Origin: Dehalococcoidia bacterium
Lineage (GTDB): Bacteria; Chloroflexota; Dehalococcoidia; Lucifugimonadales; UBA1127
Direction: 5' to 3'
DNA length: 64,000 nucleotides
NCBI GenBank assembly: GCA_965197715.1
Contig: OZ240224.1
Coordinates: 1,885,657-1,949,656 of the forward strand
Shown here: positions 1 to 64,000 of the stretch, one piece after another
Numbering within the stretch: the stretch's first letter is position 1
Layout: each line of letters opens with the position of its first letter
Position numbers and translations under genes: made by a program
The notes under the pieces: generated by a model
Databases searched by the model: none
Told to the model about the DNA's origin: nothing
Seen by the model: the letters and a program-made list of their open reading frames with translations, nothing else

Positions 1-391
1 TGCGACCTCCGCCCTGCCGCCAGATGTCCGCCATCCAGCGGTTCCAGGCCCGGCAGACCGGCACGTCTACGTGCGGCTGGTCCGTGACCTGCCGCATAAA
101 CATCGTGCTGTGGAGGACCTGCACGTCAATCCCCGCGCTATCCAGGAGCTGGATCCGCGCGCCGACGTCAGTCAGCTCCGCCTGCTCCCACGCGCTGCCC
201 GGCGCTCGTGCTGGAACGGGCCACACGAACCCCTGGCTGCCGCCCACGCTGTTGAAGATTGCCCATGCGTGCGGCGTGGGATTCGCATCCGGGAGCTCGA
301 CCAACTGGGGGCGGTACCGATTGTCGGGCGGCTCCATGAAGTCCCACGTGCGCTCGTTCTCCACGACGGAGGCGTCGGCATCGATGATCAC
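1..391 (-). CDS. amidohydrolase-2 family protein, C-terminal part cut by window edge (N-terminal ~130 aa visible)
   Basis: Own translation of the minus strand from GTG at 389-391 (AAGAGG 8 nt upstream): VIIDADASVVENERTWDFMEPPDNRYRPQLVELP...IDVQVLHSTMFM...CRAWNRWMADIW. Collinear with the other amidohydrolase paralogs. Absent from the ORF track because no stop lies inside the window. Confidence 0.6.
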   Translation of the reverse strand, partial: MIIDADASVVENERTWDFMEPPDNRYRPQLVELPDANPTPHAWAIFNSVGGSQGFVWPVPARAPGSAWEQAELTDVGARIQLLDSAGIDVQVLHSTMFMRQVTDQPHVDVPVCRAWNRWMADIWRQGGGR

Positions 392-492
392 TGCACAAAC
401 CTCTTTGCTAGCTCTCGCTCTTGCAGGCTACAAACCGAGGGGCGTCAACCTTAGCCCCACCGCCGCTCGTGCGTCTCCCGTCCGTTCCGGCG

Positions 493-1569
493 CTATATCC
501 CGTACAGCGCCCGGGGATTGTCTTCGAGTATCTTCTGGACGGCGCGCGGCGATAGCCCGGAGGTCTCCCGCAGGATGGAGAGCGCGTCGATCTCGCTGGA
601 GGCGTCCGTGTGACCGTAGTCGGTGCCGATCATCAGCACGTCCTCGCCCACATACTTGACGATCATTGGCAGGTCCTCGTTCGTCATGCAGCTTACGTAG
701 GTGCGGAACGCCGAGAAACCCTCCGCAGGCCACTGCTGGCCACGGGCCTCGTATCGCTGCTGCGCCTCGTTGACGACCCAGGGCAGCCACTGCGCGCCGG
801 CCTCGACGATGCCCCACCGCAGCGTGGGGAACCGGGCGGGAAGCTCGCTCAACATCAGCTGGAGGCAGAACACCACCGGCGGTGCGTTGAACTGCGGCAG
901 CGTGCCCACTGGGTCGGGCGTGTCGTACAGGTCGCTGAAGTGCGCGTTGCCGTTGCCGGTGTGCAGGACGATGGGCAGGTCGAGCCGCTGCGCCTCTTCG
1001 TAGATCGGGTAGAAATAGGGGTCGACCAGTGTCCGCTCCAGCTCGATGGCGCGCAGGCTGACCCCCACGGTGCCGTGCTCCTTGCCGAAGCGTATCTCTT
1101 CCAGCGCAGCGGGGATGTCGACCACGGGGGGCACGCAGGTCCAGCGTAGCCGCCCCTTGCCCTGCTCCCAGATATCGGCGAGCCACCTATTGTAGCCGCG
1201 GCAGATGGCCGCCTCCCCCTCGAGACGGAAGGTGACGCGGTGGATGAAGAAGCTGTTGTGCAGGACCTCCACGTCGATGCCCAGCTCGTCCATGTGCCCA
1301 AGCCTGCTCTGCACGTCCCGCAGCTCGCGCGCCTCCTGCCGGGTGACCACGTTGCGCCCCAGCTCGTCGGAGATCTCGCCAAGCTCGCTCTCGGACTTCG
1401 TCGCGTTGTTGACCCGGAAGCGGACCTTGCCGTCGACGAACCACACGAAGGGGCGGGGTTCCGCCTTGGGCAGGGCGACCAGCTGCGGTCGGTACTTCCA
1501 GTCCGCCGGATCGACAAACTCCCAGGTGCGCTCGGTCTCCACCACGTGGGCGTCTGCATCTATGATCAT
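493..1569 (-). CDS. amidohydrolase-2 family (TIM-barrel metal-dependent hydrolase/decarboxylase) protein
   Basis: ORF 493..1749 trimmed to the internal ATG at 1569 (MIIDADAHVVETERTWEF...). C-terminal GTDYGHTD...NPRALYGI signature is shared with the paralogs. The upstream part of the long ORF is Arg-rich junk. Confidence 0.8.
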   Translation of the reverse strand: MIIDADAHVVETERTWEFVDPADWKYRPQLVALPKAEPRPFVWFVDGKVRFRVNNATKSESELGEISDELGRNVVTRQEARELRDVQSRLGHMDELGIDVEVLHNSFFIHRVTFRLEGEAAICRGYNRWLADIWEQGKGRLRWTCVPPVVDIPAALEEIRFGKEHGTVGVSLRAIELERTLVDPYFYPIYEEAQRLDLPIVLHTGNGNAHFSDLYDTPDPVGTLPQFNAPPVVFCLQLMLSELPARFPTLRWGIVEAGAQWLPWVVNEAQQRYEARGQQWPAEGFSAFRTYVSCMTNEDLPMIVKYVGEDVLMIGTDYGHTDASSEIDALSILRETSGLSPRAVQKILEDNPRALYGI

Positions 1570-1772
1570 GGTCCGCACTCCCCTTCTTCCCACGACTCTT
1601 CGTGACTGGCCGTGGACTCTGGATGCTCGCGGTCGAGCGTAACCAAACTCGGAGGTACACACCGCTGCCCAGAGGCGACCGGAGGATGGCCGTGTCCTTC
1701 GCCGGGCCGCAATGCGTTGTCCACGGTTATAGCACCGCGCTTGGGGCATGTCAAACCCCTAGCCCACGGCGC

Positions 1773-2483
1773 TCAGAACCCCAGACCGCGCTCCTTGAGG
1801 CTGACGTGGCCCCGTTGCGCCAGGACGATATGGTCCAGCAGCTCGATGTCCAGGAGCCGGCCCGCTTCCACCATCTGTCCCGTCACCCGTGCGTCCTCGT
1901 CGCTGGGTGTGGGGTCCCCCGACGGGTGGTTGTGCACCACGATGATCGAAGGACAGTTCTCACGAACGGCATGCTTGAACACCTCTCCGACCCGGACCAG
2001 GGCGCTGCTCACGTTGCCCCGGTACACCTCCTCGATGCCCACCACCTGGTTGCGCGTGTTGAGCAAAAGGACGCGCAGACTCTCCTGGTCCAGCAGCGAC
2101 ATCTCCGCGCTGAGCATGTTGGAGACGTCGTTGGGGTTGGCAATGGTCCGCCGATCCTCTGTGCCCAGGCCGCCCAGCCGCTTGCCAATCTCAAGCGCCG
2201 CCAATACCTGGGCCACCTTCGCCTCTCCCATGCCCCGGTTCCGGGCCAGCTCCTGGAAGCCCACTCGCGCCAGCCCGCCCAGCCCGTTGTGGGCCGAGAG
2301 CAGCCGCGTTGCCATGCTCACCACGTTCTCGGCACTTGTCCCCGTTCCCAGGAGGATCGCCAGCAGCTCCGCGTTGCTGAGGAATTGGGGCCCGTGGTCC
2401 CGGAGCCGCTCCCGGGGTCGCTCACCCTGAGGCATGTCACGGATACGAGGCTGATAGGGGACCGGGCGCCGTTGCTCCGTCAT
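1773..2483 (-). CDS. radC: RadC-family JAMM-motif protein (UPF0758)
   Basis: PQGERPRERL...LSNAELLAILLGTG (HhH part) and HNHPSGDPTPSDED (JAMM motif). Start set at ATG 2483, which has AGGAGG 8 nt upstream; ATG 2504 has no SD. Confidence 0.85.
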   Translation of the reverse strand: MTEQRRPVPYQPRIRDMPQGERPRERLRDHGPQFLSNAELLAILLGTGTSAENVVSMATRLLSAHNGLGGLARVGFQELARNRGMGEAKVAQVLAALEIGKRLGGLGTEDRRTIANPNDVSNMLSAEMSLLDQESLRVLLLNTRNQVVGIEEVYRGNVSSALVRVGEVFKHAVRENCPSIIVVHNHPSGDPTPSDEDARVTGQMVEAGRLLDIELLDHIVLAQRGHVSLKERGLGF

Positions 2484-2663
2484 GGGGAGGCCTCCTGGGT
2501 CCATGGTGCGCTGCGAAGATAGGCGGCTGGAGTCAGACCATTGACCCCCATTCGGGCGGCGGCCTTGTGACCGGAGCGAGGCAGACCTACAATGGGGCCG
2601 GTAGGCCTTGGTTCAAGGCAGGGAGGCTGACCCAGGGGGGACAGCTGAGGGAGTGGATGTGCC

Positions 2664-2891
2664 GTGGCTACTACAAAGAAGACAAGATGGATGGGGCGCA
2701 AGGAAGATGGTCTGATTGAGGAGGTGCTGGCCGCCAGTGCTGCCCTGACTGCTCTTGGCGTCCTGATCGCCCTTCTCTACTGGCTGATAATAGGTCTTTC
2801 TCCGTGGCCCTTCTTGGTGCTGGGTGAGATCGGCGGGTTTGGCTTTGGTATAGCAGTTCTGGCAGCCACATCACCCAAGCGCCACCGCTGA
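2664..2891 (+). CDS. hypothetical small membrane protein (2 predicted TM helices)
   Basis: 75-aa ORF with GTG start and two hydrophobic stretches, in an otherwise empty gap. No recognisable family. Confidence 0.25.
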   Translation: MATTKKTRWMGRKEDGLIEEVLAASAALTALGVLIALLYWLIIGLSPWPFLVLGEIGGFGFGIAVLAATSPKRHR

Positions 2892-2943
2892 ACCCCAAAG
2901 CGCCTCGCTAGACCCTTCCGTTCTTCTCCCGGGCCCCGGACGC

Positions 2944-3240
2944 TTACGTGGAGGCCGGCGCCGGACGATCTTCGGCCTCTTCCTCGCCCGCTTCCGCCGC
3001 CTCGCCCTCTGCCGCCGCCGCAGCCTCTTCTTGGCACGACTGGCACACGAAGGCGTCTCCCTGTTCCATGGCTATGCCCACCGGGACGTTGCGCTTCCGC
3101 TTGCACACTGAGCACACGGCCGTGGCCATGGGGGTATCGCCAGTTCGGCTCGGCTCCTGATCGTACCCGCGGAAGCCCGTGTAGTCGGGGTTGGCACGCC
3201 TCGCGGCGAGGATGCGCTCGCGGTCCTTGCGTCGGCTCAA
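2944..3240 (-). CDS. hypothetical Zn-ribbon protein with acidic Ala/Glu-rich tail
   Basis: TTG start with GGGAGGGAAGAG upstream. Two CxxC pairs (CSVCKRK...CQSCQ) and a C-terminal EEAAAAAEGEAAEAGEEEAED tail. Sits directly downstream of rplL. Confidence 0.5.
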   Translation of the reverse strand: MSRRKDRERILAARRANPDYTGFRGYDQEPSRTGDTPMATAVCSVCKRKRNVPVGIAMEQGDAFVCQSCQEEAAAAAEGEAAEAGEEEAEDRPAPAST

Positions 3241-3326
3241 GATACACCGCTCTTCCCTCCCGGTGCGCCTATACGCGCGTTCGCCTCACATGGCGTCGTA
3301 AGGGCGCACCGGGGGCTTGAGAGTCT

Positions 3327-3719
3327 CTACTCGACAGCCGCCTTGGCTCCGGCGGACTCCAGCTTCTCCTTGATGGACTGGGCCTCTTCCTTGGTGATGC
3401 CCTCCTGGATGGCCTTGGGGGCCGCCTCCACCAGGTCCTTGGCCTCCTTCAGGCCCAGGCTGGTGACCTCTCGGACAGCCTTGATGACATTCACCTTGTT
3501 GGCGCCGAAGTCCTGGAGGATGACGTTGAACTCCGTCTGCTCCTCTTCCGGTTCGGCGGCTTGCGCACTGGCAGCCGGCATCGCCGCGACTGATGCCACC
3601 GCGACGGGCGCGGCAGCGGAAACGCCAAACTTATCTTCAAGCTCCTTGACCAGCCACGCCAGGTCCAGAGCAGGAAGCTGCAGAATCTCCTCTACCAGCT
3701 CTTCCTTTGTGATTGCCAT
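3327..3719 (-). CDS. rplL: 50S ribosomal protein L7/L12
   Basis: 130 aa. Ala-rich hinge and C-terminal ...[11 protein letters not shown]...[21 protein letters not shown]. Confidence 0.95.
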
Positions 3720-3790
3720 CGCGAGTCCTCCTTTGATCTTTCTTGTTGCCAGTGAATCCGTTCGGCGGTCCCCAGCTTGCGCCAGGGCCG

Positions 3791-4354
3791 CTAAGCGTCT
3801 GCTTCCTCCATTTGTTCGAGGCGACGCTGCATTACCGTAACCAACCTCTGACTGGGGCTGCTCAGCACCGTGACAACCCGCTGCGCCGGTGCGTTGAGCC
3901 CAGAGACCAGCCGGGTCATGAGCCCCGCCAACTGTCCCATGAACTGCGCGGCCAACACGGGGCGAGGAGGCAGGTCAGCCAGGGTTGTCACTCCGTTGGG
4001 GCCCAGGACCTCACGGTCGATGACGACGCCGTGAACGGCCAGTGGGAGGCGGGAAGCACGGAGGTACTCGTTGAGTGCCTGCGCGGCCTCCACAGGGTCA
4101 GCGTATCCCAGCACCAGGCCGGTGGCCCCCTGCAACAGCTCCTTGATCTGCGGACGGCCGATCTCCTCCGCCGCAATGGCTGTCACCGTGTTCTTGACGA
4201 CGCGGTACTCGATCCCCTTCTCCCGGAGGGCCCGGCGCAGGCGCGTCATGGCCTCGCCGTTCAATCCGGTGAAGCTGGTGCCGATGACCACGGAGCTCCT
4301 GGAGAGGAGGTCCTTCAGCTGCGCAACAGCTTCCACATTCTTCTGAGATGGCAT
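3791..4354 (-). CDS. rplJ: 50S ribosomal protein L10
   Basis: 187 aa, immediately upstream of rplL in canonical order. L10-like N-terminus [13 protein letters not shown]. Confidence 0.93.
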
Positions 4355-4594
4355 CTACTGCTCCCTTCAGCCGGGGACGGATTCCGGGATCCGATCTCCA
4401 AAACAAAGGCCCTGGCCGCAGACCAGGGCATCGACGCATTGCTGCATTCGACAAATGCCTCGGTGGGCGTCAGTACATTACGGCCCAAGGCCACCCACTG
4501 TCTGCGGCGTGCTTTCTATTCTACTCGACGGAGCGCTTGCTGGGAAGCCGCCCCGCTGAATCGCATGTGGCTGTGTTGCTCCCTCACCACAGAG
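4355..4594 (-). promoter_or_regulatory. long structured rplJ 5' leader (candidate L10-leader autoregulatory element)
   Basis: 240-nt non-coding gap between rplA and rplJ with several GC hairpins (e.g. GTGGGTGGCC...GGCCGT...CGCCCAC). The position matches the known L10 leader. Not checked against a covariance model. Confidence 0.35.
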
Positions 4595-5329
4595 CTACTG
4601 GACGCGCATCGCCTGGGCCTGCGCGAGGTCCAGCTTGGCGCTCGGCCCCATGGACGTGGACAGGTGGATGGCCTTGTATAGCTGGCCCTTCACCCCGTCG
4701 GGGCGGGCCTTGGTCACGGTGTCCAAGACCAGGGCCAGATTGTCCCTCAGGTCGCTCGTTGCAAAGCTGACCTTGCCTATTGGGCAGTGGATATTCGCCG
4801 TGCGGTCCATTCGAAGCTCCACGCGGCCCCCCTTCGCCTCCCGGACTGCGCGGGGCACGTCCTGCGGCTGCACAACAGTCCCCGTGCGTGGGTTCGGCAT
4901 GAGGCCTCGGCGCCCCAGGACCCGGCCCAACCTGCCAATCTTGCCCATCATGTCCTGCGTTGCAACGGCCACGTCGAACTCCACCCAGCCGTCCTTTTCG
5001 ATCCGCTGGATGGTCTCGTCATCGCCAATGTAGTCTGCCCCGGCCTCTCTCGCCGCAGCCGCAACGGGCCCCTGCACAAAGGCCAACACACGCTGGGGCT
5101 TTCCCGTGCCGTGTGGAAGCAGGGCGATGGTGCGGATGAGTTGGTCGGCGTGGCGCGGGTCCGCATTGGTGCGGATATGCACCTCCACCGTCTCGTCGAA
5201 GTTCGCCTGAGAGGCCTCCTGCAAGAGCTGGAGGGCCTCCTCGGGCGCGTACCCCATGGTGGAGTCGAACCGCTGGGCAGCGGCCCGGTAGCGCTTCCCG
5301 CCTTTTGTAACGGTTGTGCCAGTGGTCAC
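4595..5329 (-). CDS. rplA: 50S ribosomal protein L1
   Basis: ORF 4595..5557 trimmed to GTG 5329, one nt after the rplK stop. VTTGTTVTKGGKRYRAAAQRFD... matches the L1 N-terminus (KRxxA...). The longer ORF overlaps rplK out of frame. Confidence 0.9.
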   Translation of the reverse strand: MTTGTTVTKGGKRYRAAAQRFDSTMGYAPEEALQLLQEASQANFDETVEVHIRTNADPRHADQLIRTIALLPHGTGKPQRVLAFVQGPVAAAAREAGADYIGDDETIQRIEKDGWVEFDVAVATQDMMGKIGRLGRVLGRRGLMPNPRTGTVVQPQDVPRAVREAKGGRVELRMDRTANIHCPIGKVSFATSDLRDNLALVLDTVTKARPDGVKGQLYKAIHLSTSMGPSAKLDLAQAQAMRVQ

Positions 5330-5330
5330 C

Positions 5331-5759
5331 TTACCCTTCCTCCACAATGATGCCCATGCTCCTGGCCGTGCCTTCCACGATCCGCTGGGCCGTCTCCAGG
5401 CTGGAAGCGTTGAGGTCCGGCATCTTGGTCTGGGCGATTTCCCGCACCTGGCTCCGTGACACGGAGCCGAGGTTTTGCCGTGCGGCTTCACCGCTGCCCT
5501 TCTCCAGCCTTGCCGCCTTCTTGAGCAGCTCTGAGGCTGGCGGCGTGCGAGTGACAAATGTGAAGGACCGGTCCTCGAAGATGGTGATGACCACGGGGAC
5601 CACGGTCCCTTGCTGAGACGCCGTCTTGGAGTTGTACTCCTTGACGAAGCCCATGATGTTGACCCCGTGCTGGCCCAGGGCCGGTCCCACCGGCGGGGCG
5701 GGCGTCGCCTCGCCGGCGGGGATTTGAAGCTTCACAAGAGCTCGAACCTTCTTTGCCAT
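5331..5759 (-). CDS. rplK: 50S ribosomal protein L11
   Basis: [43 protein letters not shown] is a textbook L11 N-terminus. Start at ATG 5759. Confidence 0.95.
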
Positions 5760-5820
5760 TGGCTTTCTTTCTACTGGCGGTGTTCTGCGGCGCTTCCTTC
5801 GCTGGAGTCCCCGATGCCGC

Positions 5821-6447
5821 CTAGCTGATGCGCTCCACCTGGAGGAAGTCCATCTCCACCGGCGTCTCGCGGCCCAGCATGGAGATGAGGACCCGGACCT
5901 TGCCCTTATCCGCGTAGATCTCGTCCACGGTCCCGATGAACTCCTTGAACGGTCCATCCACAATCTTGACGTTCTGGCCGATGGTAAAGCCCACCTTGGC
6001 CCTGGGCTGCGCCGCCTCCATCCGCCGGAATATCGTGGCCACCTCTTGTTCCGTCAGCGGAATCGGCTTGGAGCGCTGCTGGTGCTCCTCGTCCGCGGAG
6101 ATGAATCCCGTAACCCCCGGCGTGTTGCGGACCACGTACCAGCTCTGGTCGTCCATGACCATCCGGACCAGGACGTAGCCGGGGTACATGCGCTCTCGCT
6201 TCGGAGTGCGCCGCCCTTCCTTGATCTCTACTACCTCTTCCGTGGGCACCACCACCTCGAAGATCTTGTCGCGCACGTCCATGGTCGCGATGCGCTGCTC
6301 CAGGTTCTTCTTGACCCGGTCCTCCATTGTGGAGTAGCAGTGCATAATGTACCAGGAACCCTCCTGGGAGCCGATGGCAATCCGCTGCTCCTGTGCGTCA
6401 GCAGCCTTCAGTGGCTGCTCCGCCTGCTGTACCCGTTGCTGCGTCAA
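5821..6447 (-). CDS. nusG: transcription termination/antitermination factor NusG
   Basis: TTG start with GAGGAG 7 nt upstream. [19 protein letters not shown] (NGN domain) and [21 protein letters not shown] (KOW domain). Confidence 0.9.
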
Positions 6448-6475
6448 TGGTTACTCCTCTACCGCCCGGCATCCG

Positions 6476-6721
6476 TCAGCCGCCAAGGAAGGACCGCCCC
6501 AGTATGTTGAAGACAAAGTCGATGATCCCCAACGCCAGGGCGATGACTCCCGCCAGGGCGATGACGATGCCGGTCAGACGGATAGCCTCGCGGCGCGTGG
6601 GCCACTCTGCGCGGCGGAGCTCCATCCAGACCTCCACGAAAAACTGTATCGGGCCCAGCCGGCGGATTCCCGTCGCTCGCTGGTCTCGAAGTATGGATCC
6701 GCGGGGGGTGGAACGTGCCAC
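6476..6721 (-). CDS. secE: preprotein translocase subunit SecE
   Basis: IQFFVEVWMELRRAEWPTRREAIRLTGIVIALAGVIALALGIIDF is the conserved SecE core plus TM helix. Start placed at GTG 6721, just after the rpmG stop; the exact start is uncertain. Confidence 0.65.
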   Translation of the reverse strand: MARSTPRGSILRDQRATGIRRLGPIQFFVEVWMELRRAEWPTRREAIRLTGIVIALAGVIALALGIIDFVFNILGRSFLGG

Positions 6722-6726
6722 GCGCT

Positions 6727-6891
6727 CTACCGTACCTCTCTGTGCATCTTGTGCGTCCGGCAGCGGGGACAGTACCTGTTCCGCTCCAGCCGCTGGGGAT
6801 CGTTTCGCCGGTTCTTGCTGATGTTGTAGGTCCGCTCCCGGCACTCAGAGCACTGGAGCGAGACTAGCACGCGGTCACCCTTCTTTGCCAT
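6727..6891 (-). CDS. rpmG: 50S ribosomal protein L33
   Basis: Own translation (under 60 aa, so not in the ORF track): MAKKGDRVLVSLQCSECRERTYNISKNRRNDPQRLERNRYCPRCRTHKMHREVR, with CxxC...CxxC Zn-ribbon L33. Confidence 0.9.
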   Translation of the reverse strand: MAKKGDRVLVSLQCSECRERTYNISKNRRNDPQRLERNRYCPRCRTHKMHREVR

Positions 6892-6906
6892 GACTCCTCG
6901 CTTCTC

Positions 6907-8109
<1,203 letters not shown>

Positions 8110-8151
8110 TGCAACGACTCCTTCTTGATGCTATTTCTCTTGCATGCTCGC

Positions 8152-8226
8152 TGGAGCCCACAGCCGGAATCGAACCGGCGACCCCGTTCTTACCAAGAAC
8201 GTGCTCTACCTCTGAGCTATGTGGGC
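8152..8226 (-). tRNA. tRNA-Thr (anticodon GGU), CCA encoded
   Basis: Hand-folded cloverleaf: GCCCACA/TGTGGGC acceptor, anticodon arm CGTTC-TTGGTAA-GAACG, T arm GCCGG-TTCGATT-CCGGC. Directly upstream of tuf, as thrT-tufB in E. coli. Confidence 0.9.
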
Positions 8227-8250
8227 AGGGTTGGCTATAGCGACGGAATC

Positions 8251-8279
8251 AGTATAGCATTGGGAATCCCTTCTCTCAA
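8251..8279 (-). promoter_or_regulatory. sigma70-like promoter for tRNA-Thr(GGU)-tuf operon
   Basis: On the minus strand: TTGAGA (8274-8279), 17-nt spacer, TATACT (8251-8256). About 25 nt upstream of the tRNA 5' end. Confidence 0.45.
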
Positions 8280-8711
8280 CTTACCGCGCTCGCTCACTGC
8301 ACATGAGATAGGGCAGACCCATAGGCGCCTGCGCCGGCAGCTACGCTCCTAGCCCTTCCAGGGAATCGCCGGACAAGCTCTTGTGCCGAGGCGTCATGGT
8401 GTGGGTTGGTAGGAAACCCGCCAAGCGCGGCCGCACCACCCTGTACTGCCAAAACAAGCGCATCATTGTTACCGACGGGCGCACTGAGCCCGGTCCTAGT
8501 CTCCCGCCCAGACGGCATGGCGTTCCGGGGCTCGATCTGTGTGGCCCGTGAGGGAGGGGACACTCGTGGGGACTATCTTCCCGACGGCGTGGGCCTCTAT
8601 GACTCAGGCGAAGCTGTCGCACCACCTAGCGGGACGGGGTCATCCCGACCGTGCCTTGCCACCCAGCACGGTAGCCTTGTTGTACCCGCGTGTGGGTGTG
8701 CGCACTCCGTG

Positions 8712-8795
8712 TGGAGGGGGTAGGATTCGAACCTACGTAGCCCGTCGGGCGCCAGATTTACAGTCTGGTGCGTTTGGCCGCTCCGCCACCCCTCC
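8712..8795 (-). tRNA. tRNA-Tyr (anticodon GUA), long variable arm, no encoded CCA
   Basis: GGAGGGG/CCCCTCC acceptor, CCAGA-CTGTAAA-TCTGG anticodon arm, GTAGG-TTCGAAT-CCTAC T arm. Closely parallels E. coli tyrT architecture. Confidence 0.9.
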
Positions 8796-8889
8796 GAGGG
8801 GGTCAAGTGTAGCATAGGTCCCCTGGGCCGCCAACCCTGAGCCCAAGGGCCCTTCCTATGCCCGCGGCGCTGTTGGAGTCTGCTGCACA

Positions 8890-8962
8890 GCCCGAGAGGG
8901 GATTCGAACCCGCTAACCTGCCGATTACAAGTCGGCTGCGCTGCCATTGCGCCACTCGGGCA
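8890..8962 (-). tRNA. tRNA-Thr (anticodon UGU)
   Basis: GCCCGAG/CTCGGGC acceptor, GCCGA-CTTGTAA-TCGGC anticodon arm, TTCGAAT T loop. The T stem (GCGGG/CCCCT) has one C-C mismatch and one G-T pair in my hand fold, hence the lower confidence. Confidence 0.7.
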
Positions 8963-9114
8963 TGGGCCCCATGCATACGAAACCCGCCCCAACGGGCCCT
9001 TGGAGCGGGCCAAATCCGTAGAGACTTCGCCTTATACGGTATCTGCAGGCGGGGCTGCCGTCAAGGAATGACACGTTCGGCTGTCAGGCCAACTGGCCCG
9101 GCCAACGCCCGCGC

Positions 9115-9411
9115 CTACCCCCGTTGCTTGGTGCGCAGGGCGATCAAGAATAAGACCACGCCGACACCGAACACAATGCTCGCTGAGGCTCCCCACATGT
9201 CGCCGCCGCGAAGGGCCGAGACCAGAAAGAGTGGGGCGCAGATGAGGAAAAGGACCCATCCGAGGAGATGAAGACGCTCTTCCACGGGGTCTCCCTGGAG
9301 CGATTCCCAACAGTTCGGGATGACGGCGGTGTGACCGCGCCCCTGGTGGGGGCCGGAGACGCGGAGGGCGCCGGCCATGGGTGGGCTCTTCTCGCTCTGC
9401 GGTCCATTCAC
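9115..9411 (-). CDS. hypothetical small membrane protein
   Basis: 98-aa ORF 17 nt downstream of the Rieske oxygenase gene. The C-terminal half has two hydrophobic helices (LLGWVLFLICAPLFLVSAL, IVFGVGVVLFLIAL). Start uncertain (GTG 9411 or ATG 9378). Confidence 0.3.
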   Translation of the reverse strand: MNGPQSEKSPPMAGALRVSGPHQGRGHTAVIPNCWESLQGDPVEERLHLLGWVLFLICAPLFLVSALRGGDMWGASASIVFGVGVVLFLIALRTKQRG

Positions 9412-9428
9412 TGGGAGATCGGAAGCGC

Positions 9429-10700
9429 CTAAGCCGTCGTGTCCGCTCCCTGGGTTGCCTTGGCCGCCTCTTCCAGGGTTGCGGAGTTGGGCGTCATCAG
9501 CGCGATGGACCGGGCGCGGTACACCTCGCCGTGGCTGGCGGCATATGGCTCGACACCCTCCATCAGGCTCCGGGCCTCCGACAGCAACCGCCGCCTGGCC
9601 GCTATGATGGCCGAGTCGCTGGTCCCCAGGTGCTCCTGGGACCGGTCGACGATGGCGCCCATCCCTTCGATCACCGCCATGTCCTGGGCCTGGATGCCCC
9701 AGATTCCCGTGAAGTTGTAGGTCCGCTGCATCTCCCGGTCCATGAGGTAGTCGTTGTCCATGTTGGCCAGGGGCCGGTAGGCGCCCGGAGCCACCTCCTC
9801 GTGAAAATAGCCGCCATCCTCGTATTCGGCGCGTTCAGCGGCCGTTAGGGGGCGGTCCGGGTTCCACGACACCCGGAACACCATGGCGTTCTCATCGTCT
9901 ATTGGCACGTAGGAGTTGCTCGTCATCACTGCGTCCTCCTCCGCCGGAACGATCATGTGGAAGGGGAGGAACCAGGGCGTTATGCGCCAGTATGCGTTCT
10001 CCTTGGCGTCCCTCCGCGCCCCGATGAGCAGGCCGTGGTCGGTCTCCTTGAGAAAGAACCGCGGGGACCCGTCGTTGAAGGCGTAGACCAGGTCCCCCTG
10101 TCCGGAGATGGTCAATGAGTACTGGGGCAGATCCAAGCGCCTGTGCAGGAAGCTGATGTGGCTGGAGTCGATACCGCCTTCCAGCGCCTGCATGTAGCTG
10201 CACTGCTGCACGCACTTGGTGACGTGGACGTGGCTCTGCGGCACTCTGGTCCAGCCCAGCTCCGGGAGCTGCGGTGTCAGCTCTCGTGGCCCCAGGTACG
10301 CCCAGACCATGCCGCTCCGCTCCTGGGTCGGGTACGCCATGGCCTGTATCTTCTCTTTGAAGTTGCTCTCCGGGGGCTCGGAGGGCATGTCGACGCAGGC
10401 GCCGTTCACGTCGAACTTCCAGCCGTGGTAGACACAGCGAAGGCCGCACTCCTCGTTGCGGGCGAAGAAGAGGTGGGCGCGCCGGTGTGGACATCGGGCT
10501 TGCAGCAGTCCCACCGCACCGCTGGTGTCTCTGAATGCGACCAGGTCCTCGCCGAGAAGCCGTACCCGCACCGGGGGACTGTCCGGCTCAGGCACTTCTT
10601 CGGACAGCAGCGCCGGGACCCAGAACCGTCGGAGCAGGTTCCCCATCGGGTCCCCCGGCCCGATGCGACAGAGGAGTTTGTTGTCTTCCAGCGACAGCAT
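9429..10700 (-). CDS. Rieske [2Fe-2S] non-heme-iron oxygenase, alpha-subunit-like
   Basis: CPHRRAHLFFARNEECGLRCVYHGWKF is a CxH...CxxH Rieske motif. A large C-terminal catalytic domain follows (SSHISFLH...). Confidence 0.85.
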   Translation of the reverse strand: MLSLEDNKLLCRIGPGDPMGNLLRRFWVPALLSEEVPEPDSPPVRVRLLGEDLVAFRDTSGAVGLLQARCPHRRAHLFFARNEECGLRCVYHGWKFDVNGACVDMPSEPPESNFKEKIQAMAYPTQERSGMVWAYLGPRELTPQLPELGWTRVPQSHVHVTKCVQQCSYMQALEGGIDSSHISFLHRRLDLPQYSLTISGQGDLVYAFNDGSPRFFLKETDHGLLIGARRDAKENAYWRITPWFLPFHMIVPAEEDAVMTSNSYVPIDDENAMVFRVSWNPDRPLTAAERAEYEDGGYFHEEVAPGAYRPLANMDNDYLMDREMQRTYNFTGIWGIQAQDMAVIEGMGAIVDRSQEHLGTSDSAIIAARRRLLSEARSLMEGVEPYAASHGEVYRARSIALMTPNSATLEEAAKATQGADTTA

Positions 10701-10769
10701 GTCGCCCTCGTTGCTGCGGGGTTGAGCTTCATGCAGCCTAGAGACTCCCGCTCAGGAAGTCAACGCTCG

Positions 10770-11183
10770 CTAGGCGGCGGCCTCCGTCAGCATCCTGGCC
10801 GGCGTTACCGTCAGGACCACGCCGGCCACCTCCGACAGCAGTTGGTCGGCGTAGGCGGGCCCGCGCTCCTGTCCGATGTAGCGGACGCTCAGGCTGCGTG
10901 TGAGCTCCTCGACCCCCTCCGTGCCGATCTCCCCGGCGCCGTTCACCACGACGTACCCGTAGGGCTCTTCGTGGGTGGCGATGCAGATGGAGACCCTCGC
11001 GTCCCTGCGAACGTTTCGCACCTTCACCGAGTCGCTGCCCATGATGAAAAGGAACCGCTGCCCGTCATAGGCGAACCACACAGGAGTCGAGTGCGGGGAG
11101 CCGTCGGGCCGGATGGTGGTCAGGCTGACGACCAGGGGGCGGTCCAGGAACTCGGCCAGCTCTTGGTCTGTCATAGCGGGCAT
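10770..11183 (-). CDS. pyridoxamine 5'-phosphate oxidase-fold (PPOX-class, possibly F420/FMN-dependent) protein
   Basis: 137 aa. ELAEFLDRPLVVSLTTIRPDGSPHSTPVWF...DSVKVRNVRRDARVSI is typical of the split-barrel PPOX class. Begins 3 nt after the amidase stop. Confidence 0.7.
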   Translation of the reverse strand: MPAMTDQELAEFLDRPLVVSLTTIRPDGSPHSTPVWFAYDGQRFLFIMGSDSVKVRNVRRDARVSICIATHEEPYGYVVVNGAGEIGTEGVEELTRSLSVRYIGQERGPAYADQLLSEVAGVVLTVTPARMLTEAAA

Positions 11184-11186
11184 GGC

Positions 11187-12614
11187 TTACTCCACAAGCG
11201 ACGGTAGTCTTCCCCGGGCGGGCGAGACCTTTTCGTATGCGCGCGCCACCTGCAACACCAGGGCCTCGTCGAAGGGCCGTCCCGTGATCTGGAACCCAAT
11301 GGGTAGCCCTGTGTCGGTGAACCCGCAGGGTACGCTGATGGCGGGCAGCCCCGTGGCGTTGCCGACAAAGGTGTTGCGGATCATGGCGTTGCGAAGGGGT
11401 CCGGTCAACGGATGCTCGACTCCCGATATCGTCACCGCCTTTGCTCCAATGCGGGGCGGCGCCATGACGGCCGTAGGCGCGACGAGCACGTCAACCTGTG
11501 CCATTACCCTGGCAAACTCCTCCTTGATGAGCCGTTGGACCTTGAGACCCTTGGCGTAGTCGCGGCCCAGGACGAACTGCCCGGCCAAGTACCGGTCTAC
11601 CAGGTCCGGGCTGTAGTCCTCACGCTGTTCCGCCAGGTACTGCTCGTGGACCAGGAAGTTCTCCGGCATGCTCACGATACGCATGACGTCGGCGTACTCC
11701 AGCATGTCCAGGCGCACTTCCGTCGTCCGGGCCCCCAGCTCCTCGAGGGCAGCGATGGCCTGGCGCACCCCGGCCTCGACCGCGGTGTCCACGACGTCGA
11801 AGTAGTAGTTGGTAGGTACCCCGACCCTGAGGCCCGCCACGCCTCGCTCCAGGTTCACGGTGTAGTCAGGCACGTCCACCGGGACGGTGCTGGGGTCCAG
11901 GGGGTCGTATCCCGCGATGGCTTGCAGCACCAGCGCGCTGTCCCTCACGGACCGGGTCAGCGGCCCGATGTGGTCCCCGTTGAAGCTGGTGCCCAGGAGC
12001 CCGCGATTGCTCACCCGCCCGAACGTGGCCTTGAGGCCCACGATGCCGCAGTAGGCCGCGGGGCCCCGCACCGAGCCCGCCAGGTCCGTACCCAGGGATG
12101 CGAAGGTGACACAGGCTGCGACGTTTGCACCGCCGCCGCCGCTGGAGCCCCCCGGCACGTGGTCCAGGTCCCACGGGTTGTGTACCGCGCCGTAGTGCGG
12201 GTTGTCGGATGTGCCGCCTGCGGCGAACTCGTGCAGGTTCTCCTTGCCCAGCATGATGGCGCCGGCGTCGCGGCACAGCTCCACGACGGCTGCGTCGCTG
12301 TCGGGCACATGGCCGCTGAGCACCTTGGAGCCGAGCGTCGTACGGACGCCCGCCGTGGACAGGTTGTCCTTCACCCCAATGGGGATGCCGTCCAGGGGGC
12401 CGCGATAGCCGCCTCTGCCTATCGCCTCCTCCCGGGTCTTGGCGGCGGCCCGGGCCTGCTCCGGCAGCAGCGTGATGAAGCTGTTGAGGGAGGGCTGCAG
12501 CCGCTCGGCCTGGGCAAGCGCGGCTTCTGTCAGCTCCACGGGAGAGACCTCACGGTCCCTTATGCGAGGCGCCAGGTCGGCGATGCTCTGCTTGAGGAGG
12601 TCAGCGTAGCTCAT
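11187..12614 (-). CDS. amidase-signature family amidase (GatA-like)
   Basis: ORF 11187..13139 trimmed to ATG 12614 (MSYADLLKQSIADL...). GVKDNLSTAGVRTT and PGGSSGGGGA amidase-signature motifs. The upstream 175 codons are low-complexity junk. Confidence 0.9.
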   Translation of the reverse strand: MSYADLLKQSIADLAPRIRDREVSPVELTEAALAQAERLQPSLNSFITLLPEQARAAAKTREEAIGRGGYRGPLDGIPIGVKDNLSTAGVRTTLGSKVLSGHVPDSDAAVVELCRDAGAIMLGKENLHEFAAGGTSDNPHYGAVHNPWDLDHVPGGSSGGGGANVAACVTFASLGTDLAGSVRGPAAYCGIVGLKATFGRVSNRGLLGTSFNGDHIGPLTRSVRDSALVLQAIAGYDPLDPSTVPVDVPDYTVNLERGVAGLRVGVPTNYYFDVVDTAVEAGVRQAIAALEELGARTTEVRLDMLEYADVMRIVSMPENFLVHEQYLAEQREDYSPDLVDRYLAGQFVLGRDYAKGLKVQRLIKEEFARVMAQVDVLVAPTAVMAPPRIGAKAVTISGVEHPLTGPLRNAMIRNTFVGNATGLPAISVPCGFTDTGLPIGFQITGRPFDEALVLQVARAYEKVSPARGRLPSLVE

Positions 12615-12808
12615 GATGGCTTGGGTCCTTCGTCTGCGCGGAGCAGCCGTCCCGCGAGGACTCCCCTGAGATCGAGCTGCTCCATCCTGGTCGCAATGTC
12701 CAGGTAGCTCTGCACGTGGGGCAGCACCCGGTCCAGCTCCTCGTCGCTCATCTCCAGGCCGCCGAGCTCCTGAAGCATGCGTCGCAGGGTCTCTCTCGTC
12801 ACTGGCAT
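12611..12808 (-). CDS. GatC-like small subunit (AtzG-like) coupled to the amidase
   Basis: 65-aa ORF MPVTRETLRRMLQELGGLEMSDEELDRVLPHVQSYLDIATRMEQLDLRGV... matches the GatC pattern (LARLxLsdEELe...ildyv..l.elD..gv). Its stop overlaps the amidase ATG (ATGA). Confidence 0.6.
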   Translation of the reverse strand: MPVTRETLRRMLQELGGLEMSDEELDRVLPHVQSYLDIATRMEQLDLRGVLAGRLLRADEGPKPS

Positions 12809-13109
12809 CAGCTCGCTCCTGAGTTGCCGCTCGGCCAGCCCAGCGCCTCTGCGGCCATGTCGATGGAGACTGTACCACGAAAGCACCAGTATGCGGCGCG
12901 GCACGGGGGGCCGTGTGGCGGACCTGGCTTGATTGTTCTCCTTCGCTTGATTGTCGGCAGCTTCTTTCTTGCGCACTCGTGAAGCTAAAAAGTGCAGAAA
13001 AAGGTGATTGTTTGCTGGGCTGTTTGTTCTTCCTTGCTTGGAGGCCGCAGGGGTCTGCTGACGGGCCGGTTGAAGCTGGACCGTCCTTCCGCAGATGGGT
13101 GCGGCGCCG

Positions 13110-13290
13110 ATTGTTCTGTGTGTCTCGGGCGACTTCCACAGCGGCAAGGTCTGGGGCCTGCGCTACAACGGGTCCGCATTACGGAGCGCCGGGAGGGGCG
13201 AGTGACACCACGCTCCCCATCTCCGCCTTTGGGGAGGACACGCAGAGCGAGCCCTACTTCCTCTCCTTGGACCGCGGCCTGCATAGGACC
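13110..13290 (+). pseudogene. remnant of a PQQ-dependent sugar dehydrogenase-like C-terminus (frameshifted)
   Basis: Frame a: IVLCVSGDFHSGKVWGLRYNGS...stop at 13203. Frame +1 from 13207: TTLPISAFGEDTQSEPYFLSLDRGLHRT. Together these resemble the G-DY-SG-iW-L / sFGED--GELY-l terminal blades. No N-terminal part is present. Confidence 0.3.
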
Positions 13291-13460
13291 GCCGCGGGAC
13301 ACTGGGACCGCCGCCGCGCACCTTCTCGCTGAGGAGCAGCACGTCATTGGAGAGCTTGGCCGCCCCGCTGCAAAGTGACCTCCTTGTATCTTGGTCTTGG
13401 TGTGTTGGGGAGAGTGTAGGGCATATGTTCTGGTTGGAGCAAGGGGGGGATGGCATGATG

Positions 13461-13700
13461 GGGGGAATGCCCCGCCGCGCCGCGCCCGGTGGGTTCCCGG
13501 TCGCTGGCGCGACGGCCACGTGGGGGGAGTCCCGCACCGCCACCCTGGATTCCCGGTCGCTGCGCGACGGCCTTGTTGGGCGTGGGTGCGGTCCGCGGCG
13601 TTGTGCGGCGCGCATGGTTCGACAAGCTCACCATGGCGGAAAGGGGCCTCGCCTGTAGAGGCCGGCCCCCGCCCCTGGATTCCCGCTTGCGCGGGAAAGA
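13461..13700. repeat. cluster of GC-rich intergenic hairpin repeats (families A and B)
   Basis: Units ending in GGTTCCCGGTCGCTGGCGCGACGG (13485-13515), CCCTGGATTCCCGGTCGCTGCGCGACGG (13543-13570) and CCCTGGATTCCCGCTTGCGCGGGAAAGAC (13673-13700). The same motifs recur at 46.3, 46.7, 46.9, 51.0, 51.2, 52.4 and 54.9 kb. Confidence 0.7.
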
Positions 13701-13973
13701 CGGGAGGGGGACGCCGCGCTGAAGGGTCTCACCGCCTGCTCCGAATCTCGACAGGTGGGCGGAGGCGCACGGCACTGCGAGCTTTGGGCAGGTGGTCTCA
13801 GTCTAGGGTTACGGCAGACCAGAAGAGCAGATGCTCGCCCACGCTGAGGCCTCTGCCCGATGTTCCATCGGCTATACTAAATTGTGGCATCTGCATCCGC
13901 GGGAAGCCTCGGCCATCGGCTTGTCTTCCCAGTCCCCTTCCCCGAGAGGACCGCACGGCACAGGGGGTCGAAG

Positions 13974-15236
13974 ATGAGGCCATCCGTAACTCTGCAGGAC
14001 GTCCGCCGGGCCCAGAGCGCTATCGCTCATCTAGCGCTCAGGACGCCCATATTGCCCGCGCACTACCTGGGCCAGTTGGCGGGGTGTGAGCTTCTCCTGA
14101 AGGCCGAGAACCTACAGAGAGCGGGCTCCTTCAAGGTTCGAGGCGCCGCCAACAAGCTCGCCGCCTTGAGTCTGGACCAGAAGGCCAGGGGCGTCATTGC
14201 CGCCAGCGCCGGCAACCACGCCCAGGGAGTCGCCCTGGCGGCCGCCAATCTTGGCATACCGTGCACCGTCGTCATGCCCACGGGTGCTTCCATCCCCAAG
14301 GTGGAGGCCACCCGGGGCTATGGCGCAACGGTGCTCCTCCAGGGTGATGACTTCGACCAGTCCCAGAGACACGCCCGGCGCGTCATGCGGGAAAACGACC
14401 TGACTCTCATCCACGCCTTCGACGATCCTGCAATAGTAGCGGGGCAGGGGACCATCGGCCTGGAGATGCTCGAGCAGGCGGAGGACCTGGACACGGTTGT
14501 AGTGCCCGTGGGAGGGGGAGGCTTGATATCGGGTATCGCCCTGGCCATAAAGGAAATGACGCCTGGAATCAGGGTGATAGGGGTACAGGCTGAGGCTGCC
14601 TCCGCCGTTGTCGACTCGTACAAGGCCAACCGGCGCGTCACCGTGAAGAGGCAGGCCACTGTGGCCGATGGCATTGCCGTGGGCACGCCGGGCACGATCA
14701 CCCTTCCCCTGGTCTCACGCTACGTGGACGATTTGGTCCTGGTTGCGGAGGATGAGATCACACAGGCCATGATGCTGCTCCTCGAGAGAGGCAAGCTGCT
14801 CGTGGAGGGGGCCGGCGCGGTCGGACTGGCGGCGGTGCTGGGAGGCAAAATCCAGGTCGCAGGGAAGCGGGTGGCGGTGGTGCTGAGCGGCGGCAACGTG
14901 GACACTCACCTGATAGCGCGGGTCATGGAGCACGGCCTGGCCCACGCAGGCCGCTACCTCGTGCTGCGCATCATGGTGGAGGACCGCCCCGGACAGCTGA
15001 ATCGTCTGCTGAGCGTCGTATCCAGCACCGAGGTGAATGTGCTGGACATAGGCCATCTGAGGCATGACCCATCGGTGCACATGGGCCAGGTAGAGATCCA
15101 GCTTACTCTGGAGACCAGGAACTACGCCCACGCCGAGGAGGTACGGGAGCGGCTTCGCAACGCGGGGTACATGCCCCGTGAGAATGAGCCGGTTGGCGGG
15201 CCCGCCTCGGCCGCAGAGGGCGCGTCGACCCCGTAA
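13974..15236 (+). CDS. ilvA: threonine ammonia-lyase (threonine dehydratase) with C-terminal ACT-like domain
   Basis: ORF trimmed to ATG 13974 (GGGGG SD). LKAENLQRAGSFKVRGA PLP-lysine motif, GGGGLISG loop, and a C-terminal regulatory domain. Confidence 0.88.
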   Translation: MRPSVTLQDVRRAQSAIAHLALRTPILPAHYLGQLAGCELLLKAENLQRAGSFKVRGAANKLAALSLDQKARGVIAASAGNHAQGVALAAANLGIPCTVVMPTGASIPKVEATRGYGATVLLQGDDFDQSQRHARRVMRENDLTLIHAFDDPAIVAGQGTIGLEMLEQAEDLDTVVVPVGGGGLISGIALAIKEMTPGIRVIGVQAEAASAVVDSYKANRRVTVKRQATVADGIAVGTPGTITLPLVSRYVDDLVLVAEDEITQAMMLLLERGKLLVEGAGAVGLAAVLGGKIQVAGKRVAVVLSGGNVDTHLIARVMEHGLAHAGRYLVLRIMVEDRPGQLNRLLSVVSSTEVNVLDIGHLRHDPSVHMGQVEIQLTLETRNYAHAEEVRERLRNAGYMPRENEPVGGPASAAEGASTP

Positions 15237-15460
15237 GGGTGAAGATCGAGTTTCCGCGCCGTCCCCACCGGGCTCAAGGTTGGAGGCCAACCTGAAGGGA
15301 CCGGGGAAGGACGGGTCGGCTTGTGGGTGCGCCCCTGGGCCAGGTCCCTAGCAGTCTTACACCCCTCGGAACGGTGCGCGATCAGTTCGGACATCCGAGC
15401 CTATGCCGCTTGTCATGGAGAATGCGGACGGGGCGGGTCTCCGGGACTTGGAGCGGCTTC

Positions 15461-15568
15461 ATTCCACACGCGCGGTTGGCTCAAGGCCACGCCGCTTTCG
15501 CCAGGCCGCTGCGGGACTACGCCCGGAAGAACGGCTACCTGGTAGCAGCCGAGTACGTGGATGAGGCC
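15461..15568 (+). pseudogene. short remnant of a serine recombinase N-terminal domain
   Basis: IPHARLAQGHAAFARPLRDYARKNGYLVAAEYVDEA resembles YARVS..eQ....Q...lr.YAe.nGyeVv.EYvDeG. Only ~35 codons, with no start and no catalytic Ser context. Confidence 0.3.
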
Positions 15569-15579
15569 AATTGCACCCC

Positions 15580-17178
15580 TTATGGAAGAGAGGGAGAGGT
15601 CGGAGAAGCAGCGGCACTGTTCACGCGGTCGAACAGCTCCACGACCCTCTGCTCTGGGGCCGGTGTAAGCAGAGTTGCTAGGACCGCTGCGGGCACGGCA
15701 ATGAGAAAACCGGGCGTGGCAGGTTGAATGCTCCACAGTCCACCCGGGTTGGCCTTCATCAGCTCCCACAGGCCGGAAAGGACCTGGAAGGGAGCGGCCG
15801 AGTTGGCATCCAGGGGCAGATACCACCACAGGGTGGCAATCAGCGTGCCCACTGAAATGGAAGTGACCGCCCCCCAGAAGTTGAACCGCCGCCAATACAG
15901 GGCCAGAAGGGTTGCCGGGCCAAAGGCCGCGCCCATGCCTCCCCAAGCCAAAGACACGAGATTGAATACCGAGTCCGGATGAGAGATGGCCAGTATGGCG
16001 GCAACCATCCCGACTATCAGCAGCATTGCGCGGCCCAGCCAGACGCGGGCACTGGTCTGGACTGAGTAGGTCAGCCGCTTGATGAAGGGCATATCGTCGG
16101 TGACGACAGCTGAGGCCAGCAGCAGCTGGGAGTCGGCGGTGCTCATGACCGCTGCTATCACCGCGGTCAGTAGAAGGCCCGCCACAAGGGGATGAAAGAA
16201 GGATGTGGAGGTAATGAGGTACACTCGCTCCGGGTCCGCCATCACCTGGTCGAGCATACCTTGCTCGGTCAGGGCCGGCACCGCTACCACGCCGAGGAGT
16301 AGACCGAAACTGAACATCAGAACGACCCAGGACACTCCGATGTTGCGGCTGACGGAGATATGTTCTTCCCGGTCCACGGCCATCAGGCGGGCCAGCACGC
16401 GCTGGGAACCGAAGTTGCCCAGGCCCCATCCTGCGGTCGATAGGAGGAATACCAGGCCAATGGCACTGCCGGACTCGCCTGTAAGCGGGTTCCAAAAGTC
16501 CGTCCCGGTTGTTTCCAGACCCCGAAAGGGATCGCCGACCATCACAACTAACGCCACTGGCAGGATGATAAAGCCGGACAGCATTATCAGGGACTGGAAC
16601 ACGTCGGTGTGGGAGACGGCCGAAAAGCCGCCAATGAAGGTATAGGTGGTGATGGCGGCCAGAGTTATCAGGATTCCCAGAGAGTGGTACTCACCGTGGG
16701 TAATGTCAAAGACCACTTCAAGAAGCTTGGCCCCGGCGATTAGGCCCGAGCTGACGTAGAAAATGATGAAGAACACGGTTATGAGCGCCGACATGGTACG
16801 CAGGACGCCGGAACGGTCCATGAAGCGCTTTTCGTAGAACTCTGGCAGGGTAAGGGAGTCGTTAGTGGCGATGGTGTAACGCCGCAACCGTCGCCCCATG
16901 ACCGTCCACACCAGCCAGGCGCCCAACACCAAGCTGGCCACCGTCCACAGGTGCAGCAGACCTGCCGCGAAGGCCAGGGCGGGGAAGACCAACATGGTCC
17001 AACCACTGGCCGCAGAAGAGGCGGCGCTCAGTGCGGAGGTTAAGACCCCCATCTTGCGGCCCCCCAACACATAGTCGGACATGTCATTCAGGTGACGGGA
17101 CCGAAACACCGATATGCCTATTAAGGCGGCAAAATAGGCAATAAAGACCAGGAGCATCCAGTATCCAGCGGTCGTCAC
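15580..17178 (-). CDS. sodium:solute symporter family transporter (PutP-like)
   Basis: DYVLGGRKMGVLTSALSAASSAASGWTMLVFPALAF is the SSF signature region, with ~13 hydrophobic segments. Start set at GTG 17178 (GAGGAA 7 nt upstream). Confidence 0.85.
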   Translation of the reverse strand: MTTAGYWMLLVFIAYFAALIGISVFRSRHLNDMSDYVLGGRKMGVLTSALSAASSAASGWTMLVFPALAFAAGLLHLWTVASLVLGAWLVWTVMGRRLRRYTIATNDSLTLPEFYEKRFMDRSGVLRTMSALITVFFIIFYVSSGLIAGAKLLEVVFDITHGEYHSLGILITLAAITTYTFIGGFSAVSHTDVFQSLIMLSGFIILPVALVVMVGDPFRGLETTGTDFWNPLTGESGSAIGLVFLLSTAGWGLGNFGSQRVLARLMAVDREEHISVSRNIGVSWVVLMFSFGLLLGVVAVPALTEQGMLDQVMADPERVYLITSTSFFHPLVAGLLLTAVIAAVMSTADSQLLLASAVVTDDMPFIKRLTYSVQTSARVWLGRAMLLIVGMVAAILAISHPDSVFNLVSLAWGGMGAAFGPATLLALYWRRFNFWGAVTSISVGTLIATLWWYLPLDANSAAPFQVLSGLWELMKANPGGLWSIQPATPGFLIAVPAAVLATLLTPAPEQRVVELFDRVNSAAASPTSPSLP

Positions 17179-17276
17179 CTTGGATTCCTCAGCCAGGATT
17201 TTCGATGTGGGGGGACTCGGAATGGGAAGGCAGCCCAAGACGATACGGCAGCGTCGAGCTCCTCCACAGCCAGGAG

Positions 17277-17486
17277 CGTGGCCTGATGCAGCGGATCGCC
17301 GTAGGCCTCGGCAACCCCGGTGAGCGGGTCCAGAGCGCCAATCACGAAAGGCTCGTCCCGATGTGGCGGAGTCGGCTCGGCCACAGCAGCTGCCGTGGCG
17401 GGCGCAGGCGCGGAAGCAGGGACTTGCCCCGTGTCTGGAACACAGGCAAGGACCAGAAGCGCCGACAGGCTAAACGAGGAGCTGTT
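17277..17486 (-). pseudogene. N-terminal remnant of a type-1 periplasmic (LivJ-like) solute-binding lipoprotein
   Basis: SSFSLSALLVLACVPDTG (lipobox-like) ...FVIGALDPLTGVAEAYGDPLHQATLLAVEELDAA resembles the start of Leu/Ile/Val-binding proteins. No usable start codon, and homology stops after ~70 aa. Confidence 0.35.
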
Positions 17487-17942
17487 TTCCAGGATATGAG
17501 TCGCAACGTATCGTCTTGGCCGACTACAGTTAGCCGGTAGCAGCTCATGGGGGCCGGTTTCAGGTCCCGAAGGGCAACCCGAACGACACGGCCGCATCGT
17601 AAGTGATCATTCAATGCCGGTCAATCTCCGGTGTCTCCAGGTTGTGCGAAGGTCCGTCCCTCGACCGCGGCGCCGTACGCGTCCCTGGAGTCCTTCTTCA
17701 GGTCCTGGATGACTCCGGGGCAGACGGACTACGTTGTGCGGGACCTGACAGGGAAGCCCGCGGGAGTCCTCTCGCTGAAGAAGGTCAAAGGAGTCTCCAC
17801 AGGTCAATGGGCCGCCACGTCTCTGGTTTCGCTGCTGCTGGTCCAGTTTCCCACGGTCAATCCGAACGAGCCCATCGACGGCCTCCCGTGTAGCTGTGCT
17901 ATCCTGGAATCAGTCCTCATTGGGAGCGTTTACTTGAACGTA

Positions 17943-18548
17943 GTGGCTCTCCGGCATGGCGCCGTGTTCCAGTCGCGGCCCAAGCTACTGCGAGACCTGC
18001 TGCTTTGGGCCGTGGTCGCCGGCATCATTGTCATGGACCAGGCAACGAAGTTCGGCGTTCAGGCGTTCATGGACCTTGGCCAGTCCATCCCCGCCTCCGG
18101 CTTCATCCGCTTCACCTACGTCACCAATAGTGGCGGCGCCTTCGGCCTGTTCATGGGCCAGACGGTCCTTCTGACCGCGGCGTCCTTTGTGGGCATCGGC
18201 GTGCTCCTGCTCTTCTACAGGACCCATCCGTGGCCGGGGCGATTGGTGCGGCTGAGCCTGGGCCTCCAGCTTGGGGGCGCCATCGGCAACCTGATTGACC
18301 GGCTCTATGTGGGTGAAGTCGTGGACTTCATAGACGTCGGCCCGTGGCCTATATTCAACCTCGCGGACTCGTCCATCGTCGTCGGCATTGGCCTGCTGCT
18401 GGCCCTCTTCCTCTTCTTCGAAGAGCACAGCCGCCGGCGGATATCGCCACTGGCCGCCTCCACCGGCGCCATCGACCTGGCGTGCCGCGGCGCATCGCCG
18501 CACATCCCGGACCCCACGAAGCGGCCGCCTGCCGAGATGGGTTGCTAG
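17943..18548 (+). CDS. lspA: lipoprotein signal peptidase (signal peptidase II)
   Basis: DQATKFGVQ...FTYVTNSGGAFG...GGAIGNLIDRLYVGEVVDFID...FNLADSSIVVG are canonical LspA motifs. The start is ambiguous (in-frame TTG 17934, GTG 17943, GTG 17964). The ORF stays open upstream to 17631. Confidence 0.8.
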   Translation: MALRHGAVFQSRPKLLRDLLLWAVVAGIIVMDQATKFGVQAFMDLGQSIPASGFIRFTYVTNSGGAFGLFMGQTVLLTAASFVGIGVLLLFYRTHPWPGRLVRLSLGLQLGGAIGNLIDRLYVGEVVDFIDVGPWPIFNLADSSIVVGIGLLLALFLFFEEHSRRRISPLAASTGAIDLACRGASPHIPDPTKRPPAEMGC

Positions 18549-18555
18549 GGCCACA

Positions 18556-19512
18556 ATGGCTGAGGCTGGTGCGGGCGCGACAAGACCCACGGAGCATCAC
18601 TCCTTCGTTGTGGCGGCGTCGGAGGGCGACCGGCTGGACCGGTTCCTGGCCCGGCGGCGCCCCGGCATCTCCCGCTCCTACGTGGCGCGTCTTATTGGGG
18701 ACGGCTTCGTCACCGTCAATGGCGATGGCGCAAAGCCCTCCGCGCACGTGCGGGCAGGCGACCGCATCGTCCTCACTGTGCCGCCGCCCTCACCCCTGCT
18801 CCTGGGGCCCGAGGCCCTGTCCCTGGAGATCGTCTACGAGGACGCCGATATGCTCGTGGTGGACAAACCCCCGGGCATGCCTGTCCACCCCTCCCCCGGC
18901 CATCCGTCCCACACGCTGGTCAACGCCATCATGGCCCACTGCACCGACCTTTCAGGCATCGGGGGAGTGCTCCGGCCCGGTATTGTGCATCGCTTGGACC
19001 TGGACACCTCCGGGCTTCTAATGGTCGCCAAGCACGACGCCGCCCATCGGGCCCTCGCCGGGGCCCTGAAGGACCGCCGCGTCTCCAAGGTCTACCTCGC
19101 CTTGGTGTGGGGCGAGCCACATCCTGCCTCCGGCAGAATTGACGCGCCCATTGGCCGCGACTCGCGCAACCGGAAGCGCATGGCTGTAGTCTCCGGCGGG
19201 AGAGAGGCACGGACGGACTATCGGACCGTGGAGGTGCATGGTGAGTCTGCGCTGGTGGAAGCGAGGCCGCTGACGGGTCGCACGCATCAGATTCGCGTCC
19301 ACCTGGCCTCTGCCGGTCATCCCATCGTTGGCGACACCGTATACAGTCGTCGGAAGACTGACCTGGTGGGACGCCAGTTCCTTCACGCCCAAGGCCTAGG
19401 CCTTCCGCTGCCCTCAACCGGGGAGTTCCGGGAGTTCGCCTCGCCGCTGCCGCCTGACCTGCGCGCTGCCCTTGAGCGGGCGCGCGGGGGTCAGGCCCCT
19501 GTGGCCGTCTGA
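18556..19512 (+). CDS. rluD: RluA-family 23S rRNA pseudouridine synthase (RluD-like)
   Basis: ORF trimmed to ATG 18556. S4 domain (RLDRFLARR...SRSYVARLI), HRLDLDTSGLLMVAK catalytic-Asp motif, and TGRTHQIRVH. Confidence 0.9.
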   Translation: MAEAGAGATRPTEHHSFVVAASEGDRLDRFLARRRPGISRSYVARLIGDGFVTVNGDGAKPSAHVRAGDRIVLTVPPPSPLLLGPEALSLEIVYEDADMLVVDKPPGMPVHPSPGHPSHTLVNAIMAHCTDLSGIGGVLRPGIVHRLDLDTSGLLMVAKHDAAHRALAGALKDRRVSKVYLALVWGEPHPASGRIDAPIGRDSRNRKRMAVVSGGREARTDYRTVEVHGESALVEARPLTGRTHQIRVHLASAGHPIVGDTVYSRRKTDLVGRQFLHAQGLGLPLPSTGEFREFASPLPPDLRAALERARGGQAPVAV

Positions 19513-19712
19513 GTAGCGGGCGTAGACCCTGTCCTACTCCTCACACGCCGCTCAAGGCCTCTGCGCGGCAGGAGGACCCGTCGCTGGCATCCCTGACATC
19601 TGATGCCGATGTCCATGCCAATGCGCACGACCTCCCACTGGTAGCTGCCGCAGGGGTGACGCTTCTTCAGGGTGAGAATCTCCCCCATGCGAAAGTCCAT
19701 GGGTACGGTCAC
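19491..19712 (-). CDS. DUF951-family small protein
   Basis: GEILTLKKRHPCGSYQWEVVRIGMDIGIRCQGCQRRVLLPR matches the DUF951 pattern (lKK.HPCGs..WeilR.GaDirikC.gC). Downstream of pyrF. Confidence 0.7.
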   Translation of the reverse strand: MTVPMDFRMGEILTLKKRHPCGSYQWEVVRIGMDIGIRCQGCQRRVLLPRRGLERRVRSRTGSTPATQTATGA

Positions 19713-19724
19713 AGGGCGTGCCTC

Positions 19725-20564
19725 CTACGCATGTTCCCAGGGAAAGCCCATCTCGACCAGCCTGGCGTTCATCTCACCACGCAGCCTTTCCGCCTCGTGG
19801 CGTGCCGCCTCGACGAACGCAGTCCGGTCCCTGGACGCGTATAGGATGCTCCTGGAAGCCGCGACGATAAGGTTGCGGCCCAAGTCGTCTACGCCGTACT
19901 CCACGGACCTTTCCAACGAGCCTTGTTGCGTGCCGATGCCCGGCACCAGCAGCGTCATGTCGGGAGCGATCTCCCGCACCCGCCGCAGCTCATCGGGATA
20001 GGTGCCGCCTACGACGATCCCCACGTTGCCGGCGTCGTTCCAGGCCGCGGCCCGTTCGGCAATCCACTCGTAGAAGGGACGGGAATCTCCGCCGTAGGGC
20101 GGCGACATGGATAGGTCTTGGAGCTCCCGTGCGCCGGGGTTCGAGGAGCGGCACCACACCAACACCCCCCGGTCCCGGTAGGCCAGAAAGGGCTCCATGG
20201 CGTCTCTGCCACCGAGGGGGTTGACCGTGACAGCGTCGAACCCCCAGACATCGAACATGGCCCGGGCATAGAAGTTGGATGAGGGCTGGACGTCTCCCCG
20301 CTTGGCATCGCCAATAACGGGGATGCCCGTCGGAATGACCTCCAGTGTCCGCCGCAGCGCCTCGAGCCCGGGGACTCCGCTCGCCTCGTAAAAGGCCAGG
20401 TTGGGCTTGTACGCGCAGACTAGGTCGCTGGTCGCCTCGACGATGCCGCAGTTGAACTCGAAGACGTCCTCGATGGGCATGAGGGATGGGTCCGGGTCCA
20501 GCCCAATGCACAGGAGGCTCCGGTTTTGCCGGGCCGCGGTCGACAGCTTGTCAGTGAAGCTCAA
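19725..20564 (-). CDS. pyrF: orotidine 5'-phosphate decarboxylase (type 2)
   Basis: TTG start. LLCIGLDPDP, ...IGDAKRGDV... and overall length (279 aa) fit long-form PyrF. Confidence 0.88.
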   Translation of the reverse strand: MSFTDKLSTAARQNRSLLCIGLDPDPSLMPIEDVFEFNCGIVEATSDLVCAYKPNLAFYEASGVPGLEALRRTLEVIPTGIPVIGDAKRGDVQPSSNFYARAMFDVWGFDAVTVNPLGGRDAMEPFLAYRDRGVLVWCRSSNPGARELQDLSMSPPYGGDSRPFYEWIAERAAAWNDAGNVGIVVGGTYPDELRRVREIAPDMTLLVPGIGTQQGSLERSVEYGVDDLGRNLIVAASRSILYASRDRTAFVEAARHEAERLRGEMNARLVEMGFPWEHA

Positions 20565-20601
20565 GGTATTCCCCTATCCGCTCTGCGCGCGGCCCTCTCA
20601 C

Positions 20602-21225
20602 CTAGTGAAGGGGCGAGAAGGCAGCCGGGATCATGTGCCGGACCAGCTGGTGCATCGGCCGGATGTCGTTCTGTGGGGGCCATATGCCCTTCGCCCGCAG
20701 CTCGGTGCGGACCTCGTCGCGGTGTTCCCAGTTCTTGTAGGGGAAGAGCTGGTAGAGCCGGTTGAGGTTGCCCAGGTCGCTGGTAAAGATGCCCGCGACC
20801 GGATAGACTTCCGCGCGACGCGGCAGCGCTTCGGCGAACCGCTCCGCTACGGTGGCGATACTGCCGGGAGCGTAGGTGTACATCCGCAGCTCGTAGAGGT
20901 TGCCCCACTCTTGGGCGCCATCCCAGGGGTCCATCGTGGGCAAAGGCGTCAGGATATCCGATTCCTGGCTTATCAGGACGTCCGCGGTCTGTGGTGGCCA
21001 CTTCCCGCTGGGGTCCCTGTTTGCGGCGGCGCGAGTGTCGGCTCGCTGCTGCAGGCTCTCATAGGGCCAGATGTGGACCACCTGGTTCAGCGGCCCAATC
21101 TCCGTATGCCACATGCCCCCAAGCTTGGAGTAGTTCTGCCGGACCGTGTAGCCCTCCGCGAAGCGGGCCTCGAATTCCTCCACACCCCGGGGCTTGGTGT
21201 TGTACGTCCGGATCTCGTAGATCAT
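20602..21225 (-). CDS. NIPSNAP-family protein (two NIPSNAP repeats)
   Basis: ORF trimmed to ATG 21225 (AGGAGGAG SD). MIYEIRTYNTKPRGVEEF... and LYELRMYTYAPGSIATVAERF... are two dimeric alpha-beta barrel repeats. Confidence 0.75.
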   Translation of the reverse strand: MIYEIRTYNTKPRGVEEFEARFAEGYTVRQNYSKLGGMWHTEIGPLNQVVHIWPYESLQQRADTRAAANRDPSGKWPPQTADVLISQESDILTPLPTMDPWDGAQEWGNLYELRMYTYAPGSIATVAERFAEALPRRAEVYPVAGIFTSDLGNLNRLYQLFPYKNWEHRDEVRTELRAKGIWPPQNDIRPMHQLVRHMIPAAFSPLH

Positions 21226-21353
21226 GCGGGCTCCTCCTGATGAGTAGCTGCGCCGTCTGGGACGACGGCGCTGTGGTAGTGTACTAGACCCGCGCGGGCC
21301 GGACAATGACCGCGTGCAGAGCCTCGCCTCACCCGGGGCAGGTCCGGCCTGCC

Positions 21354-21833
21354 CTACTTCGACAGGAGCAGACTGACGTGTATGCCGGCCTCTACCAGGA
21401 GCGTTACCGCCACACCTGCGACCACGACCCCCACCACGATCAACGGTATGGCTGTTCGGGGGGGTACTTGGAAGACCCACGCCGCCAGGGACCCCGTCCA
21501 CGCCCCCGTGAGGGGTAGCGGAATCGCCACGAGCGCCACCAGGGTTATGGGACCGTACCTCTCGAATCGCCCGGTATAGACGCGCCGCAGCTTCTCAGCG
21601 CGCCAGTCCAGCAGCCGGGCCGCGGGAGTGAAGGAGCGGCGCAGCAGGCGGGCCGCCTGCTCCAAGCCCGGGACCAGGAAGAGCACGGGGAGGACGTTGC
21701 CCGCCACGGATACGGGAAGCGCCTGGTACCAGGGCAGTCCGAGTGTCCAGATGCCGAGAGGAATGGAGAGCCGAAGCTCACCGAGAGGGGTCATGGCAGC
21801 CAGGAAGGTGCTGAGCAGCGCTGGGAAGTCCAT
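21354..21833 (-). CDS. small integral membrane protein (COG2426 putative small multidrug export family)
   Basis: MDFPALLSTFLAAMTPLGELRLSIPLGI...LTGAWTGSLAAWVF, with 4-5 TM segments. Family assignment is from memory of the motif. Confidence 0.55.
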   Translation of the reverse strand: MDFPALLSTFLAAMTPLGELRLSIPLGIWTLGLPWYQALPVSVAGNVLPVLFLVPGLEQAARLLRRSFTPAARLLDWRAEKLRRVYTGRFERYGPITLVALVAIPLPLTGAWTGSLAAWVFQVPPRTAIPLIVVGVVVAGVAVTLLVEAGIHVSLLLSK

Positions 21834-21971
21834 TGTGTAGTCTTCAGTATATCCTGATTGCGGTGGAACGCCCAGGTGCGTGTGTGTGCGGTGCACCTCT
21901 GCCGAGTCCCAAGCATCAGAAGGGCAATGCAACTCTCACGTTGGGGTCGAACTCTTGGGGAGGTCGCTTGA

Positions 21972-23234
21972 ATGAAGCTGGGAAGGGTACTCTGCCTGGG
22001 GGCTCTCGGGCTGGCCCTGCAGGTTGCGATGGCGGCATGCGGTCCCGCTCCAGCCTCTCCCCCCGCCACGGGCGCGGCGGAGGAGCAGGGCGCCTCAACC
22101 CCCGCTTCCGCGCCCTCCGCGGAGGCGGCGGCACCGGAGGCCCCCATTGCCGACCCGACCCCCGTGCCCACCGAAGAGAGTGAGCCGGAAGTGCGCCTTC
22201 CCTTCAGCACCTTCGGCTGGGAGACCGACTTCGAAAAGCACAACATCGACTACTCGGAGATCTTCAGCGGCGGCCCCCCCAAGGACGGCATCCCCGCCAT
22301 AGACGTCCCCGCCTTCGAGACGGTCGCCCAGGCTGATGAGTGGCTTGACCCTCGGGAGCCACTGCTGGCACTGGAGATTGGCGGTGAAGCGCGGGCCTAT
22401 CCCCTGCAGATACTGATCTGGCACGAGATCGTCAACGACGTTGTCGGAGAGAAGCCCGTCGTCGTCACCTACTGCCCACTGTGCAACACGGCCCTCGTCT
22501 TCGACGCCACCCGCCCCGATGGCCAGGTGCTGGACTTCGGCACCACGGGCAACCTTCGCTTCAGCGACCTGGTCATGTACGATCGGCAGACCGAGTCCTG
22601 GTGGCAGCAGATAACCGGCGAAGCCATCATCGGCGACCTGACCGGCGAGCGCCTGGAGTTCATCCCCTCCCCCATCGTCTCGTGGGCGGAGTTCAGGGCG
22701 GCCTATACCGACGGACAGGTCCTCAGCAGGAAGACCGGGTTCAACCGCCCCTACGGGGAAAATCCCTACGTCGGCTATGACAGCGGCTTTCCGTTCCTGT
22801 ATCGCGGCCCCCTCGACCGCCGCCTCGCCGCATCCGAGCGCGTCGCGACGGTTTTCCTGGGCGATGCCGCTGTAGCCTTCCCCTTCTCTGTGCTGGAGAA
22901 GGCGCCTGTGGTGCACTACACCCTGGGTGATCAGAACATGGTCGTGTTCTACAAGAAGGGGACTGCCTCCGCCCTCGACGATGAGCTCATCGCGAATTCA
23001 GCCGACGTGGGCGCAACCAACGTGTTCCACCCATCGGTCGAGGGCCAGCCTCTCACGTTCCGCCCACAGGACGAAAACTTTGTCGACGAGCAGACCGGCA
23101 GCACGTGGAATCTTCTGGGCCAGGCCATCGCCGGTCCTCTCGAGGGCAGCGCCCTGGAACCCATTGTGAGCGCCAACCACCTCTGGTTCGCCTGGGCGGT
23201 CTTCAAGCCGGACACCGTGGTGTACCGGGGCTAG
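21972..23234 (+). CDS. DUF3179-domain lipoprotein
   Basis: Lipoprotein signal LGLALQVAMAACG, a low-complexity linker, then DGIPAIDVP...AYPLQILIWHEIVNDVVGEKPVVVTYCPLCNTALVF...FGTTGNLRFSDLVMYDRQTESWWQQ, the hallmark DUF3179 core. Confidence 0.8.
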   Translation: MKLGRVLCLGALGLALQVAMAACGPAPASPPATGAAEEQGASTPASAPSAEAAAPEAPIADPTPVPTEESEPEVRLPFSTFGWETDFEKHNIDYSEIFSGGPPKDGIPAIDVPAFETVAQADEWLDPREPLLALEIGGEARAYPLQILIWHEIVNDVVGEKPVVVTYCPLCNTALVFDATRPDGQVLDFGTTGNLRFSDLVMYDRQTESWWQQITGEAIIGDLTGERLEFIPSPIVSWAEFRAAYTDGQVLSRKTGFNRPYGENPYVGYDSGFPFLYRGPLDRRLAASERVATVFLGDAAVAFPFSVLEKAPVVHYTLGDQNMVVFYKKGTASALDDELIANSADVGATNVFHPSVEGQPLTFRPQDENFVDEQTGSTWNLLGQAIAGPLEGSALEPIVSANHLWFAWAVFKPDTVVYRG

Positions 23235-23242
23235 CCGGAGGG

Positions 23243-23590
23243 CTAGCCGGCCAGCACTGCGAGGGCCTTCTTGTCCGCACCCACGATGACCCGGTCTCCC
23301 GCAACCGTGATGGGCCGGCGGATCAGCCTGGGCTCCTTGAGCATGAGCTGAAGCAACTCGTCTTCGCCAATGCTCTCGGGTGCTCGCCCAAGGGCTTTGA
23401 AGGAAGGGCTCTTCCACGCAAAGAGCTCGGAGGGTGAGCGTCCGCCTAGGAGGTCACGCAGCTCTTCCTCCGAGAAGGGGTCTCGAAAGAAGTCGCGCTC
23501 CTCAAGCTCGATGCCCATCTGTGAGAGCGACGCCCTCACGTTACGACACGTAGATCAGCGCGTCCACCAATAGAAGGCTGCCCTGTTCAT
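23243..23590 (-). CDS. ArsC/Spx/YffB-family thiol oxidoreductase with predicted selenocysteine (in-frame TGA at 23555-23557)
   Basis: ATG 23590 is preceded by CCAGGAGGAACC. Reading MNRAAFYWWTR-TGA-STCRNVRASLSQMGIELEERDFF... is continuous with ORF 23243..23539. It aligns to Spx [30 protein letters not shown] with TGA at the first Cys of CxxC. The C-terminal LIRRPI motif is present. Confidence 0.65.
23521..23539 (-). promoter_or_regulatory. candidate bacterial SECIS stem-loop
   Basis: On the mRNA, 15 nt after the UGA: GUGAGGGC-GUC-GCUCUCAC, an 8-bp stem (one G-U pair) with a 3-nt loop containing GU. The apical loop starts 24 nt after the UGA, inside the usual window. Confidence 0.45.
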
Positions 23591-23714
23591 GGTTCCTCCT
23601 GGATCACGTCGGCATGCGGCAAGAGGCGCGCGCGTCAGCGAGTGCGACGCTAGGGCCGCCCGATGGGGGGGTTCAAGGGCTGAGAGGGTAGAGCGCTGGG
23701 CCGGCAAGAGCTCC

Positions 23715-24596
23715 TCAGGTGTCCTCCAACTTGCGGCCCATGTCTCGCAGGAAGCGCTGCACATCTGGGGCGAGGTCAGACGCGGACTCCTGGGCCTTCG
23801 TGTCCGCACGGCTGTCGTAATACGCCTCAAGCTGCCCAATGAGCGCCTTCACTCCGGAGTGCTGCTCCACCTCGGCGCTGACCTGAGCGTACTGGCGCTT
23901 CCCCCGCTCGTGGTCTGCCAGCCTTTCGGGCAGTCCGTACAGAGCGCACAGGATCTCCAGCAGTCGAGCCGACCCCGCGAAGTCCTCTTCAAGCTCGAGG
24001 TACTGCGGCAGGTGCACCATCAGGGACAGGCTCTCGATTCCCAGATTCGTGAGAGAGTCTGAGACCATGTTCATGATGCTGGTTGGACCCTGGTACGCCC
24101 CTCCGCGCGATGGGTTGACCCACGGTACGTCCCTCATCGGCTCCCCGTTGAGGGTGCCCGTGACCAGTAGCGGCCGCGTATGGGGCACGGCGTCGTACAT
24201 CCCGCCGATTCGCCCGTACCGCTTCACGCCAAAGGTCTTGAGCAGCTCCACCACCGAGTTCACGTAGTCCTCCGCCATGGTGTGGGGCTCCAGCACGTGA
24301 AGGAAGAGGAGGTCCGGCCCCTCCTCGCGCTTGGCATAGCGAAGGTTGGTGTTGGGGATCCGGAGGTTTCGCTGCCCGTTGACGATCCGCGTCGTGGGGC
24401 GGTAGCGGGTGAAGTCGAAGAATGCCCCAGGAGCGGCCAGCTTGCCAATCTCCTGGGCGCTGAAGTGCCGCTCCAACCTGCGCAGGGTCAGCGTCCCCAC
24501 GTTGCCGGCGTCGATCCACGGCCGCAACAGCGCGATAACGTGCGGGTCCCGCAGCTCCGGTACTGGCTCTTGTATTTCAAAGGCGCCAATCCTCAT
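23715..24596 (-). CDS. PAC2-family (proteasome assembly chaperone-like) protein
   Basis: ORF trimmed to ATG 24596. PHVIALLRPWIDAGNVGTLTL...LLFLHVLEPH...GGMYDAVPHTRP...GPTSIMN pattern of bacterial PAC2 proteins, recognised by eye. Confidence 0.65.
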   Translation of the reverse strand: MRIGAFEIQEPVPELRDPHVIALLRPWIDAGNVGTLTLRRLERHFSAQEIGKLAAPGAFFDFTRYRPTTRIVNGQRNLRIPNTNLRYAKREEGPDLLFLHVLEPHTMAEDYVNSVVELLKTFGVKRYGRIGGMYDAVPHTRPLLVTGTLNGEPMRDVPWVNPSRGGAYQGPTSIMNMVSDSLTNLGIESLSLMVHLPQYLELEEDFAGSARLLEILCALYGLPERLADHERGKRQYAQVSAEVEQHSGVKALIGQLEAYYDSRADTKAQESASDLAPDVQRFLRDMGRKLEDT

Positions 24597-24727
24597 GGGG
24601 CCAATGTTGCCAGAAGAAGAGGCGTTTGGCAACCGCGCTAGCCCAATTTCTCGCAGGTTTTCTTGAGGTTCTCTCAAGAGTCCTTGGCCCGGGAGGGCCC
24701 GAGAATCGTGGGGCGGTTGAACGGTCG

Positions 24728-24756
24728 TTGACAGCGGCCACCCAGGGCGATAAGGT
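24728..24756 (+). promoter_or_regulatory. sigma70-like promoter upstream of thiolase gene
   Basis: TTGACA (24728-24733), 17-nt spacer, TAAGGT (24751-24756). About 48 nt upstream of ATG 24805. Confidence 0.4.
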
Positions 24757-24804
24757 GGCTGCGCCGGTCGAATGCGGCTGGCGCGAGCCACTCAGGAGGT
24801 GGGT

Positions 24805-26076
24805 ATGGCCACCACAAAGCGGAGATTGGGCCGGGGCGTTGCCATCGTGGGCGCGGGCATGTCCAAGTTCGGCGCCTTCAAAGAACATGACAGCCGGGAC
24901 CTCTTTGTCGAAGCCTTCCAGGCCATGGCAACCTCCATCCCGCGGGGCTTCGACCCCGAGGACATCGATGCCGTCTACGTCGGCAATGCTGTCAGCGAAC
25001 TCTTCGAAGGTCAGAGCCACATCGCCCCCATCATGGCCGATTGGATTGGGCTCACACCCAGGCCGGCCACCCACATCGAGAATGCCTGCGCCAGCGGTGG
25101 CGTTGGCCTCCGGCAGGGGCTTATGGCCATCGCTTCGGGCTTGCATGACGTCGTTCTTGTGGGCGGTGTCGAGAAGATGACGAACCTCCCTATCGAGCGC
25201 GTCACCGATGCCTTGGCAACGGCCAGCGACGTCCTCTACGAAGCACCGGCGGGCTTTACGTTCCCGGGACTGTACGCCGCCATGGCGACTGCCTACATGG
25301 ACCAGCATGGCGCTCAGCCGGAGCACTTCATGAACGTGGCCGTCCAGAACCACGAGAACGGGGCGCTGAACCCCAAGGCCCAGTTCAACAGCACCATCAA
25401 GCAGCTGATGGAGAGCCGCGCTGCCCGCGCCCGCGAGCGCGGGCAGCCTGTTCCCGACTGGCAGGACGAGTGGGACTTCCTGAGAGACCTCCAGGCCAAC
25501 CCCACCGTGGCCTGGCCCATGCGCCTCTTCGACTGCTCACCCGTCACCGATGGCGCAGCCTGCGTGTTGCTCGTTGCCGAAGAGTTGGCCGGCGCCTATT
25601 CCGATGCGCCGGTGCACGTCATCGGCTCCGGCCAGGCCAGCGCCCCACCCCTGCATAGCATGGGCACCCTGACCTCCATTACCTCTGCCAGGAAAGCCTC
25701 GCAAGACGCGTACGACATGGCCGGCGTGACGGCCAACGACGTTCAGCTCGCCGAGGTCCACGACTGCTTTACCATCGCGGAGCTCGTCGCGATCGAGGAC
25801 TTGGGCTTCTTCGAGCCAGGCGAGGGCTACAAGGCTGTCGCCGAGGGTGTGACGGCCAGAGATGGCTCAAAGCCGATCAATACGTCGGGGGGCCTCAAGG
25901 CCAAGGGTCACCCCGTGGGCGCATCGGGGATAGGCCAGGTCGTGGAGGTCTGGCAGCAGATGACGGGCCAGGCGGGACCACGCCAGGCCCCGGACAAGGA
26001 CGTCCAGCTTGCGCTGACCCACAACGTCGGCGCCAGCGGCGGCACCTGCGCCGTCCATGTTTTCGAGCGGAGATAA
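24805..26076 (+). CDS. thiolase-fold protein (SCP-x / DUF35-partnered acetyl-CoA acetyltransferase-like)
   Basis: ATG 24805 with AGGAGG SD. VAIVGAGMSKFG..., NACASGG (active-site Cys), C-terminal GHPVGASGIGQ and NVGASGG. Confidence 0.85.
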   Translation: MATTKRRLGRGVAIVGAGMSKFGAFKEHDSRDLFVEAFQAMATSIPRGFDPEDIDAVYVGNAVSELFEGQSHIAPIMADWIGLTPRPATHIENACASGGVGLRQGLMAIASGLHDVVLVGGVEKMTNLPIERVTDALATASDVLYEAPAGFTFPGLYAAMATAYMDQHGAQPEHFMNVAVQNHENGALNPKAQFNSTIKQLMESRAARARERGQPVPDWQDEWDFLRDLQANPTVAWPMRLFDCSPVTDGAACVLLVAEELAGAYSDAPVHVIGSGQASAPPLHSMGTLTSITSARKASQDAYDMAGVTANDVQLAEVHDCFTIAELVAIEDLGFFEPGEGYKAVAEGVTARDGSKPINTSGGLKAKGHPVGASGIGQVVEVWQQMTGQAGPRQAPDKDVQLALTHNVGASGGTCAVHVFERR

Positions 26077-26079
26077 GCT

Positions 26080-26502
26080 GTGGCGGACCGGGAGTTCACC
26101 AGCGCGTCTTTCAACATGTACCTGACGGAGAAGAGGCTAATGGCTGCCCGGTGCCAGGGTTGTGGCCGCATCAACCTTCCGCCGCGGCCCATGTGCGGCC
26201 GGTGCCATGGCGTGCAGATGGACTGGGCGGAGCTCAGCGGAATCGGCGCGCTGGCTGCTTTCACCGCCATATCCATCGGTCCTTCGGCCATGGTTGAGTC
26301 GGGCTACGGCCGCGACAACCCATACGTCTCAGGCATCGTGACGCTGGAGGAAGGCCCCAGCATCAGCGCGCGCATTCTGGGCGTGGACGCCAGGGCCCCC
26401 GAGACCATCAGGGTTGGCACGCCCGTCCACGTTGAGTTTCTGGACCAAGGGGAGGGCGAAGCTGCCCGCGCAGTCTTGGCCTTTCGGGCAAAGGGGGCGT
26501 AG
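26080..26502 (+). CDS. DUF35 OB-fold / rubredoxin-like Zn-ribbon protein (thiolase partner)
   Basis: RCQGCGRINLPPRPMCGRCHG Zn ribbon followed by an OB-fold. Starts 1 nt after the thiolase stop, the classic thiolase-DUF35 pairing. Confidence 0.8.
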   Translation: MADREFTSASFNMYLTEKRLMAARCQGCGRINLPPRPMCGRCHGVQMDWAELSGIGALAAFTAISIGPSAMVESGYGRDNPYVSGIVTLEEGPSISARILGVDARAPETIRVGTPVHVEFLDQGEGEAARAVLAFRAKGA

Positions 26503-26576
26503 CGGGGCCTGACTGAACCGGGGCGTCGGCCCACTCCCTCTCCTGTGGGGGAAGAAGAGTGCTCGGCGCCGCCAGG

Positions 26577-27122
26577 CTAGAGCGTCACGGAGCCCTGCAG
26601 TCCCAGCAACCCCTTGATGTACTCCATCTCGCCCAGGTGGCGGCTGTCGTGGCCGTAGATATGCGTGACCACAACCTGCCCGATGGTCATCCCCGCCGTC
26701 CGCTCCACTTGGCTCACCGGTTGCTGCAGGTCCCCGGCCCCCAAGTCCTCAACGAAGGACGTCATCTCGCTCCAGACGCGACGGGCATACGCCAAGACCT
26801 CATCCTTGCCGGGGAACCGGAGATCGCCGGCCTCTTCATCGGAGAGGAGCATCCCCGTGCTCTGCTCGTCCAGACCCCAGCGCCGGAACCACTCCTCTTC
26901 CTGCCAGACCTCTGTGCGCCCCTGAATGTGCTGACGCAGGTAGTTGTCGTCGCAACGGGGAATGTGCCAGAGGGTGAAGCCCAGTGAGTGCGCCCCCCGC
27001 GCCGGCGACCAGGCGAGCTGTTTCTCGGTGAGGTCGCCCACCAGGGTCTCGACCCGCCCGTGGAGCTGGCGCAGCCCCCACACGAGCAGCGGCGCTCCGG
27101 GGCCCGGGGCGCCGCCTACCAT
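26577..27122 (-). CDS. DinB-family four-helix-bundle protein
   Basis: LTEKQLAWSPARGAHSLGFTLWHIPRCDD...THIYGHDSRHLGEMEYI shows the His triad spacing typical of DinB/YfiT. Confidence 0.7.
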   Translation of the reverse strand: MVGGAPGPGAPLLVWGLRQLHGRVETLVGDLTEKQLAWSPARGAHSLGFTLWHIPRCDDNYLRQHIQGRTEVWQEEEWFRRWGLDEQSTGMLLSDEEAGDLRFPGKDEVLAYARRVWSEMTSFVEDLGAGDLQQPVSQVERTAGMTIGQVVVTHIYGHDSRHLGEMEYIKGLLGLQGSVTL

Positions 27123-27216
27123 TGGTGGGCCTCCACGCGGGTGCGCCGGAGGCGCAAGAAGCCTTGAGGAAAGGGGACCAACCTGTTCGCCCCATCCGGT
27201 GCCATCGTCGTGCCTT

Positions 27217-27909
27217 CTACAGCCCCACTATGGGAGCTCGGCACTGGCTGATGATCTCCGACATGTTGGCGTCCGGCGATGCGCCCTGAAGGCTGCGGGC
27301 CAGCGCTTGGACGTCCATGGCGGGGTTGGTGGCCACGGCGCCGGTGGCGGTCCATAGGGGCGCGACCGGGGGCAGCGTCTCTACCCCGCGCCATTGGGGG
27401 AGAATCTCCTCCTGCCATCCCCACGTGTCGATCCGAATAGCCACGTCGTTGCTGCGGCGCACCGGGCCGAAGATGTCGTTCTCCAGCCCGGCCGTCTCCA
27501 GTGCCTGCCGTCGGCCTGGATCGGGCACCGCGTGCCTCGGTACAGTGCCCAGGAACGTGGCCTGTAGGTGCAGCAGCAAGCGAACGTCTCCCCCCCGCCG
27601 CAAGTCCTCGATCATTGCCACTTCATTGGGAGTCAGGGGGACGCGGACCGCCGTGGGCCGCTGGGAGTCCGTTGTGAACTCCGCCAGCGCCACGCCGATG
27701 AGTTGCCTGCCGTCTTCGGGGAGCGACCACAGCTCGGCGTAGAGGTAGGAGATATCCCAAGTCAGTCGGCCCCCACCTGCATTGAGCGGACCGCCCTCCA
27801 GCGGAATGGAGATGCCTCGGGTGTGGGGCAGAAGCGCCCGGGCCTGGTCTTCACGCACGTCCAGTCGATACTCGGCGCCGGGCTGAGGGTGAAAACGTGC
27901 TATCGGCAT
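27217..27909 (-). CDS. hypothetical protein (no recognisable family)
   Basis: 230-aa ORF with ATG start, GGAG 4 nt upstream, and normal amino-acid composition. Confidence 0.5.
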   Translation of the reverse strand: MPIARFHPQPGAEYRLDVREDQARALLPHTRGISIPLEGGPLNAGGGRLTWDISYLYAELWSLPEDGRQLIGVALAEFTTDSQRPTAVRVPLTPNEVAMIEDLRRGGDVRLLLHLQATFLGTVPRHAVPDPGRRQALETAGLENDIFGPVRRSNDVAIRIDTWGWQEEILPQWRGVETLPPVAPLWTATGAVATNPAMDVQALARSLQGASPDANMSEIISQCRAPIVGL

Positions 27910-28056
27910 CTACTCCGACTCTCTTTCACGGGACATCTCCTGTGGAGTCCCATCGTATGATTTGTCCTGCCTGTGCTGTGTACCGGACCAGGGACTGCCT
28001 CGCTTACAGCCGAAGGCGGCTCATGCCTGGGGCAGCCCCCGATATATTGCGGGTGG

Positions 28057-28488
28057 TTACATCTTGAACTCGGCGGGCTGGACGTACTCCCACGGCTCGC
28101 CTGCCCGGTACTTGCCCGCGATCTCCAGCACCTTCACCGCGAACTGGAAGGCGTAGGGGATGCCCGGCCCGCCCGGTACGAAGCCGCCGCCGATGGTCCC
28201 AACGGTCACCGCCTCAAAGATCTCTTCGTCGGTAGCCCCGGCCTCGATGGCGGGGACGACGTGGATAAGGCAGGCCGGCGAGCGATACGCGACGCCAATG
28301 GCCGTGAACATGAGCTCCTTCACCTTCCGGGAAAGGGCCCCGTCCGCCCAAATGCTCTCATAGAAGTCCGCGAACGTCTCACCGGAGGCCGGCGCCACCG
28401 TGTTGATGATCTGGAACATCCGCGGCGTGAAGAGCATCTTCTGCTTCATGTAGTCGTTCGCTTGCTGGGCACGCGCCTGGTCAACCAT
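28057..28488 (-). CDS. carboxymuconolactone decarboxylase / AhpD-like family protein
   Basis: Start at ATG 28488 (GAGGAGG SD). LSRKVKELMFTAIGVAYRSPACLIHVVPAIEAGATDEEIFEAV is the CMD-domain core. The first Cys of the usual CxxC is Ser here (SPAC). Confidence 0.75.
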   Translation of the reverse strand: MVDQARAQQANDYMKQKMLFTPRMFQIINTVAPASGETFADFYESIWADGALSRKVKELMFTAIGVAYRSPACLIHVVPAIEAGATDEEIFEAVTVGTIGGGFVPGGPGIPYAFQFAVKVLEIAGKYRAGEPWEYVQPAEFKM

Positions 28489-28593
28489 AGTGTTCCCTCC
28501 TCGATCAAGTCGATAGTGTTGGCTTGGATGGCAATACACGCGGGGCTGCCTCCCTGGATAACCCAGGCGCTCCCGGCACCCGGCCCGCCATGC

Positions 28594-28625
28594 AAAAAGC
28601 CCCTCTCGTTGGTAGGAAGAGGGGC
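28594..28625 (-). terminator. intrinsic terminator (or attenuator) upstream of the AhpD-like gene
   Basis: Minus strand: GCCCCUCU-UCCUACCAACG-AGAGGGGC followed by UUUUU. Perfect 8-bp GC-rich stem plus U tract. Confidence 0.6.
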
Positions 28626-28649
28626 CGGCAATGCGGAAGTGCCTTGCCC

Positions 28650-28700
28650 CTAGGTGGGGCAGCTACACAGGCAGGTCGAGGGAAGCGTTTGTGTGGCCAT
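28650..28700 (-). CDS. candidate leaderless 16-codon Cys-rich leader peptide
   Basis: ATG 28698-28700 lies 8 nt after the -10 box. It reads MATQTLPSTCLCSCPT-stop, and the stop codon sits in the loop of the GCCCC-ACCUA-GGGGC hairpin. Purely sequence-derived and speculative. Confidence 0.2.
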   Translation of the reverse strand: MATQTLPSTCLCSCPT

Positions 28701-28708
28701 CGGGGGTC

Positions 28709-28737
28709 AAGATAGCAACAATGGCCGACTGTGTCAA
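28709..28737 (-). promoter_or_regulatory. near-consensus sigma70-like promoter
   Basis: Minus strand: TTGACA (28732-28737), 17-nt spacer, TATCTT (28709-28714). Confidence 0.5.
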
Positions 28738-28886
28738 GGACGGGCGGCCGCGCGATTCCGTCCGTGCGGGAGAACAGGCCGTCTCCGGGGCCAGTCAGCC
28801 CCGAAGCAGATTCCAATGCCGCCGGTCGCGCCGCCCAACTCCGCAGCTCGGCAAGCCGCGCGGCGCCGAGCCCTCGCGCTGGCGGG

Positions 28887-29783
28887 TCAACCGTCGAGGA
28901 GCTTGACGCCTTCCTCCAAGCTGATCCGTGGGCTCCAGCCCAGCTCCCGTCGAATCTTCGCAGTATCCGCCTGCGTCGCCCTGGCCTCATTGGGGCGCTC
29001 CGGGAGGTACGCGACGTCCGAAGAGAACATCCGCGCCACGCTGTTGATCGTCGTGCTTGTACCGGAACCTACGTTGTACGCGCTGAGCCGGCGATCGGAG
29101 AGCGCCGCCATCAGGTTGGCTCGTGCCACGTCATAGACGTGAACGAAGTCGCGTGACTGCTCGCCGTCCCCCGTCACCGTGAGGGGTGTTTCGGCCTGCT
29201 TCTGCCTGTTGAAGATCCCCACCACCGACGTATATGCGTTGTACGGGTTCTTCTCGTTGAACGACCGGGGCCCATAGACGTTGAAGTATCGCAGCGCAAT
29301 GCAGGGGATATCGAACCGTCCGCCCAGGACGGAGCAATACTGCTCCGCCGCATACTTCTGAAGCGCGTACGGATTGAGCAGCTCCGGCGCCGTATCTTCA
29401 GGCGTTGGGAGCCTACTGGTGTTGCCGTAGAGCGCAGACGTGCTGGAGAACACGAACTTCCGTATGCGCGTGCCGATGACGGCTTGCAGACACCTGATGG
29501 CGCCGACGACATTCACTTCTTCATGCTCGACGGGCTGGTCGAAAGACGGCTGAATGCGAGGTAGCGCCGCCGCGTGGAAGAAGAGGTCGGCGTCCCGGGC
29601 GAGACGCGTCAATGAGTCCAGATCTCTGATATCAACGGTCGCCAGCTCCGCCTTGGGGTTCAGCGCCGCTTCCGAACCGGTTGACAGGTCGTCCACGACA
29701 AGGACGTCCATACCCTCGCTTACAAGCAGGTCCACAATGTGCGAACCGATGAACCCTGCTCCACCTGTGACAAGGCACCTCAC
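28887..29783 (-). CDS. NAD-dependent epimerase/dehydratase (extended SDR, UDP-sugar 4-epimerase-like)
   Basis: GTG start with GAGGAG SD. VTGGAGFIGSH Rossmann motif and YALQKY (YxxxK). Confidence 0.85.
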   Translation of the reverse strand: MRCLVTGGAGFIGSHIVDLLVSEGMDVLVVDDLSTGSEAALNPKAELATVDIRDLDSLTRLARDADLFFHAAALPRIQPSFDQPVEHEEVNVVGAIRCLQAVIGTRIRKFVFSSTSALYGNTSRLPTPEDTAPELLNPYALQKYAAEQYCSVLGGRFDIPCIALRYFNVYGPRSFNEKNPYNAYTSVVGIFNRQKQAETPLTVTGDGEQSRDFVHVYDVARANLMAALSDRRLSAYNVGSGTSTTINSVARMFSSDVAYLPERPNEARATQADTAKIRRELGWSPRISLEEGVKLLDG

Positions 29784-29911
29784 GGCGTCTCCTCATTCTT
29801 CGCCGGGGCCGCGATGGCTCTTGTCACGGGGCGTAGGCTCGGTCGGCAGATTGTCCCGCTCTGGCCGGCTGCCTCCGGGACTGCGCCCACTAGGCCGTCG
29901 CGCCGGCGACC

Positions 29912-30991
29912 CTACATGCCGTAGAAGTGGGCAGGGTTGTCCGAGAGGATCTTGTCCATGACCGCCGGCGAGACGTCCTCGCGACCGCGGAGCAGTTTGA
30001 TGAGCTCCGGCTCCACTGACTGGTCCCCGTGCCCGTAGTCTGAGCCGGTGATCATGTTGTCTTCGCCAATGTGGTCGAGAATGTAGGGTATGTCCTCATC
30101 CGCTTCGCATGCTACGAAGAGACGGTTGCTGCGGAAATAGTCCGGTCCAAACGCCGCCCGCCCCGTCTTGAAGCGCCGGTTGAGAAAGTGCGCCAGATAG
30201 GGGACCCAGGACGAGTTTGCTTCAATGAATCCCCATCGCAGGTCCGGGAACCGCTCCGGTATCTTGTTGGCCGCTAGGTCGTAGAAAGCCATGACGGGCA
30301 GTAGCCGCACGTCGGGAAACACGAAGCTCAACCTGCTGTCGAAGAACTCCGTGAGTGTTGGAGACCCTGGGCCCGTGTGGATGCAAATGGGAAGGTCCAG
30401 GCGCTGCGCTTCCTCATAGATGGGGAAGAAGTAAGGCTCCGCCAGCGACCGGTCCTTCTCCACGCCCCGGAACAGAACGCCAACGGCGCCATGCTCCTTG
30501 CCGTAGTTCATCTCCTCTATGGACGCCTCCAGGTTGCGTAGAGCAGGCACGACCACCCAGCGCATGCGGCCCCCGGACCGAGAGCACGTGTCCGCCATGA
30601 ACCGGTTGTAGGCCCGGGCAAGGGCGACCTCCAGGTCGACGTCATGCGTGAGGAAGCCGATGAACAGCGTTGGATAGATGATCTGCACGTCGACACCCAT
30701 CTTGGTGGCGTCCAAGAGCCGCGCGTCGATGTCCGTTATTGCGCGCTTGTGCCAACCCGGTGAATTCGCAATCTCCGGGTCGATGGGCGGCGTGCCCAGC
30801 GCCTGGCCGCCCTTTCCCTGGGGGTGCGGCACCAGCTTGCTGTCGATGATCCAGAAGTTGCGCATGTTCCCATTGTTGGGATCCGCCCAGGCAACAAGAC
30901 TTGGCTTGCGATGGGCCAACTCCTCGTCGAAGAACTCCCAGATAGGCTCTGACTCAATTATGTGCGTGTCCGCGTCGATTACCCTTGTCAT
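29912..30991 (-). CDS. amidohydrolase-2 family protein
   Basis: MTRVIDADTHIIESEPIWEF... with AGGAGG SD. GSDYGHGD...NPAHFYGM C-terminus. Confidence 0.85.
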   Translation of the reverse strand: MTRVIDADTHIIESEPIWEFFDEELAHRKPSLVAWADPNNGNMRNFWIIDSKLVPHPQGKGGQALGTPPIDPEIANSPGWHKRAITDIDARLLDATKMGVDVQIIYPTLFIGFLTHDVDLEVALARAYNRFMADTCSRSGGRMRWVVVPALRNLEASIEEMNYGKEHGAVGVLFRGVEKDRSLAEPYFFPIYEEAQRLDLPICIHTGPGSPTLTEFFDSRLSFVFPDVRLLPVMAFYDLAANKIPERFPDLRWGFIEANSSWVPYLAHFLNRRFKTGRAAFGPDYFRSNRLFVACEADEDIPYILDHIGEDNMITGSDYGHGDQSVEPELIKLLRGREDVSPAVMDKILSDNPAHFYGM

Positions 30992-31166
30992 CTTGTCCTC
31001 CTAGTGGAGTGGTGCAGCGACTCCAGATTCGTCTGGTCTGAGGCCCTGAGAATAGCCCGAATTGGAAGGCGGCACAATAGGCGGGCGCCGCGTTGTGCCG
31101 CGGGCGTTGCCGGCGTCTACGCAGGTTGGCCGCCCTTGGCGTCAGCGCCTCCGACCGCCATCGTGC

Positions 31167-32081
31167 TCACTTCGCCCGTCCCCCGGCGCCCCGCATACGG
31201 GGGTCCAGAAGGTCCCGCAGGGCATCGCCGAGAACGTTCCAACCAAAGACAGCGGCGCTGAGGAATACCCCCGGCCAGATGGCCAGCCACGGCGCCTGCA
31301 CCATATAGATGCGGGACTCTGTGCTCAGCATCCGGCCCCAGGACGGGAACGGAGGTGGCACACCATACCCCAGGAAGCTCAGGGCCGCCTCGATGAGGAT
31401 GACGGCGCCCAGTCGAAGCGATGCCAGAATGATGATGGGCACCAGCACGTTGGGCATGATATGGAAGAGCAGTATGCGCAAGCTGCTGCACCCAACGGCG
31501 CGCGCGCCTTCCACGTACACGTTCTCCTTGATGGAAAGCACGGAACCCCGCAAGACGCGGCTTTCCCGGATGGCGACCAGCCCCAGTACCAGGATCACAT
31601 TGAGACGCCCCGGGCCAAGGATGGACATCATAAAGAGGAGCAACAGCAACGGAGGGAAGCTCATCCACGCGTCGACGAAACGCTGGACCAGCGTGTCGAA
31701 CCTGCCGCCGAAATACCCGCTCGTGATGCCGGTGACGCTGGAGAAAAGTGTTCCCAACGCCACCGATCCCATTGCGATGACGATGGAGAGCCGCGCTCCG
31801 TGGATGAGGCGACTGAGAAGGTCGCGCCCCAGATAATCCGTGCCGAGGGGGTAGCTCAGGCTTGAGTTCACAAAGCTGTCGTCGTAGTGGGGCTCATCGT
31901 AGGGATATGGAGCCAGCACTCCGGCGAAAACAGCCATGAACAGCATCAACAGGACGATCAGGGCCCCCGCGAACCCCAGCGGTTTCTCTCTCACGAGCCT
32001 CGTCGCGAGGACCAGCAGGATGTGGCGAGGCTTTCGCGCCAGTCCTCCTGGTGCTGCGGACAATGCCTCAGGCTGGGCCAT
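31167..32081 (-). CDS. ABC transporter permease (DppC/OppC-like)
   Basis: LGTDYLGRDLLSRLIHGAR N-terminal motif, six TM segments, and an EAA-like loop (IEAALSFLGYGVPPP). Confidence 0.9.
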   Translation of the reverse strand: MAQPEALSAAPGGLARKPRHILLVLATRLVREKPLGFAGALIVLLMLFMAVFAGVLAPYPYDEPHYDDSFVNSSLSYPLGTDYLGRDLLSRLIHGARLSIVIAMGSVALGTLFSSVTGITSGYFGGRFDTLVQRFVDAWMSFPPLLLLLFMMSILGPGRLNVILVLGLVAIRESRVLRGSVLSIKENVYVEGARAVGCSSLRILLFHIMPNVLVPIIILASLRLGAVILIEAALSFLGYGVPPPFPSWGRMLSTESRIYMVQAPWLAIWPGVFLSAAVFGWNVLGDALRDLLDPRMRGAGGRAK

Positions 32082-32088
32082 ATATCAC

Positions 32089-33033
32089 CTAGGTGTACCG
32101 GATTCGCGGGTCCAGGTAGCTGTAGAAAACGTCCACCGTCAGGTTGATCAGAATCGTACCGACGGCGAACAGAAGCACTATGGACTGGGCTGGCACATAG
32201 TCCCGCTGCTGCAAGCTCTGGAGCAGGTACTGCCCCATGCCCGGCAGGCTAAAGATGGACTCGATGATCGCGGTCCCAGCCAGGAGTGGCGGTATCTCCA
32301 GACCAATGAGGGATACAACGGGGATCAGGGCATTCTTCACCGCATGGCGATAGAAGACTATGCGCTCCGGCAAGCCCTTCGCCCACGCCGTGCGGATGTA
32401 GTCCTGGCGCAAGACCTCCAACATCATGGCCCGAAGCATCCTGACGTTCCGCCCCACCAGCTGGCTGCCCATGATCAGGCCGGGCAGGACCATGACGCTC
32501 AGGTTCGCCAGGGGTTCTTCGCTGAAGGCTACATACCTGAGTGGGGGTGCCCAGCCCAGCCACACAGAGGGAAGGGTCAGGACAAGGGTGGCTATCCAAA
32601 GACCCGGAATGGCCACAGCCCCAATCGCCAGCGTCCGCAGAATATAGTCGGTGAACGTGTCCTGCCGGACCGCCGTGATCACCCCGACCGGGATCGAGAT
32701 AAGCAGGCTGCTGACCAGGGCGATTATGGTGAGCTGCACCGTAACCGGGTACCGCCAGGAGAGCTCTTGGACCACGGTGCGCTTGGTCCAGAGGGAGTCC
32801 CCCAGGTCCCCGGTGAACACTCCCGATAGCCACTCCCAATACTGGACGTGGACCGGCTTGTTCAGGCCCAACTGCTCCTGGAGCAGGTCCCGGGCCTCGG
32901 CGTAGGGGAAGTCCTCCACCATCAAGTCCAAGATGTCGCCGGGTATCAATCTCAGCAGCGAAAAGGTGAGAAGGCTTACGATGAGAAAGGTGGGGACAAC
33001 CAGAACCAATCGACGCAGTATGTACGTGCGCAT
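32089..33033 (-). CDS. ABC transporter permease (DppB/OppB-like)
   Basis: MRTYILRRLVLVVPTFLIVSLLTF, ...DYIRTAWAKGLPERIVFYRHAVKNALIPVV is the classical DppB signature. Confidence 0.9.
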   Translation of the reverse strand: MRTYILRRLVLVVPTFLIVSLLTFSLLRLIPGDILDLMVEDFPYAEARDLLQEQLGLNKPVHVQYWEWLSGVFTGDLGDSLWTKRTVVQELSWRYPVTVQLTIIALVSSLLISIPVGVITAVRQDTFTDYILRTLAIGAVAIPGLWIATLVLTLPSVWLGWAPPLRYVAFSEEPLANLSVMVLPGLIMGSQLVGRNVRMLRAMMLEVLRQDYIRTAWAKGLPERIVFYRHAVKNALIPVVSLIGLEIPPLLAGTAIIESIFSLPGMGQYLLQSLQQRDYVPAQSIVLLFAVGTILINLTVDVFYSYLDPRIRYT

Positions 33034-33071
33034 GCGCCACCGTACCCAACCAAGGGAATATGCTGCATCCT

Positions 33072-33112
33072 ATTGCGTGCGGCGGCCCTCACATGGGGCC
33101 GCCGCACGCAAT
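33072..33112 (-). other. intercistronic stem-loop between SBP and permease genes
   Basis: 17-bp perfect inverted repeat ATTGCGTGCGGCGGCCC / GGGCCGCCGCACGCAAT with a 7-nt loop. Confidence 0.6.
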
Positions 33113-33130
33113 GGCGTCCTGCCGATCAGA

Positions 33131-34870
33131 CTACTCTGACAACCAGACCTGCTCAAACAGGGTGGTGTAGATCTTGTTGCTCGCGCGCCATCCCAGGTTC
33201 TTCACCTTTGGGTGAGCGACGATGTTGTTCGTCCAGGAGGGACTCATTATTCGATAGTTGACCTCGGCCAGGTAGACCTGTAGCTCCTGCGCAAGCTGCG
33301 CGTGCTTCTTCGGATCAACGGTGGCCCAGAGCTCCTGAATCATCGCGTCCAGCTTGGCGTCGTTGGCCTCGTGGATGTGCAGGCGCCGCGCACTGGGGTC
33401 TTCACTCCACAGGCCCTGGGCCAAGAGGTCAACGGAGTAGGAGTTGTTCCATCCGAACATCACGTCTTGATAGTTGCCCGAGTTCCGGAGCTTGGCGTAG
33501 GAGGCGTACTCCTTGAGGTCGTACTCCGTGTTGATGCCGACGTCGCGCATCATGGTCAGGAAGGACTCCGCGACCTCCGGCCAGGGGGACGTGTACCGCT
33601 GTGTCCAGAGCACGTTGGCCGTGAATCCATCACCGTACCCGGCCTCCGCCAAGAGCTGCCGCGCCTCCTCCGGCCGGTACTCCATGTATTTGCGCACTTC
33701 CGACGGGAACGCGTCCAGCTTCAGCGCCTCGGGATCGGAGGGGTGCGCCTGATATACCGCCGCGCCCTGTCCCCGCAGCGCTGTCTTGACAATGGCGTCC
33801 CGGTTGATCGCCATGGACATGGCCTGGCGCACACGCACGTCGTTGTAGGGCGGCTTCCCCAGGTTGAACACGGCCGCCATCTGGAAGCGGCTCAGGCATG
33901 ACCTGATGGACATCTCCGGGTTTGTCTGCTTGATGCTCTCCACCACCGTCGGCCCTGCCGCCGGGTATATGTCCAATTGGCCGGACCTCAGAGCAGCCTC
34001 TCGTGCGGCTGTGTCCGGCATGATCAGCGCTTCAATGCCGTTCAGGTAGGGCAGAGGGCTCTTGAAGTAGTCGGGATTCCTCTCGAATGAGAGCTTGGTC
34101 CCCGCCTGATGCTCCGTGAAGAAGAAGGGGCCTGTGCCAATCCACGACTTCACCGGGTCCTCCCACCAGCTGCCGTCGGGGCCCGCAAGCTCCGGCGCCA
34201 CGATCCACTGCCCGCCTCCCGTGTGGACCGCGTCCATGAAGCCGAAGGGCTTGAGCAGGTGGAAGCGGACGGTGTACTTGTCGACTGCCTCCGCGCGGTC
34301 GTAGATCTTCTGTCCCAGGAAGGACTGGCCGGCGACGCCCTTCTTGTAGCGCTCATCGAAACTGAATACGACGTCATCGGCCACGAGCTCCCGGCCGTTG
34401 AGGGGCGGCTTGTTTTGCCACTTCACCCCGGGCCGCAGCTTCAATTCAATCGTCGTGTTGTCCACGTACTGCCAACTCTCCGCGAGCTCGTTCTCCCAGA
34501 CGATCTCGCAGCCCCCATCGAGGTTGGCTCCGGGAACGATGAGGGGGTTGAAGGACATCTCCGCCGACTTTCTCAGGGGGTCCCACCCTCTGGTCTTGCC
34601 ATAGACGTCCCAGCCGGGCGGGTCACTCCTGATCACGTAGGTGGCCGAGCCCCCGGGCTTGGGCTCCGCCATGGCGGGGGCAGCCGAGGCGGGCTCTGCC
34701 ATCGTGTCCGACGTAGTTGACGTGGACGGCTGAGCAGCGGTCGCCGGCGCCGCGCCGGAATCCGCCGGCGCGGATGCCGCCGTTCCCTCTCCGCCGCCGG
34801 CACAAGCGATCAGGGCCAGCAGTCCGACAGCAGCGAATACCACCAAGAGGCTACTCTTGACCTTTTCCAT
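33131..34870 (-). CDS. ABC transporter substrate-binding protein, family 5 (peptide/opine/nickel type), lipoprotein
   Basis: Signal plus LIACAGG lipobox, low-complexity linker. Family-5 size (579 aa) and motifs (GGSATYVIRSDPPGWD..., NPDYF). Confidence 0.88.
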   Translation of the reverse strand: MEKVKSSLLVVFAAVGLLALIACAGGGEGTAASAPADSGAAPATAAQPSTSTTSDTMAEPASAAPAMAEPKPGGSATYVIRSDPPGWDVYGKTRGWDPLRKSAEMSFNPLIVPGANLDGGCEIVWENELAESWQYVDNTTIELKLRPGVKWQNKPPLNGRELVADDVVFSFDERYKKGVAGQSFLGQKIYDRAEAVDKYTVRFHLLKPFGFMDAVHTGGGQWIVAPELAGPDGSWWEDPVKSWIGTGPFFFTEHQAGTKLSFERNPDYFKSPLPYLNGIEALIMPDTAAREAALRSGQLDIYPAAGPTVVESIKQTNPEMSIRSCLSRFQMAAVFNLGKPPYNDVRVRQAMSMAINRDAIVKTALRGQGAAVYQAHPSDPEALKLDAFPSEVRKYMEYRPEEARQLLAEAGYGDGFTANVLWTQRYTSPWPEVAESFLTMMRDVGINTEYDLKEYASYAKLRNSGNYQDVMFGWNNSYSVDLLAQGLWSEDPSARRLHIHEANDAKLDAMIQELWATVDPKKHAQLAQELQVYLAEVNYRIMSPSWTNNIVAHPKVKNLGWRASNKIYTTLFEQVWLSE

Positions 34871-35225
34871 GCTCTCCTCCTCCGGTCACTCTGTTCGTTG
34901 TGCGGGAAGGCGTGTGGTTTGCCGCTCGGATCTCTCCTTCTCGCTATCTGTGCCTCTTGGTAGCACACAAGCCTGGGTGTGTCAAGGAGCGGAGCGCATT
35001 CCGGCGCTTTGCGGCCACGAATGCTTCAACTCGCATTGAGTTATCGTACACGACCCCGCGCAACCGCCCGGACGCACGCGCCCCCGTGGATGGGCGCACC
35101 CGGCGCTTGAAGCTCAATGCCGGGTGCGTTGTCAGGCAGGGTTCGGTGACCCACGGCGCGTAAGTGTCTCCCTTGCGCTAAGGCCCCCCGCCCCGCCTGT
35201 CCGGGCCGGACAGCGGACACCAAGA

Positions 35226-35255
35226 GGCGGCCACCAGAGGAGGCTGGTGGCCGCC
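35226..35255 (-). terminator. stem-loop downstream of the orphan SBP gene
   Basis: 12-bp perfect inverted repeat GGCGGCCACCAG / CTGGTGGCCGCC, 6-nt loop, followed on the minus strand by UCUUGGUGU (weak U tract). Confidence 0.45.
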
Positions 35256-35328
35256 CACGCGCACACCGGCGGGCCGTGCGTACAACGCTAACCCTCGGCC
35301 GGCGATGCTCCTACGTGCTGGCCCAGCT

Positions 35329-37227
35329 CTACTTGTCCAGCCAGACCGTGGCAAAGTCCATATAGGCCATGATCTCTTCCGGGCCCATGATCCGGCCCTT
35401 GGTCCAGGTCCGGTATGGGATGGTGGTCAGTCCCGCTGAGAGCGAGGCGCTGTACACCTGCTCCAGCAGCCAGTACTTCTCGAACTCCTTCCATACCGCG
35501 ATGCGCTGGTCCAGGGTGATCGCGCTCTTGAGCCGGCTGAAGTACTCGTCCACCTTCACGTCTTCGTGCTTGACGAAGGCGCCAGGGCTCACGCTAAACC
35601 GGGACATGGCCGCCTCGTTGGCCTCCGGGATGTAGCTCACAACGCCGGCGGCGCTCTGGATCGCCGCGTAGTTCAGCGACTGGCCCGCTTCTTTCCATGT
35701 TGCCACGTCCATCAAGTCCAACTTGAGCTCGATGCCCAACTCGGCAAGCTGGGCGTTGAGGAAGACGCAGCGGGCCCGCCAGGTGGTCGTCGTCAGGCAG
35801 TTGTAGTTCATGGTGAAGCCGCCGCCCGCGTAACCGGCTTCCGCCAACAGCCGCTTGGCCTCCTCCCGGTCCTGGGCCTTTGTCGCGGGGTCGTATCCAG
35901 GCCACTCATTAACGTCCGTATTGGAGAAGGGATTGGAGGGGTTGAGCAGTCCGCCGAGGACGCCAAAGCCGCCTACGGCGGTGATGGCCTGCTGGCGGTC
36001 GAGCCACAGAGACATCGCCCTGCGGACCCGGACGTCCTGCCAGGGGCCCTCCTTCAGGACGTTGAATGCCAAGCCGCTGCCGGCGGATGGTCCGGCGGAG
36101 GACACCTGTACCGCGTAGAACTGGTCGCCCAGATCATTCTTGTAGGCATCGTATCGTTCCCTGGACAGGGTGTAGCCGCCGCCCGGCGAGCCGCCGTCCA
36201 GGCGTCCCACGCGGATGGCGGCGTCCATGGCCTCGGGGTTCGACATGATGGCAAAGTCCATGCCGTCAAGGTAGGGGAGCTGGCGCCCCTGGGCGTCCTT
36301 CTCCCAGTAGGCGTCGTTCTTGCGCACCCGTGCGATGACCCCTCTTTCGTACTCGCCTTCCAGCATGTAGGGGCCGGTCCCCATCAGGTTCACGTCCAGG
36401 GGCGCCACCTCCGTTGTGCCCTCGTCCAGCTTGGGCTGGACCAGGTGCCGGGGGTGGGCGAAGGTGAAGTAGGGCGTCTTCAGGATCTCCGCGAAGAGGG
36501 GGTTGCGTTCCTCCAGGGTGATGCGAAGCTGGTTGCCGCCCACAATCTCGGCGCTGCGGAACTTGCCCATCTTGGTTGCGTACCAGGCCGGCCGGCGGAC
36601 CTTGTCGCCGCTCTTGTAGCCAGTGAAGGCCAGGTCAAACCAGAACTTGGCGTCCTCCACCGTGAAGGCAGTCCCGTCGTGCCACTTGACGCCGTCGCGG
36701 ATGGTAAACGTCCATTGCGTGAAGTCGGCGTTGTGCTCCCACTCGGACGCCAGGGCCGGGCACACCGCGTAGACGTTTTCCAGACACGGGCGCACCAGGT
36801 TGCCGCTGCCCCAGACGGGAGACCCAACCTGGTGCAGGTCGTACCAGATGGTCGTCATCATCATGTCGAAGGCCGCGGGCGGGTCCCTGCGGACGCCGAA
36901 GGTCGCGATCTGTCCGGGCTTGGGCGTCTCGTCGCCGGCGACGATGAACGAGTTGGCCCCTATTTGGTTGGCGACGGTGAGTATGTGGCCCGGCTCCGTG
37001 GGCGTCAGGGCCGTCGGCCCGGGGATGGCCATCTTGTCCATGGATGACGCCATGGCGCTATCGGACGGCTTCGTCTCCATCTTGTCCGTGGAGGTGGAGG
37101 CCGAAGCCGCCGGCTGGGCGGCTGCCGCCGGCTCTTGGGCCGCCGGCGCTGTGGTCTCGTCGCCTCCGGCGCACGCCAGGGCCACAAAGGCAAGGACACC
37201 AAAGGTCGCGATCAGTACGTGTCTCAC
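35329..37227 (-). CDS. ABC transporter substrate-binding protein, family 5, lipoprotein (no adjacent permeases)
   Basis: GTG start with GGGAGGAA SD, VALACAGG lipobox, 632 aa. Clearly paralogous to 40050..41894 (shared blocks such as WHDGT.FTV.DAKFW.D and GTGP...E.YE.G). Confidence 0.85.
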   Translation of the reverse strand: MRHVLIATFGVLAFVALACAGGDETTAPAAQEPAAAAQPAASASTSTDKMETKPSDSAMASSMDKMAIPGPTALTPTEPGHILTVANQIGANSFIVAGDETPKPGQIATFGVRRDPPAAFDMMMTTIWYDLHQVGSPVWGSGNLVRPCLENVYAVCPALASEWEHNADFTQWTFTIRDGVKWHDGTAFTVEDAKFWFDLAFTGYKSGDKVRRPAWYATKMGKFRSAEIVGGNQLRITLEERNPLFAEILKTPYFTFAHPRHLVQPKLDEGTTEVAPLDVNLMGTGPYMLEGEYERGVIARVRKNDAYWEKDAQGRQLPYLDGMDFAIMSNPEAMDAAIRVGRLDGGSPGGGYTLSRERYDAYKNDLGDQFYAVQVSSAGPSAGSGLAFNVLKEGPWQDVRVRRAMSLWLDRQQAITAVGGFGVLGGLLNPSNPFSNTDVNEWPGYDPATKAQDREEAKRLLAEAGYAGGGFTMNYNCLTTTTWRARCVFLNAQLAELGIELKLDLMDVATWKEAGQSLNYAAIQSAAGVVSYIPEANEAAMSRFSVSPGAFVKHEDVKVDEYFSRLKSAITLDQRIAVWKEFEKYWLLEQVYSASLSAGLTTIPYRTWTKGRIMGPEEIMAYMDFATVWLDK

Positions 37228-37306
37228 GGCAGTTTCCTCCCAATCGGCAGTCTTGTGACACTCATCGGACCCTCACCCCGGGTCAGTGCCCGGGGCCGTC
37301 TGCGTC

Positions 37307-38356
37307 CTAGAGGGCATAGAGAGCCCTGGCGTTGTCGCCCATGATCTTGTCCGCTGAGCCCGCCGGAATCTTGCCATCCTCTCGCAGGCGCCGCAGGGCC
37401 TCGATCTCGGAAGACGTGTCATGATGGCCGTAGTCTGATCCGATGACGATGTTGTCCTCTCCGGCATACTCCAGCACGTAGTCCAGGTCGTCCTCGGTCT
37501 GGCAGGCCACGTAGACCCGGTTCTCTTTGAGGACCTCCGCCGCAGTGAACCCTCCCCCGCGCTTTCGCACCCGCAGCCCCATGTCGTTGAGCGCATAGGG
37601 GACCCACTGGGAGCTCACCTCCACAAAGGCCCAGCGCAGGTCGGGGAACCTCTCCGGCACACGCTCCATCAGCAGGCTATGGAAGGCGCCGATGGCGGGG
37701 AGCTTGAACTGGGCGATGCCGCGGTCGTTCAGCAGGACGTCGTACGTGCCGAAGGAGCCCGTGCCGGCGTGGACGCAGATGGGCATGTCCAGTCGCTGCG
37801 CTTCCTCGTACAGCGGGAAGAGGTACGGGTCCGGCAGGCGCAGGTTCCCTTCGACGCCGCGCATGAAGACCCCGCAGGCCCCGTGCTCCTTCCCGAAGTT
37901 GATCTCCTCTATCGCCTTGTCCATATTGAGCACCGGCGGAATGACCGCCCAGCGGAGCCGGTCCGGCGCCGCCGCCCAGATGTCCGCCATCCAGCGGTTG
38001 TAGCTCCAGCTAAGGGCGTACTCCTGCTGCGGGCGGATGGTCAGGGGCCGCAGGAACATGGTGGGATAGAGAACGTGAACGTCCACGCCGAGCTCGTCCA
38101 TGTGCGCCAGCCGGCGGCGGACGTCACTCATCTCCCGCGTGCCTTGCGTCGTTCCCGTGGCGTTGTCGACGTCCGTCTCCCGGCCGGCGCTGATGTTCTT
38201 CAGAAAGGCGCGGCCCTCTATGAACCAGTACTCCAACTGGCCCTCGGACTCCGGGTCGACGAGGATCTTGGGCCGAAGCGAGCGCATGTCCCCGTCCAGG
38301 TACTCGTAGGTGCGTCGCGTCTCAACCACGTGCGTGTCGGCGTCGATGACAGTCAT
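37307..38356 (-). CDS. amidohydrolase-2 family protein
   Basis: ORF trimmed to ATG 38356 (AAGGAGG SD). MTVIDADTHVVETRRTYEYLD...GSDYGHHD...NARALYAL. Confidence 0.85.
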   Translation of the reverse strand: MTVIDADTHVVETRRTYEYLDGDMRSLRPKILVDPESEGQLEYWFIEGRAFLKNISAGRETDVDNATGTTQGTREMSDVRRRLAHMDELGVDVHVLYPTMFLRPLTIRPQQEYALSWSYNRWMADIWAAAPDRLRWAVIPPVLNMDKAIEEINFGKEHGACGVFMRGVEGNLRLPDPYLFPLYEEAQRLDMPICVHAGTGSFGTYDVLLNDRGIAQFKLPAIGAFHSLLMERVPERFPDLRWAFVEVSSQWVPYALNDMGLRVRKRGGGFTAAEVLKENRVYVACQTEDDLDYVLEYAGEDNIVIGSDYGHHDTSSEIEALRRLREDGKIPAGSADKIMGDNARALYAL

Positions 38357-38778
38357 CCCCCGCCTCCTTGCCTCTCTAAACTGGCGCGGCGCGGCCAATG
38401 TCTCCCGCTTCTCAATACGCGCATGGACATCCCAATGCGCAAATCGCCGCACGGAGTGACTGGAAGCATAGGAACGGGATTCCCGCTTGTCAAGTAGACC
38501 CCTGACCTCAGTGTGAAGCACCGGCGCAGTGGAGCGCCGGGGCCCACACGCCCCGGGCGGGGGTTCGCCGCTTCCGCTTGGCGGATGACAGACCGGAATC
38601 CCGGGGTAGCGCGACGAAAGCCAGTACCGAAGAGCCAGTCTTTACTCGCCTTCCGTACATATAGAGCTCTCCAGCGTCCGCGCTGCTTGACAGGTGGTCA
38701 CCGCGGTGCTATACCAACCGCACCCTGCGGGCGGCTCATGCCGTTGAGCGCAACGCAACGTGACGGGAGGCCGATGCA

Positions 38779-39858
38779 ATGGCGGTGATCGATGCCGATG
38801 CCCACGTGATCGAAACCGAGCGCACGTGGGACTATCTGGACGCGTCACAGAAAGGCTTCCGACCGCTTCTCCTCAGGGGGACCGCGGCATCAGGGGCAGA
38901 GAGGCAGTTCTGGTACATTGATGGTAGGCTCAAGCGCTCCTCCGAGGCCAGTGGACCAACGACACCCGGCCAGGTCCACAAGGAGAAGCTCTCCGGAAGA
39001 GACCGGACCTCGGCCGCGTCCCGCCAGCTGGACGACGTTGGGGCGCGCCTGGCTCACATGGACGAGCTCGGCATCGACATCCAGGTCCTCTATCCGACCA
39101 TCTACCTCACGCCCATCGCCTCCAGCCCTGATGCGGAAGTCGCCCTGGCCTGGAGCTACAATCGCTGGCTCGGCGATGCCTGGCGGCAGAGCGGCAATCG
39201 CCTGCGGTGGGTCATGGTGCCCGCCCTCCAGGACATGGATGCGACCCTGGAGCAGCTGAACTTCGCCAAGGAGAACGGCGGGTGCGGCGTGTTCATGCGC
39301 GGCATAGAGGGACGCAGGCTGCTCTTCGACCCATACTTCTTTCCGCTCTACGAGGAAGCCCAACGCCTGGACCTGCCCATCTGTATCCACGCGGGCGTGG
39401 GAAACAACGATTTCGCCGCCTTCTTCACGCCGGGCCCCTTCTCGGAGCCCTTCTCCGTGAACAAGCTCGGCGGCCTCAGCGCCTTCAACTCCCTCGTATT
39501 CCACGAAATCCCTGCCATGTTCCCCAAGCTACGGTTCGGGTTCCTGGAGTACCAGGCTCAGTGGGTCCCCTATCTCGTTCTCGACATGCAGCGGCGGCTG
39601 GAGAGGGAAGGAAAGTCCATACCGGCCAACCTGATCGAGGACAACCACATCTACGTGACCTGCGAGACCCACGACGACCTGCCGTACATCCTGGACTACA
39701 GCGGTGAGGGCAGCATCATTCTGGGCACCGACTACGGCCACGCGGGCAACACCGCTGAGCTGGAAGCGCTCTCTGTCCTGAGGAACAGGAAGGACCTCAG
39801 CGAGAGTGTCAAGGACAGGATCCTCGACGACAATCCCAGGGCGTTCTACGGTCTCTGA
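38779..39858 (+). CDS. amidohydrolase-2 family protein
   Basis: MAVIDADAHVIETERTWDYLD... with GGGAGG SD. GTDYGHAG...NPRAFYGL. Confidence 0.85.
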   Translation: MAVIDADAHVIETERTWDYLDASQKGFRPLLLRGTAASGAERQFWYIDGRLKRSSEASGPTTPGQVHKEKLSGRDRTSAASRQLDDVGARLAHMDELGIDIQVLYPTIYLTPIASSPDAEVALAWSYNRWLGDAWRQSGNRLRWVMVPALQDMDATLEQLNFAKENGGCGVFMRGIEGRRLLFDPYFFPLYEEAQRLDLPICIHAGVGNNDFAAFFTPGPFSEPFSVNKLGGLSAFNSLVFHEIPAMFPKLRFGFLEYQAQWVPYLVLDMQRRLEREGKSIPANLIEDNHIYVTCETHDDLPYILDYSGEGSIILGTDYGHAGNTAELEALSVLRNRKDLSESVKDRILDDNPRAFYGL

Positions 39859-40049
39859 GGGGAGGCCCACTGAGCACATTTCGCCCGCGCCTTGGAGTCG
39901 GCGGGCCCGCTTATGGCGTTCAGAGGCCGTGTACCTTTCAGTCCAAGCATGGGAGGCCTTGGGAACACATGGGCCGATGAGACTCGGTTGGTTTGCCGGA
40001 TTGGCCCTGAAGGCGCACGCGGGGGTACAAGAATTAAGGAGGAACCGCT

Positions 40050-41894
40050 GTGTTTAGCTTAAGTACACGCAGATGGTCGCATACCTTTCTTCTGGGCGGA
40101 GCGCTGCTGGCGCTCGCGGTTGTGGTGGCGGCCTGCGCAGGCGGTGCGCCGTCGGTAGCCCAGGCGCCGGCGCAGCCCGCCCCGGCGGCGCAGCCCGCCC
40201 CGGCAGCCCCAGCGGCGGATCCAGAGGTTGCCCGGGCGCTGCCGGGCCAGACCCTGCCAGTGCCCGCGGTGCGGGCGCAGCCCGCGCAGCCCGCGATGCG
40301 CACCCCGGGGGAGCCCAAGTACGGCGGCATCGCCAAGCTGGCCATGCGCCGGGACGGGATCCGCGGGTTCGACCGCATGCAGACGGGGACCTACTATGAC
40401 ATCCACATGCCCGGCTCCGGGCTCTGGGGCCACGGCAACCTCGTCCGCGTCTGCCAGGGCAACATCTACGAGGCGTGCCCGGCCCTGGCGGAGAGCTGGG
40501 AGACCAACAGCGACTTCACCCAGTGGACCTTCAAGATACGGGAGGACGTCCTCTGGCATGACGGCACGTCCTTCACCGTGGACGATGCCAAGTTCTGGCT
40601 CGACATGATTGTTGGGAGTGCCGAGGCGGGCGGCAACAGGCGTTCGCCGGCGGTCTACAAGAACGTGTTTGGCGACGTGCAGGGGACGGAGGTCCTGGAG
40701 GGGAATCGGGTCCGCATCACCCTCGGAGAGGCCGTCCCCTTCTATCCGCAATACTTCAACCGACCGGAGAACGCCATCGCCCATCCCAAGCATCTGACGC
40801 TGCCGCGCATCGCGGCGGGCGAGGTGAAGGTCACCCCTGTGGAGCTGAACTTCATTGGGACGGGGCCCTTCCAGATCGAGGACTACGAGAAGGGCATCTC
40901 GGTCAAGATCCGGAGGTTTGACCAGTACTGGGAGAGGGATGAAAAAGGGCAGCAGCTCCCCTACCTGGACGGTATCGATTACGCCATCATCACCGATCCC
41001 TCGGCGATGGACGCGGCCTTTCTCGTGGGCCGCTTGGACGGCGGCGCCCTTGGCTCCGGCCACAGCTTGAGCCTGGACAGAAAGGGCGCCTACGACCGCC
41101 GCCTCGGCGATGAGGTCTACTACACCAACCCCGCAGGCACCTGCAAGGGCCCCACCTTCAACACCATCAAGGATGGGCCGCTTCAGGACGTCCGGGTGCG
41201 CCAAGCCATTAGTCTGTGGTACGACCGCGTGTCCTCCGTCTCCGCCCTGGTCGGCGGGCTCGGCGGCGTCTGCGCCATGTTCCAGCCGGACAATCCCTAT
41301 ACCACTCCAGACTTCATGCAGTGGCCTGGGTGGAACCTGTCGACTCGAGCGGCGGACAAGGCCGAGGCCAAGCGCCTTCTGGCCGAGGCCGGGTATGCCC
41401 AGGGCGCCAAGGTAAGCGCCATCTGCTACACCAGCAGGTCCTATATGGCAGACTGCGAGTATACCCAGGACCAGCTCCGCAGCCTTGGCATCGAGATGGA
41501 GATCATCCCCGCGGACTCCGCCAGGTGGAGCGCGGAGCGGTACAGCCTGGACTATGACATCTCACCCCGCGGCGGCTTCGGCTTCGTTCCGATCCCGGAG
41601 ATGGCCGAGCGGAGCATGGGCGCGTATAGCAAGTTCTTCACGGCCACCGGCAAGCACGAGGACCCAAAGGTCGACCAGCTCTTCCAGGGCATCAAGGGCG
41701 CCGTGGACTTCAGCGAGCGCGTCAGGCTGTGGCGTGAGCTGGAGCGCTACTACGTGGCGGAACAGGTGTACACCCTGACCGCCTACTACAACGAGTCCGT
41801 GGTGCCCTACCGCACCCACCTGAAGGGGATCATCAACTCCCCGGAGGTGCCCACGACCACCGTGGAGCCAGCCATCATGTGGCTGGACAAATAG
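40050..41894 (+). CDS. ABC transporter substrate-binding protein, family 5, lipoprotein
   Basis: GTG start with AAGGAGGAA SD, VVAACAGG lipobox, 614 aa. Paralog of 35329..37227. Confidence 0.87.
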   Translation: MFSLSTRRWSHTFLLGGALLALAVVVAACAGGAPSVAQAPAQPAPAAQPAPAAPAADPEVARALPGQTLPVPAVRAQPAQPAMRTPGEPKYGGIAKLAMRRDGIRGFDRMQTGTYYDIHMPGSGLWGHGNLVRVCQGNIYEACPALAESWETNSDFTQWTFKIREDVLWHDGTSFTVDDAKFWLDMIVGSAEAGGNRRSPAVYKNVFGDVQGTEVLEGNRVRITLGEAVPFYPQYFNRPENAIAHPKHLTLPRIAAGEVKVTPVELNFIGTGPFQIEDYEKGISVKIRRFDQYWERDEKGQQLPYLDGIDYAIITDPSAMDAAFLVGRLDGGALGSGHSLSLDRKGAYDRRLGDEVYYTNPAGTCKGPTFNTIKDGPLQDVRVRQAISLWYDRVSSVSALVGGLGGVCAMFQPDNPYTTPDFMQWPGWNLSTRAADKAEAKRLLAEAGYAQGAKVSAICYTSRSYMADCEYTQDQLRSLGIEMEIIPADSARWSAERYSLDYDISPRGGFGFVPIPEMAERSMGAYSKFFTATGKHEDPKVDQLFQGIKGAVDFSERVRLWRELERYYVAEQVYTLTAYYNESVVPYRTHLKGIINSPEVPTTTVEPAIMWLDK

Positions 41895-41910
41895 CCACGA
41901 GACGCGTGGA

Positions 41911-41939
41911 GGCGGGCCCGCGAATCCATCGGGCCCGCC
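41911..41939 (+). other. intercistronic stem-loop between SBP and permease genes
   Basis: GGCGGGCCCG / CGGGCCCGCC, a 10-bp perfect stem with a 9-nt loop, 17 nt after the SBP stop. Confidence 0.55.
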
Positions 41940-41963
41940 TTCGATCCCTAGAGGCGAGCATAG

Positions 41964-42926
41964 ATGCAGCGCTATCTCCTCCGGCGGGTAGTTCTCTTCG
42001 TCCCGACCCTCCTCATAGGGTCGCTTCTCATCTTCGTCATCATGCGGGTCATCCCGGGCGACGTCGTGCTCCTCATCGTGGGCGGCGAAGAGGAGGTCCA
42101 GTCCCTGAGCCAGCATGACGTGGACCGCATCCGGGAGGAGCTTGGCCTCAGCGACCCACTGCCGGTCCAGTACGCCAACTGGCTCTGGAGCATGGTCAAC
42201 GGCGAGTTCGGCGGAAGGTCCCTCATCGACAACGAGTCCATGGCGGAGTCCATTGCCCGCCGCGGTCCGGTGACCCTGCAGCTGGCTCTCATGACTATCC
42301 TCATAGCTTGGACCGTCTCTATTCCTCTGGGTGTCGTAGCCGCCCTCTACCAGAACAAATGGCCGGACTATCTGGTCCGCAGCCTGAGCATAGCCGGGCA
42401 TGCCATGCCCAACTTCTGGCTGGCCCTGGTCCTGATCATCGCCCTGGTCTTGATCTTCTCCTGGACGCCGCCCATCTTCTACGCCCACCTCTGGGAGGAC
42501 CCCTGGGACCACATGCAGAAGATCATCTGGCCCGCCCTGATCCTGGCATGGGGTTTCAGCTCCAGCCTCATCCGCGTCACCCGCTCCAACATGCTGGAAA
42601 GCCTGCGCCAGGACTACGTCAGGACTGCCAGGAGCAAGGGACTGCCGGAGAAGATCGTCATCGTAAGGCATACACTGAGAAACGCCCTGATGCCCGTGAT
42701 AACCCTGGGCGGACTCGAGCTGGGCGCTCTCTTCAGCGGGAGTGTGATCCTGGAAAGCATCTTTGGCCTTCCCGGGCTGGGACAGGGCATCATCGGAGCG
42801 GCGTCCAACCGGGACTATCCGGTCATTCAGAGTCTGACGATGCTCCTGGTTGTGATGATGCTGTCCGTCAACCTGCTCGTGGACATCCTGTACTCCTTCG
42901 TCGACCCAAGGATTCGCTACTCTTAG
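41964..42926 (+). CDS. ABC transporter permease (DppB/OppB-like)
   Basis: MQRYLLRRVVLFVPTLLIGSLLIF...DYVRTARSKGLPEKIVIVRHTLRNALMPVI. Confidence 0.9.
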   Translation: MQRYLLRRVVLFVPTLLIGSLLIFVIMRVIPGDVVLLIVGGEEEVQSLSQHDVDRIREELGLSDPLPVQYANWLWSMVNGEFGGRSLIDNESMAESIARRGPVTLQLALMTILIAWTVSIPLGVVAALYQNKWPDYLVRSLSIAGHAMPNFWLALVLIIALVLIFSWTPPIFYAHLWEDPWDHMQKIIWPALILAWGFSSSLIRVTRSNMLESLRQDYVRTARSKGLPEKIVIVRHTLRNALMPVITLGGLELGALFSGSVILESIFGLPGLGQGIIGAASNRDYPVIQSLTMLLVVMMLSVNLLVDILYSFVDPRIRYS

Positions 42927-42956
42927 TTTGAGCGCTCATGCGCAGGCGGTGAGAAC

Positions 42957-43862
42957 GTGAGAGATGCGGCAGACGCCGCCGGAGCAGTCCCGGCCACACT
43001 GGCGCGCGCAAGCGGCAAACCGTGGGTCTTCCACGTCATCCGGTTTGGGCGCAGGTACCCTCTGGGTGCGTTTGGCGCAATCATGCTGGTCTTCCTGGGC
43101 GTCGTGGCGGTGCTGGCTCCGCAGATTGCCCCCTTCGACCCCGTCGTTCAGGACGTCCCCAACCGCCTCCGGCCGCCCAGCAGCGAGTACTTGCTCGGCA
43201 CCGACGAGTTTGGCCGCGATGCCTTCAGCAGGCTCGTGTTTGGCGCCCGCATCTCTCTCTACGTGGGTTTCCTCTCAGTCGCTCTGGGGTCGGTAGTCGG
43301 GACCATCATCGGCATAGCGTCCGGATACATGGGAGGACGGTTCGACCTGCTGGTCCAGCGCGTCGTGGACGCCTTCATGGGCTTCCCTTCTCTGGTATTC
43401 ACCATGATGCTGGTCATCGCTCTGGGGGCTTCCATCAACAACGTTACCCTTGCCATAGCTGTGAACATGAGCCCCCGCATCATCCGAGTCTCCAGGTCCT
43501 CGGCCCTCACGGTGAAAGAGGAGGTGTACGTCCTGGCCACCAAGGCCATTGGGGCAAACACCTGGCGTGTGATGCTCCGCCACGTGCTGCCCAACTGCAT
43601 GGCGCCAATCTTTGTGCTGTCGACGGGGTACTTGGGGTCCGCCATCGTGTCGGAGGCTAGTCTCAGCTTCCTCGGGCTGGGCGTGCCGCCGCCGAACCCC
43701 TCCTGGGGCGCCCTCATCCAGGTCGGCACCGGAGGCTACCTCTGGTCCGCGCCGTGGCTGTCCCTGGTCCCGGGCGTGGCGCTCTCCGTGGTGGTCTTCG
43801 CCTTCGCCTTCTTCGGCGATGCGCTCCGGGACGCCTTCGACCCCCGGCTTCGCGGCAGGTAG
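42957..43862 (+). CDS. ABC transporter permease (DppC/OppC-like)
   Basis: GTG start. LGTDEFGRDAFSRLVFGAR, EASLSFLGLGVPPPNPSWG. The start codon is less certain. Confidence 0.85.
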   Translation: MRDAADAAGAVPATLARASGKPWVFHVIRFGRRYPLGAFGAIMLVFLGVVAVLAPQIAPFDPVVQDVPNRLRPPSSEYLLGTDEFGRDAFSRLVFGARISLYVGFLSVALGSVVGTIIGIASGYMGGRFDLLVQRVVDAFMGFPSLVFTMMLVIALGASINNVTLAIAVNMSPRIIRVSRSSALTVKEEVYVLATKAIGANTWRVMLRHVLPNCMAPIFVLSTGYLGSAIVSEASLSFLGLGVPPPNPSWGALIQVGTGGYLWSAPWLSLVPGVALSVVVFAFAFFGDALRDAFDPRLRGR

Positions 43863-43987
43863 CGCGGCGAACGTGTGGCACAATCGCGCCCGTTGACAGT
43901 GTCCATCGGTCATGGTAGACGTTGGAATCGTAGGAGCTCCGGCCAATAAGTCACAACACGAGAATTCATCGCAGGACAGGAGGTCTA

Positions 43988-45100
43988 ATGCCGACCATCG
44001 ACGCCGATTGCCACGTCATTGAAACCGAGCACGCCTGGGATTACCTGGATGAGTCTGAGAAGCAGTACAGGCCCATGCTGCTGAGTGGGACCACCGAGTC
44101 CGGCGTGGAGAAGCGCTTCTGGCTCATCGACGGCAAGCTGCGGCCGCGGCAGGCCAGCGCCGACCCCAACATCGGCGGCAGCAAGGACGACCTCTCCGGC
44201 CGGGGTCAGATACCGCCTGCCGCCCGCTTGCTGGATGACGTGTCCCTTCGCCTGGCCCACATGGACGAGCTGGACGTGGACATTCAGGTGTTGTACCCCA
44301 CTATCTTCCTGACGCCCATTGCCCAGCGCGTCGACGCGGAGGTTGCGCTCTGCAAGAGCTACAACCGGTGGCTCGCCGACATCTGGAGCCAGAGCAACGA
44401 CCGCCTGAGGTGGGTAGTGGTGCCGCCCCTCATGGACATCGACGCATCGATTTCAGAGCTCAGGTTCGGCAAGGAGAACGGCGCCTGCGGGATCTTCATG
44501 CGCGGCATCGAGCTGGACCGCCTCATGGTCGATCCCTACTTCCACCCCATGTATGAGGAGGCCCAACGCCTCGACATGCCCCTATGCGTCCACGCCGGCG
44601 TTGGGAGCAGCTACTGGGCCAGCATCTTCTCCGCCAAGGACTACACCGCCAACAAGACCACGGAGATCAGCGCGGAGGCCTTCTCTCGCAACAAGCTGGC
44701 GGGCATCAGCGCGTTCAACTCCATGCTCACCCACAAGGTCCCGGACCTCCTCCCCAACATGTTTCCCCGCCTCCGCGTGGGCTTCATCGAGCTCAGCGCC
44801 AGCTGGCTGCCCTACGTGGTCACCGACCTCCGAAGGCGCCTGGAGCGCGGCGGCGACTCCCTGGGCGACGACCCCCTGGGCGACGCCAGGTTCTACGTCG
44901 CCTGTCAGACCAACGACGACCTCCCCCACATCCTCAGGCACGTCGGCGAGAACAACCTGGTCATCGGCTCCGACTACGGCCACTCGGACACGTCCAGTGA
45001 GCTGGAAGCGCTGAGAAACCTGAAGACGAAGGGTGAGCTGGCCCCGGCCGTCGTCGACAAGATCCTCCAGGACAACCCCAAGGCCCTGTACGGCCTGTAG
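43988..45100 (+). CDS. amidohydrolase-2 family protein
   Basis: MPTIDADCHVIETEHAWDYLD... with GGAGG SD. GSDYGHSD...NPKALYGL. Confidence 0.85.
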   Translation: MPTIDADCHVIETEHAWDYLDESEKQYRPMLLSGTTESGVEKRFWLIDGKLRPRQASADPNIGGSKDDLSGRGQIPPAARLLDDVSLRLAHMDELDVDIQVLYPTIFLTPIAQRVDAEVALCKSYNRWLADIWSQSNDRLRWVVVPPLMDIDASISELRFGKENGACGIFMRGIELDRLMVDPYFHPMYEEAQRLDMPLCVHAGVGSSYWASIFSAKDYTANKTTEISAEAFSRNKLAGISAFNSMLTHKVPDLLPNMFPRLRVGFIELSASWLPYVVTDLRRRLERGGDSLGDDPLGDARFYVACQTNDDLPHILRHVGENNLVIGSDYGHSDTSSELEALRNLKTKGELAPAVVDKILQDNPKALYGL

Positions 45101-45197
45101 CCCTGCCGCGGGGAACACGGCCCGGGCCGGCGGGCCCGCGACACAGCCAACCGGAGCAGCCCAGAGACGCAGCGAGAACCGAAGGAGAGGAGCAGCC

Positions 45198-46244
45198 ATG
45201 CGAGTAGACGTAGACGCCCACGTTGACGAGACCGAAGCCACCTGGGAGTACCTGGAACCCGGCGAAGAGTACCTTCGCCCCATCACCGTCGACCCTGGAC
45301 GGTCCATCAGCGTCACCGACGCCAGGCCGCATCGCCTGTGGATCATCGACGGCCGCCTTCAGCTTCGCCGCTTTCGCGACGACGTGCGCACCGGCACCGT
45401 TCGCGAGACGCGCGAGCTCGAGGACGTGGAGGCCCGCGTCAAGCACATGGACGAGCTCGACATCGACATCCAGGTCCTCTATCCGACCCTCTTCCTGACC
45501 GGCATCACCGCGCGCGCAGAGGTGGAGCTTGCCCTCACGCGCTCCTACAACCGCTGGATCGCGGAGCGGACGCGGGAGAGCGGCGGCCGCCTCCGCTGGG
45601 TCGCGCTGCTCCCCTTCCTCGACATGGACGCCGCCGTCCAGGAGCTCCACTGGGCCAAGGAGAACGGCGCTGTCGGCGTCTTCAAGAAGGGTATCGATTG
45701 CGGCCGCAACGCCAGCGATCCCTACTTCTTCCCCCTCTATGAGGAGGCCAACCGCCTGGACATTCCCCTGTGCATGCACTTCGCGACGGGCAACCCCCCC
45801 GCCCCCTCCGACAGCGGCCAGATGAGCGGCAGGTTCAACGCGATCTCCGCCTTCACCGACCTCGCCCAGAGCCGCGTCCCGGACCGCTTCCCCGACCTCC
45901 GCGTCGGCTGGATCGAGACCGGCGCCTCCTGGATCCCCTTCCTCATGGCCGACCTGGAGGCCAAGAAGCAGAAGCGCACCTTCCAGAGCTTCGACCTCAA
46001 GGATGACCTGTTCCGCCACTGCAGGTTCTACGTTGCGTGCGACTCCTCCGACGACCTCCCCTACATCCTCAGGTACGGCACCGAGGACAGCCTGATGATC
46101 GGCACGGACTACACGCACGCGGACCAGTCGGCGCAGATCGACGCGCTGGACATCATCGAGCAGCGCGGGCGGGAGGGGGAGATCCCCATCGAGGTCGCGC
46201 ACAAGATCATCGACGACAACCCTCGGGCTTTCTACGGGCTGTAG
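45198..46244 (+). CDS. amidohydrolase-2 family protein
   Basis: ORF trimmed to ATG 45198 (GAAGGAGAGGAG upstream). MRVDVDAHVDETEATWEYLE...GTDYTHAD...NPRAFYGL. Confidence 0.85.
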   Translation: MRVDVDAHVDETEATWEYLEPGEEYLRPITVDPGRSISVTDARPHRLWIIDGRLQLRRFRDDVRTGTVRETRELEDVEARVKHMDELDIDIQVLYPTLFLTGITARAEVELALTRSYNRWIAERTRESGGRLRWVALLPFLDMDAAVQELHWAKENGAVGVFKKGIDCGRNASDPYFFPLYEEANRLDIPLCMHFATGNPPAPSDSGQMSGRFNAISAFTDLAQSRVPDRFPDLRVGWIETGASWIPFLMADLEAKKQKRTFQSFDLKDDLFRHCRFYVACDSSDDLPYILRYGTEDSLMIGTDYTHADQSAQIDALDIIEQRGREGEIPIEVAHKIIDDNPRAFYGL

Positions 46245-46259
46245 GGGGTCAGGGGGGAG

Positions 46260-46990
46260 CCCCCCGCGGCCCGGCACCCCAGGCCCCCGTACCCCGCGCC
46301 GCCACCCTGGATTCCCGGTCGCTGCGGACGGCTTGTGTGGGGGATGCCCCGCGCCGCCCTGCCACCCTGGATTCCCGCTTTCGCGGGAATGACGGAGTGG
46401 TGGGAGCGGGAATGACGTTGGGGGGTGTGCGGGAATGACGGTGGGTAGGTGCGGGGATGCACGGGTCGCTGGGGCGACGGCCGCGTGGGGGGAGAGTTGA
46501 GGGGTGGCGACAGCGGGGTCGCCGGCGGGCCTGGTTTGAATGTTTAGCTTCGTAGGATAGTGTAGGGTTTTTTTTGCGCTTTCTGAAGCTGGCAAGTGCA
46601 AAAAGGGCGATTGTTTGCTTTTGGGGCCGCGGCGTAGCTTCGGCGTGGGGTTGGCGATTTGATTGGATTTGGGGCGGGTCGCTGCCACGACGCACACCAG
46701 GCCCAGTACCCCGCGCCGCCCTGGATTCCCGGTCGCTGCGCGACGGCTTGTGGGCGTGGCTGCGCCCACGGCGTCGAGACGGCTGGGTGGGGCCACTGTG
46801 CGTGCTCATGGGTTGAGGATAGGGGATTGGGGGTCGAGGCGGTAGTGGCGGATGGCAGGTCGCTGCGGTCGGCGGCGCGACGGGCACGTGGGGGGTGCCC
46901 CGCGCCGCGCCGCCACCCTGGATTCCCGGTCGCTGGCGCGACGGCCTTGTGGGGGGAGGGTGTGCCGGGGGTGGGTGCGGGGATGACTGG
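46260..46990. repeat. 730-nt intergenic repeat field (hairpin families A and B, tandem CGGGAATGACG units, AT-richer core)
   Basis: Family A copies at 46305-46332, 46719-46746 and 46915-46944. Family B at 46365-46393. CGGGAATGACG occurs 3 times at 46383-46440. Core 46571-46620 is homologous to 12966-13020. All ORFs here are Pro/Arg/Gly junk. Confidence 0.7.
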
Positions 46991-47006
46991 GTTGTTCAGG
47001 TGTTCC

Positions 47007-49913
47007 CTAGGGGACGAAGGTGGCGTCCTGGGGCCGTGGCTTGCCGCCATGCACCGAAGGCTCGGCGCACCACTTGGCGGCGAGGCGGCGGACTGCCATG
47101 TAGACGTCCTCATCGAAACCCAGGAGGTCGCAGACCACGCGGCGGTCCAGGAGCGCGCGGTTGGGGTCGGCGTCCGCGAGGTAGGCGGGCTTGAGGTCCT
47201 TGTCGTGGAACTCGGCAAAGATGGCTTGGGCGGTGGCTAGCTGTGCGTCGCTCAGGGCGCGGAGGTCAAGCGTCGGTAGGGATTGAACCGCTTTTATGGT
47301 AGTTCGTCCCCGTCCGCTTTGCTGACGATTGGCGTGCCACCAGTGTAGAATCAGGCCAAGCGTAGAGTTACACCAAGCCGAAAATGCATAGTCGAACTGG
47401 GCATTGGGAAATGTAACGTTAGGCCATGCAGTACCACCTATGCTCTTCTGTTCAGTGAATGCCACTTCTAGTGGCTGCGAATTGAACCTAAAATCGAGAT
47501 TTATGTGGGAGCGGCTGGCCGTAGCCGAAACATCTTCAGCCTTGCCCTCCATTCCAGGTCTGACAATTAACTGGGAGTCTGGCAGACACACCATCCGCGC
47601 TTCCTCCTTAGCGTGGTGGTTCCATAAGGCAGGGTAGGTAGCAGTTGGGCTTGGCGGAGCTTTTGTAAACGGCCCTGTGGGCCCCACGATGTTTATGTGA
47701 TACCAGCCACGTTCGCCTATGTCGCTTAGTTCCGCTACTTTCAACTCTAAGGAGGATCCCGCGCTAGGAAACCACAACTTAGATTGGGACAGGGCATACG
47801 CGGTTTGCGCTAGGGAGTAGTCTGCTAGACGCACTGCGCCCCAGCTTTCCCCTTCCGCATCGCGGGGCGCGGTTATCGTCTCACCGGCCAACTTTTCCCC
47901 AACCACGAGGGCCGTACCGCCATACGGCCCGTCCTCGATTCGCCTGACCGGGCTGCCGACCAGTAGACCGCCCGCCAGAGAGCTTGCGTGGGGAAAGCCT
48001 TGGGGCCTGTGCCGGAGCGACGTAAAATGCACCCGGTCTTGAGGCGTCTCATCCGGCTTGAGCCTGCGGGCAATGACCAGACATTCTGCCATGCCAGTGT
48101 CTCCCGAAAAAGAGATGTCATCGTTGTCCGCAGCAGCTATGCTAAGCACTGTCAGCTCTGTGTAATTGTGGGCAAGCATCTCGCGAAAACTCTCCCAAGA
48201 CAGACCAGAAGCAGCTGACAGTGGAAGCACTAAGGCCAGGACGCCGCCGGGCTTGAGCTTCTTGTGAGCCAAGGCTGCAAAAGCGGAGGCTATGCCCGCA
48301 TAGCCGTGATAACACGTATCTTGTGTGTACTGACTAAGGCGTTTCGCCATATCTTTCTGTGTGACCAATCCGGTACTCAGTCCCTTGAAGTGCTTGATAT
48401 AGTCCTCAGTTCTTTCACTCCCCTCCCAATCGGAGCCTGGTCTGGTAAACGGCGGGTTCATGATCACTAGGTCGTAGCCCTCATCAGGTATCTCGGCGCG
48501 TATCTGGGCTGCGGTCTCCTCACCGGCGCTGCCGGTGCGCATAGCCGGGTCGCTGGTGTTGAACAGGGTCAGCACGTTGGAGGACTGGAGGAGCTCCAGG
48601 GAGCCTATCATCACGCTGTCGTCCTTCATGCGGCCGTAGGGCATGGTGTAGAGGCGGGACTTGTTGAAGAGGACTGACGGCTCCACGCCAGAGAGGGTCG
48701 AGCCGGTGATGTGGACTGCCGAGGGCATGACATCGCAGCCGTAGAGCACCTCCTCCATCATCACCCTGTGGAGGATGACCGGGTCACCCCCGGCCCGCTC
48801 GTGGCGGGCGGCTACCTGCTCATACACCGCCGAGAGAAGCGCGCCGGTCCCGCAGGCGAAGTCGCCAACCCGCAGCCGGCCGATGGCCTGGACGTCGCCC
48901 CAGTCCACGCCCTCCATCTTGGCCAGGGCCAGCCGGGCAAGGAGGGCCGCCGACGCAGGCAGCGTGTAGAAGGTGGCGAGGTACTTCCGGTCGGCGATGA
49001 GGCGCTGGAAGACGCGGCCGGTCAGGTCGTGGGCGTTGTCCACGCCTGTCGCATTGACCGATTGGGCGGTGTTCCTCAGCCGTCGCAGGATGTCCGCCGC
49101 ATCCCCTGGGGGCAGCTGTTCAAGGATGTCCTTGGCAATGGCGAAGATGGCCCAGTAGTTGATGCCGAGGATCGTGTCCCAGGCGGCCAGCACCTCGCCC
49201 TGGGGGTTGCCTACGCCGTCGCCGCACACCGTGGCCAGAGGGTTGACCTCTGGGTGCATCCCGGCGATATGCTCGTGGAAGACCAGGGCGTTGGCGACGA
49301 TGGCGCAGGCCATGCGGCGGCTCTGGGGCACGTTGATCAAGCCCAGACGGCGCGCTATGGCCATCGTTATGCCGGAGCGGGTCTCGTTGATCTCGTCCAG
49401 AAGCTTTGCGGCCCCCTCGATGCCGCCCTCCAGCGCGGTGGCGGCTTGGTCCACGGCGCGCTGCGGGACGGACACCAGGCGGACCATGTCGGCCAGGTCC
49501 TCAACGGAGCCCTCCAGCCAGCCGGACTCCGGGAAGCGTTGTACGTCCTTCGCGCTCTCGGTGAAGACGCAGTAGTCGAGGCGGGCCGACGACAGGGCGG
49601 CGGGCAGGTCGTGGGCGTCGCCAACGGCGTCCGGGTAGCGGAGGGCGACGGCGGCTTCGATGATGCGGCCGTTGGCAGCAAGTTCCAGCCCAAGGCGGGA
49701 CTTTGCCTCGGCCTCGGCGGTGACGGCGGGCATGTACTCGGCCTCGACCACAACGGGCGAGCGACCGGGGGCGGTGACGATGATGTCGGGGCGCCGCCCG
49801 GCGTGCCCGGAGATTGTCTGCGTGCTCTCCGACTGCACATGACTCCGGGGCAACATGCCCTGAAGCAAGCCGCCCAGGGCGTTGTTGACGCTTGGCTCAG
49901 TCTGACGTGCCAT
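47007..49913 (-). CDS. large N6-adenine DNA methyltransferase fused to an N-terminal nuclease-like domain (Type IIG/IIL-like candidate)
   Basis: ORF trimmed to ATG 49913. RVGDFACGTGALL (motif I), LVIMNPPFTRPGSD (motif IV NPPF), N-terminal RRPDIIVTAPGRSPVVVEAEY (PD...ExE, a non-canonical PD-(D/E)xK-like motif), and a long C-terminal putative target-recognition region. Confidence 0.7.
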   Translation of the reverse strand: MARQTEPSVNNALGGLLQGMLPRSHVQSESTQTISGHAGRRPDIIVTAPGRSPVVVEAEYMPAVTAEAEAKSRLGLELAANGRIIEAAVALRYPDAVGDAHDLPAALSSARLDYCVFTESAKDVQRFPESGWLEGSVEDLADMVRLVSVPQRAVDQAATALEGGIEGAAKLLDEINETRSGITMAIARRLGLINVPQSRRMACAIVANALVFHEHIAGMHPEVNPLATVCGDGVGNPQGEVLAAWDTILGINYWAIFAIAKDILEQLPPGDAADILRRLRNTAQSVNATGVDNAHDLTGRVFQRLIADRKYLATFYTLPASAALLARLALAKMEGVDWGDVQAIGRLRVGDFACGTGALLSAVYEQVAARHERAGGDPVILHRVMMEEVLYGCDVMPSAVHITGSTLSGVEPSVLFNKSRLYTMPYGRMKDDSVMIGSLELLQSSNVLTLFNTSDPAMRTGSAGEETAAQIRAEIPDEGYDLVIMNPPFTRPGSDWEGSERTEDYIKHFKGLSTGLVTQKDMAKRLSQYTQDTCYHGYAGIASAFAALAHKKLKPGGVLALVLPLSAASGLSWESFREMLAHNYTELTVLSIAAADNDDISFSGDTGMAECLVIARRLKPDETPQDRVHFTSLRHRPQGFPHASSLAGGLLVGSPVRRIEDGPYGGTALVVGEKLAGETITAPRDAEGESWGAVRLADYSLAQTAYALSQSKLWFPSAGSSLELKVAELSDIGERGWYHINIVGPTGPFTKAPPSPTATYPALWNHHAKEEARMVCLPDSQLIVRPGMEGKAEDVSATASRSHINLDFRFNSQPLEVAFTEQKSIGGTAWPNVTFPNAQFDYAFSAWCNSTLGLILHWWHANRQQSGRGRTTIKAVQSLPTLDLRALSDAQLATAQAIFAEFHDKDLKPAYLADADPNRALLDRRVVCDLLGFDEDVYMAVRRLAAKWCAEPSVHGGKPRPQDATFVP

Positions 49914-49945
49914 GTGTGGTTTCGTCCTCTTGGTCCGTGACCAGT

Positions 49946-50902
49946 TTACCCGGTGCGGCCGACGGCGGTGTCGATGCGGGCCATGAGCGGGGGGGCCATG
50001 GGTGCGGCGGCCTCCGCGTCGATGCACTCGCGGAGCTCCTGGCGGTTCTTCACGCCCAGGACGACGGTGGATACTCCGTCCATGGAGAGCGCGTACTGGT
50101 GGGCGAGGTAGGCGGCGGACCTGCCGATCTCGGCGGCGATGGCGCGGAACGGCGCGGCGCGGACGTAGTCGGCGAGCTCCGTGTGGCCGCCGGGGAGGGG
50201 CCGGTCGATGGCGTCGGTGAGGGCGCCGGCCTGGACGGCGCGGATGCCCAGGACGGCGGCGCCGACGGCGTTGGCGGCGGCGATGATCTCGCGCGGCCGG
50301 GCAGGGCCTGCGGCACGCAGCAGCCCACCGGGGGAGTCCAGGAGATTGGCGATGCACTGGATGTAATCGGGGGCCGGGCCGTCGGCGAGCAGCTTGATCA
50401 GGGCGTCCGCCTGTCCGATGCCGGTCAGCCCCCAGTGACGGATGCGGCCCTCGGCGATGAGGCGCTCGAAGGCGGGCACGACTGCTTCAGCGACGGACTC
50501 GGCGGTGGTCACGCGCTCGTCGCCCGGGCCGACAAGGGTGACCGCGTTGTGCAGGAACATGACGTCGACGTGGTCGAGCCTCATGCGTTCAAGGCTGCCG
50601 GCCAGACTGCCGGAGAGGAGGTCGTAGACCTCAGCGGGCGGCGTATCGCCCACGCGGCACTTGGTCGTCACGCGCATGTGGGCGGGCAGGGTACCGTCGA
50701 AGGCGGCGCCGATGACGGACTCGGCCTCGCCGCTGCCGTAGGATGGGGCGAGGTCCAGGAGGTCGATGCCGGAGTCGACGGCCTCGCGGACCGTGGCGAC
50801 GCACTCCTCACGGTTCGTGGGCCCCCATATCTGGGCGACACCGCCACCGCCGAGGGTGAGCGCGCTCACCGCGCCAAGCTTGCCGAATGGTCGCTGCCGC
50901 AT
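49946..50902 (-). CDS. aldo/keto reductase
   Basis: MRQRPFGKLGAVSALTLGGGGV...IDLLDLAPSYGSGEAE...DVMFLHN... AKR pattern. GAGAGGAG SD. Confidence 0.8.
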   Translation of the reverse strand: MRQRPFGKLGAVSALTLGGGGVAQIWGPTNREECVATVREAVDSGIDLLDLAPSYGSGEAESVIGAAFDGTLPAHMRVTTKCRVGDTPPAEVYDLLSGSLAGSLERMRLDHVDVMFLHNAVTLVGPGDERVTTAESVAEAVVPAFERLIAEGRIRHWGLTGIGQADALIKLLADGPAPDYIQCIANLLDSPGGLLRAAGPARPREIIAAANAVGAAVLGIRAVQAGALTDAIDRPLPGGHTELADYVRAAPFRAIAAEIGRSAAYLAHQYALSMDGVSTVVLGVKNRQELRECIDAEAAAPMAPPLMARIDTAVGRTG

Positions 50903-51019
50903 GGGGGATCTCCTCTCGGTGTGGCGTTTGGGGGGCCGCCCGGCGGGCGTGGGCGGTGCGAGACGGTCTCATAAGTCTACGCCTCTTGATGTGGACTGTG
51001 CATGGAGGGAATGGTGGTG

Positions 51020-51200
51020 AGGGGGATGCCCCGCCCCGCGCTGCCCCCCGTGGATTCCCGGTCGCTGCGCGACGGCTTTGTGGGCGTTGGTTGGGAGCGT
51101 TGCGTCGGTACGTGTCATCAGGGGTGATAAGGGTCTGCGGTGGGGGATGTCCCGCGCCGCCTCCCCGCCCTGGATCCCGCTTTCGCGGGAATGACGTGGC
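51020..51200. repeat. hairpin repeats, families A (51048-51075) and B (51168-51196)
   Basis: GGGGGATGCCCCGCCCCGCGCTGCCCCCCGTGGATTCCCGGTCGCTGCGCGACGG and GGGGGATGTCCCGCGCCGCCTCCCCGCCCTGGATCCCGCTTTCGCGGGAATGACG. Confidence 0.7.
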
Positions 51201-51304
51201 ACGGAGCGGCGGCGCGTCCGCCCCCAATGGAAAAGCGACCCCTACGCCCCGTTCCCCCATCCCGTGGAGTACACTGTGGCCCAAGACGGCGGGAGGAGAG
51301 GCAC

Positions 51305-52393
51305 ATGCTATTCATCGACAACGAGGTACAGCGACAGATCCTGACCATCGAGGACTGCATCAACGCGCAGGAGATTGCCTTCAAGGAGCTGAGCACGGGT
51401 GAAGCCACGCACCGGCCGCGAATCGACGTCTACTCACCGTCGGAGCGCACGGACGCGTACTGGCGCTGGGGCTCCATGGAGGGTGTCAGCCAGGAGCTGG
51501 GGGTGTTCGCCATCCGCATGAAGTCGGACATCCTGACCTGGCCCGTGGGCGAGGACGGCAACTGGACGGAGGAGAAGCACAACACCCGGCCCGGCCTCTT
51601 CTGCGGTCTCGTGTTCCTGTTCAGCACGCGGAACGGGGCGCCGCTGGCCATACTCAACGACGGCATCATCCAGCACATGCGGGTGGGCGCCGCGGCGGGA
51701 CTCGGGGCCAAGTACCTCGCCAGGGCCAACTCTCGGGTGGTCGGGATGCTGGGGTCCGGGGGGATGGCCCGGACGTCGTTGCAGGCCTTCTGCGCCGTGC
51801 GGGGCATCGAGCGGGTGCACGTGTATAGTCCGACGCGTGAGCACCGGGAGGGGTACGCGGCGGAGATGCGCGAGGAACTTGGTGTGGACGTGGTGGCCGT
51901 CGACAGCCCCAAGGAGGCGGTTGGCGGCGCGGACATCGTCTGCTTTGCCACCGACGGCATGCGGGCGGCGGTGTCGGGCGACTGGCTGGAGCCGGGTATG
52001 CACGTCACCAACCCCGGCCGGGGCATGGGCCTCGAGGTGCTCGAAAGGGCCGAGGTCATCATCCGGCAGGGCGTGGGCAGCGCGCCACCCGTGGATGAGG
52101 AGCTCCGCCGGGGGCGCGGCTACTCCACGGGCACACCGGAGGAGCTGGCGCGGCTGCCCGACGAGGGAGCGCTCCGCAGCTTTTCGCGGACCAAGTACCC
52201 AACGTTCCCGGACCTGGCGGCAGGGACCGTCGAGGGCAGGACGAGTGACGACCAGATCACCGTGTACCTGGACGTCGGCAACCAGGGCCTTCAGTTCGCC
52301 GCGTGCGGGTCCATCGTGTACGAGAAGGCGAAGGAGCGCGGGCTGGGCCACGAGGTCCCGACTGAGTGGTTCCTCCAGGACATCCGCGACTAG
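51305..52393 (+). CDS. ornithine cyclodeaminase / mu-crystallin family protein
   Basis: ORF trimmed to ATG 51305 (GGGAGGAGAGG upstream). Rossmann GMLGSGGMARTSL. Overall 362 aa with typical OCD/mu-crystallin layout. Confidence 0.8.
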   Translation: MLFIDNEVQRQILTIEDCINAQEIAFKELSTGEATHRPRIDVYSPSERTDAYWRWGSMEGVSQELGVFAIRMKSDILTWPVGEDGNWTEEKHNTRPGLFCGLVFLFSTRNGAPLAILNDGIIQHMRVGAAAGLGAKYLARANSRVVGMLGSGGMARTSLQAFCAVRGIERVHVYSPTREHREGYAAEMREELGVDVVAVDSPKEAVGGADIVCFATDGMRAAVSGDWLEPGMHVTNPGRGMGLEVLERAEVIIRQGVGSAPPVDEELRRGRGYSTGTPEELARLPDEGALRSFSRTKYPTFPDLAAGTVEGRTSDDQITVYLDVGNQGLQFAACGSIVYEKAKERGLGHEVPTEWFLQDIRD

Positions 52394-52668
52394 GTCGCTA
52401 GCGCGAGTCGCTGCGCGACGGCTTTGTGGGCGTCGCTACGCCGCCGGTAGGTTAGGGGGTGTGGCGACGTCTGACCTTGTCATTGGGTGATGGCTGAAGG
52501 GTGTGCGACGGCCTTGTTGGGGGCGGGTGGCAGGCGTCCGGTCGGGGGCGCTTGACGGCCCCATGCATCCCGGTACTATCATGCAGTCGGCGCGCAGGGC
52601 CGGCGGGGCTCCGGGTGTGGGGCGGGGCCGGCGGCTGTGGGGCCAGGCGACGGAAGGAGCACGCGGCG

Positions 52669-53667
52669 GTGGCGCAACTCGTTGGCACCTTCATGCACTC
52701 CCACGGCGGCACGACGTCCATGCCCGGCGAACTCTGGCGGGCGCGCAGGCTTGCGCGCCCGATTCGAGAGGACGTTCCCATCGAGGATGACGAGACCAAC
52801 GTGAGGAAGGCGGCGCGCACCCATGAGGGCTTTCGCGTGCTGCGGGAGAAGATCGCGGAGGTCAAGGCGGACGTGCTGGTCATCTTCAGCGGCGATCAGC
52901 TGGAGTGCTTCGACTTCAACAACTACCCGGCCTTCGCCGTCTACGTTGGGGAGGGGTTCAGGAAGAGGCCGGCGAGCCGGGCGCGCGAAGAGGACGGCCC
53001 GCAGATGGGCCGGCACGCCGAGCCGGGCTTCACGTTCAAGGGGCATCCGGAGCTGGCCGTGGCCCTTCTCACGGGGGTCATGAAGCGAGGCTTCGACCCG
53101 GCTTTCTGCATGGATATGCCCAAGCCGGACAGGGGGTTGGCGGGCGGTGTCATCCGTGCGGCGGAAGAGCTCACGGATTGGACCCTGCCCATGGTGCCCG
53201 TGATGATGAACCTCTACTTCGCCCCTCAGCCCACGGCCATGAGGTGCTACCAGTTCGGCAAGGCCGTCCGGGAGGTGATAGACGAGTTTCCCAGCGACCT
53301 CCGAGTCGGCATCGTCGGGTCCGGTGGGCTGTGGCATACGCCTGGAAGGGAAGGGGCATGGCTCAACGTGGACTTCGACCTGAAGACTCTGGAGTACCTG
53401 AAGGTCGGCGATGCGCGCGGGATGGCGGAGCATTTCGACGGCTACGTGATACCGGAGGACGATACAAGCCAGCGCACGGATGTGCGGGACCGTAACATCA
53501 CGGGCATGCCGTCGCCGGGCGGCCCGGCGCTGGGTACGCGGGAGACGTGCGCGTGGATAGCGGCGGCGGCGGCGACTGAAGGGCGCCCGACGACCATCGT
53601 GGACTACATCGACGTGTGGGCCTCGCCCGTCGGCAACGCCTTCGCCTACTGTGACGACGTGCAGTAA
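52669..53667 (+). CDS. class III extradiol ring-cleavage dioxygenase (LigB family)
   Basis: Start set at GTG 52669 (GGAAGGAG 9 nt upstream): VAQLVGTFMHSHGG..., DVLVIFSGDQLECF, GSGGLWHTPG. These are LigB-family hallmarks. Confidence 0.75.
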   Translation: MAQLVGTFMHSHGGTTSMPGELWRARRLARPIREDVPIEDDETNVRKAARTHEGFRVLREKIAEVKADVLVIFSGDQLECFDFNNYPAFAVYVGEGFRKRPASRAREEDGPQMGRHAEPGFTFKGHPELAVALLTGVMKRGFDPAFCMDMPKPDRGLAGGVIRAAEELTDWTLPMVPVMMNLYFAPQPTAMRCYQFGKAVREVIDEFPSDLRVGIVGSGGLWHTPGREGAWLNVDFDLKTLEYLKVGDARGMAEHFDGYVIPEDDTSQRTDVRDRNITGMPSPGGPALGTRETCAWIAAAAATEGRPTTIVDYIDVWASPVGNAFAYCDDVQ

Positions 53668-53690
53668 CGTTTGGGAGGGAGGGACGCAGT

Positions 53691-54767
53691 ATGACGACGC
53701 AGCGGGTCATCGACAGCGACACCCACGTCGACGAAACGAACGCCACGTGGGAGTACATGACGGTCGAGGAGGCGGAACACAAGCCAACGATACGCTTTGA
53801 CCCAAGCCCTGATCCGGGCAGCCCTGGCAGGCCCTACTGGCTGGTCGACGGACTGCGGCAGCGCCGGCCGGACCGCAACGACATGACAAGCCGAACGACG
53901 GCGGAGACCCGGGAGCTGATCGACGTCGAGGCGCGCTTGCGCCACATGGACGAGCTGGGTACGGACGTGCAGGTCATCTACCCAACCCTGTTCATTACTG
54001 ACCCGGCGCCGCGGCCGGAGGTGGAGCTGAGCCTCACACGCAGCTACAACCGCTGGCTGGCGGACCGCTGCGCCGTGGCGAAGGGAAGGCTGCGCTGGAT
54101 CTGCGTGCCGCCACTGAAGAACATGGAGGCTGCGCTGGAGGAGCTACGTTTTGCCAAGGACCACGGCGCATGCGGCGCGTTGAAGAAGGGGGACGAGGAA
54201 GCGGGCCACTGGCCCTCCGATCCGTACTTCTTCCCCCTCTACGAGGAAGCGGAACGGCTTGACATGCCCATTTGCTTCCATACGGGGACAGGGGCGGCGG
54301 AGTCCATAGGCGATACGAGCTTCTTCACTCGGAAGGCGCCGGTGATCAACGGAGTGTGGTCTTTGCTGGTGCACAGCGTGCCGGGCAGGTTTCCAAAGCT
54401 GCGTTTGGGCTGCATCGAAGCTGGAGCTGCATGGGTGCCCATGATGGTGCATGCGCTCAGACGGGACGCGCAGCGTTTCGACCAGTCGAGCAACGACGTG
54501 CGGCGCAGTCGCTACGAGGTGGCGGACAACCTGTTCAAGGCGAACAACATCTACGTTGCATGCCTCATGGACGATAACCTGCCGATGGTCCTCCAGTACG
54601 TCGGCGCGGACAACCTGTTGGCCGGGTCCGACTACAGTCACAACGATTCGTCGCAGGAGCACAAGTTCGTCCGCATTCTGGAGGAGCGCGCCAGCCAGGG
54701 CGAAATCTCGCAGGACGCCGTGCGGAAGATCGTCTACGACAACCCCAAGTCCTTCTACGGTCTGTGA
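53691..54767 (+). CDS. amidohydrolase-2 family protein
   Basis: MTTQRVIDSDTHVDETNATWEYM... with GGGAGGGAGGGA SD. GSDYSHND...NPKSFYGL. Confidence 0.85.
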   Translation: MTTQRVIDSDTHVDETNATWEYMTVEEAEHKPTIRFDPSPDPGSPGRPYWLVDGLRQRRPDRNDMTSRTTAETRELIDVEARLRHMDELGTDVQVIYPTLFITDPAPRPEVELSLTRSYNRWLADRCAVAKGRLRWICVPPLKNMEAALEELRFAKDHGACGALKKGDEEAGHWPSDPYFFPLYEEAERLDMPICFHTGTGAAESIGDTSFFTRKAPVINGVWSLLVHSVPGRFPKLRLGCIEAGAAWVPMMVHALRRDAQRFDQSSNDVRRSRYEVADNLFKANNIYVACLMDDNLPMVLQYVGADNLLAGSDYSHNDSSQEHKFVRILEERASQGEISQDAVRKIVYDNPKSFYGL

Positions 54768-54869
54768 GGCGTTGCCCTCCAGGCTTGAGCGCCGTTCTCG
54801 TGTGAGGAGACCTTTGCGTAACTTCCCGTGGAGAGTGAGGTTGGGAGGGTGAAGCAAACCCCGCCAGCC

Positions 54870-55010
54870 CCGGGCCCCACCCTGGATTCCCGCTTTCGCG
54901 GGAATGACGACGTGGGAGGTGCGGGAATGACGGCGGGTGGGTTCGGGGGTGACGGTTGTGCAAAGGTCTCCTTTCGCGGGAATGACGGTTGTGCAAGGGT
55001 CTCTGTGAGC
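54870..55010. repeat. hairpin repeat family B plus tandem GCGGGAATGACG / GACGGTTGTGCAARGGTCTC units
   Basis: CCCTGGATTCCCGCTTTCGCGGGAATGACG at 54879-54908, followed by further GCGGGAATGACG copies and two copies of GACGGTTGTGCAA(A/G)GGTCTC. Confidence 0.7.
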
Positions 55011-55195
55011 GGCGCGGACTGCCGGCTCAGGCTTGTCCCAACCCGCCTTAGGTATCTACGGCCTTCGGGGGGGCTGCACGCGCTCCAACGTCGTGTCCGA
55101 GCGCCGTGCCCCGCAAGGATGGCATTCGACAGGCTCAGGATGAGGCCGGCGTGGGCGCTTGTCCGGCGGGATAACGGAGAGGAGTAGGTGCAATC

Positions 55196-56833
55196 GTGCG
55201 ACCGATAGCGGAGATCGCCGAGCGGTTGGGGCTGGACCCCAGAGTGCTGATCCCGTATGGGCACCATAAGGCCAAGATTCCGCTGGATGCGGTGAGCAAC
55301 CGCGAGGGGCGGGGGAAGCTGATCGTGGTGACGGGGATGACGCCCACGCCCGCGGGCGAGGGCAAGACGACGACCACGGTGGGTCTGACGCAGGCGATGG
55401 GGCTGCTGGGCGTGAACGTCGCCGCGACGCTGCGGGAGCCGTCGCTGGGCCCGATATTCGGGATCAAGGGAGGCGGCACGGGCGGGGGCATGTCGCGGGT
55501 GGAGCCGGAGGACGAGGTGAACATCCACTTCACCGGGGACGCGCACGCGGTGGGGTCGGCGCACAACCTGCTGGCGGCGCTGACGGACAACGCTGTGCAG
55601 CGCGGGCAGGTGGCAGGCATGTCGCCGGCGGGGATCACGCTGCGGCGGGTGTCCGACATGGAGGAACGGTCGCTGCGGCAGGTGGCGATAGGGCTTGGAG
55701 GCGCGGCCAACGCGCCGGTGCGTGAGACGGGGTTCGACATTGTGACGGCCTCTGAGGTGATGGCAATTCTGGCGTTGAGCACGGATCTGGAGGACCTGCG
55801 GGCACGGTTGAGCAGGATGGTTGTGGGACTCACGGACGAGGGGCGGCCGGTGGCGGCGGCGGAGATTGGAGGCGCGGTGGGGTCGATGATGTCGCTGCTG
55901 CGGCACGCGCTGCTGCCCAACCTGGTGCAGACGACGGAGGGGCAACCGGTCATCGTGCACACGGGGCCGTTCGGGAACATTGCCCACGGGTGCAGCTCCA
56001 TCGTGGGTGACCGGCTGGCGCTGAGCTACGCGGACTACGTGCTGACGGAGGCGGGGTTTGGGGCGGACCTGGGGTTCGAGAAGTTCATGCACATCAAGAC
56101 GAGGACGTCGCAGCTGCGTCCCCATGGGGCGGTGATCGTGGCGACGATACGCGCGCTGAAGTCGCACGGCGGTGTGCGAGCGGCAGAGCTGGACTCGCCG
56201 GACCTGGCCGCGGTTGAGGCGGGGATGTCGAACCTGCGGCACCTGGTGGGGGTCATCCGGTCGTTTGGGCTGCCGGTGGTGGTGGCGCTGAACCGGTTCC
56301 CGACGGATACGGAGGAGGAGCTGCGCGCGGCAAAGCAGGGCAGCGAGGAGGCTGGCGCGGCGGCGGCGGTGGAAAGCAGCCCGTTCACGGAGGGCGGCGC
56401 AGGGTGCACGGACCTGGCGGAGGCGCTGATGGCCGCGACGCGGGGCGTGCCGGAGGGCGGGGTGGCGGAGATCGACTACGCGTATGAGCTGTCGGACTCG
56501 TTGGAGGACAAGGTGCTGGCGCTGGCGCGCCGAGTGTACAACGCCAGGGACGTGTCCTGGAGCCCGGGTGCACGCGGGCAGCTGCGGCGGTTCCGGGACC
56601 TGGGGTGGGACGGGCTGCCGGTATGCATGGCGAAGACGCACCTATCGATCAGCGACCGGGCGGAGCGGAAGGGGCGGCCGTCGGACTACACGTTTGAGGT
56701 GCGCGACGTACGGGCGTCGATAGGCGCCGGGTTCATCTACCCGATCGCAGGGAACATCGTAACGATGCCCGGGCTTCCGGGCAGGCCGCGGTCCCTGGAC
56801 GTGGACGCGGAGGGGGCAGTGGCGGGGCTGTAG
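55196..56833 (+). CDS. fhs: formate--tetrahydrofolate ligase
   Basis: IAEIAERLGLD...YGHHKAKI, VTGMTPTPAGEGKTTTTVGL P-loop, EAGFGADLGFEKF. GTG start; an in-frame stop at 55172 precludes a longer N-terminus. Confidence 0.92.
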   Translation: MRPIAEIAERLGLDPRVLIPYGHHKAKIPLDAVSNREGRGKLIVVTGMTPTPAGEGKTTTTVGLTQAMGLLGVNVAATLREPSLGPIFGIKGGGTGGGMSRVEPEDEVNIHFTGDAHAVGSAHNLLAALTDNAVQRGQVAGMSPAGITLRRVSDMEERSLRQVAIGLGGAANAPVRETGFDIVTASEVMAILALSTDLEDLRARLSRMVVGLTDEGRPVAAAEIGGAVGSMMSLLRHALLPNLVQTTEGQPVIVHTGPFGNIAHGCSSIVGDRLALSYADYVLTEAGFGADLGFEKFMHIKTRTSQLRPHGAVIVATIRALKSHGGVRAAELDSPDLAAVEAGMSNLRHLVGVIRSFGLPVVVALNRFPTDTEEELRAAKQGSEEAGAAAAVESSPFTEGGAGCTDLAEALMAATRGVPEGGVAEIDYAYELSDSLEDKVLALARRVYNARDVSWSPGARGQLRRFRDLGWDGLPVCMAKTHLSISDRAERKGRPSDYTFEVRDVRASIGAGFIYPIAGNIVTMPGLPGRPRSLDVDAEGAVAGL

Positions 56834-56922
56834 GGGGGGTCGGCCCCCCCGGTCGGCGACGGCGCGGCGGCCACCCGTCGTTTGCGAAGAGGGCCCCGCG
56901 TTTGCTACCATAGAGGCTGCGC

Positions 56923-56996
56923 TGGGGATTCGTTTAGTGGTAGGACGGCAGACTCTGGATCTGCAAGCCCTGGTTCGAATCCAGGATCCCCAGCCA
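56923..56996 (+). tRNA. tRNA-Gln (anticodon CUG), CCA encoded
   Basis: TGGGGAT/ATCCCCA acceptor, GCAGA-CTCTGGA-TCTGC anticodon arm, CCTGG-TTCGAAT-CCAGG T arm. Confidence 0.88.
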
Positions 56997-57005
56997 TTGC
57001 TGTGT

Positions 57006-57079
57006 GGCGCATTCGTCTAGTGGCCAAGGACACCGCCCTCTCAAGGCGGAGATCACGGGTTCGAATCCCGTATGCGCCA
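57006..57079 (+). tRNA. tRNA-Glu (anticodon CUC)
   Basis: GGCGCAT/ATGCGCC acceptor, CCGCC-CTCTCAA-GGCGG anticodon arm, ACGGG-TTCGAAT-CCCGT T arm. Confidence 0.88.
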
Positions 57080-57137
57080 GTATCACCTCCCCCATTAGCT
57101 TGACAAACAGCCCACTCTTGCAGCAAAATCCCCCTAA

Positions 57138-57162
57138 CGGTGGTAAAAGCCGGTGGTAAAAG
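57138..57162 (+). repeat. tandem 12-nt direct repeat CGGTGGTAAAAG x2 between tRNA-Glu and integrase
   Basis: Copies at 57138-57149 and 57151-57162, identical and separated by 1 nt. Confidence 0.8.
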
Positions 57163-57173
57163 GGGGTGGCCGC

Positions 57174-58460
57174 ATGGCTGGTTTGACAGCCGAGAAGGTG
57201 CGTGGACTAAGAGACAGGGGGCGGTACGGCGACGGCGGGGGCCTGTATCTCTACATCGCGCCGGGGGGAACCAAGTCCTGGGTTCTGCGGGTGAGGGTGG
57301 ACGGCCGGCGCACGGACAAGGGCCTTGGCGGGTATCCCGCCGTCTCCCTGACGGAGGCGCGAAAGGCGGCGGAGGCATATCGGGTGGCGCTGCGCAGCGG
57401 CCAGCAGCCACGGCCGACCCATCCGAAGGCAAGGGAACGCCGGGCCGAGGCCCGGTCCCTCACCGTTGCCGAAGCCGCCCGCCGAGTGCACGAGGCGAAG
57501 GTCCGGGGCGGACGGCTGGCCAACCCCCAGCACTCGCGAAACTGGCTGCAGGTTCTTGAGCGCCACGCCTTTCCTGCCATCGGGGATATGCCCATCGCGC
57601 AGGTCACCAAGCGGGACATTGCGGAGATGCTGGAACCGATATGGGACAGGCTTCCCGATACGGCCCGGCGTGTCCGCCAGCGCCTGCGGGCCACCTTCAC
57701 CTGGGCGTTAGGCTTTGACCTGATCGCCGGCCCGAACCCCGCCGGCGAGGCGATTGAAGGGCTTATCGCGGAGTGGGGCAGGCGGCCCCGCGCAGTCCAC
57801 TACAGCGCCCTTGACTATCGAGACGTGGCTGCGGCCTTCGTAACCATCAAGCGCTCCCAAGGGATGCGGGAGACGCGGCTGGCCTTCCAGTTCCTGATTC
57901 TCACTGCGGCCCGGTCCGGGGAAGTACGGGGCGCGATCTGGAGCGAGATCGACCTGGAGGGGATGGTTTGGACAGTGCCGGCAGAGCGGATGAAGACTGG
58001 CAAGTCCCACCGCGTGCCGCTGTCCATGCAGGCCCTGTGGGTGCTGTTGGCGGCCAGGCAGGCCATACGGAAGCGCCGGAAGCGCCGGCCGGACTACAAC
58101 AAATACGGCCCGATCTATACAGGCCCCATCAACCCCAACGCGCTGGTGTTCCCGAACCCCAGCGGCCGGCCCCTCAGCGACAACGCACTCAGTCTCCGCG
58201 CCAAGAAGGACGGCCTCGGTTGCGTCCCCCACGGCTTCCGCAGCAGCTTCCGCGATTGGGCCGCCGAACAATCCGGCGCGAGCCGCGAGGCAATCGAGAT
58301 GAGCCTGGCGCACATTGTCGGCGGGCCAGTGGAGCGGGCGTACTTTCGCTCCGACTTGTTGGAGCAGAGGCGCCGGCTCCTGCAGGTGTGGGCAGACTAC
58401 GTCGACCCCCTCCCACCCTTCGCCAGAGGCGTTGACGTAGGAAACGCCCAGGGCGCTTAG
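57174..58460 (+). mobile_element. int: tyrosine recombinase / P4-type phage integrase (DUF4102 arm-binding N-terminus)
   Basis: MAGLTAEKVRGLRDRGRYGDGGGLYLYIAPGGTKSWVLR... (DUF4102-like). C-terminal catalytic residues in ...TAARSGEVRG..., HRVPLS, HGFRSSFRDWA, LAHIVGGPVERAY. Lies 95 nt from a tRNA 3' end. Confidence 0.85.
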
Positions 58461-58528
58461 GCGTCCTGGGCTGTTCTGCTTGGGTTTGATGCCCTTGGCC
58501 GCATGGCGATGAGCGGACGCAGGCATAC

Positions 58529-58810
58529 ATGGTGGAGTTGTTTGCGTGGATTGACGGAGTTGTGGAGAGCGGGACATTGGATTCCGGCGGACCGCTGGAA
58601 GCCGCCGGCAGGAAGGTCTCCAAGGACACGATCACGGATACCATGATGGATGGCATGGGCATCGACAGCTACCTAATCATCAACGCCGAATCGCTCGACG
58701 ATGCGGCGAGGATTATTCAGGGCTCCCCGCATATGGCCTTGGGTGGGCGCGCCATCGTACGACCCCGTCTGGACGGTTCAAACCCAGCCCCTACGGATGC
58801 GCCACGATAA
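58529..58810 (+). CDS. YCII/DGPF-like domain protein, probably N-terminally truncated
   Basis: W..GVVESGTLDSGGPLEAAGRKV...IDSYLIINAESLDDAARIIQGSPHMALGGRAIVRP follows the C-terminal two-thirds of the YCII-related pattern. The usual N-terminal beta strand is absent. Confidence 0.4.
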   Translation: MVELFAWIDGVVESGTLDSGGPLEAAGRKVSKDTITDTMMDGMGIDSYLIINAESLDDAARIIQGSPHMALGGRAIVRPRLDGSNPAPTDAPR

Positions 58811-58829
58811 CCACGGCTTCCATCGGGTC

Positions 58830-59312
58830 GGCCCACCGTGGTCTTCGCCAGAGGCGGTGTGCCGATGAACAACATGGCCCGGGTCCTGTGGCGTTTAGGG
58901 TTGGTTCCCGTTTTCAGGCGGGGCGGCTACCAGGTCTAGCGGTGTACACCGGAGACCTGGCGGCCAAGGCGGTGATGCTGGCTCTCAGAGTGAGAGCTCC
59001 GTGGCCGACGCTGCCGGGCCGGACACCTTCTCCTTCGAGGCCCTGCTTCGCCAGCTGGCATCCTCGACGGGCGTCCGAAGATGGTTCCTACACACGCCTC
59101 CGCGCGTGGGTCTGGCCTTGACCGGGCTGGTCGGCCTGCTGATGCGTGACATGTCGCTCACCCGTGACGAGGTTGTTGGTCTCATGGATGGCCTGCTGAC
59201 ATCGGACGAACCGCCGACCGGCACGACGAGGCTAACCGATTGGCTGGCAGAGAACGGGGACGGCCTCGGGAGACGGTACGTGTCGGAACTGCGGCGTAAC
59301 TTCCGCGGGTAG
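58830..59312 (+). pseudogene. frameshifted 3' fragment of an NAD(P)H-binding (NmrA / NDUFA9-like SDR) gene
   Basis: Three frames carry consecutive homologous pieces: ...LVPVFRRGGYQV-stop, then VYTGDLAAKAVMLAL, then AAGPDTFSFEALLRQLASSTG...LTRDEVVGLM...TTRLTDWL. The Rossmann N-terminus is missing. Confidence 0.45.
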
Positions 59313-59674
59313 TGGCCATCGGGACGGGGCGGGCAAAGGATGGCTGCGCGAGCATGGGTGGCATTGCCGCCGCCCATGCGGCCCTGTGATAACCGTGGGG
59401 TGGCGGGCCGGGCTTTGGGGGAGCCTCACAGTCCCCCCAGCCACATCTCGAAGATGGTTCTGCCTACCATCCACTTAGGCCCACTCGCTGAGGCTCGAAC
59501 CACATGAGTGGAATCCTAGGCGCCGTTGCCTTCTACGGAACCCAGGTCTACTACCCTGCAGTGCCGTAGGGTCTCGTCGCTATTGCCCAAGAGGCAACAA
59601 CGCCAACGCTTTCGTGACCATTGCTCTCCCTTGCTTCTGCCCGCTCCTGCGCTCCACTCTCCGGGGCCGTCGAA

Positions 59675-62600
59675 TCAGCCGGCGAAGTAGACCCGGACGA
59701 CCTCTATGGTCTCTTCCTTGCTGATGACGCCATTGAAGTAGTCGACGACCGCCGCGATGGCCTCGTCCCGGTCGATGGCCCCGTTGTCGTCCGTGTCATA
59801 GCGGCCAGCCGTGCCGTCCAACCCCACGTTGGTCACCGTGACCGTCACCTCCATAACGTCGCTGCGACCCCGACGGTCTTCCACGCGCGCGGTGAGGGTG
59901 TAGCTGATCCGGGTCTCGTAGTCCAGGGGAGCCCTGGTCTGCAGCTGTCCCGTCGCCGCGTCAATGTCGAAGGCCGAGACGTCTTCCCCCTCCAGGGTGT
60001 AGGTCAGCGTGTCCCGCCGGTCCGGGTCCACGGCCTCCAGCGGCGCGCCGATGTCCTGGCCCGCCGCCGTGTTCTCGGGCACAGAGCGCGTGGTCGCGTC
60101 GCCGTCGGTGAACGCCGGCGACCGGTTACGAGGCGTGCCGCCGCCGCCACCACCAACGCCCCCGCCGCCACCGCCGCCGCCCGACGATTGTTGTGGGGGA
60201 GGAGGTGGGGGGGGTGGTGCCGGGGTTTCCCGAGTGGTTGCGGTCGCCTCGTTGGACCACTCCGCTTCACCGTCCTCGTTGACCGCCCGAAGCCGGTAGG
60301 TGTACTCTGTCCCCTCCGAAACGTCCTCGTCCCGGTGGGACGTCGTCCCCTGCGGCGGCTGCGGGAAGACGGAAGCGTAGTCGTCGGTTCCCGCTTTGCG
60401 TTCCAGCTCATAGCCCGTGATGGCGCTGCCGTTGTCGTCCGGCGGGCTCCACGTCACGTCGATGTGCCCACGCTCTCCCGTCGCCCGCAGGTCCGTGACC
60501 CGCCCCGGCGGCGCATCCAGCGCCGTCGTCACCGACCCGTTGTCGTCCGCCGGTCTTCGGTCCAACTGGTCCGCTGCCGCCACGGCGGTGAAGCCCATAT
60601 CCGCCGAGGCGCCGTCCCTGACTTGGACGACGATCTCCCCAACAGCGGTGTCGCCGACTTCCAGCGTCCCGACCGCGCACGCGACCGTCCGGCCCGACCG
60701 CCCGCACTGGCCCGTAGCTGGACTGGTCACCTGGGCCGAAACGAAGGTCATCCCCCCGTCCAGGGTGCCGGTGAGGACCGTGCTTGTTGCGGCGGCGGGC
60801 CCGCTGTTGTAGATCGACCACTCATAGGTCAGTTCCTCGCCGGGCTCCACGGCGCTGGTACGGGCGGTCACCGTCGTCCGCAGGTCCACCAAGGACGCCA
60901 CGTCGTCCGTGGTGGTCAACGTGGCCGTCGCCGCGCCGAGGATGAGGTGCGGCCGGTCCGCGCCGGCAAGGGCCAGCAGGACGGTGAACCGTTCCAACGG
61001 CTCGTCGACGGTGTCGTGCGCGACGGTGACGGTGAAGACGACCGAGGCAACATAGCGAAACTGGCCACCGCCCACCGGGGTCCGGAAGAAGTCGTTGTGG
61101 TCAAAGGTCTCCATTGCCGTGAACTCTTCGTAGTCATCGGGCTGCTGTGCGGTGCCGTCGACGGTGCGCACGGTGAAGGCCAGAGTGAACCCGCTCTCGG
61201 GGCGTTTGTCCGTGGCTGTGACCGCCTCTGCGCGCAGGTTCACCGCCGTCGTGGCGCCGGGACTCGTGGGCTCTTCCGCCGTGAAGGCCGTCTCCTCCCA
61301 CCCCAGGGTCACCGGCACGTAGTCGTCGTCGATGAGCTCTACGACCGTCTCGGACGGACTGCCGGCGGACACCCCATCGGGCAGGTCGCCGAAGGACAAC
61401 GTTACGCTTTCGCCATCGTCGTCGACGCGGTCGTCAGCGGCGGTGACGTGGGCCTCCTTTTCGGTCTCGCCGGGCCGGAAGGTGACCTGCGCCGTGGCGG
61501 CGTAGTCGGAGGAATCTGCTCCCCCACCCGTGGCCGCATGCAGCGGGATCCTGAGGGTCCGGTGCGGGTCCTTGTCCAGCATGACCTTGACGGTGGCCCG
61601 CTGGCCCCCTTCCGCAGCCGCATAGCCGCCTGCGCCGAAGGAGACGGTCACCTGGGTCACCATCACCGCTTCCGTGGCGTCACTGGTCAGCTCCTCGACA
61701 GTGTTGTTGTCATCGGTGAACGACACCCGCACCGTGAGCTGGCGGCCCACATCAGCCCCTTGCACGGTGTAGGTGGGTGATGTGGCACCAGAGATGGTAG
61801 CGGCCTGTCCGCCGGCGTCCACGCGCAGCCATTGGTATTTGTAGCCGGGGCTGGCCAGGCCATCCCCATCAGCGATGGCGGACGTGTGCGCCGTCAGCTC
61901 TTCACCCACCTCTGGCGCGCCGGTGACGCCGGCGATGAACGGCGCGCCCGTTGGCGCGAAGTTCATCGACTCCAGCGTGAACGTGAGGGTAGCGATTCTC
62001 TCGGTGGAAAACTTGCCCGTCCCGCGGATGCTGTGGATGACGCCGCGCGGGCTGGTGTCGACGCTGGGGCTGAGCGAGAAGTCGTTGCCCTCCTCGCTGC
62101 CGGCGTCCCACGGATACAGGAAGACGCGAACCCACGCCAACCAGTTGCCCTGCGCGTTGAGCAGGGGCAACCCGGAGACGCCGACGAACCAGTCGTGGCT
62201 CGGCGCGATCATCGTGGTCAGCGTCACCCGCGGGAACTCGGTGGTAAGCATGACGTTGCTCAGGGTGTCGGAGCCCGTCGCGCCGATGTTGCCGGAGCGC
62301 CTCAGCACGCTGAGCGCGGTCGCCGGGGTGGCGTTGATGGCTGCCTGGACTTCGTTCCGGAGTTTTCCCGTTCCCCCGATTTCCGCCATCTGCTCGACCC
62401 CGCCGCTGGCCGTCCCGCCGCGTTCGAGGAAGGTCACATCGGCCCCGTGGACGCCTCCGATAAGGGGTGAGAAGTGCGCCCCGCTAGGGCGACCGTCCGG
62501 CGTGACGTCGGTGGTCCAGGCTCCCTGGAACACGATCGTGTAGAGGGCCGTTGACGCGACCGGCACGGGGGGATCGCTCGCCGGCGGGCTCAGCGAGGTG

Positions 62601-64000
62601 TTCTCCGCCGCCCGGGTGACGGTCACGGTGTAGGTCGCGGCGACGCCGTCCTGCGCCGTCACCCGGACCTGGATGACGTTGGCCCCCACCGACACATTCA
62701 CCTGGAACTCGGCGGCCGTGCCGGCGTCCGTGAGGGCGTTGCCGTCGACGTCGAGGAACGCGACGCTGGCGTCGGCGTCGGCCGCCGTGGCGGCAATCGT
62801 GATCTGCGTGGCGGCGTGGCCCGTCACTGCCGCATACGAGGACGTGGTGCTGCTGAAGGTGGGATAGAGCGTCGCGCCGGCCAGGGTCAGGGTTTCGAGG
62901 GCGGCTTCGGATCCCACCGCGGTCGTGGTCACCTCGGAGGCGGCGCCGTCGCCGTTGATGTTGGAGGCCAGGATCCGGATCGTGTAGTCGACGCCGTGGG
63001 ACAGGCCCTCGATGGTGTGCGACAGGTCCGCGAGGTCGGTCACCGACGTTTCGCGGGAAGCGTCGTAGTCCTGCGCGCCGGACTTCCACTGCACCGTGTA
63101 GCCGGTGATCCGTGAACCGCCGTCGTCGTCGGGTGCCTGCCAGGACACAGCCATGATGCCGTCGACGGCGGCGACAGCCGCCAGACCCGCGGGCGCCTGG
63201 GGCACGCAGCCGCCGTCCCGCCACGGAATGCGTATCGCACTGTTCCACAACGCGTCGGACCGGCAGAGGCCGCCGAACGCGGTGCGCATCAGGTCCCTCA
63301 TGCTCCCGGATGAGCCCCCCTCGGCCTTGATGTGGGACCACACGAGTGCCAGATCGAGGTCGCCGTTCTCGTCGTCGTAGGTCTCGGCCAACCACGCCGG
63401 CATCTCGCCCGCCAGCGCCGTGCGGACGACTTCCAGCGCCTCCTCCGTATCACGGGAAACGCAATGCCGCCAGTAGCCCGTCTCCCCCAATCCGGCATCG
63501 CCGAACACACTCACCATGAGCAGGTCGGCCAGCAACTCTCGGGCGGGCCGGTAGTCGCAGCCGTGGTCGACCCGGGCGAAGTACAGCCGCGCGATGGCGA
63601 TCGGTACCTCGGGCGAGCCCTCCAGACGGTTCGTCAGCGTCAGCACGTGGCCGAGCTCGTGGGTGATGAGCGGGATCACGTCCACGAAGTCCCAGTTGAT
63701 ATACAACCAGGTGATTTGGCAGTACCGCGCCCTCGCGTCCCAGAGCGAATGGTGCAAGTCCGCGCCGGCGCTGTTGAAGCACGAATGAACGACTTGCCCG
63801 TAATACTGTTGGCCGAGGTGGAAGTCGATTCCGGATTTCTGACCGTAGGGGTCGTTTTGCTTGTTGGCGGCGTCGATCCAGTCGAACGCGACCCGGAGCC
63901 ACGGATTGGCGTCCTCGTGGACGCTGATCAGTTCGTTCTCGATGAACGTTGCCGCCTGGGCGTGGGTGGAGTCCCACTGCGGCGTCCCGGTTGCCACTGC
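59675..64000 (-). CDS. giant multidomain extracellular protein (HExxH metalloprotease-like, FN3, cadherin-like, Spondin_N, Calx-beta, DUF11, cadherin, dockerin/EF-hand); N-terminus outside window
   Basis: The reading frame is open to the window edge. THELGH at 63647-63661. FN3 (ITGYTVQWK...). LTLAGATLYPTFSSTTSSYAA (cadherin-like beta sandwich). AHFSPLIGGVHGADVTF...GGVEQMAEIGG (Spondin_N-like). Calx-beta-like repeats (SSDYAA...VTFRPGETEKE...DDRVDDDGESVTLSF). C-terminal DTDDNGAIDRDEAI. Confidence 0.85.
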   Translation of the reverse strand, partial: AVATGTPQWDSTHAQAATFIENELISVHEDANPWLRVAFDWIDAANKQNDPYGQKSGIDFHLGQQYYGQVVHSCFNSAGADLHHSLWDARARYCQITWLYINWDFVDVIPLITHELGHVLTLTNRLEGSPEVPIAIARLYFARVDHGCDYRPARELLADLLMVSVFGDAGLGETGYWRHCVSRDTEEALEVVRTALAGEMPAWLAETYDDENGDLDLALVWSHIKAEGGSSGSMRDLMRTAFGGLCRSDALWNSAIRIPWRDGGCVPQAPAGLAAVAAVDGIMAVSWQAPDDDGGSRITGYTVQWKSGAQDYDASRETSVTDLADLSHTIEGLSHGVDYTIRILASNINGDGAASEVTTTAVGSEAALETLTLAGATLYPTFSSTTSSYAAVTGHAATQITIAATAADADASVAFLDVDGNALTDAGTAAEFQVNVSVGANVIQVRVTAQDGVAATYTVTVTRAAENTSLSPPASDPPVPVASTALYTIVFQGAWTTDVTPDGRPSGAHFSPLIGGVHGADVTFLERGGTASGGVEQMAEIGGTGKLRNEVQAAINATPATALSVLRRSGNIGATGSDTLSNVMLTTEFPRVTLTTMIAPSHDWFVGVSGLPLLNAQGNWLAWVRVFLYPWDAGSEEGNDFSLSPSVDTSPRGVIHSIRGTGKFSTERIATLTFTLESMNFAPTGAPFIAGVTGAPEVGEELTAHTSAIADGDGLASPGYKYQWLRVDAGGQAATISGATSPTYTVQGADVGRQLTVRVSFTDDNNTVEELTSDATEAVMVTQVTVSFGAGGYAAAEGGQRATVKVMLDKDPHRTLRIPLHAATGGGADSSDYAATAQVTFRPGETEKEAHVTAADDRVDDDGESVTLSFGDLPDGVSAGSPSETVVELIDDDYVPVTLGWEETAFTAEEPTSPGATTAVNLRAEAVTATDKRPESGFTLAFTVRTVDGTAQQPDDYEEFTAMETFDHNDFFRTPVGGGQFRYVASVVFTVTVAHDTVDEPLERFTVLLALAGADRPHLILGAATATLTTTDDVASLVDLRTTVTARTSAVEPGEELTYEWSIYNSGPAAATSTVLTGTLDGGMTFVSAQVTSPATGQCGRSGRTVACAVGTLEVGDTAVGEIVVQVRDGASADMGFTAVAAADQLDRRPADDNGSVTTALDAPPGRVTDLRATGERGHIDVTWSPPDDNGSAITGYELERKAGTDDYASVFPQPPQGTTSHRDEDVSEGTEYTYRLRAVNEDGEAEWSNEATATTRETPAPPPPPPPPQQSSGGGGGGGGVGGGGGGTPRNRSPAFTDGDATTRSVPENTAAGQDIGAPLEAVDPDRRDTLTYTLEGEDVSAFDIDAATGQLQTRAPLDYETRISYTLTARVEDRRGRSDVMEVTVTVTNVGLDGTAGRYDTDDNGAIDRDEAIAAVVDYFNGVISKEETIEVVRVYFAG

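What the first reader, a model, noticed from the sequence alone, without database searches (positions are those of the whole stretch)
23243..23590. ArsC/Spx-family redox protein with an in-frame UGA at the CxxC position: likely selenoprotein missed by ORF calling
**Gene model.** The ORF track gives a 98-aa ORF (23243..23539) that starts at GTG and lacks the N-terminal active site of the ArsC/Spx/YffB fold. Reading further upstream in the same frame gives ATG at 23590, preceded by a perfect SD (CCAGGAGGAACC-ATG). This is followed by 11 sense codons, a TGA at 23555-23557, and then the annotated ORF without a frame change: MNRAAFYWWTR-U-STCRNVRASLSQMGIELEERDFF....

**Alignment.** This aligns residue for residue with B. 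subtilis Spx ([30 protein letters not shown]). The UGA falls exactly on the first Cys of CxxC, which gives UxxC.

**SECIS-like hairpin.** Fifteen nt after the UGA the mRNA can form GUGAGGGC-GUC-GCUCUCAC, an 8-bp stem with a GU-containing apical loop. The loop starts ~24 nt from the UGA, which is compatible with bacterial SECIS geometry.

**Why the short alternative is unlikely.** A strong SD driving only an 11-codon peptide directly fused in frame to a family domain is hard to explain otherwise.

**Prior knowledge.** From memory, ArsC-like proteins were among selenoprotein families predicted from ocean metagenomes. The family may therefore not be new, but this locus would be mis-annotated by default pipelines.
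Basis: partly seen in the sequence, partly recalled or inferred. Interest (0 to 1): 0.85.

Follow-up and report, generated by a model that had tools for sequence, protein, structure and literature searches.

The report
Selenocysteine ArsC/Spx-like redox protein gene
This is a real but already known kind of selenoprotein gene: a small Spx-like thioredoxin-fold protein whose active-site cysteine is replaced by selenocysteine encoded by UGA, which standard gene callers truncate in this genome and in its relatives.

Summary
On the minus strand, AGGAGG and ATG (23590) are followed by 11 codons, an in-frame TGA (23557-23555), and then the called 98-aa ORF. Together they form a 115-aa ArsC/Spx-fold protein with a U-x-x-C motif.

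All 86 sequences examined have TGA at this codon: the window, 80 species-representative genomes (mostly Dehalococcoidia/SAR202, a few Smithella/Syntrophales) and 5 metagenome contigs. The upstream codons are under protein-level selection, and full-length homologs carry Cys there.

The downstream hairpin (23539-23521) meets the published bacterial SECIS model. It covaries, constrains synonymous codon choice, and is absent from 4 of 5 Cys-form genes.

TGA is an ordinary stop elsewhere in the window. No selA/B/C/D gene lies in the window, so Sec machinery in this genome is untested. BSepDB reports 46-49 selenoproteins in Dehalococcoidia MAGs.

The family is not new. GOS 2008 "Arsenate reductase 2 (UxxC, cd03032 = ArsC_Spx)" contains Sec-annotated reads 45-46% identical to this protein. 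What is useful is practical: NCBIfam's selenoprotein model NF041106 does not capture this clade, so public records truncate it.

It is probably a selenol/thiol oxidoreductase or redox sensor. It is not a canonical arsenate reductase or Spx.

The parts
23595..23600 (-). Shine-Dalgarno AGGAGG, 4 nt before the start codon
   Evidence: Read directly. An SD-like motif plus a start codon 6-13 codons upstream of the TGA occurs in 73 of 83 relatives.
23243..23590 (-). Full coding sequence of the 115-aa selenoprotein (ATG 23590, Sec-UGA 23557-23555, stop TAG 23245-23243)
   Evidence: Pfam ArsC spans residues 7-109, across the UGA. In the 93-95%-identical relatives L001/L006 an in-frame stop lies 8 codons upstream of this ATG, which fixes the start.
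23555..23557 (-). In-frame UGA read as selenocysteine (residue 12, first position of U-S-T-C)
   Evidence: TGA is at this codon in 86 of 86 sequences. It aligns to Cys in full-length homologs, and to Spx Cys10 and ArsC Cys12.
23546..23548 (-). Codon of the resolving Cys15 (UGU) of the UxxC motif
   Evidence: Cys in 83 of 83 sequences, encoded by TGC or TGT. It aligns to Spx Cys13.
23521..23539 (-). SECIS hairpin inside the coding sequence: 8-bp stem GUGAGGGC/GCUCUCAC with apical loop GUC (23531-23529)
   Evidence: dG is -11.9 kcal/mol, the loop starts with G-U, and the loop begins 23 nt after the UGA. It passes all four constraints of the published bSECIS model (model from PMC13188914). Covariation was measured, synonymous-site constraints, and absence from 4 of 5 Cys forms.
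23243..23539 (-). The truncated 98-aa ORF that standard callers report (GTG start); not a separate gene
   Evidence: The same truncation appears in public records, for example GenBank MCH8109976.1, a 98-aa 'hypothetical protein'. About 107 of the 120 listed closest protein clusters are 87-105 aa.

Best explanation
The locus encodes one 115-aa cytoplasmic thioredoxin-fold protein of the ArsC/Spx superfamily. Its active site is Sec12-x-x-Cys15.

Decoding. Translation starts at ATG 23590. At UGA 23557-23555 the ribosome inserts selenocysteine instead of terminating. The 19-nt hairpin that begins 15 nt downstream (23539-23521, apical loop G-U-C) acts as a bacterial SECIS element. It recruits SelB-GTP-Sec-tRNA(Sec). 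The role of the hairpin is inferred from comparative data, and SelB binding itself was not shown.

Protein function. Sec sits at the N-cap of helix alpha-1, the nucleophilic position of a CxxC redox centre. The protein most likely works as a selenol/thiol-disulfide oxidoreductase or redox sensor that cycles through a Sec12-Cys15 selenenylsulfide. Its substrate is unknown. This part is inferred from fold and motif only.

It belongs to the selenoprotein family first reported from ocean metagenomes as 'Arsenate reductase 2 (UxxC)'.
For: Gene model
- The sequence is as described.
- The ArsC domain spans the UGA.

Conservation of the UGA
- TGA is at the same codon in the window, in 80 GTDB species-representative genomes and in 5 metagenome contigs, 86 of 86 sequences.
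- One database protein with 'W' at that site is in fact TGA.

Coding upstream of the UGA
- Tyr at -5 in 77 of 83 sequences (TAC or TAT).
- Trp at -3 in 82 of 83.
- Arg/Lys at -1 in 81 of 83, through five different codons.
- A start codon with SD in 73 of 83.

Sec/Cys pair
- Full-length homologs have Cys in that column.

SECIS
- The window hairpin passes the four published constraints, as do 72 of 81 relatives.
- 86% of cells are paired, against 36-62% in slid registers.
- 61 double-compensatory cells, against 21 +/- 6 in shuffles; 0 of 500 shuffles reach the observed value.
- Loop G27 is invariant although it is the third base of a codon that encodes A, E, V, Q or G.
- Arg at +7 is AGR in 70 of 73 cases and Leu at +10 is CUY in 83 of 83.
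- 4 of 5 Cys-form genes lack the hairpin (dG -2.0 to -4.1), against a mean of -9.7 for 81 Sec forms.

Standard genetic code
- TGA ends 6 of 34 Pfam-confirmed genes in the window, two of them exactly at the last Pfam profile position.
- TGA ends 21 of 52 called genes in relatives.

Fold
- The AF2 model of the 60%-identical Cys homolog has pLDDT 92.7, with Cys12 at the N-cap of helix 13-24.
- Its best PDB neighbours are Spx structures, TM 0.86.

Lineage and literature
- Dehalococcoidia MAGs carry 46-49 selenoprotein genes (BSepDB, PMC13326102).
- GOS Sec-annotated reads under 'Arsenate reductase 2 UxxC' are 45-46% identical without gaps, with U aligned.
Against: - No selA, selB or selD domain was found in any of about 40 annotated window genes.
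- No tRNA-Sec was found in the window or in 60 related loci. Sec machinery in this genome is therefore assumed from the lineage, not shown.
- No curated Rfam SECIS model matches.
- The single-sequence hairpin is not better than chance.
- One Cys form (L087) keeps the hairpin, so the hairpin is not perfectly diagnostic.
- The biochemical function is entirely inferred. Gene neighbourhood is not conserved and gives no hint.
Confidence: 0.92

Rival explanations
1. The UGA is a genuine stop. The functional product is the truncated 91-98-aa protein started at GTG 23539 or ATG 23518, and the upstream 11 codons are a leader peptide or are non-coding.
For: This is what gene callers and public records report. 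TGA is a normal stop in this genome.
Against: - The truncated product would lack strand beta-1 and the whole active-site motif.
- The upstream codons are conserved at the protein level, with synonymous variation, across 83 sequences, and they match beta-1 of the ArsC fold.
- Cys homologs are continuous across this point.
- No SD precedes the internal starts.
Confidence: 0.02
2. The TGA is a sequencing or assembly error, or a recent nonsense mutation, so the gene is a pseudogene.
For: A single in-frame stop in one window cannot by itself be told apart from an error.
Against: The same TGA is present in 86 of 86 independent assemblies that span 48-95% protein identity. Both flanks are under purifying selection.
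Confidence: 0.01
3. The UGA is recoded, but not to Sec. It could be read as Trp or Gly through code reassignment, or as Cys through a SelB-like hairpin-dependent system or near-cognate read-through.
For: Some assemblies were translated with UGA=Trp by their callers (P0033/L088). Sequence analysis cannot identify the inserted residue. Sec machinery was not seen in the window.
Against: - TGA terminates genes at their homologous C-termini in this window and in relatives, so there is no global reassignment.
- The element fits the Sec-specific bSECIS model, with the conserved loop G-U.
- The lineage is documented as rich in selenoproteins.
- The family was already classified as a selenoprotein family.
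Confidence: 0.03
4. Function-level rival: the protein is a Spx-type regulator that binds RNA polymerase alpha-CTD and uses a Sec-Cys redox switch, not a free-standing oxidoreductase.
For: - Spx is the best sequence and structure match.
- The U-x-x-C-R-K-x-R motif matches Spx C-T-S-C-R-K-A-R.
- Spx Arg91 and Arg92 are conserved in 84 of 84 sequences, and Arg60 is R/K in 68 of 84.
- The best NCBIfam hit is Spx/MgsR TIGR01617.
Against: - The score is below the TIGR01617 cut-off (64.6 against 75.05) and far below the Spx equivalog cut-offs.
- Spx Gly52, the alpha-CTD contact, is not conserved (P, S, A, K or G), and the C-terminal tail of about 20 residues is absent.
- YffB and ArsC-like structures superimpose equally well (TM 0.85-0.87).
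Confidence: 0.1
5. Function-level rival: the protein is a glutaredoxin-coupled arsenate reductase with Sec in place of Cys12.
For: Sec aligns to ArsC catalytic Cys12, and Arg94 is conserved. The literature name of the family is 'arsenate reductase 2'.
Against: - The score is below the TIGR00014 cut-off (45.5 against 106).
- ArsC Arg60 is S, A or N, and Arg107 has no counterpart in 84 of 84 sequences.
- No ars genes lie nearby.
- A second Cys at +3 is a feature of Spx and thioredoxin, not of R773 ArsC.
Confidence: 0.04

Closest known systems
GOS 'Arsenate reductase 2 (UxxC; cd03032 = ArsC_Spx)' selenoprotein family (Zhang & Gladyshev 2008, PMC2398784)
   Same: - It has the same UxxC motif and the same ArsC/Spx fold.
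- Sec-annotated reads JCVI_READ_1318105 and JCVI_READ_1095390070075 align without gaps at 46% and 45% identity (E 2e-34 and 6e-30), with U on the window's UGA.
- They share the signature Y-x-W-x-K/R-U-S/T-T-C ... ERDFF ... EPRLIRRP.
   Different: - The GOS heading mixes at least two sequence types, and the other (DWYYMRGGUTTC...) is a different clade.
- The GOS reads are low-GC marine fragments without genome assignment.
- Here the clade is placed in Dehalococcoidia/SAR202 (plus Smithella/Syntrophales), and Sec is found in 80 of 80 species representatives.
NCBIfam NF041106 'ArsC family (seleno)protein' (the 'Arsenate reductase-like protein, UxxC' of the 2026 review, PMC13188914)
   Same: It is an ArsC-fold selenoprotein with a UxxC motif.
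   Different: The window protein scores 25.4 bits against a cut-off of 85. Clade relatives score 28-33 bits, whereas the other GOS subtype scores 116 bits. This is a separate clade, so that model does not rescue the annotation.
Spx (Bacillus subtilis; PDB 1Z3E, 3GFK, 7F75)
   Same: - It is the best sequence match (E about 3e-10) and the best structural match (TM 0.86, rmsd 2.0 A).
- Its redox CxxC lies at the same position.
- It shares the R-K-x-R stretch after the motif and the RRP motif.
   Different: - Identity is only 27-28%.
- This protein has Sec instead of Cys10.
- Gly52 is not conserved.
- The C-terminal helix and degron are missing.
- Scores fall below the Spx model cut-offs.
- Spx is characterised in Firmicutes (own knowledge).
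R773/E. coli ArsC (PDB 1I9D) and the Sargasso/GOS 'Arsenate reductase 1 (UxxS)' selenoproteins
   Same: The fold is the same, and the nucleophile column is the same (Cys12 or Sec).
   Different: - The motif there is UxxS/CxxS rather than UxxC.
- The Arg60/Arg94/Arg107 triad is reduced to Arg94 only.
- The TIGR00014 cut-off is not met.
E. coli fdhF-type bacterial SECIS / consensus bSECIS model (PMC13188914 Fig. 2A)
   Same: It is a coding-region hairpin just 3' of the UGA, with a small apical loop that starts G-U, spacing of 22-24 nt, and a stem of 6-8 bp.
   Different: - The primary sequence is unrelated.
- No Rfam SECIS family matches.
- A subclade of 13 sequences uses a variant stem with a bulged A.

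Membership tests
Bacterial selenoprotein gene (Sec-UGA plus bSECIS) | The in-frame UGA aligns with Cys in homologs (Sec/Cys pair) | tested here: met
   Cys occupies that column in P0003, P0011, P0012, P0015, P0030, P0031, P0036, P0059, P0096 and P0120. The codon is TGC in L086, L087, L089, L090 and L091.
Bacterial selenoprotein gene (Sec-UGA plus bSECIS) | Coding conservation on both sides of the UGA, and conservation of the UGA itself | tested here: met
   TGA is present in 86 of 86 sequences. Per-codon conservation with synonymous variation holds upstream and downstream.
Bacterial selenoprotein gene (Sec-UGA plus bSECIS) | SECIS: 3-9 nt loop, 4-16 bp stem, G in the first two loop positions, 16-37 nt spacing, MFE <= -7.5 kcal/mol | tested here: met
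   The window hairpin has loop GUC, an 8-bp stem, 23-nt spacing and -11.9 kcal/mol. 72 of 81 relatives also pass. Covariation supports the stem.
Bacterial selenoprotein gene (Sec-UGA plus bSECIS) | selA, selB, selC (tRNA-Sec) and selD in the same genome | not testable with these tools
   Only 64 kb of the genome is available. None of these genes lies in the window. At lineage level, Dehalococcoidia MAGs have 46-49 selenoproteins (PMC13326102).
Bacterial selenoprotein gene (Sec-UGA plus bSECIS) | Selenium actually incorporated at the UGA position | not testable with these tools
   This needs 75Se labelling or mass spectrometry.
ArsC/Spx/YffB superfamily (Pfam PF03960) | Score above Pfam's gathering threshold, with the ArsC fold | tested here: met
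   60.5 bits against a cut-off of 24. The AF2 model of the Cys homolog has TM 0.78-0.87 to Spx, YffB and ArsC structures.
GOS 'Arsenate reductase 2 (UxxC)' selenoprotein family | UxxC motif, and sequence similarity to the family's deposited Sec sequences | tested here: met
   The motif here is U-S-T-C. Two reads under that heading are 45-46% identical without gaps, with E 6e-30 and 2e-34.
GOS 'Arsenate reductase 2 (UxxC)' selenoprotein family | Best CDD domain is cd03032 (ArsC_Spx) | not testable with these tools
   No CDD library is available. The proxy is that the best NCBIfam and PDB hits are Spx/MgsR. cd03032 = ArsC_Spx according to PMC8755942.
NCBIfam NF041106 ArsC_rel_Se_1 | Score at or above the curated cut-off of 85 bits | tested here: not met
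   25.4 bits. Relatives score 28-33 bits, while the other GOS subtype scores 116 bits.
Spx/MgsR regulators (TIGR01617; Spx NF002459) | Score at or above the curated cut-offs (75.05 and 123 bits) | tested here: not met
   64.6 and 45.8 bits. The Cys relatives P0003 and P0059 score 74.2 and 75.0 bits, which is borderline.
Spx/MgsR regulators (TIGR01617; Spx NF002459) | N-terminal CxxC redox switch | tested here: met
   It is present as UxxC, aligned to Spx Cys10 and Cys13 in 84 of 84 sequences.
Spx/MgsR regulators (TIGR01617; Spx NF002459) | Gly52 alpha-CTD contact and a C-terminal extension (about residues 108-131) | tested here: not met
   The Gly52 column is P, S, A, K or G, and the proteins end about 8 residues after the last Spx-aligned strand. 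The roles of these features are taken from own knowledge of the Spx literature.
Spx/MgsR regulators (TIGR01617; Spx NF002459) | Binding to RNA polymerase alpha-CTD | not testable with these tools
   This needs an interaction assay.
Glutaredoxin-coupled arsenate reductase ArsC (TIGR00014) | Score at or above the curated cut-off of 106.05 bits | tested here: not met
   45.5 bits.
Glutaredoxin-coupled arsenate reductase ArsC (TIGR00014) | Catalytic Cys12 plus the Arg60/Arg94/Arg107 triad | tested here: not met
   The Cys12 column is Sec and Arg94 is kept in 84 of 84 sequences. The Arg60 column is S, A or N, and Arg107 aligns to a gap (the 1I9D sequence was verified).

The most novel reading that the evidence does not exclude
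The clade could be a selenocysteine-containing Spx-like redox sensor that binds RNA polymerase. That would be a selenoprotein transcription regulator, conserved as an obligate Sec protein across SAR202/Dehalococcoidia. To my knowledge no bacterial selenoprotein is known to act as a transcription factor.

The evidence does not exclude this. Spx is the nearest characterised relative, and the CxxC-RKxR and RRP motifs are kept. However, the alpha-CTD contact Gly52 and the C-terminal tail are missing.
Probability: 0.07. Interest if true: 0.7.

Novelty: new member of a known kind. Interest (0 to 1): 0.3.

Why it matters
For this genome the finding corrects a gene model. A 98-aa 'hypothetical' fragment is really a 115-aa selenoprotein with a Sec-x-x-Cys active site.

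More broadly, the same truncation affects this gene in all 80 species-representative genomes retrieved, and in most public protein records. No selenoprotein-aware NCBIfam model covers the clade, since NF041106 misses it. A dedicated model would fix the annotation in the genomes that carry this gene.

Biologically, Sec at this site in every species sampled marks the protein as a core selenoprotein of SAR202-type Dehalococcoidia. Cys replacements are rare, and one of them still carries the SECIS hairpin.

None of this changes current understanding of Sec decoding. The family has been listed since 2008.

Tried and rejected
- Sec machinery. I looked for it in the window through Pfam on about 40 genes, ARAGORN and Rfam, and found none. 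ARAGORN on 60 related loci found no tRNA-Sec. Both results are uninformative, because so little of each genome is held.
- Rfam. A permissive scan of the locus for curated SECIS families gave only a spurious lncRNA hit at E 1.9.
- Second selenoprotein in the window. A six-frame scan for TGA-bridged ORFs gave no convincing candidate, and it proved leaky because it missed the target itself. The CMD/AhpD-like gene at 28057-28539 reads S-P-A-C with no TGA.
- Gene neighbourhood as a functional clue. It is not conserved: 15 of 80 loci follow rpsF-ssb-rpsR, and the PAC2/DUF3179 context occurs only in the closest relatives.
I modelled the 60%-identical Cys homolog instead. Fold comparison did not separate Spx, YffB and ArsC.
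- Mukai et al. 2017 (PMC5424206) was checked for an alternative UGA decoding in Chloroflexi. It concerns SepRS/SepCysS and is not relevant.
- The sigma-70 promoter and intrinsic terminator scan found nothing.
- DNA for two further Cys forms (P0011, P0015) could not be fetched.
Full report
OBSERVATION

On the minus strand the sequence reads ...tccAGGAGGaacc ATG AAC AGG GCA GCC TTC TAT TGG TGG ACG CGC TGA TCT ACG TGT CGT AAC GTG AGG GCG TCG CTC TCA CAG ATG.... ATG is at 23590-23588, AGGAGG at 23600-23595, and the in-frame TGA at 23557-23555. The frame continues to TAG at 23245-23243, giving 115 codons plus the stop. The mechanical ORF list contains only the 98-aa GTG ORF at 23243-23539. Pfam's ArsC model (PF03960, 60.5 bits against a cut-off of 24) aligns from residue 7, so it starts before the TGA.

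IS THE UGA A CODON?

A protein search with U replaced by C gave 611 relatives. Most of the closest are 87-105 aa and cover only 71-85% of the query. A minority of 114-118 aa cover all of it. In the alignment, the full-length proteins have Cys exactly at the UGA column (…W-x-x-C-S/T-T-C-R…), and the short ones begin just after it.

The DNA of five short relatives showed the same in-frame TGA, preceded by a conserved F/Y-Y-x-W-x-R peptide. A scan of one genome per GTDB species found 293 relatives. The best 80 loci are mostly Dehalococcoidia/SAR202/Chloroflexota MAGs, with a few Smithella/Syntrophales. All of them carry TGA at this codon, which makes 86 of 86 sequences counting the window. One database protein with Trp at the site is a TGA translated under another code.

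Codon-by-codon statistics on 83 distinct sequences show protein-level selection upstream of the TGA:
- Tyr at -5 in 77 (TAC 63, TAT 14).
- Trp at -3 in 82.
- Arg/Lys at -1 in 81, through CGC, CGT, AGG, AAG and CGG.
- A start codon with an SD-like motif 6-13 codons upstream in 73.

In the 93-95%-identical relatives an in-frame stop lies 8 codons before the ATG, which fixes the start. TGA is not reassigned. It terminates 6 of 34 Pfam-confirmed genes in the window, two of them exactly at the last position of the Pfam profile. It also terminates 21 of 52 called genes in relatives. A pseudogene, a sequencing error or a leader-peptide arrangement cannot explain these facts.

THE HAIRPIN

Taken alone, the hairpin (5' arm 23539-23532, loop GUC 23531-23529, 3' arm 23528-23521) is unremarkable. 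The 71-nt fold has a z-score of -0.62, and 8.7% of all TGA trinucleotides in this 65% GC window pass the same test.

Comparatively it is strong. It satisfies all four constraints of the published bacterial SECIS model (PMC13188914):
- loop of 3-9 nt and stem of 4-16 bp
- G in the first two loop positions, followed by G or U
- 16-37 nt between the UGA and the loop
- MFE <= -7.5 kcal/mol

The window element has an 8-bp stem, loop G-U-C, 23-nt spacing and -11.9 kcal/mol. 72 of 81 relatives also pass, and the failures are marginal.

On the ungapped alignment of 81 sequences, the named helix has 86% of cells paired, against 36-62% with the partner slid. Four of its eight pairs show double changes. 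There are 61 double-change cells against 21 +/- 6 in shuffles, and 0 of 500 shuffles reach the observed value. The 13 'unpaired' sequences are one subclade that folds with a bulged A.

The structure also bends synonymous codon usage:
- The first loop base, G27, is invariant, although it is the third base of a codon that encodes Ala, Glu, Val, Gln or Gly.
- The Arg codon in the 5' arm is AGA/AGG in 70 of 73 cases, while the other Arg codons of the gene are mostly CGN.
- The Leu codon in the 3' arm is always CUY.

As a control, four of five Cys-form genes lack the hairpin (local dG -2.0 to -4.1, with 2-4 of 8 register pairs). The 81 Sec forms average -9.7 (range -5.3 to -14.2). The one Cys form that keeps it (L087) belongs to the Smithella-like subclade next to Sec forms, which fits a recent Sec/Cys exchange. 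No curated Rfam SECIS family matches.

SEC MACHINERY

The window holds no tRNA-Sec and no SelA, SelB or SelD domain in about 40 annotated genes. The related loci hold no tRNA-Sec either. With 64 kb of a roughly 3 Mb genome, this says nothing either way.

The window is about 93.5% identical in nucleotides to the Dehalococcoidia chromosome OZ252022.1 (L006) and to contig L001. The rest of that genome could not be read here. At lineage level, BSepDB lists Dehalococcoidia MAGs among the ten bacteria with the most selenoprotein genes, at 46 and 49 (PMC13326102). This remains the one untested link.

WHAT THE PROTEIN IS

- Sequence. The closest solved proteins are Spx (E about 3e-10, 27-28% identity), with U12 on Spx Cys10 and Cys15 on Cys13.
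- Structure. An AlphaFold model of the 60%-identical Cys homolog P0003 is confident (pLDDT 92.7). It places residue 12 at the N-cap of helix 13-24, after strand 3-8, which is the nucleophilic position of a thioredoxin-fold CxxC. Foldseek gives TM 0.86 to Spx, 0.85 to YffB and 0.78-0.87 to ArsC-type proteins, so the fold does not separate the subfamilies.
- Functional columns, in an alignment of 84 reconstructed Sec proteins with R773 ArsC (sequence verified against 1I9D) and Spx. Sec aligns with ArsC Cys12. ArsC Arg94 is conserved, but Arg60 is S, A or N and Arg107 is absent. Spx Arg91 and Arg92 are conserved and Arg60 is R/K in 68 of 84. Spx Gly52 is not conserved and the Spx C-terminal tail is missing.
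- NCBIfam. Every subfamily score is below its cut-off: Spx/MgsR TIGR01617 64.6 against 75.05, ArsC TIGR00014 45.5 against 106, and ArsC_rel_Se_1 NF041106 25.4 against 85.
- Context. Gene neighbourhood is variable.

The best-supported reading is a small cytoplasmic selenol/thiol oxidoreductase or redox sensor that cycles through a Sec12-Cys15 selenenylsulfide. It is not a canonical arsenate reductase and not a canonical Spx. The substrate is unknown. This functional statement is inference from fold and motif.

COMPARISON WITH WHAT IS KNOWN

ArsC-type selenoproteins were first reported from the Sargasso Sea with a UxxS motif (PMC1088965). The GOS study lists 'Arsenate reductase (ArsC) 1, UxxS' and 'Arsenate reductase 2, cd03032, UxxC, 42 sequences' (PMC2398784). 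cd03032 is the ArsC_Spx subfamily (PMC8755942).

The GOS supplementary sequences under '#Arsenate reductase 2 UxxC' include JCVI_READ_1318105 and JCVI_READ_1095390070075. These align to the window protein without gaps at 46% and 45% identity (E 2e-34 and 6e-30), with U on the UGA. The family has therefore been known since 2008.

[quoted passage not shown] That model captures the other GOS subtype (116 bits) but not this clade (25-33 bits). This explains why records such as GenBank MCH8109976.1 remain 98-aa 'hypothetical proteins'. No paper in the library links Spx and selenoproteins by name.

VERDICT

It is a new member of a known selenoprotein family. Its value lies in annotation, and in the clean comparative picture: Sec in 80 of 80 species, a covarying SECIS, and loss of the SECIS in most Cys forms. 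It does not represent new biology.

Noticed in passing
window, 34 Pfam-confirmed genes throughout: Stop-codon usage is TAG 21, TAA 7, TGA 6 in a 65% GC genome, where TGA usually dominates (own knowledge). The close relative L001 shows the same trend (TAG 11, TGA 6, TAA 3). The more distant L003 and L004 do not. The sample is small and the cause is unknown.
   Followed up: partly
L087:2051-2401: A Cys-form (TGC) homolog in the Smithella-like subclade retains a perfect 8-bp SECIS-type hairpin (GCGAAGGA-GUU-UCUUUCGC, -9.8 kcal/mol). It looks like a 'fossil' SECIS after a recent Sec-to-Cys change, or a pre-adapted one.
   Followed up: partly
L088:233-583 (protein P0033); probably also P0092: A public ENA protein record has Trp at the Sec position because the caller translated TGA as Trp. 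The DNA has TGA and the usual hairpin. P0092 was not checked.
   Followed up: partly
A2 alignment; loci L010, L014, L024, L025, L027, L042, L046, L047, L056, L057, L063, L066, L079: A subclade with the ...VRAWLHE... peptide uses a variant SECIS stem with one bulged A (GUG-A-GAGC GUG GCUC CAC). It scores as 'unpaired' in the fixed register.
   Followed up: partly
window 56923-58460: tRNA-Gln(CTG) and tRNA-Glu(CTC) are followed directly by a tyrosine-integrase gene (57153-58460; Arm-DNA-bind_3, Phage_int_M and Phage_integrase domains). This is the classic signature of an element integrated at a tRNA.
   Followed up: no
window 44000-50400: This stretch has lower GC3. It holds a 1116-aa protein with an Eco57I-type restriction-modification methylase domain (47007-50357, -) and a 611-aa ORF with no Pfam hit (44961-46796, -). 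It may be a horizontally acquired island.
   Followed up: no
window 59675-63997 (-), runs off the window end: A giant protein of more than 1440 aa carries Spondin_N, fn3, cadherin-like, Calx-beta, DUF11 and cadherin domains. It is probably a cell-surface adhesin.
   Followed up: no
window 493-1749, 29912-30991, 37307-38521, 38779-39858, 53691-54767, plus 9429-10700 and 52501-53667: The window holds five Amidohydro_2 paralogs, a Rieske/LigXa-like oxygenase, a LigB-type ring-opening dioxygenase and three SBP_bac_5 transport proteins. This gene content is reminiscent of SAR202-type degraders of recalcitrant organic matter (own knowledge).
   Followed up: no
window 28057-28539 (-): A CMD/AhpD-like gene reads S-P-A-C-L-I-H where the family motif would be expected. 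It has a single Cys and no in-frame TGA, so it is not a second selenoprotein. CMD/AhpD-like proteins are a known CxxU selenoprotein family.
   Followed up: yes
window 3791-8961 (-): A conserved translation cluster lies here: tRNA-Thr, tRNA-Tyr, tRNA-Thr, tuf (6907-8109), nusG (5821-6447), rplA (4595-5557), the L10 leader RNA (4394-4525) and rplJ (3791-4354).
   Followed up: no
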